This document shows positions 1 through 16,878 of a stretch of 16,878 bases of DNA, in pieces. The stretch spans positions 1-16,878 of the forward strand of contig JANMLN010000062.1 of NCBI GenBank assembly GCA_031372565.1. Direction: 5' to 3'. The position numbers were made by a program, and so were the translations under genes. The notes beneath the pieces were generated by a model, which did no database searches, had not been told where the DNA came from, and saw nothing but the letters and a program-made list of their open reading frames with translations. Numbering within the stretch: position 1 is the first letter of the stretch; each line of letters starts with the position of its first letter. This stretch comes from Gemmatimonadota bacterium (GTDB taxonomy: Bacteria; Gemmatimonadota; Gemmatimonadetes; Gemmatimonadales; Gemmatimonadaceae).

Positions 1-93
1 GGTCACGAACGGCTGCGTGCACGCGCTGCTGCCAGGCGGGCTCGGTGAGGAGGGCGGCAATCACACCCATCTGGCGGGGTCCGGTGGGAGCCG

Positions 94-109
94 AGTGACG
101 TTGGTCACA
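94..109. promoter_or_regulatory. CRP/FNR-family-like palindromic box upstream of the pilin cassette
   Basis: AGTGA-cgttgg-TCACA is a 9/10 match to TGTGA-N6-TCACA. A weaker copy, TGTGA-taggcc-CCACC, lies at 128-143 in the same relatively AT-rich leader. Confidence 0.45.
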
Positions 110-223
110 GGGTAAGATAACGTTAGTTGTGATAGGCCCCACCGATGGCGTGACAGCGCCGCGGTTACGCTGAAGCCAAGTTATCCGTATACCATCGGAC
201 GATCGCTTTCCCCTGATTCCGCC

Positions 224-832
224 ATGCCTGCCCAAGCCCAAGACGCGCGAGCGACCGCAGCGGCACACGCCGCCCCCTCCCGACGGGGTGGCTTCACGCT
301 GCTCGAGATCCTGGTGACGATGGCGCTCGTGAGCATCATGATGGGCGTCGCCTTCATCCGGCTCGACCCACGGCGGAATCAGGCCGATGCGGCGGCACAG
401 GTGATGCGCACGGTGATGGAGCAAGCGATGCGCAACTCGGTGCAGCGCCAATACAACATCATGGTGTCCTTCGATGTGGGCGGCAACCGGCTCCGCTACG
501 TGGAGGACGTGAACAACAACAACGTGGCGGATGTGGGGGAGCGGATCCTGTGGAAGCCGCTCGAGAACGACATGCGGTTCGCCGCGCCGCCAGCGGTGGT
601 CAGCGGCAGCTACGCGCCCGCCCCGGTGATCGGCGGCAACCTGCGAACGATCGACGGGATGCCCACGGTGATTGCGCGCCGGTCGGGGGCGCTGTCCACC
701 GACATGCAGGTCTTCATCACGTCGTTGCGCGGTGGCAATGCCGACTTCCGGTCGATGGTGGTCGCGCAGCCAACGGGGCGCGTCGAGATGTTCACGTATG
801 GAGGGAACACATGGACCGTGATGTACAAGTGA
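224..832 (+). CDS. Type IV prepilin-like protein, FimT/FimU/GspH-like minor (pseudo)pilin
   Basis: Class III signal RRGG|FTLLEILVTMALVSIMMGVAF with Glu+5 and a hydrophobic helix. Contains the DVNNNNVADVGE loop typical of FimT/GspH-like proteins. First gene of the cassette. Confidence 0.85.
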   Translation: MPAQAQDARATAAAHAAPSRRGGFTLLEILVTMALVSIMMGVAFIRLDPRRNQADAAAQVMRTVMEQAMRNSVQRQYNIMVSFDVGGNRLRYVEDVNNNNVADVGERILWKPLENDMRFAAPPAVVSGSYAPAPVIGGNLRTIDGMPTVIARRSGALSTDMQVFITSLRGGNADFRSMVVAQPTGRVEMFTYGGNTWTVMYK

Positions 833-1218
833 CGCCGGCTCCACGGGCGCGGCGCGGCATGTCGATGATCGAAGTCGTGGTCGCGGTGCTCATCCTCGGC
901 GGGGCGTTGCTCTCGATGGGCATGTTCGTGACGAACTACACGCGGGCCACGCGCTCGACGAACTCGCGGGCGATGGCGGGGCAGCTGGTGTCGAGCCGCC
1001 TCGAGCAGATCAAGAGTTGGAACAACTATTACACCCTGATCAGCCAGTTCACGATCACGGAGTCGCAGGTCCGGCCCGGATACGACCGACGCACGTACAC
1101 CCTGCAAGTCGGTGGCAATTCAGGCTCGAAGCAGGACCACATCCTCGTGACGGTCGCCGTGTACGGCAAGGCGATTCCGGACACGATCAAGAACACGATC
1201 GCCATTCCCCGATTCTGA
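829..1218 (+). CDS. Type IV prepilin-like protein, PilV/GspI-like minor pilin (129 aa)
   Basis: 3' part of track ORF 550..1218. GTG start at 829 overlaps the previous stop (GTGA). Signal RRG|MSMIEVVVAVLILGGALLSM. Small size and second position fit PilV/GspI. Confidence 0.85.
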   Translation: MTPAPRARRGMSMIEVVVAVLILGGALLSMGMFVTNYTRATRSTNSRAMAGQLVSSRLEQIKSWNNYYTLISQFTITESQVRPGYDRRTYTLQVGGNSGSKQDHILVTVAVYGKAIPDTIKNTIAIPRF

Positions 1219-2378
1219 TGATGATGCCACGCGAACCTCGATTGCGTCTCCGGCGCGGCTTCACGCTGCTCGAGCTCGTGGTCGCGATGACGATCTTCCT
1301 CGTCATCCTGAGCTTCAGCCTGCCGTTCTTCAATTCCCAGTCGCGCGCGGTCTCGCGTGCGAGTGGCCAGGGCGACATGGTCCGCGGCCTCCAGTTCGCG
1401 ATCGCACAGCTCGACCGCGACTTGCGCATGGCGGGTGCGGGGACCTACGCGCAACAGCCCATGCTGGTGCAGCTCGCACCCTTGGCCATCTCGTTCAACG
1501 TCAACTCCTCGAGCCCCGACTCCGCCGACGTGCGCGCGGTGTACTGGGACCCCGACGCGGATCCGCTCACGCAGACCTCGCTCACGACCGGTACCAAGGT
1601 CGTGCTGCCAACGTCGGGAACGAAGACCTACCCGGACACGAACTACGTCATCGGTGGCGTGCGGAGCCCGGCCGAGACCATCTCGTACTGGTTCTCCGCC
1701 GATTCGAGCACCGCGCGCACCAACGACTTCATCATGTGGCGCCGCGAGAACACGGCGAACCCCACCATCGTGGTGAAGGGCATCATCATTCCGGCGGGCA
1801 CCGCCGTCTTCAGTTACGTGAAGTCGGACACCGGTGGCAACATCAGCACGATCTCCTCCTCGCTGCTGCCGCGCTACCATACGGCCCTCATCCATGGCTC
1901 GCCGTCCGACACCGGGCTCGGCGCGGTGATCGACTCGGTGCGCATCGTGAACGTCCGGCTCACGGGCTCGTACGATGACGCCCGATTCGGCTCGCGGACG
2001 GACTCGGTCACCGCCAACATCCGGGTCGCCAACTCCGGCTTGGCCAACCGGCTCACCTGCGGCGACGTGCCGCTGTTCGGACGCACGGTGACGGCGACGC
2101 TGCTGCTCTCCCCCCTTCGCGTCAGGCTCACGTGGTCGCCGGCGGTCGACGAGACGGCCGGTGAACGCGACATCGAGCAGTACGCGATCTTCCGGCGCGT
2201 GCCGTCCGCGACGTCGTTCGACGAGCCCTTCGCGTCGCTTGCGGCCGGACTTGGCACCTACACCTACTTCGATGCCAACGTGGCGTCGGGTGAGCAATGG
2301 GTGTACGGCGTGGCGGCCATGGACTGCAGCCCTGCACTCTCGTCGGTCAGCACGACCCTCCAGATCAACGTCCCATGA
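1218..2378 (+). CDS. Type IV prepilin-like protein, PilW/GspJ-like, with C-terminal fibronectin type III-like domain (~386 aa)
   Basis: ATG at 1218 overlaps the previous stop (TGATG); alternative ATGs at 1221 and 1224. Signal RRG|FTLLELVVAM. LDRDLRMAG motif typical of PilW. C-terminal VRLTWSP...YAIFRR...YTYFD..V..G..WVYGVAAMD pattern is FN3-like. Confidence 0.85.
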   Translation: MMMPREPRLRLRRGFTLLELVVAMTIFLVILSFSLPFFNSQSRAVSRASGQGDMVRGLQFAIAQLDRDLRMAGAGTYAQQPMLVQLAPLAISFNVNSSSPDSADVRAVYWDPDADPLTQTSLTTGTKVVLPTSGTKTYPDTNYVIGGVRSPAETISYWFSADSSTARTNDFIMWRRENTANPTIVVKGIIIPAGTAVFSYVKSDTGGNISTISSSLLPRYHTALIHGSPSDTGLGAVIDSVRIVNVRLTGSYDDARFGSRTDSVTANIRVANSGLANRLTCGDVPLFGRTVTATLLLSPLRVRLTWSPAVDETAGERDIEQYAIFRRVPSATSFDEPFASLAAGLGTYTYFDANVASGEQWVYGVAAMDCSPALSSVSTTLQINVP

Positions 2379-4627
2379 GGTCCTCCATGCCCTCCTCTCT
2401 GCCTGCTCGCCCGATCGTCCGCGCGCGACGTGGCGTTGCGCTCATCCTGACGATCATCCTCACGGTGGCATTCGCCGCGCTGGCGATGGGTGCCATCTAC
2501 ATGACGGGGAACGCCCAACTCATCAGTTCCTCGTACGATCGCGAGCGCGACTACCGGTACGGCGCCGAGGCCGCCCTCGGGATCGCGAAGAGTCAGCTGA
2601 ACGGTGGCCTGTTCGTGCTCCCGGACAGCCAGTTCTCGACCATCATGAGTGGCGCGACGATCACTGGAGCCGATGGGCTGCCGCTGTCGCGCGTGCTGAT
2701 CAACCTGTACGCCGGGCCCACCGGCTCGACGTCGGGCCAGGATGGCACCTTCGGCTCGATCGTGGCCGAGGCCACCGACGGTTCCGGCGCACGCTACGTC
2801 CGGCGCCTCGAGTTGACCCAGGAGACCTTCGCCAAATTCGCGTACTTCTCCGTGAACGAGAACACCGCGACGTCGGGCACCATCTTCTTCGGCGGCGGCG
2901 ACATCATCTACGGGCCGATGTTCACCAACGACACGATCAACATCTCGTCGTCGGGCGGCTGTCCCACGGTGAGTTTCCGCGACCAGGTGCAGACGACGCG
3001 GATCGTGAACAATGCGACCTGCGGCAGCTTCTCGTCGTTCGGGTACCAGACGAACATGCAGGCCATCCCGCTGCCCCCGAACGCCAAGCTCGCAATCCTC
3101 GCCAACTACGCAACGCCGGCCAACTTCCTGTTCACGGCGCGGCCCGCCCTCCCGCAGGTCACGCCGCCGGGCGGGGCGATCTACAATCCGCCCGACACGA
3201 CGTACGAGGTGCAGACGCGCATCGAGTTCGTGAACCACGATATCGCCAGCGATGGCTCGCTCAACGACCCCGATGACGGCTTCTTCCGCGTGTACGAAAC
3301 GCTCGCGGCACCGCTGACCGCGGCGCTCGGCGGAACGCCGGATTCGCTCGTGCCCATCAATTACGCCGATCCCGGCACCTGGGTCCGCGCCGACCCCCCG
3401 GTCGTCTGGAGTGGCCCGATGTCCAGTGCGCCAACCGGCAACTCATACACGACCTACTGGTTCGGCGTGAACAAGCGCATGGTCAACAACTGCGGCGACT
3501 GGCATACCACGGGCACGGGTGCGTCGCGCATGCGGAGGTTCTTTCCGATCGCGCTGCACCGTCCATCCGTCACGTGGCTCAACACGCTGCTGACCACCAG
3601 CTCCGGCGGCGGCGGCGCCGGCATGAGCGCTCCCAACGCGACCACGCACCTGGCCTCGAACGTCACCACCTTGATGACCAACGCCGTGGGTGGTGCGGGC
3701 GCCATGAATGAGGGGGTCCAGCGCTGCTACCTGGGCGGTGCGCCGCAACTCGTCGCCATCGAGCGATACGGCGTGACCGGGTACTCGTCCGCCGCCTGGC
3801 AGAAGGGCGGTGATGACACCACCTTCACACCGACCGGCCGGTGGGGGCGGTGGCGCACCTATCCGGGCACGGTCGATGGACGCCTGACGTCGGGGGCGGC
3901 GGCTCGCCCGGACGCCGCCAACCTCTTTCCGATCTTCCGCGGCATCAACACCCAGTCGCGTGGTGTGATCGTCGTGCGCGGATCCGTCGGCGTCAGCGGA
4001 ACCCTGCGCGGGCGGATCACGCTGTATGCGGATACCGGGCAGGTGGTCGTTCTCGACAACATGCGCTACGCCATCGCGCCGGCGAATCCCGATTGCCTCA
4101 GCGAGCGCGACATCCTCGGCATCATTTCGGGACGACACACTATGCTGGCGGCGAATACGCTGCTCGATCCGCAATGGATGGGAACGAGCAGCACGTACAG
4201 CAACAGCAGCAATCTCTGGCGCTCGTTCAACCCCGGACCGCCCGGCACGTCACCGACGTCGGCCACGACCACGGGCGTCACGCTTCACGCCGTCGTCATG
4301 ACGCTCAACAACGCCTTCAAGGTCGAAGGGTTCCGCGGCGGGGCGGTGCAGAGCGTCACGGGCATGTGCAATACCAGCAACTCCGGGCGCGGGTGCCTCA
4401 ACCTCACCGGTGGCCTGCTCATGGACACCCGCGGTATCGTGGCGCTCACCGGACTCACGGGCTACGTGAAGCGCTACGCCTACGATCGGTGTGCGGCCTC
4501 ACGCCCACCCCCGTACTTCCCGACCACCGGCCGGTTTGCGGACAACCGCTTCTACGAGATCGATCCGGTCAAGTTCAACCAGCTCGGCGTGGGAGGCTAC
4601 TTCGCGGGACTTGCGGCTGGCCCGTGA
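2375..4627 (+). CDS. Large PilX/GspK-like prepilin (~750 aa), putative pilus-tip protein
   Basis: ATG at 2375 overlaps the previous stop (ATGA). RRG|VALILTIILTVAFAALAMG lacks Glu+5, a PilX/GspK hallmark. YGAEAAL resembles the PilX N-terminal motif. The long Thr/Ser/Gly/Asn-rich body has 8 Cys and ends GYVKRYAYD...PPPYFP. Confidence 0.8.
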   Translation: MRSSMPSSLPARPIVRARRGVALILTIILTVAFAALAMGAIYMTGNAQLISSSYDRERDYRYGAEAALGIAKSQLNGGLFVLPDSQFSTIMSGATITGADGLPLSRVLINLYAGPTGSTSGQDGTFGSIVAEATDGSGARYVRRLELTQETFAKFAYFSVNENTATSGTIFFGGGDIIYGPMFTNDTINISSSGGCPTVSFRDQVQTTRIVNNATCGSFSSFGYQTNMQAIPLPPNAKLAILANYATPANFLFTARPALPQVTPPGGAIYNPPDTTYEVQTRIEFVNHDIASDGSLNDPDDGFFRVYETLAAPLTAALGGTPDSLVPINYADPGTWVRADPPVVWSGPMSSAPTGNSYTTYWFGVNKRMVNNCGDWHTTGTGASRMRRFFPIALHRPSVTWLNTLLTTSSGGGGAGMSAPNATTHLASNVTTLMTNAVGGAGAMNEGVQRCYLGGAPQLVAIERYGVTGYSSAAWQKGGDDTTFTPTGRWGRWRTYPGTVDGRLTSGAAARPDAANLFPIFRGINTQSRGVIVVRGSVGVSGTLRGRITLYADTGQVVVLDNMRYAIAPANPDCLSERDILGIISGRHTMLAANTLLDPQWMGTSSTYSNSSNLWRSFNPGPPGTSPTSATTTGVTLHAVVMTLNNAFKVEGFRGGAVQSVTGMCNTSNSGRGCLNLTGGLLMDTRGIVALTGLTGYVKRYAYDRCAASRPPPYFPTTGRFADNRFYEIDPVKFNQLGVGGYFAGLAAGP

Positions 4628-4651
4628 TCGGAGCTCTGAATACCTGATACG

Positions 4652-4688
4652 CGACGGCCCGCACAGCGAGATGCTGCGCGGGCCGTCG
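4652..4688. terminator. GC-rich hairpin between convergent genes, probable bidirectional terminator
   Basis: CGACGGCCCGC-A-CAGC-gagat-GCTG-C-GCGGGCCGTCG forms an 11 bp + 4 bp stem with one mismatch. It lies between the stops at 4627 (+) and 4706 (-). No clear U-tract. Confidence 0.65.
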
Positions 4689-4705
4689 TCATGTCCAGCG
4701 CAACC

Positions 4706-5356
4706 TCAGCGTGACGACGACTTCATGGCCTCCGCCGTGATGCCGAACGGGAGCGTGGCCTGCGTCTCGTCGCGGCGCGGGACCACGTGACACGCGCGGC
4801 AGCGGGCTTCGTACGACTCGTGGCCGCCCACCATGATGGTCGGCGAATCCCAGTGCGCGGGGCGCCCTTCGATGAGACGCTGGTTCCGGCTGGCAGGACC
4901 GCCGCACAGCACGCAGATCGCGTGCAACTTGTCGACGATCTCCGCCGTGGCCATCAACTGCGGCATCGGCCCGAACGGCTCCCCACGGAAGTCGGTGTCG
5001 GTACCGGCGAGAATCACCCGGCGCCCACGCCCGGCCAGGTCCGCGGCCAGCGCCACGATCCCGGCGTCGAGGAACTGCGCCTCGTCGATCGCGATGACCT
5101 GCGCCATCGGATCGATGCGCTGACTGATCTGCAGCGACGAATCGACCGGAATCGCCTCCGCCGAGCGCCCGTCGTGGCTCGACACGGCGAAGAGACCGGC
5201 GTACCGCTGGTCCAGATGCGACTTGAACAGCTGCACGCGCTTGCGCGCGATCGTGGCGCGCCGCACGCGGCGCAACATCTCCTCGCTCTTGCCGCTGAAC
5301 ATCACGCCGGCCACGACCTCGATCCAACCGCCGGTGATCTGGAAGCTGCCCGACAT
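4706..5356 (-). CDS. tdk: Thymidine kinase (TK1-like)
   Basis: P-loop [31 protein letters not shown], zinc ligands CVLC and CRAC, and lasso region [12 protein letters not shown]. Confidence 0.96.
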
Positions 5357-5359
5357 GCG

Positions 5360-6946
5360 CTACTCTCCGCGTGGCGGCTTCTTGGCTCGGCGCATGGCCT
5401 CGCCACGATCGGCCCACTCTCCGCGGCTTCCCCCCTCGGCCGGTCCGCGCGCATCGCGCACGGGCCCACGCGGGCTCGCACCGTCGCGATCACCGAACTT
5501 GCCACCGCGCGCCGGTCGTGCGCCGCGCTCCCCGCGATCCGCGAACTTGCCGCCGCGCGGCGGGCCGCTGTCGCGCTCGCCGAACTTCCGACCGCGCGGC
5601 GGACCGCTGTCGCGCTCGCCGAACTTGGGGCGTGCCGGTCGATCGCCGCGCGGCGGTCCGTCGCCTCGTGGCGCGCGGTCCGGCCGATCGCTGAACTTGG
5701 GGCGCGAGGGCCGATCACCGCGCGGTGGGCCGTCGCCGCGCGGTGCGCGGTCGGAACGTTCACTGAAGCGCGGACGCGCGGTGCGATCACCACGCTCGGC
5801 GCCCTCGCCCGGAGCGGCGACGGCCGCGACCTTCGCCGCCAATCGCTGCGCGGTCACGAAGGCACGCTCCCGTTCGAGAATGCGGACGGCGGCCGCGGCA
5901 ATCGCGATGCCATCATGCTGGCCGAGCAGCGGCGCAATGACCTGCACCTCCCGGAGCGGCGCACCGGTGGTCAGTTCGCGTTCGAGCTCGCCGCGCAGCA
6001 GCGCATCGCGGCGTCGAATCGTTTCGAGCGGCGTCGGCAGGTCGACCGGCACCAAGGCGCCGCCGGCCAATGCAGCGAGGCGCACGCGCTCGCTCGCCTC
6101 GTGCAGCACGACCAGGCGTACCGGCGAGGTCGCGGCAAGCGTCGCGAGCTGCGCCGCATCGACCGGCAGGGTCCAGCAGACGAGCAATGCGACGTGGTCG
6201 GGGACCGCATCGGTCATGACCACCGCCGCGAGCGGTTCCACGCCGCTCAGTCCAACCGGCGCGAGCGCGCCGCGCGCCTCGCGCGCCTCGGCCTCCGAGG
6301 CGACCACGATGGCCGCGGAGGGCGGGTCGAACGCGTCGAGCAGGGCGCGGAGCGCGGTCGGGCGCGCGCCGGCGCCGACAGTCAGCCCCGACACCGGGAC
6401 CGCCGTCCCGGCGGCAGAGGAGATCGGCTGTTCACGACGCGCCCGACGCAGGTGGCGCTCGGCAAACGACGCCAGCGCCTCCGTCTCGGTTGCGGCCGTC
6501 GCGATCCGCAGCGCCTCAGCGGGCACCTCGGCCAGCAACGCGTCGAGCGAATCGACGTCGCGCTCGAGGAGCACGTCGGCGCCGGCAATCACGACAACGG
6601 CGACGGCGTCGAGCTTGAGCTGCGCGCCTCGCACCAGCGTGGCCACGTCGGTCAACGACGCAGCGACCACCGACGGGGCGGCATGTGCCAGCAAGCGACC
6701 GCCGCGGTGGCTGCTCGTGAACGCCGACAGAATCCCCGGCAACAGCTCCGCTGCCTCGACGCCGAGCGCCGCATCGGGGACGACCACCAGCGCCTGGACA
6801 CCGGCGGTGCCGGCCTGCACGCGCGGGAGGGCCGGAGAGAGCGCGGCCACGACGGTGCGGGCGTCGAGCGGGGCGATATGGAGCACGGGCTGCGCGCGGG
6901 GCGCGGCGGCCGGCGGATCAAGCGGCAAACTGGTCACGGAGGGCAC
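5360..6946 (-). CDS. Degenerate DEAD-box-helicase-like protein (probable pseudoenzyme) with repetitive Arg/Gly/Pro-rich C-terminal tail
   Basis: DEAD domain-1 scaffold is recognisable: QALVVVPD (motif Ia region), LVRGAQLKLDAVAVVVIAGADVLL (motif II position reads AGAD), IATAAT (motif III region), FAERHLRR. No Walker A GKT or HRxGRxGR seen. Stop is 3 nt before the tdk start. The GTG start is uncertain. Confidence 0.7.
   Translation of the reverse strand: MPSVTSLPLDPPAAAPRAQPVLHIAPLDARTVVAALSPALPRVQAGTAGVQALVVVPDAALGVEAAELLPGILSAFTSSHRGGRLLAHAAPSVVAASLTDVATLVRGAQLKLDAVAVVVIAGADVLLERDVDSLDALLAEVPAEALRIATAATETEALASFAERHLRRARREQPISSAAGTAVPVSGLTVGAGARPTALRALLDAFDPPSAAIVVASEAEAREARGALAPVGLSGVEPLAAVVMTDAVPDHVALLVCWTLPVDAAQLATLAATSPVRLVVLHEASERVRLAALAGGALVPVDLPTPLETIRRRDALLRGELERELTTGAPLREVQVIAPLLGQHDGIAIAAAAVRILERERAFVTAQRLAAKVAAVAAPGEGAERGDRTARPRFSERSDRAPRGDGPPRGDRPSRPKFSDRPDRAPRGDGPPRGDRPARPKFGERDSGPPRGRKFGERDSGPPRGGKFADRGERGARPARGGKFGDRDGASPRGPVRDARGPAEGGSRGEWADRGEAMRRAKKPPRGE
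5542..5764 (-). repeat. In-frame tandem repeats: 2 x 39 bp (5542-5619) and 2 x 72 bp (5621-5764)
   Basis: They encode two KFGERDSGPPRG(R/G) units and two 24-aa units of the type S(E/D)R(S/P)DRAPRGDGPPRGDRP(S/A)RPKF. The copies differ mostly at synonymous positions. Confidence 0.9.
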
Positions 6947-7036
6947 GGACGTGAGAAATGGCGCGGCCTTTGCCGCGACGGTAATTTGTCAATCCAGAAA
7001 GGTAGCGCCGTCCCGCCTCTCGCTCCATCCGCCTTG

Positions 7037-8263
7037 ATGACGACCGTCGTCCCGCCCCGCCTGTTTACGCCGTCGGCCAACATCGCCCTGCTGCAGGAAT
7101 CGGCCACGATCGCCGCGTCGGCCCGCGCCAAGGCCCTCAAGGCGCAGGGGAAGCCGATCATCGATCTCGGCGTCGGCGAGCCGGATTTCGACACCCCCGC
7201 CTTCATTCGGGATGCGGCCAAGGCGGCGCTGGACAACGGCGCCACGCGCTACACCGCGACCGAGGGGATCCTGCCGCTTCGGGAGCAGATCGCCCGGCAC
7301 GCCAACAAGCGCAAGGCGGCCGACCTCGCCGATGTCGTGGCCAATGAGGTCGTCGTCGGGGCGGGCACCAAGCAGGCGCTGTTCAACGCCTGCTTTTGCC
7401 TCTTCGGTCCCGGCGACGACGTGCTGGTGCCGACGCCGGCCTGGACGAGCTACTTCGAGATGGTGACACTCTCGCGCGCCAACCCCGTGGCGGTGATGGG
7501 TCGGCCCGAGGACAACCTGCTCACCGACGCCGAGACGCTGGCCCGGGCCGCGACCCCTGCGACCAAGGGGTTGATGATCAACTCGCCGTGCAATCCGACG
7601 GCGGCGGTCTACGACGTGGAGCGCTTTCGCGATATCCTCACGCTCGCGCACGAGCGCGGCTGGTGGGTCGTTTCCGACGAGATCTATCGGCGGTTGTCGT
7701 ACGATTTCCCGGCGGCGTCCGCCCTCGAACTCGCGCCGTCGCGCGAGCGACTGGTCATCGTGGATGGCGTGGCCAAGTCGTACGCCATGACCGGGTGGCG
7801 TATCGGCTGGGCGATCGCGCCACGGCCCGTGGCACATGCGATCGCCAGCTTCCAGTCGCATACCACCTCGAATGCCGCGACCGTGTCGCAACACGCCGCG
7901 CTGGCCGCGCTGACGCGTGACGACCTGGCCGAGCCGGCCATCGACGCCATGATCGCCGAGTTCAAGGTGCGGCGCGACGCCTGCCTGGCGATCCTGGCCG
8001 AGGGACCATCGCCCGCCGTGGTGCACCCGGCCGGCGCCTTCTACCTGTTCCTCGACGTCAGCGGCGCGGCGACTGGCCCCGATGGCGCCGGTGCGGCCTT
8101 CGCCTCCCGTCTGCTCGAGGAACATCACGTGTCGTGCGTGGGAGGGAACGCCTTCGGGGCGCCGGACTACCTCCGCATGTCCACCGCGGCACCGCTCAAG
8201 GACGTGACGGAAGGACTGCGTCGCATCATCGCGCTCTGGCGAGCGGGCACCGGTCAGGCATAG
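7037..8263 (+). CDS. aspC: PLP-dependent aminotransferase class I/II (aspartate aminotransferase-like, 408 aa)
   Basis: 3' part of track ORF 4787..8263. Motifs GVGEPDFDTP, YTATEGILPLR, GAGTKQAL, NSPCNPT, SDEIY, and the PLP-lysine motif DGVAKSYAMTGWRIG. Substrate specificity cannot be determined from sequence alone. Confidence 0.9.
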   Translation: MTTVVPPRLFTPSANIALLQESATIAASARAKALKAQGKPIIDLGVGEPDFDTPAFIRDAAKAALDNGATRYTATEGILPLREQIARHANKRKAADLADVVANEVVVGAGTKQALFNACFCLFGPGDDVLVPTPAWTSYFEMVTLSRANPVAVMGRPEDNLLTDAETLARAATPATKGLMINSPCNPTAAVYDVERFRDILTLAHERGWWVVSDEIYRRLSYDFPAASALELAPSRERLVIVDGVAKSYAMTGWRIGWAIAPRPVAHAIASFQSHTTSNAATVSQHAALAALTRDDLAEPAIDAMIAEFKVRRDACLAILAEGPSPAVVHPAGAFYLFLDVSGAATGPDGAGAAFASRLLEEHHVSCVGGNAFGAPDYLRMSTAAPLKDVTEGLRRIIALWRAGTGQA

Positions 8264-8266
8264 TCG

Positions 8267-8767
8267 ATGGCGCTCGTGGTGCACGTCGAGCCGCGTACCA
8301 AGGCGGCCCCCAAGGCGAAGTACCACTGGGATGCTGACACGGAGATCCTCGCGGTCGACATTGGCAAGGGGGCCGCGCTCGGCGGGCTCACCGGCGGCGT
8401 CGAACTCGAAGGACAGGACGGCTCCTGGCTCCTGCTCGACGCGGAGGCAGGCAATCTCCGCTCGATCGAAGTCGCCGTATGGCCCGAGGTGCGCACCAAC
8501 CCGTCGCTGACGCCGCCAGCCGGGTGTGACGAGGTCACGATCACCATACCGGCACGTCCCTCGCAGCCGGGCATCGCCTCGCTGGAGGTGTCCGCGAGTG
8601 TGCGCGCCGAGGCCGACGCGAAGGAGCAGGTCATCCACTTCGTGCTGCATCCCAGACGAACGCGCACCGTGCGTGTCGCCGATTCCGTGCTCTTCGATCT
8701 CTCCGAGCAGGGCGCCGTGACCGGCGTCTGGCTGTGCAACGTCCCCCCCTTCCCGGGTGCGAAATGA
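8267..8767 (+). CDS. Hypothetical protein, apparently two tandem DUF2283-like beta modules
   Basis: Starts 3 nt after the aspC stop and overlaps the next gene (ATGA). YHWDADTEILAVDI...LLLDAEAGNLRSIEV and ADAKEQVIHFVL...TVRVADSVLFDLSEQGAVTGVWL each resemble the DUF2283 pattern. Confidence 0.65.
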   Translation: MALVVHVEPRTKAAPKAKYHWDADTEILAVDIGKGAALGGLTGGVELEGQDGSWLLLDAEAGNLRSIEVAVWPEVRTNPSLTPPAGCDEVTITIPARPSQPGIASLEVSASVRAEADAKEQVIHFVLHPRRTRTVRVADSVLFDLSEQGAVTGVWLCNVPPFPGAK

Positions 8768-9042
8768 TCACCACCATCGTTCTCGTGAAGGCGCACCCAC
8801 GCAAGGTGCCCGACTGTGCGCGTGCGCTCGCCGGCATCGACGGCGTGCGCGAGGTCTACTCGGTGAGTGGTCCGTGGGACCTGGTCGTGATCGTGCGCGT
8901 GGCGCAGTACGAAGACATCGCGCGTGTCGTGACCGAGGAGTTTCCCAACGTGCCCGGGATCGAGCGCACGCAGACGCTCACCGCCTTCCGCGCCTACAGC
9001 AAGACTGATCTCGAGCAGGCGTGGGACATCGGGCTCGAGTAG
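8764..9042 (+). CDS. Stand-alone Lrp/AsnC ligand-binding (RAM) domain protein without HTH (92 aa)
   Basis: ATG at 8764 overlaps the previous stop. GVREVYSVSGPWDLVVIVRV and PGIERTQTL match the AsnC C-terminal domain. No N-terminal helix-turn-helix. Confidence 0.88.
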   Translation: MITTIVLVKAHPRKVPDCARALAGIDGVREVYSVSGPWDLVVIVRVAQYEDIARVVTEEFPNVPGIERTQTLTAFRAYSKTDLEQAWDIGLE

Positions 9043-9096
9043 CCACGCGATCGGTGAGCGGCGCTCGCCTCGCGTGAGCGCCGTCCGGGGGCGCGC

Positions 9097-10065
9097 GTGA
9101 ACCACTCGGCCGCGTTGGCGGCCGCCAGGCGTGCGCTGGGTGCCGTTCCGGGGGCAGTGGCCGCTCAGGCGGGCGGAGCGCCGCTCGACCTGCCACGAGA
9201 CGCCGGTGACGCGCCACGCCTCGATCGCGCGCCGATCCTCGAGGGCGGTGACGACGCACCACGCACCGTTCCGCCACTGCGTGGTTTCCTCACGCGCGCC
9301 TTCCTCGACGGCGTACAGCGCACGGATCGCGCCGGGTACCTCGGCGCCGCCGTGCCGATCGTGCTGGCCAGCTGCGCGGCGGTGGTGCGCGTGCGCGACG
9401 GCGACGGCCGCCTCCACACGTGGCCGCAGGGGATGGTGCGGCGTGATGCGTACTACGCGCCGCGCGCGCTCTTGTCCAACGAGGCAATCGCCGCCCTCGA
9501 AGCGACCGGGTTCGACGTGCGCGACACGATGCCAGACGCGGGCCGCGCGGCGCTCCACCCACTCTCGCTCGATCGCGCCGCACTGGACCAGGTCCGCACC
9601 GATCGGGCCCAGCTGGAGCGGGCCCTGGCCGACCGATGGACGCGCGAGGGAGACGGGTGGCTCTGGATCGACGGTCCGCTGCCCGGCGACGATGCCAGTC
9701 GTGCCGAGCACCTCTTTGGCGTGGTCAAGAGTCACCGCACCCTCTACGCCGACGGCGATCGGCTCGAGCCCCTGTTTGCCCTTCGTGCGGGCGAGCGGTC
9801 CCGCGTCTTCGCCCTCGAAGCGGCCACACGGGTGCGGGTGGCGAGCTGGTACCTGCGGCTCCGCGACAACGTGGGGCAGGGGCCGCTCTACGGGCTGGTG
9901 CGCATCGAGGCCGCGATCACCGCGGAGGCAGTGGGTACCCGTGCCGACCAGATCTCGGGCCTCGTCCTCGCCGAGCGGCAACCGCTGGCCCGGCCCGACC
10001 CTCGCTGGGATGTGATGGCCTACCCGATTCGTGACGCCGAGGTCGTGCTCAAGGCCCTCCTGTAG
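9097..10065 (+). CDS. nurA: NurA-family nuclease (RNase H-like fold)
   Basis: Acidic motifs AFLDGVQR and LWIDGPL, GVVKSH, SWYLRLR, GLVRIE, and C-terminal DPRW...YPIRDAE. Lies directly upstream of a HerA ATPase. Confidence 0.8.
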   Translation: MNHSAALAAARRALGAVPGAVAAQAGGAPLDLPRDAGDAPRLDRAPILEGGDDAPRTVPPLRGFLTRAFLDGVQRTDRAGYLGAAVPIVLASCAAVVRVRDGDGRLHTWPQGMVRRDAYYAPRALLSNEAIAALEATGFDVRDTMPDAGRAALHPLSLDRAALDQVRTDRAQLERALADRWTREGDGWLWIDGPLPGDDASRAEHLFGVVKSHRTLYADGDRLEPLFALRAGERSRVFALEAATRVRVASWYLRLRDNVGQGPLYGLVRIEAAITAEAVGTRADQISGLVLAERQPLARPDPRWDVMAYPIRDAEVVLKALL

Positions 10066-10090
10066 GGCGTCTCCCCTCGTGGTGGGGCGC

Positions 10091-10096
10091 TAGATT
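10091..10096 (+). promoter_or_regulatory. Putative -10 element (TAGATT) for a leaderless herA transcript
   Basis: TANNNT hexamer in an AT-rich patch ending 7 nt before ATG 10104. No convincing Shine-Dalgarno sequence in between. Confidence 0.4.
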
Positions 10097-10103
10097 TTCC
10101 GGA

Positions 10104-12074
10104 ATGAGCGCCCCCGCCGAGGCGATGGGACCGCTGGGTCGCGTGGTCGCGACCGAGAAGCGGCCAAGCACCCCGCACGAGTTCCACTTCTGGACCGCGC
10201 TCGACGCGCCGGTCGGGATCGGGACGATCGTGCGCGTCGCCGCGACCCATGCGGTCAGCGGCCAACTGCCGGTGGTCTACGGCGTGGTCACCGGCGCGCT
10301 GGCGTGGAGCGACATGGCGTCGCCCCTCGACGACGTGCTCGGCTTCGATGGCGTACCAGGCGCGGTCGCGCAGGCGCCGACGCGGCGTGCCGAGATCCGG
10401 CTGTATACCGCTGCCGTGTTGCGACAGCTGCCCGAAGAGCCGCTGCAGCCCGTCTCGCTCGGCGAGGTCTTCGAGGCCACGGCCGACGACGTGTCGATCG
10501 CGCTGCGCATGGACGGGTATCTGCGCGAGGGCGCGCGCACGGGCATTCCGATCGGCGTGTACCGTGCGGGCGGCACGCGCGCCCCGGTGTGGCTCGACGC
10601 GGATTTCCTCGTAGGCCCCGAAGCGGCACACGTGAACCTGACGGGCATTTCGGGGCTCGCAACCAAGACGAGTGCGGTCGAGTGGTTGATGGGTTCGTTG
10701 TTCGCGCACTTCCCGCAGGACAAGGGCGGGATCGCGGCGGTCTGCTTCAACGTGAAGGGTCCCGACCTGCTCTTCCTCGACCAACCAGGGGAACTGGGCG
10801 ACGACGACCGCGCGATGTACGCCGAGCTGGGCGTGCCGGCCGAACCGTTCCAGCACGTGACGTACTTCGCGCCGTACGGCCCCAAGCGCACCGCGCTCGC
10901 CACGCTGCGCACCAACGAGGCACTGCAGGACAACGTGCAGCCGCTGTCGTGGGGGCTCAAGGAGGTGCTGCAGTTCGCGGAGGTGCTGCTCAATCGCGAC
11001 GACGTGGACGCGAAGGCGGACGCGCTCATCGACTTCATTCGCGAGCGCGTCGTCGAGCAGGTGATGGAAGACCGCGCGCTCTCGCGGCCGCACACGGTGC
11101 GCTCGTTCGCCGACCTCGAGGCGTGGTTCAAGGATCTGCTCAAGGGGTTGGAGGCGGCGAACCAGGACAGCTGGCGCACGCATCACATTGCGACGATCCG
11201 CAAGATCCGCAATCGGCTGGGGAACATCGCGCTGCGCTGCGCCGGACTGGTTGCGGACGAGGGCGAGGCAGCCGACCTGCCGTGGAATGCCTTTGGTGAT
11301 CGGCACGTGTACGTGGTCGACGTGGCCAATCTCGAGGACGACGCGCAGGACCTGATCTTCGCGCGCGTCATCAGCAAGCTGCGCGAACAGTTGGAGCGCG
11401 GTGAGCTGGGGGTCAAGCAGGTGGTGGTGTTCGTGGACGAGCTCAATCGCTACGCCGCCGCTGACGGGCCGGACACGTATGTGCGGCGCATGCTCCTCGA
11501 CATTGCCGAGCGCGGGCGCTACCTCGGCCTCGTGCTGGCCAGCGCGCAGCAGTTCCGTTCGCAGGTGCACCGCCGGATCGTGGGCAACGCGGCCACGTCG
11601 CTGTACGGGCGGATGGACGGTGAAGAGCTGGCGACGCCGGGCTATCAGGTGCTGGCCCCGGCCATCAAGACGCGCCTCAGCACGCTCGACAAGGGGCAGC
11701 TCATGGTGCGGCATCCGCACTTCGCGCAGCCGGTGTTCGTCCGCTTCCCGCGGCCGGCCGTGATGCGCGGGCGCGACGGCATCGCCGCCTTCCCGCCGGT
11801 GGCCGATGCCGGCCTCGAGGAAGCGCTCGTGCGCACGCTGCGGCGGCTCGATGCACGCGTGAGCCTCCAGTGGGCACAGGATCTCGCCGCGCTGCACGAC
11901 GAGAAGGAGCTGCTGGCGATTCGCGACGCCGCGCTGCGCGACCGGACCCCTGATGTCGCCGCCTTCTTTGCGGCGCGCCTCCGCCGAGCGGCGCCCGTGC
12001 GCGATGCGTCCGCGAAGCCCAAGGGGCCGCGCCCGGTGCGGCTCGTGCCCGACGACGACCCGTACGGCGGCTGA
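10104..12074 (+). CDS. herA: HerA/FtsK-superfamily ATPase (HerA helicase/translocase)
   Basis: N-terminal HAS-barrel-like region (LGRVVATE...GIGTIVRV...VYGVV), variant Walker A HVNLTGISGLATKTS, FNVKG, Walker B VVVFVDE, arginine finger ERGRYLG, and motif SAQQ. Confidence 0.9.
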   Translation: MSAPAEAMGPLGRVVATEKRPSTPHEFHFWTALDAPVGIGTIVRVAATHAVSGQLPVVYGVVTGALAWSDMASPLDDVLGFDGVPGAVAQAPTRRAEIRLYTAAVLRQLPEEPLQPVSLGEVFEATADDVSIALRMDGYLREGARTGIPIGVYRAGGTRAPVWLDADFLVGPEAAHVNLTGISGLATKTSAVEWLMGSLFAHFPQDKGGIAAVCFNVKGPDLLFLDQPGELGDDDRAMYAELGVPAEPFQHVTYFAPYGPKRTALATLRTNEALQDNVQPLSWGLKEVLQFAEVLLNRDDVDAKADALIDFIRERVVEQVMEDRALSRPHTVRSFADLEAWFKDLLKGLEAANQDSWRTHHIATIRKIRNRLGNIALRCAGLVADEGEAADLPWNAFGDRHVYVVDVANLEDDAQDLIFARVISKLREQLERGELGVKQVVVFVDELNRYAAADGPDTYVRRMLLDIAERGRYLGLVLASAQQFRSQVHRRIVGNAATSLYGRMDGEELATPGYQVLAPAIKTRLSTLDKGQLMVRHPHFAQPVFVRFPRPAVMRGRDGIAAFPPVADAGLEEALVRTLRRLDARVSLQWAQDLAALHDEKELLAIRDAALRDRTPDVAAFFAARLRRAAPVRDASAKPKGPRPVRLVPDDDPYGG

Positions 12075-13273
12075 TGCGTCTCGTTCACCTGGCCGATCTG
12101 CACCTCGGCTTTCGTCAGTTCCAGCGCGTCACGCCGACGGGCGTCAACCAGCGCGAAGCCGACGTGGCGCTGGCCTTCACGCGCGCGATCGACAAGACCA
12201 TCGCGCTCGCTCCCGACCTCGTGCTCGTGGCCGGCGATGTCTTTCACACCGTGCGCCCGACCAACACCGCCATCCTGCACACGGTACGGCAGGTGCAGCG
12301 GCTGGTGCAGGCGCTGCCGCACGCGCCTGTCGTGATGATCGCCGGCAATCACGATGCGCCACGGTCGAGCGACACGGTGTGCATCCTCACGCTGCTGGCG
12401 CAGTTCGGCGTGACGGTCGTGCATCGCGGCACCGAGCGGGTCGCCTTTCCCGAACACGGGCTGTCGGTGCTCTGCGTGCCGGATGTGCCGCAGGCGGAGC
12501 GGGTGCGGCTCGAGCCCGATCCTGACGCGCGCTTCAACGTGTTGCTGCTGCACGGCGAAGTGCGCGGCGTCATGCCCGGGCACGGCGACGGGACGGATCG
12601 CGCGACCGAGGTGTATGAGGCGGGCGACTTCAGCGCGGCCTGGGATTACGTCGCGCTCGGGCACTACCACGTGTACACGCGCGTCGCGGACAAGGCGTAC
12701 TACGCCGGCGCGCTCGAGTACACGAGCCCGAATGCGTGGGGCGAGCTCCGCGAGGAACGGCGGCAGAAGCTGCCCGGCAAGGGGATCGTCGAGCATGATC
12801 TCGCCACGGGCAAGCACAAGTTCCATCCGATCGAGCCGCCCCGGCGCGTGATCGATCTCGAGCCCGTCTCGGCGCGCGGGCAGAACGCCGAGGCCGTCGA
12901 CACGCTCGTCCGGCAGGCCATCGACCGCGCGCCCGGCGGCATCGACGACAAGGTGGTCCGTCTCGTGGTGCAGGACCTGCCACGCCACGTGGCGCGCGAA
13001 CTCGACTACAAGCAGATCCGGGACTTCAGTCGGCGCGCGCTCCACTTCCAGCTCGACGCGCGTCGCCCGGAACTGCTGCGTACCGGCGAGGCCAGTTCTG
13101 GCGCGCCGGGACGTCGACCCTCGCTCGCCGAAACGCTGCGTGACCGGCTGCTCGCGCGCTCGCTCGAAGTCGGCACCGATCGCGAACGACTCGTGGCCCT
13201 CGGTCTCGAGTACCTGCGGCAGGCCGACGAGATCGCGACGCCGACCGCAGTGGATGGCGAGGAGGTGGGATGA
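12074..13273 (+). CDS. sbcD: Mre11/SbcD metallophosphoesterase nuclease
   Basis: All five phosphoesterase motifs present: HLADLHLG, VAGDVFH, IAGNHD, LLHG, ALGHYH, plus YAGALE. Start overlaps the herA stop (TGATG). Confidence 0.93.
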   Translation: MRLVHLADLHLGFRQFQRVTPTGVNQREADVALAFTRAIDKTIALAPDLVLVAGDVFHTVRPTNTAILHTVRQVQRLVQALPHAPVVMIAGNHDAPRSSDTVCILTLLAQFGVTVVHRGTERVAFPEHGLSVLCVPDVPQAERVRLEPDPDARFNVLLLHGEVRGVMPGHGDGTDRATEVYEAGDFSAAWDYVALGHYHVYTRVADKAYYAGALEYTSPNAWGELREERRQKLPGKGIVEHDLATGKHKFHPIEPPRRVIDLEPVSARGQNAEAVDTLVRQAIDRAPGGIDDKVVRLVVQDLPRHVARELDYKQIRDFSRRALHFQLDARRPELLRTGEASSGAPGRRPSLAETLRDRLLARSLEVGTDRERLVALGLEYLRQADEIATPTAVDGEEVG

Positions 13274-15714
13274 GACTCTCGCGGCTCCGCCTCCAGAACT
13301 TCCGCCAGCATGCGGACTCCACCCTCGACTTCGACGACGGGCTCACGGGCATCATTGGCCCCAATGGCGCGGGCAAGAGCACGATTCTCGAGGCCATCGC
13401 CTGGGCGCTCTACGGCAACGCGGCTGCGCGCGGCACGCGCGACTCGATCCGCTTCTCGCGCGCGGCGCCACGCCAGCCCGTACGCGTTGAACTCGACTTC
13501 GATCTCGCGGGGCAGCGCTATCGGGTGGCCCGTGGCCTGACGAGCGCCGAGCTCTTTCTCGACGGCGCCGAGATCCCGATCGCGAACTCCATCACCACGG
13601 TCAACGAGATCATCCAGCGGCGACTCGGGATGACGCGGGCCGAGTTCTTCAACACGTACTTCACGGGACAGAAGGAACTCGCCGTGATGGCGGCCATGGG
13701 GCCGACCGAACGGGCGCAGTTCCTGTCGCGCGTGCTCGGCTACGAGCGGTTGCGTGCCGCACAGGGACTCGTGCGCGAACGCCGCAAGCTCGTGGTGGCC
13801 GAGATTGCCGGGCTGCGCTCCGGGATGCCCGATCCCGCCATGATCGAGGCCGAAGTGGCGGACGCGGACGCGCGACGGGTTGCCGCCGAGCAGCAGGCGC
13901 AGCGGGCCGAGATGGAGCACGCGCGGCTCGCCGAGGACGTGGCGGCCCTCGCGCCCGACTGGGAACGCGCACAGTCCGAGCGCACGCGCGTGGCCGAGCT
14001 CGCCGCCGAGTTGCGGGTGGCCCAAGGCGATGTGGCCGCGTTGGAGCGCGAACTGACCCGCCTCGACCGCGACCTGGCCGAGATCGCGATCGCGCGCGCG
14101 GAGCTCGACGCGCTCGCGGCGCAGTTGTCGCCACTCGGCGATCTGATGGCGGAGTTCGATCGGCTCGAAGGACTGGCGCGTGAGGAAGGCCGTCGTCAGG
14201 CGCTCGCCGAGACGGTCCGGTCGGTCGACGACGAACTGGTCCGGATGCAGGAACGGTTGACCCGGCTCGAGAGCGCGCCCACGCTCGAGGAAGAGGTGAC
14301 CCTGCAACTGGAGCAGAAGCGGCGCGAAGCCGAAGACGCGCGCGGTGTGCACGATCGCGCGCGCGATGCGTGGGTGCGCGACAAGCAGGAGGCCGACACG
14401 CGGCGGAGTGCGTTGCAGCAGCAGTGGCGCGAGCTCAAGGAGCAGCGCGAGCAGCTCATCGACCTCGGTGAGGAAGGCACCTGTCCGACCTGTCAGCGAC
14501 CACTCGGCACGCACTTTCGGTCGGTGCTCGATCTGCTCAACGGACAGCTCGAGACGGTCACCGTGGACGGCAAGTACTATTTCGGGCGTCTCGAGCAGCT
14601 TGAGGCACCACCGGAAGCGGTGCGCGTGCTCGATGAGCAGCGCAAGTCGCTCGCGAACCAGGCCGGAGCGCTGGAGAAGCGGCTGGCCAAGGTGCAGAGC
14701 GCCGTGCAGGAACTCGCGCAGCTGACCCGCGAGGTCGCCGCCAAGACAGAGCGGCGCCGCCAGCTGGAGGCCGAACTTGCCGCCATTCCGGTCGGATACG
14801 ACGCCGAGCGACACGCGGTGGTCCGGTCGGAGAAGGAGCGGCTCGCGCCTCTCGATGCACTCGCAGCGCGTCTCGGCGCGAGGACGGATCGCGAGCCGCA
14901 GGTCACGCGCGAGCGCGAGCGGGTGCTCGGCCCGCTCGAGGCAGGCCGGATCGCGGTCGCGTCGCTGGTGGCGGGGCAGGCGGCCGCCGTGTTGCCCGAG
15001 GTCGAGTTCGCGGCGCTGCGGGCGCGCTACGACGGCGCGATCGCGAGCACGCGCGCTGCCGAGATGTCGGCGGTCCAGGCGCGGGGGGCAGCGGAAACCG
15101 CGCGCGCGGCGTCGGAGCGGGCAGCGGCCGCGCTGGCCGAATTGGCTGCGACGCAGGAGAAGCTCGACGTGCTGCAACACGACCGACGACTGCACGAGGC
15201 GCTCGACCGCGCCTTCTCCGACCTGCGGACCGATCTCAACGCGCAGTTGCGCCCGGAACTCTCCGAGATCGCGAGCGGTTTCCTGTCGGATCTCACGGAT
15301 GGGCGCTACGCGGAGCTCGAGCTGAACGAGGATTATGCCGTCACGGTGCTCGAGGAAGGGGTGCCCAAGCCGGTCATCTCCGGCGGCGAGGAAGACATCG
15401 CCAACCTGGTGCTGCGGCTGGCGATCTCGCAGATGATTGCCGAGCGATCGGGCCAGAGTTTCTCGCTGCTCATTCTCGACGAAGTGTTCGGGTCGCTCGA
15501 CGATACCCGGCGGTTGCACGTGCTGGGCCTGCTGCGGCGGCTCCACGACCGGTTCGCGCAGGTCATCGTGATCACGCACATTGAGGCGGTGCGCGACGGG
15601 CTCGACCGCGTGCTGGAAGTGCGCTTCGACGAGGAGAAGGGGGCGGCAACGGTGACGACAGGGTCAGGGGGCGCGCTCGCGCTCGTGGTGGCCGGCGCGG
15701 AGGAGGTGGCGTGA
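13270..15714 (+). CDS. sbcC: Rad50/SbcC SMC-like ATPase
   Basis: Walker A GPNGAGKST, Q-loop FTGQ, long coiled coils, central zinc hook CPTC (14482-14493, aa 405-408 of 814), signature ISGGE, Walker B/D-loop LILDEVFGSLD, H-loop ITH. ATGA overlap with sbcD. Confidence 0.95.
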   Translation: MRLSRLRLQNFRQHADSTLDFDDGLTGIIGPNGAGKSTILEAIAWALYGNAAARGTRDSIRFSRAAPRQPVRVELDFDLAGQRYRVARGLTSAELFLDGAEIPIANSITTVNEIIQRRLGMTRAEFFNTYFTGQKELAVMAAMGPTERAQFLSRVLGYERLRAAQGLVRERRKLVVAEIAGLRSGMPDPAMIEAEVADADARRVAAEQQAQRAEMEHARLAEDVAALAPDWERAQSERTRVAELAAELRVAQGDVAALERELTRLDRDLAEIAIARAELDALAAQLSPLGDLMAEFDRLEGLAREEGRRQALAETVRSVDDELVRMQERLTRLESAPTLEEEVTLQLEQKRREAEDARGVHDRARDAWVRDKQEADTRRSALQQQWRELKEQREQLIDLGEEGTCPTCQRPLGTHFRSVLDLLNGQLETVTVDGKYYFGRLEQLEAPPEAVRVLDEQRKSLANQAGALEKRLAKVQSAVQELAQLTREVAAKTERRRQLEAELAAIPVGYDAERHAVVRSEKERLAPLDALAARLGARTDREPQVTRERERVLGPLEAGRIAVASLVAGQAAAVLPEVEFAALRARYDGAIASTRAAEMSAVQARGAAETARAASERAAAALAELAATQEKLDVLQHDRRLHEALDRAFSDLRTDLNAQLRPELSEIASGFLSDLTDGRYAELELNEDYAVTVLEEGVPKPVISGGEEDIANLVLRLAISQMIAERSGQSFSLLILDEVFGSLDDTRRLHVLGLLRRLHDRFAQVIVITHIEAVRDGLDRVLEVRFDEEKGAATVTTGSGGALALVVAGAEEVA

Positions 15715-16682
15715 TGGCCACGCGTCCCGTCCGCGGCCGGATGGCCGATGGCCCGCATCCGATCACCATCGCCGATATCGCACCGCTCAATCAGGTCTTC
15801 AGCGATGCCTTCACGGAGCGCTACCGCCGCGACGGCATGGTCGGGGTGCGTGTGCCCTTCCTGAATCCGCTCATCTGGCGCTACGCCATCGAGGACGCGG
15901 GGACCGGCGCGATGCTCTGGCGTGACGAGCGCGGCGAGATTGCCGCCTTCAACGTGGCGCACATGTCCGGCACCGAAGGGTGGATGGGCCCGCTCGCCGC
16001 GCGACCGGATCTGCAGGGCGCCGGCATCGGCAAGCAGATCGTGACCGCCGGTGTGGAGTGGCTCCGGGCGCATGGGGCCACGACCATCGGGCTGGAGACG
16101 ATGCCGCGCACGCTCGACAACATCGGCTTCTATGCCCGGCTCGGGTTCACCCCGGGAGGTTTGACGCTGACGTTGACGCTCGAGGCGCAGGCGGCCGAGC
16201 GGTCACCGCTGCTGTTGGGGGCACTCACGCCCACCGATCGCGCGGCGATGATCGTGGCGTGTCGCGAGCTCGCGCAGCGCGTGCTGCCCGGCTACGACTT
16301 CACGCGCGAGATCGAGCTCACCGACCAACTCGCGGCCGGGGACACGGTGCTCCTGTGGAGGGACGGGGCCCTGGCCGGCTATGCCCTGTGCCACACCGCG
16401 CCACTGGTGGAAGGTCGCGCGCGCGAGGAGCTGCGCGTGCTGAAGCTCGTGTTGGCGGATGAAGCGGACGTCGGGCGCATGGGGCTCGTGCTCGCCGACT
16501 ATGCGCGGCGGAGCGGGGCGCGACGGGTCGCGTTGCGTGTGCAGGGGAGCTATCCCGGCGTCTTTCGCGCGTTGGTGGCGCAGGGAGCGCGGGTGCGCTG
16601 GAGCGATCTCCGCATGACGCTGGATGGATCGCCGGAGCCACATCCGGATCAGGGCGTCCTGCTGAGCAACTGGGAGATCTAG
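15711..16682 (+). CDS. GNAT-family N-acetyltransferase, probably tandem GNAT
   Basis: Acetyl-CoA motif GPLAARPDLQGAGIGKQI and NIGFYARLGF. The second half (LAGYALCH...LRVLKL...GARRVALR) resembles a degenerate GNAT. Start (GTG 15711 or ATG 15714) overlaps the sbcC stop. Confidence 0.88.
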   Translation: MMATRPVRGRMADGPHPITIADIAPLNQVFSDAFTERYRRDGMVGVRVPFLNPLIWRYAIEDAGTGAMLWRDERGEIAAFNVAHMSGTEGWMGPLAARPDLQGAGIGKQIVTAGVEWLRAHGATTIGLETMPRTLDNIGFYARLGFTPGGLTLTLTLEAQAAERSPLLLGALTPTDRAAMIVACRELAQRVLPGYDFTREIELTDQLAAGDTVLLWRDGALAGYALCHTAPLVEGRAREELRVLKLVLADEADVGRMGLVLADYARRSGARRVALRVQGSYPGVFRALVAQGARVRWSDLRMTLDGSPEPHPDQGVLLSNWEI

Positions 16683-16683
16683 C

Positions 16684-16739
16684 GTCGTCCTGAGCGGAGC
16701 GAAGGACCTGCCTTTACGAAGCGGAACGGGACAAGCAGG
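16684..16739. repeat. REP-like palindromic element; second arm apparently truncated
   Basis: GTCGTCCTGAGCGGAGCGAAGGACCTGC resembles the widespread GTCATCCTGAGCG-AGCGAAGGA-CT intergenic repeat and has an internal GTCCT/AGGAC stem. AAGCAGG at 16733-16739 starts the complementary arm. Confidence 0.65.
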
Positions 16740-16878
16740 GGCGGTCTCACATGGTCAGTGCAACACCTTTCGGACAGTCTACAATCGGAGGTGTTGTGAT
16801 GGGACGATACTGTTCGCGTTTGACGCGGGCCGAGCACGCGGCCGTGTGGGTCCGGTATCGCGCGGGTGAGCCGGTGAG
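16740..16878 (+). mobile_element. Left end of an IS30-family insertion sequence (partial)
   Basis: GGCGGTCTCACATGGTCAGTGCAACACC (16740-16767) matches, from memory, the GGCG...TGCAACA pattern of IS30-family (IS1086-like) ends. It is followed by a GGAGGT RBS and an ORF start. Confidence 0.72.
16799..16878 (+). CDS. IS30-family transposase N-terminus (truncated by window end)
   Basis: ATG at 16799 after GGAGGTG. MGRYCSRLTRAEHAAVWVRYRAGEPV resembles the first HTH (L..E...W.R...G) of IS30 transposases. Only 26 codons are visible. Confidence 0.62.
   Translation, partial: MGRYCSRLTRAEHAAVWVRYRAGEPV

Follow-up and report, generated by a model that had tools for sequence, protein, structure and literature searches.

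In a soil-type Gemmatimonadota bacterium, the gene string nurA-herA-mre11-rad50 is followed by a translationally coupled tandem-GNAT gene, and together these genes probably constitute a DNA-end-processing operon. The genes lie in the second half of a 16,878 nt stretch of DNA (hereafter the window), where the following features were located:

9097..15714, + strand: four-gene string nurA, herA, mre11, rad50 (ORF coordinates)
9097..10065, + strand: nurA, predicted NurA-type RNase H-like nuclease, 322 aa, GTG start (PDB profile, AF2/Foldseek)
9307..9312, + strand: NurA motif I 'DG' (D71 G72 in AFLDG), invariant in 52/52 aligned family members
9670..9675, + strand: NurA motif II 'DG' (D192 G193 in LWIDG), invariant in 52/52 aligned family members
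10104..12074, + strand: herA, bacterial (Deinococcus-type) HerA translocase ATPase, 656 aa (phmmer vs PDB)
10644..10673, + strand: HerA deviant Walker A GISGLATKTS (G181-S190), aligned to drHerA GISGVATKTS
11421..11441, + strand: HerA Walker B VVVFVDE (D445 E446), invariant in 46 orthologues
12045..12071, + strand: acidic-aromatic tip VPDDDPYGG at the HerA C-terminus, preceded by a variable linker rich in Pro/Ala
12074..13273, + strand: mre11/sbcD, Mre11-type metallophosphoesterase nuclease, 399 aa (Pfam, NCBIfam, motifs)
13270..15714, + strand: rad50/sbcC, Rad50-type SMC-like ATPase, 814 aa (Pfam, NCBIfam, motifs)
14482..14493, + strand: Rad50 zinc hook CPTC (C405-C408); C405, P406 and C408 invariant in 46 sequences
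15711..16682, + strand: tandem-GNAT acetyltransferase gene, 323 aa, GTG start (Pfam, AF2, Foldseek)

The four genes form a single tight co-oriented cluster. A gap of 38 nts separates nurA from herA (median about 45 nts in relatives), herA and mre11 overlap by 1 nt (TGATG), mre11 and rad50 overlap by 4 nts, and no terminator-like site was found in positions 8000-16878 of the window. The original prediction had described four contiguous, co-oriented genes with intact motifs and stop/start overlaps running from herA through sbcD to sbcC, and the ORF coordinates, motif checks and junctions all agree with it.

Identity of NurA and HerA

The product of 9097..10065, originally proposed to be NurA, is predicted to adopt the RNase H-like NurA fold. 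The best Foldseek matches of its AF2 model (pLDDT 90.6, pTM 0.89) are solved NurA nucleases, led by D. radiodurans NurA (7f6d_G, E 2e-13); TM1739 (1zup, E 5e-12, TMt 0.67-0.69), S. solfataricus NurA (2ygk, E 7.7e-07) and Tko NurA (9x1n_G, E 6.9e-04) were also retrieved. D. radiodurans NurA is the best match in sequence as well as in fold: chain 7f6d_H was recovered from the PDB with the single sequence (E 0.005) and with the family profile (E 2.6e-05). The identity in the structural match is only about 19%. The protein matched no Pfam family even at E <= 10 and no NCBIfam family at E <= 1. Of the 120 NurA relatives listed, none has a precomputed Pfam domain; those with a name are called 'hypothetical protein'.

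According to the available text of a 2026 review (PMC13748450), NurA proteins contain a conserved 'DG' in each of motifs I and II and LxxAHxxx(A/V)(R/H/K) as motif III near the C-terminus. Both DG pairs are found in the family, and motif III, placed by eye, departs from that pattern: the window protein reads IRDAEVVLKA, the family consensus is IRDCEEFLRA, and E315 (at least 90% conserved) occupies the position expected for the archaeal His. Because of this Glu, the catalytic competence of the protein is uncertain. In the same text, bacterial NurA homologues are said to have degenerate active-site motifs.

HerA similarly matched no Pfam family even at E <= 10 and scored 14.3 bits on the archaeal NCBIfam equivalog NF040937 (HerA_Thermprot), for which the cut-off is 800. 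The HMM search proposed with the original prediction fails for both NurA and HerA, and because these curated models miss the two proteins, their identity rests on the PDB sequence matches and on the NurA model. With phmmer, HerA recovered D. radiodurans HerA (7f6d_B, E 2.4e-41, 145 bits), its residues 5-312 and 402-562 aligning to 9-320 and 445-603 of that chain, which points to homology over nearly the full length, taking in both the N-terminal (HAS) region and the RecA-like core. In 46 sequences, G181 and S183-S190 of the deviant Walker A are invariant. The Walker B segment VVVFVDELN aligns with VLDELN of drHerA, in which the Walker-B mutant E487A/E488A is reported as ATPase-dead in the available text of PMC9960219. 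Taken together, HerA and NurA are assigned by homology to the bacterial, Deinococcus-type branch and not to the archaeal one.

The C-terminal tip of HerA, ...DDPYG(F/G), is retained by nearly all of the 74 ortholog tails listed; across 46 sequences, P653 and Y654 are invariant, and the conservation of P649, D651 and D652 is 90% or higher. On its presumably flexible linker, this tip resembles the tail ...DDDLPF of the SSB encoded by the same genome.

Mre11, Rad50 and other resection enzymes

Mre11 matches Pfam Metallophos above the cut-off (4.1e-11). Its best NCBIfam match is Mre11_Sulfo, at 83.6 bits for a cut-off of 500, and it reaches 72.1 bits on sbcd TIGR00619, under the cut-off of 77.65; the protein is thus best classed, from its sequence, as a divergent member of the wider Mre11/SbcD family. 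All of phosphoesterase motifs I-V are present (DxH, GDxxH, GNHD, H160 and GHYH), with conservation of D8/H10, G54-D55..H58, G91-N92-H93-D94, H160 and G196-H197..H199 across 46 sequences.

Rad50 matches SMC_N (3e-22, residues 3-789), AAA_23 (5.3e-20) and SbcC_Walker_B (1.2e-06), the last two exceeding the Pfam cut-off. Among NCBIfam models, archaeal Rad50 PRK03918 (191 bits) scores better than sbcc (98 bits); the scores of the cluster proteins on archaeal models are all far under the cut-offs of 500-1087 bits. The head motifs comprise Walker A GPNGAGKST, Q-loop Q134, the signature SGGE, Walker B LLILDE and H-loop H770, so that the protein is predicted to consist of a split ABC-type head with the CxxC zinc hook between its halves. 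The Atlas clusters that most resemble Rad50 all come from bacteria (Gemmatimonadota, Zixibacteriota, Chloroflexota and Acidobacteriota), and of the 10 Mre11 relatives looked up, the one assigned belongs to Armatimonadota.

Both herA and mre11 are single-copy, no second Rad50, Mre11 or HerA being found in the genome (95.85% complete). The original prediction had proposed a check for recBCD, addAB or adnAB; run on this genome, it revealed an adjacent AddA-like/AddB-like pair, and RecJ is also encoded. Because of these enzymes, the cluster supplements a canonical bacterial resection machine rather than replacing it, and its role in resection may be redundant or specialised. The proposal of a four-component, archaeal-like resection machine as core repair pathway is supported only in part: the cluster exists and is conserved, but HerA and NurA are of bacterial type and AddAB-like proteins and RecJ coexist with them.

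A conserved fifth gene

Where the order is nurA-herA-mre11-rad50, the GNAT gene is conserved as the fifth member of the string. Its GTG start overlaps the rad50 stop by 4 nts in the window, and it follows rad50 in 44 of the 46 loci with enough sequence, its start overlapping the rad50 stop or lying within 12 nts of it in 52/53 loci. Acetyltransf_1 covers only residues 59-146 (1.3e-14). The AF2 model (pLDDT 92.3) retrieved tandem GNATs with Foldseek, namely 3tt2 (6e-14), 3ddd (TMt 0.77), MshD and MAB_4324.

Linkage and inheritance in Gemmatimonadota

All four genes were seen in 61 of 79 related loci. In every locus that could be evaluated, i.e., one extending 1.3 kb or more upstream and 5 kb or more downstream of herA, they are linked and always on the same strand (48/48), hence the synteny check across the phylum shows that the linkage is not peculiar to one genome. 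An unrelated gene for a DUF6263 exported protein lies between herA and mre11 in 62 of 71 related loci, so the two halves are not tightly coupled everywhere.

Eight further loci belong to distant families, with HerA identities of about 30-35% in six and about 60% in two. There, herA, mre11 and rad50 occur together in seven, the eighth contig stopping at herA, and NurA was detected in six. The order is herA-mre11-rad50-nurA in four of these loci and nurA-herA-mre11-rad50 in one, therefore the linkage outlasted rearrangement; in one of them (family f7, locus L087), rad50 and nurA are about 0.9 kb apart.

HerA was detected in 147 of 201 genomes of the phylum, including 33/38 in the family of the window and 92/96 in the sister family (125/134 together). 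Synteny among relatives extends to the AsnC-like and GNAT genes on the flanks, and the GC content is unremarkable, being 0.67-0.74 over the cluster and 0.64-0.76 over the window. Long residence had been suggested from the housekeeping neighbours and unchanged high GC, and both observations stand. The 48/48 linkage, its persistence in distant families and the syntenic flanks indicate long residence and selection for linkage: the cluster is chromosomal and inherited vertically.

The known anti-phage systems in PADLOC (MADS, Lamassu, Gabija, Septu and others) were also considered for this locus and rejected, as the signature gene set is incomplete and the neighbours are not defence genes.

Comparison with known systems

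The closest studied relative of the nurA-herA half is that of D. radiodurans (PDB 7f6d, 7wrw, 7wrx; PMC9960219), in which HerA can be aligned nearly full-length and shares GISGxATKTS and Walker B. In both organisms nurA lies directly upstream of herA, and both HerAs end in a short acidic segment, in drHerA ...RDEVDDLGGK followed by 11 further residues. However, as described in the available text of PMC4663267, the D. radiodurans genes form a two-gene operon unlinked to sbcCD in an organism from which RecBCD is absent, whereas those of the window are joined to mre11-rad50-GNAT in a genome with an AddAB-like pair. The portions available of PMC4663267 and PMC5448004 further describe nurA-herA of D. 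radiodurans and Thermus as functioning without genetic linkage to sbcCD.

The archaeal operon of Sulfolobales, Pyrococcus and Thermococcus, as outlined in the available text of PMC13748450, comprises the same four protein families, co-oriented and tightly packed. In archaea as in Gemmatimonadota, linkage is retained although gene order varies by lineage, and the Sulfolobales order herA-mre11-rad50-nurA also occurs in the distant Gemmatimonadota family f7. The window Rad50 has an archaeal-like length and a CxxC hook as in archaea. The window nevertheless differs from the archaeal operon in its nurA-herA-mre11-rad50 order, in a NurA fold matched less well by the Sso and Tko proteins than by bacterial ones and with Glu for His in motif III, in a HerA reaching only 14 bits on the archaeal model, in the additional coupled GNAT and in a bacterial host with AddAB-like proteins and RecJ.

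Similar bacterial clusters had been suspected to be already on record, and one is indeed in print: in the published description of Oceanithermus profundus (Deinococcota), the nurA-herA pair is followed directly by sbcD and sbcC homologues, and the available text of Blesa et al. 2017 (PMC5448004) reads this nurA-hepA-sbcD-sbcC string as an archaeal-like DSB repair architecture. Similar clusters were also found on plasmids of Streptomyces sp. BB1-1-1, Sphaerospermopsis NIES-73 and Ca. Chlorohelix and in a Nonomuraea gerenzanensis record. Sphaerospermopsis is a cyanobacterium and Chlorohelix a Chloroflexota bacterium, the four records spanning three phyla. In all four, a HerA homologue (26-32% identity) adjoins SbcD and SbcC/SMC genes and also a 'hypothetical' protein of about 330-345 aa, which matches the NurA profile with an hhalign probability of 89-98%. 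Their SbcD proteins are ordinary bacterial ones (108-193 bits, above the cut-off), whereas that of the window scores below threshold; their SbcCs are long (1006-1117 aa, 144-285 bits on the sbcc model), compared with 814 aa in the window. These clusters lie on plasmids or near ImmA/IrrE, TIR or transposase genes, and in none of them is sbcC followed by a GNAT gene. Because such strings exist in other bacteria, the cluster is solid rather than surprising; its lineage-specific features are the coupled tandem GNAT, the short 814-aa Rad50 and the HerA C-terminal DDPYG tip.

Alternative explanations

The two halves could be independent modules sharing a transcript, brought together solely so that both are regulated jointly after DNA damage, and uncoupled physically and mechanistically, with, for example, SbcCD cleaving hairpins or palindromes and NurA-HerA processing forks or ends. 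The unlinked D. radiodurans and Thermus modules, whose NurA-HerA is reported to be active alone, would fit this arrangement, as would the DUF6263 gene between herA and mre11 (62/71 related loci) and the spacing of about 0.9 kb between rad50 and nurA in family f7. It is rather unlikely, given a linkage in 48/48 evaluable loci that outlasted a change of order at about 30% HerA identity, the overlapping herA/mre11 junction of the window, and the same four genes linked in archaea and in four other bacterial records of three phyla. A recent horizontal acquisition of a true archaeal operon could be read from the better scores on archaeal than on bacterial NCBIfam models (191 vs 98 bits for Rad50, 83.6 vs 72.1 bits for Mre11) and from the archaeal-like length of Rad50 (814 aa). 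Those scores, however, are far under the cut-offs (500-1087 bits), HerA and NurA are of bacterial type, the Atlas clusters most similar to Rad50 are exclusively bacterial and the one Mre11 relative assigned among 10 is from Armatimonadota; with a phylum-wide cluster, conserved flanks and a GC equal to that of the surroundings, such a transfer is hardly credible.

An anti-phage or anti-plasmid function, in which the HerA-NurA motor-nuclease (cf. HerA-based systems and TdpAB) with an SMC-like sensor would degrade foreign linear DNA, is distinctly improbable for this cluster. It is single-copy, at the same chromosomal place with the same housekeeping flanks in 48/48 evaluable loci, and HerA occurs in 125/134 genomes sampled from the two nearest families; a distribution of this kind is that of a core gene rather than of a patchy defence island. 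Weak or partial PADLOC matches were obtained for HerA (mad8, 9.8e-09) and Rad50 (mad3, 1.5e-35; LmuB, 6.3e-32), but the SMC-head matches of Rad50 are generic (158 PADLOC families), NurA has no PADLOC match and Mre11 marginal ones only. The NurA model also matches chain 8wfd_G of the TdpAB complex (E 9e-05), a defence role for bacterial NurA-HerA is asserted in the available text of PMC13748450, and the related clusters of Streptomyces, cyanobacteria and Chlorohelix are plasmid-borne, two of them near TIR, transposase or other defence-like genes. On the other hand, the flanks in the window contain no methyltransferase, other MADS/Lamassu parts or mobile-element genes, and the cluster supplies the only Mre11-Rad50 of the genome.

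Proposed function

For the favoured DNA-end-processing operon, homology suggests that Mre11-Rad50, the sole SbcCD-type complex of the genome, would recognize, tether and nick or clear DNA ends, after which a HerA hexamer with a NurA dimer would thread and degrade the duplex, an activity demonstrated for D. radiodurans NurA-HerA and archaeal complexes. The processed ends would feed RecA-dependent repair, the operon acting beside the AddAB-like enzyme and RecJ, and the stop/start overlaps should yield roughly balanced co-expression. The enzymatic activities, a contact between HerA-NurA and Mre11-Rad50, a function in repair and whatever the GNAT protein contributes are all inferred. Sulfolobus Mre11 is described as interacting with HerA in the available texts of PMC2288612 and PMC4663267. 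Against such a role, the available text of PMC13748450 holds that the main activity of bacterial NurA-HerA is the degradation of foreign DNA, and it mentions a 2026 T. kodakarensis study that questions the resection model.

A bolder and unlikely version is that the machine of Gemmatimonadales is a regulated five-part system, with the HerA tip as a docking peptide and the GNAT as an acetylation switch. The tip would recruit a partner such as Mre11-Rad50, RecJ or another protein of the SSB-tail-binding type, and the coupled tandem GNAT would acetylate one of the components, toggling end processing on and off. If true, this five-part system would be a bacterial way of joining HerA-NurA to Mre11-Rad50, for which an archaeal counterpart is undescribed.

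Organization of the cluster

Four co-oriented genes, nurA, herA, mre11 and rad50, occupy positions 9097-15714 of the forward strand and are followed by a fifth, encoding a tandem-GNAT acetyltransferase.

Genes of the cluster and the following GNAT gene (ORF calls)
9097-10065, +, nurA (gene 1)
10104-12074, +, herA (gene 2)
12074-13273, +, mre11 (gene 3)
13270-15714, +, rad50 (gene 4)
15711-16682, +, tandem-GNAT acetyltransferase gene (323 aa, GTG start)

The genes are tightly packed: herA and mre11 share a single base (TGATG), and four-base overlaps are found both between mre11 and rad50 and between the rad50 stop codon and the GNAT gene start. GC content is 0.67-0.74 in the cluster and 0.64-0.76 in the window. 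A scan of positions 8000-16878 returned no terminator-like sites and, with a sigma-70 consensus that may not suit Gemmatimonadota, no promoter-like sites. The window is the entire contig C136 of a genome of 4.44 Mb in 201 contigs (95.85% complete). The contig terminates 196 nts past the GNAT gene, and a frame from ATG 16799, with a GGAGG-like site ahead, is open to the contig end (16799-16878).

On the same strand as nurA and 54 nts ahead of it, positions 8267-9042 encode an unannotatable 166-aa ORF and a 102-aa AsnC-like protein consisting solely of the Lrp/AsnC ligand-binding (RAM) domain, without the HTH domain. Both are syntenic in most relatives and, in the sub-clade of the window, might share a transcript with the cluster. 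Further upstream, a 1158-aa open frame (4787-8263) has an aspartate-aminotransferase-like domain confined to residues ~760-1148. Its two ends (residues 1-190 and 740-1158) match separate places in relatives, hence it probably represents two genes that a GC-rich open frame has joined; the GC content rises to 0.757 at positions 5501-6500. Two large ORFs at 1017-4627 appear to encode type IV pilus or pseudopilin-like proteins, judging from an N_methyl prepilin motif above the Pfam cut-off and a PilX_N match below it.

Identity of the four proteins

The original prediction of a nurA-herA-mre11-rad50 operon is confirmed by the ORFs, their junction overlaps, motifs and structural matches, although for half of the cluster the evidence comes from PDB searches and fold prediction rather than from HMMs. 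Mre11 was matched by Pfam Metallophos (4.1e-11) and carries all phosphoesterase motifs I-V. Rad50 was matched by SMC_N, AAA_23 and SbcC_Walker_B and contains the Walker A, Q-loop, CPTC zinc hook, SGGE signature, Walker B and H-loop motifs. The HMM searches expected to identify all four proteins failed for the other two: no Pfam family was found for NurA or HerA even at E <= 10, PHROGs matched neither, NCBIfam gave no match for NurA, and HerA reached 14 bits on the NCBIfam archaeal HerA model. Among the 120 NurA relatives listed, out of 345 from a wide search, none carried a Pfam domain and the named ones were all "hypothetical protein". Present Pfam, NCBIfam and PHROGs family models thus wholly miss these bacterial branches of NurA and HerA.

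In a PDB sequence search, HerA matched the HerA chain of the solved D. radiodurans NurA-HerA structure (7f6d_B) with E 2.4e-41; the aligned residues, 5-312 and 402-562, include an unusual Walker A, GISGLATKTS. The single NurA sequence matched the NurA chain of 7f6d at E 0.005, and a profile of 52 family sequences reached 2.6e-05 for D. radiodurans NurA and 0.027 for TM1739, a solved NurA-type structure. The AlphaFold2 model built from the same 52-sequence alignment (pLDDT 90.6, pTM 0.89) had as its best Foldseek matches D. radiodurans NurA (2e-13) and TM1739 (5e-12, TMt 0.67), followed by S. solfataricus NurA (7.7e-07), a TdpAB chain (9e-05) and T. kodakarensis NurA (6.9e-04); the NurA fold proposed for 9097-10065 is therefore borne out. 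Section 5 of a 2026 review (PMC13748450) defines three NurA motifs. The "DG" motifs (D71 G72 and D192 G193) are invariant in 52/52 family sequences, while motif III, whose position was set by eye, has a conserved Glu in place of the archaeal NurA His.

Conservation and synteny in Gemmatimonadota

Species-representative genomes contained 486 HerA relatives, and the best 79 loci (64-92% identity) were surveyed by tblastn with the proteins of the window; 78 of their records are titled Gemmatimonadota and one plain "bacterium". All four genes were detected in 61 of the 79, and loci missing a gene were truncated by contig ends. Where at least 1.3 kb upstream and at least 5 kb downstream of herA were available, all four genes were present on one strand (48/48 loci). 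The upstream AsnC-like gene and the downstream GNAT gene are also syntenic across the related loci.

Across the phylum, HerA was detected in 147 of 201 sampled genomes, including 33/38 in the family of the window, 92/96 in its sister family and 18/23 in the distant family f7, at ~33-35% identity. With the window query, HerA was not found in the sampled genomes of families f6 (0/11) and f10 (0/13). Leaving out the unpublished-flagged genomes G157, G182 and G057, the counts become 144/198 overall, 32/37 in the window's family and 90/94 in the sister family. Among eight loci from distant families, herA, mre11 and rad50 occur together in seven, the eighth contig stopping at herA, and NurA was detected in six. 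The order is herA-mre11-rad50-...-nurA in four of them and nurA-herA-mre11-rad50 in one; herA-mre11-rad50-nurA is given as the Sulfolobales order in the 2026 review (PMC13748450). The linkage, which might have been peculiar to one genome, thus extends to related loci and distant families, and its retention through rearrangement at ~30% identity gives good grounds to infer selection for co-location.

The cluster varies within the phylum. A gene of ~0.84-1.47 kb encoding a DUF6263 exported protein separates herA from mre11 in 62 of 71 loci (for example 9968-10849 in locus L015, 9803-10816 in L032 and 9730-10746 in L044); the window belongs to the minority of nine in which herA abuts mre11 without the insert. 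The exported protein, present in most Gemmatimonadaceae relatives, is ~270-300 aa long and its Pfam DUF6263 match is weak to borderline.

The GNAT gene and the HerA C-terminal tip

The GNAT gene follows rad50 in 44 of the 46 loci with enough sequence, and in 52/53 loci a candidate start overlaps the rad50 stop codon or lies at most 12 nts from it. It was not found by tblastn in the distant-family loci of the phylum, nor beside the clusters of other phyla. Searched against PDB sequences, the protein gave no match at E <= 0.001; its AlphaFold2 model (pLDDT 92.3) is a tandem GNAT resembling 3tt2, 3ddd, MshD and MAB_4324.

HerA ends in a conserved, acidic-aromatic tip (positions 12045-12071) of the form ...DDPYG(F/G), preceded by a variable Pro/Ala-rich linker and with P653 and Y654 invariant. 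Tips elsewhere read DPFxGL in the distant family f7 and DDDIPPF in Nonomuraea. The SSB encoded by the same genome terminates in EEDDDLPF, and the HerA tip resembles its DDDLPF. The HerA tip may be a partner-docking peptide. A literature search on the HerA C-terminal tail, NurA and SSB turned up no apparent paper about the HerA tail. The idea that the tail is specific to HerAs linked to Mre11-Rad50 was rejected: D. radiodurans HerA, which is unlinked to sbcCD, continues with an acidic ...DEVDDLGG, its last 11 residues lying outside the visible sequence. An acidic tail is therefore general in bacterial HerA rather than a sign of linkage to Mre11-Rad50. Both the tandem GNAT coupled to rad50 and the conserved tail of HerA give concrete handles for testing.

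Similar clusters in other bacteria

In Oceanithermus profundus, sbcD and sbcC lie downstream of nurA-hepA, an architecture that the authors describe as archaeal-like (Blesa et al. 2017, PMC5448004). A HerA tblastn search of a plasmid collection matched six records, four of which were examined for context.

Gene contexts of plasmid-collection HerA matches
Streptomyces sp. BB1-1-1: herA-sbcD-SMC-hypothetical
Sphaerospermopsis NIES-73: hypothetical-herA-sbcD-sbcC
Ca. Chlorohelix: hypothetical-herA-sbcD-SMC
Nonomuraea gerenzanensis: herA-mre11-rad50-nurA (tblastn)

An hhalign comparison with the NurA profile gave probabilities of 97.9%, 89.3% and 97.8% for the "hypothetical" proteins of Streptomyces, Sphaerospermopsis and Chlorohelix, respectively. 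In the Streptomyces and Chlorohelix plasmids, an ImmA/IrrE-family metallopeptidase gene lies directly upstream of herA/nurA (L096 5141-6313 and L098 5092-5826, respectively); no such gene adjoins the cluster of the window. In Deinococcus, the response to radiation and desiccation is governed by IrrE/DdrO-type pairs, and by analogy these two plasmid clusters may be damage-induced. A literature search for NurA-HerA in Gemmatimonadota found nothing on the cluster, and a 2004 comparative genomics study of FtsK-HerA may cover such clusters. The four-gene architecture is of a kind already known in bacteria.

Probable role of the operon in DNA-end processing

Contig C64 carries two adjacent large ORFs with PD-(D/E)XK domains, identified from profile scores:
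G000:C64:56459-62813 (L084 1459-7813), minus, AddA-like (1215 aa) and AddB-like (1047 aa) genes

As called, the two overlap by 437 nts in L084, the extracted locus. AddA-like scored 183 bits on addA_alphas and 171 on recB, and AddB-like 61 bits; since these values are far under all curated AddA, AddB and RecB cut-offs, the genes form a divergent helicase-nuclease pair. RecJ is also encoded (579 aa, 490 bits, above cut-off). Searches of the genome found no Ku and no second Mre11 or HerA, and the one other Rad50-like match is weak, N-terminal and within a 1165-aa frame. The cluster is hence the only SbcCD-type complex of the organism, but not the only means of end resection that the genome offers, as it also encodes the AddAB-like pair and RecJ.

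We consider it probable that the cluster is an operon for DNA-end processing, passed on by vertical inheritance. Judging from homologues, Mre11-Rad50 would recognize and clear the ends and HerA6-NurA2 would degrade them processively, alongside the AddAB-like enzyme and RecJ. That the two pairs are independent modules, merely co-transcribed, is unlikely in view of the linkage kept through rearrangement. A role as a defence system, suggested by generic PADLOC matches, plasmid-borne relatives and a claim in the 2026 review (PMC13748450), appears more doubtful still, given the core-gene distribution, the fixed chromosomal location and the housekeeping flanks.

Mre11 and Rad50 of the window are atypical for bacteria. 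Mre11 scored 72.1 bits on sbcd, under the cut-off of 77.65, and the 814-aa Rad50 scored 191 bits on an archaeal Rad50 model, compared with 98 bits for sbcc. In the three other phyla, the proteins linked to such clusters are instead an ordinary SbcD (108-193 bits) and a long SbcC (1006-1117 aa, 144-285 bits); Rad50 of family f7 is 1052 aa long. Despite the archaeal model score, the nearest Atlas clusters to Rad50 are all bacterial, and the sole organism name among ten Mre11 relatives looked up was Armatimonadota. A recent archaeal origin of Mre11-Rad50 is thus unsupported by Atlas neighbours or by cluster names, and a recent transfer of the cluster from archaea is highly improbable.

The operon is real and well conserved, with some lineage-specific variants. 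Its importance is moderate, because none of these findings alters how DNA end resection is understood in general. The main value lies in correcting the statement that bacteria lack a stable four-gene linkage, and in a tractable system for testing the coupling of HerA-NurA to Mre11-Rad50. Stable linkage of the NurA-HerA genes to those of Mre11-Rad50 is extended to a whole bacterial phylum. How the two halves cooperate is a long-standing question that could be addressed genetically in this mesophilic bacterial lineage, which has cultivable relatives and an AddAB-like enzyme for comparison.
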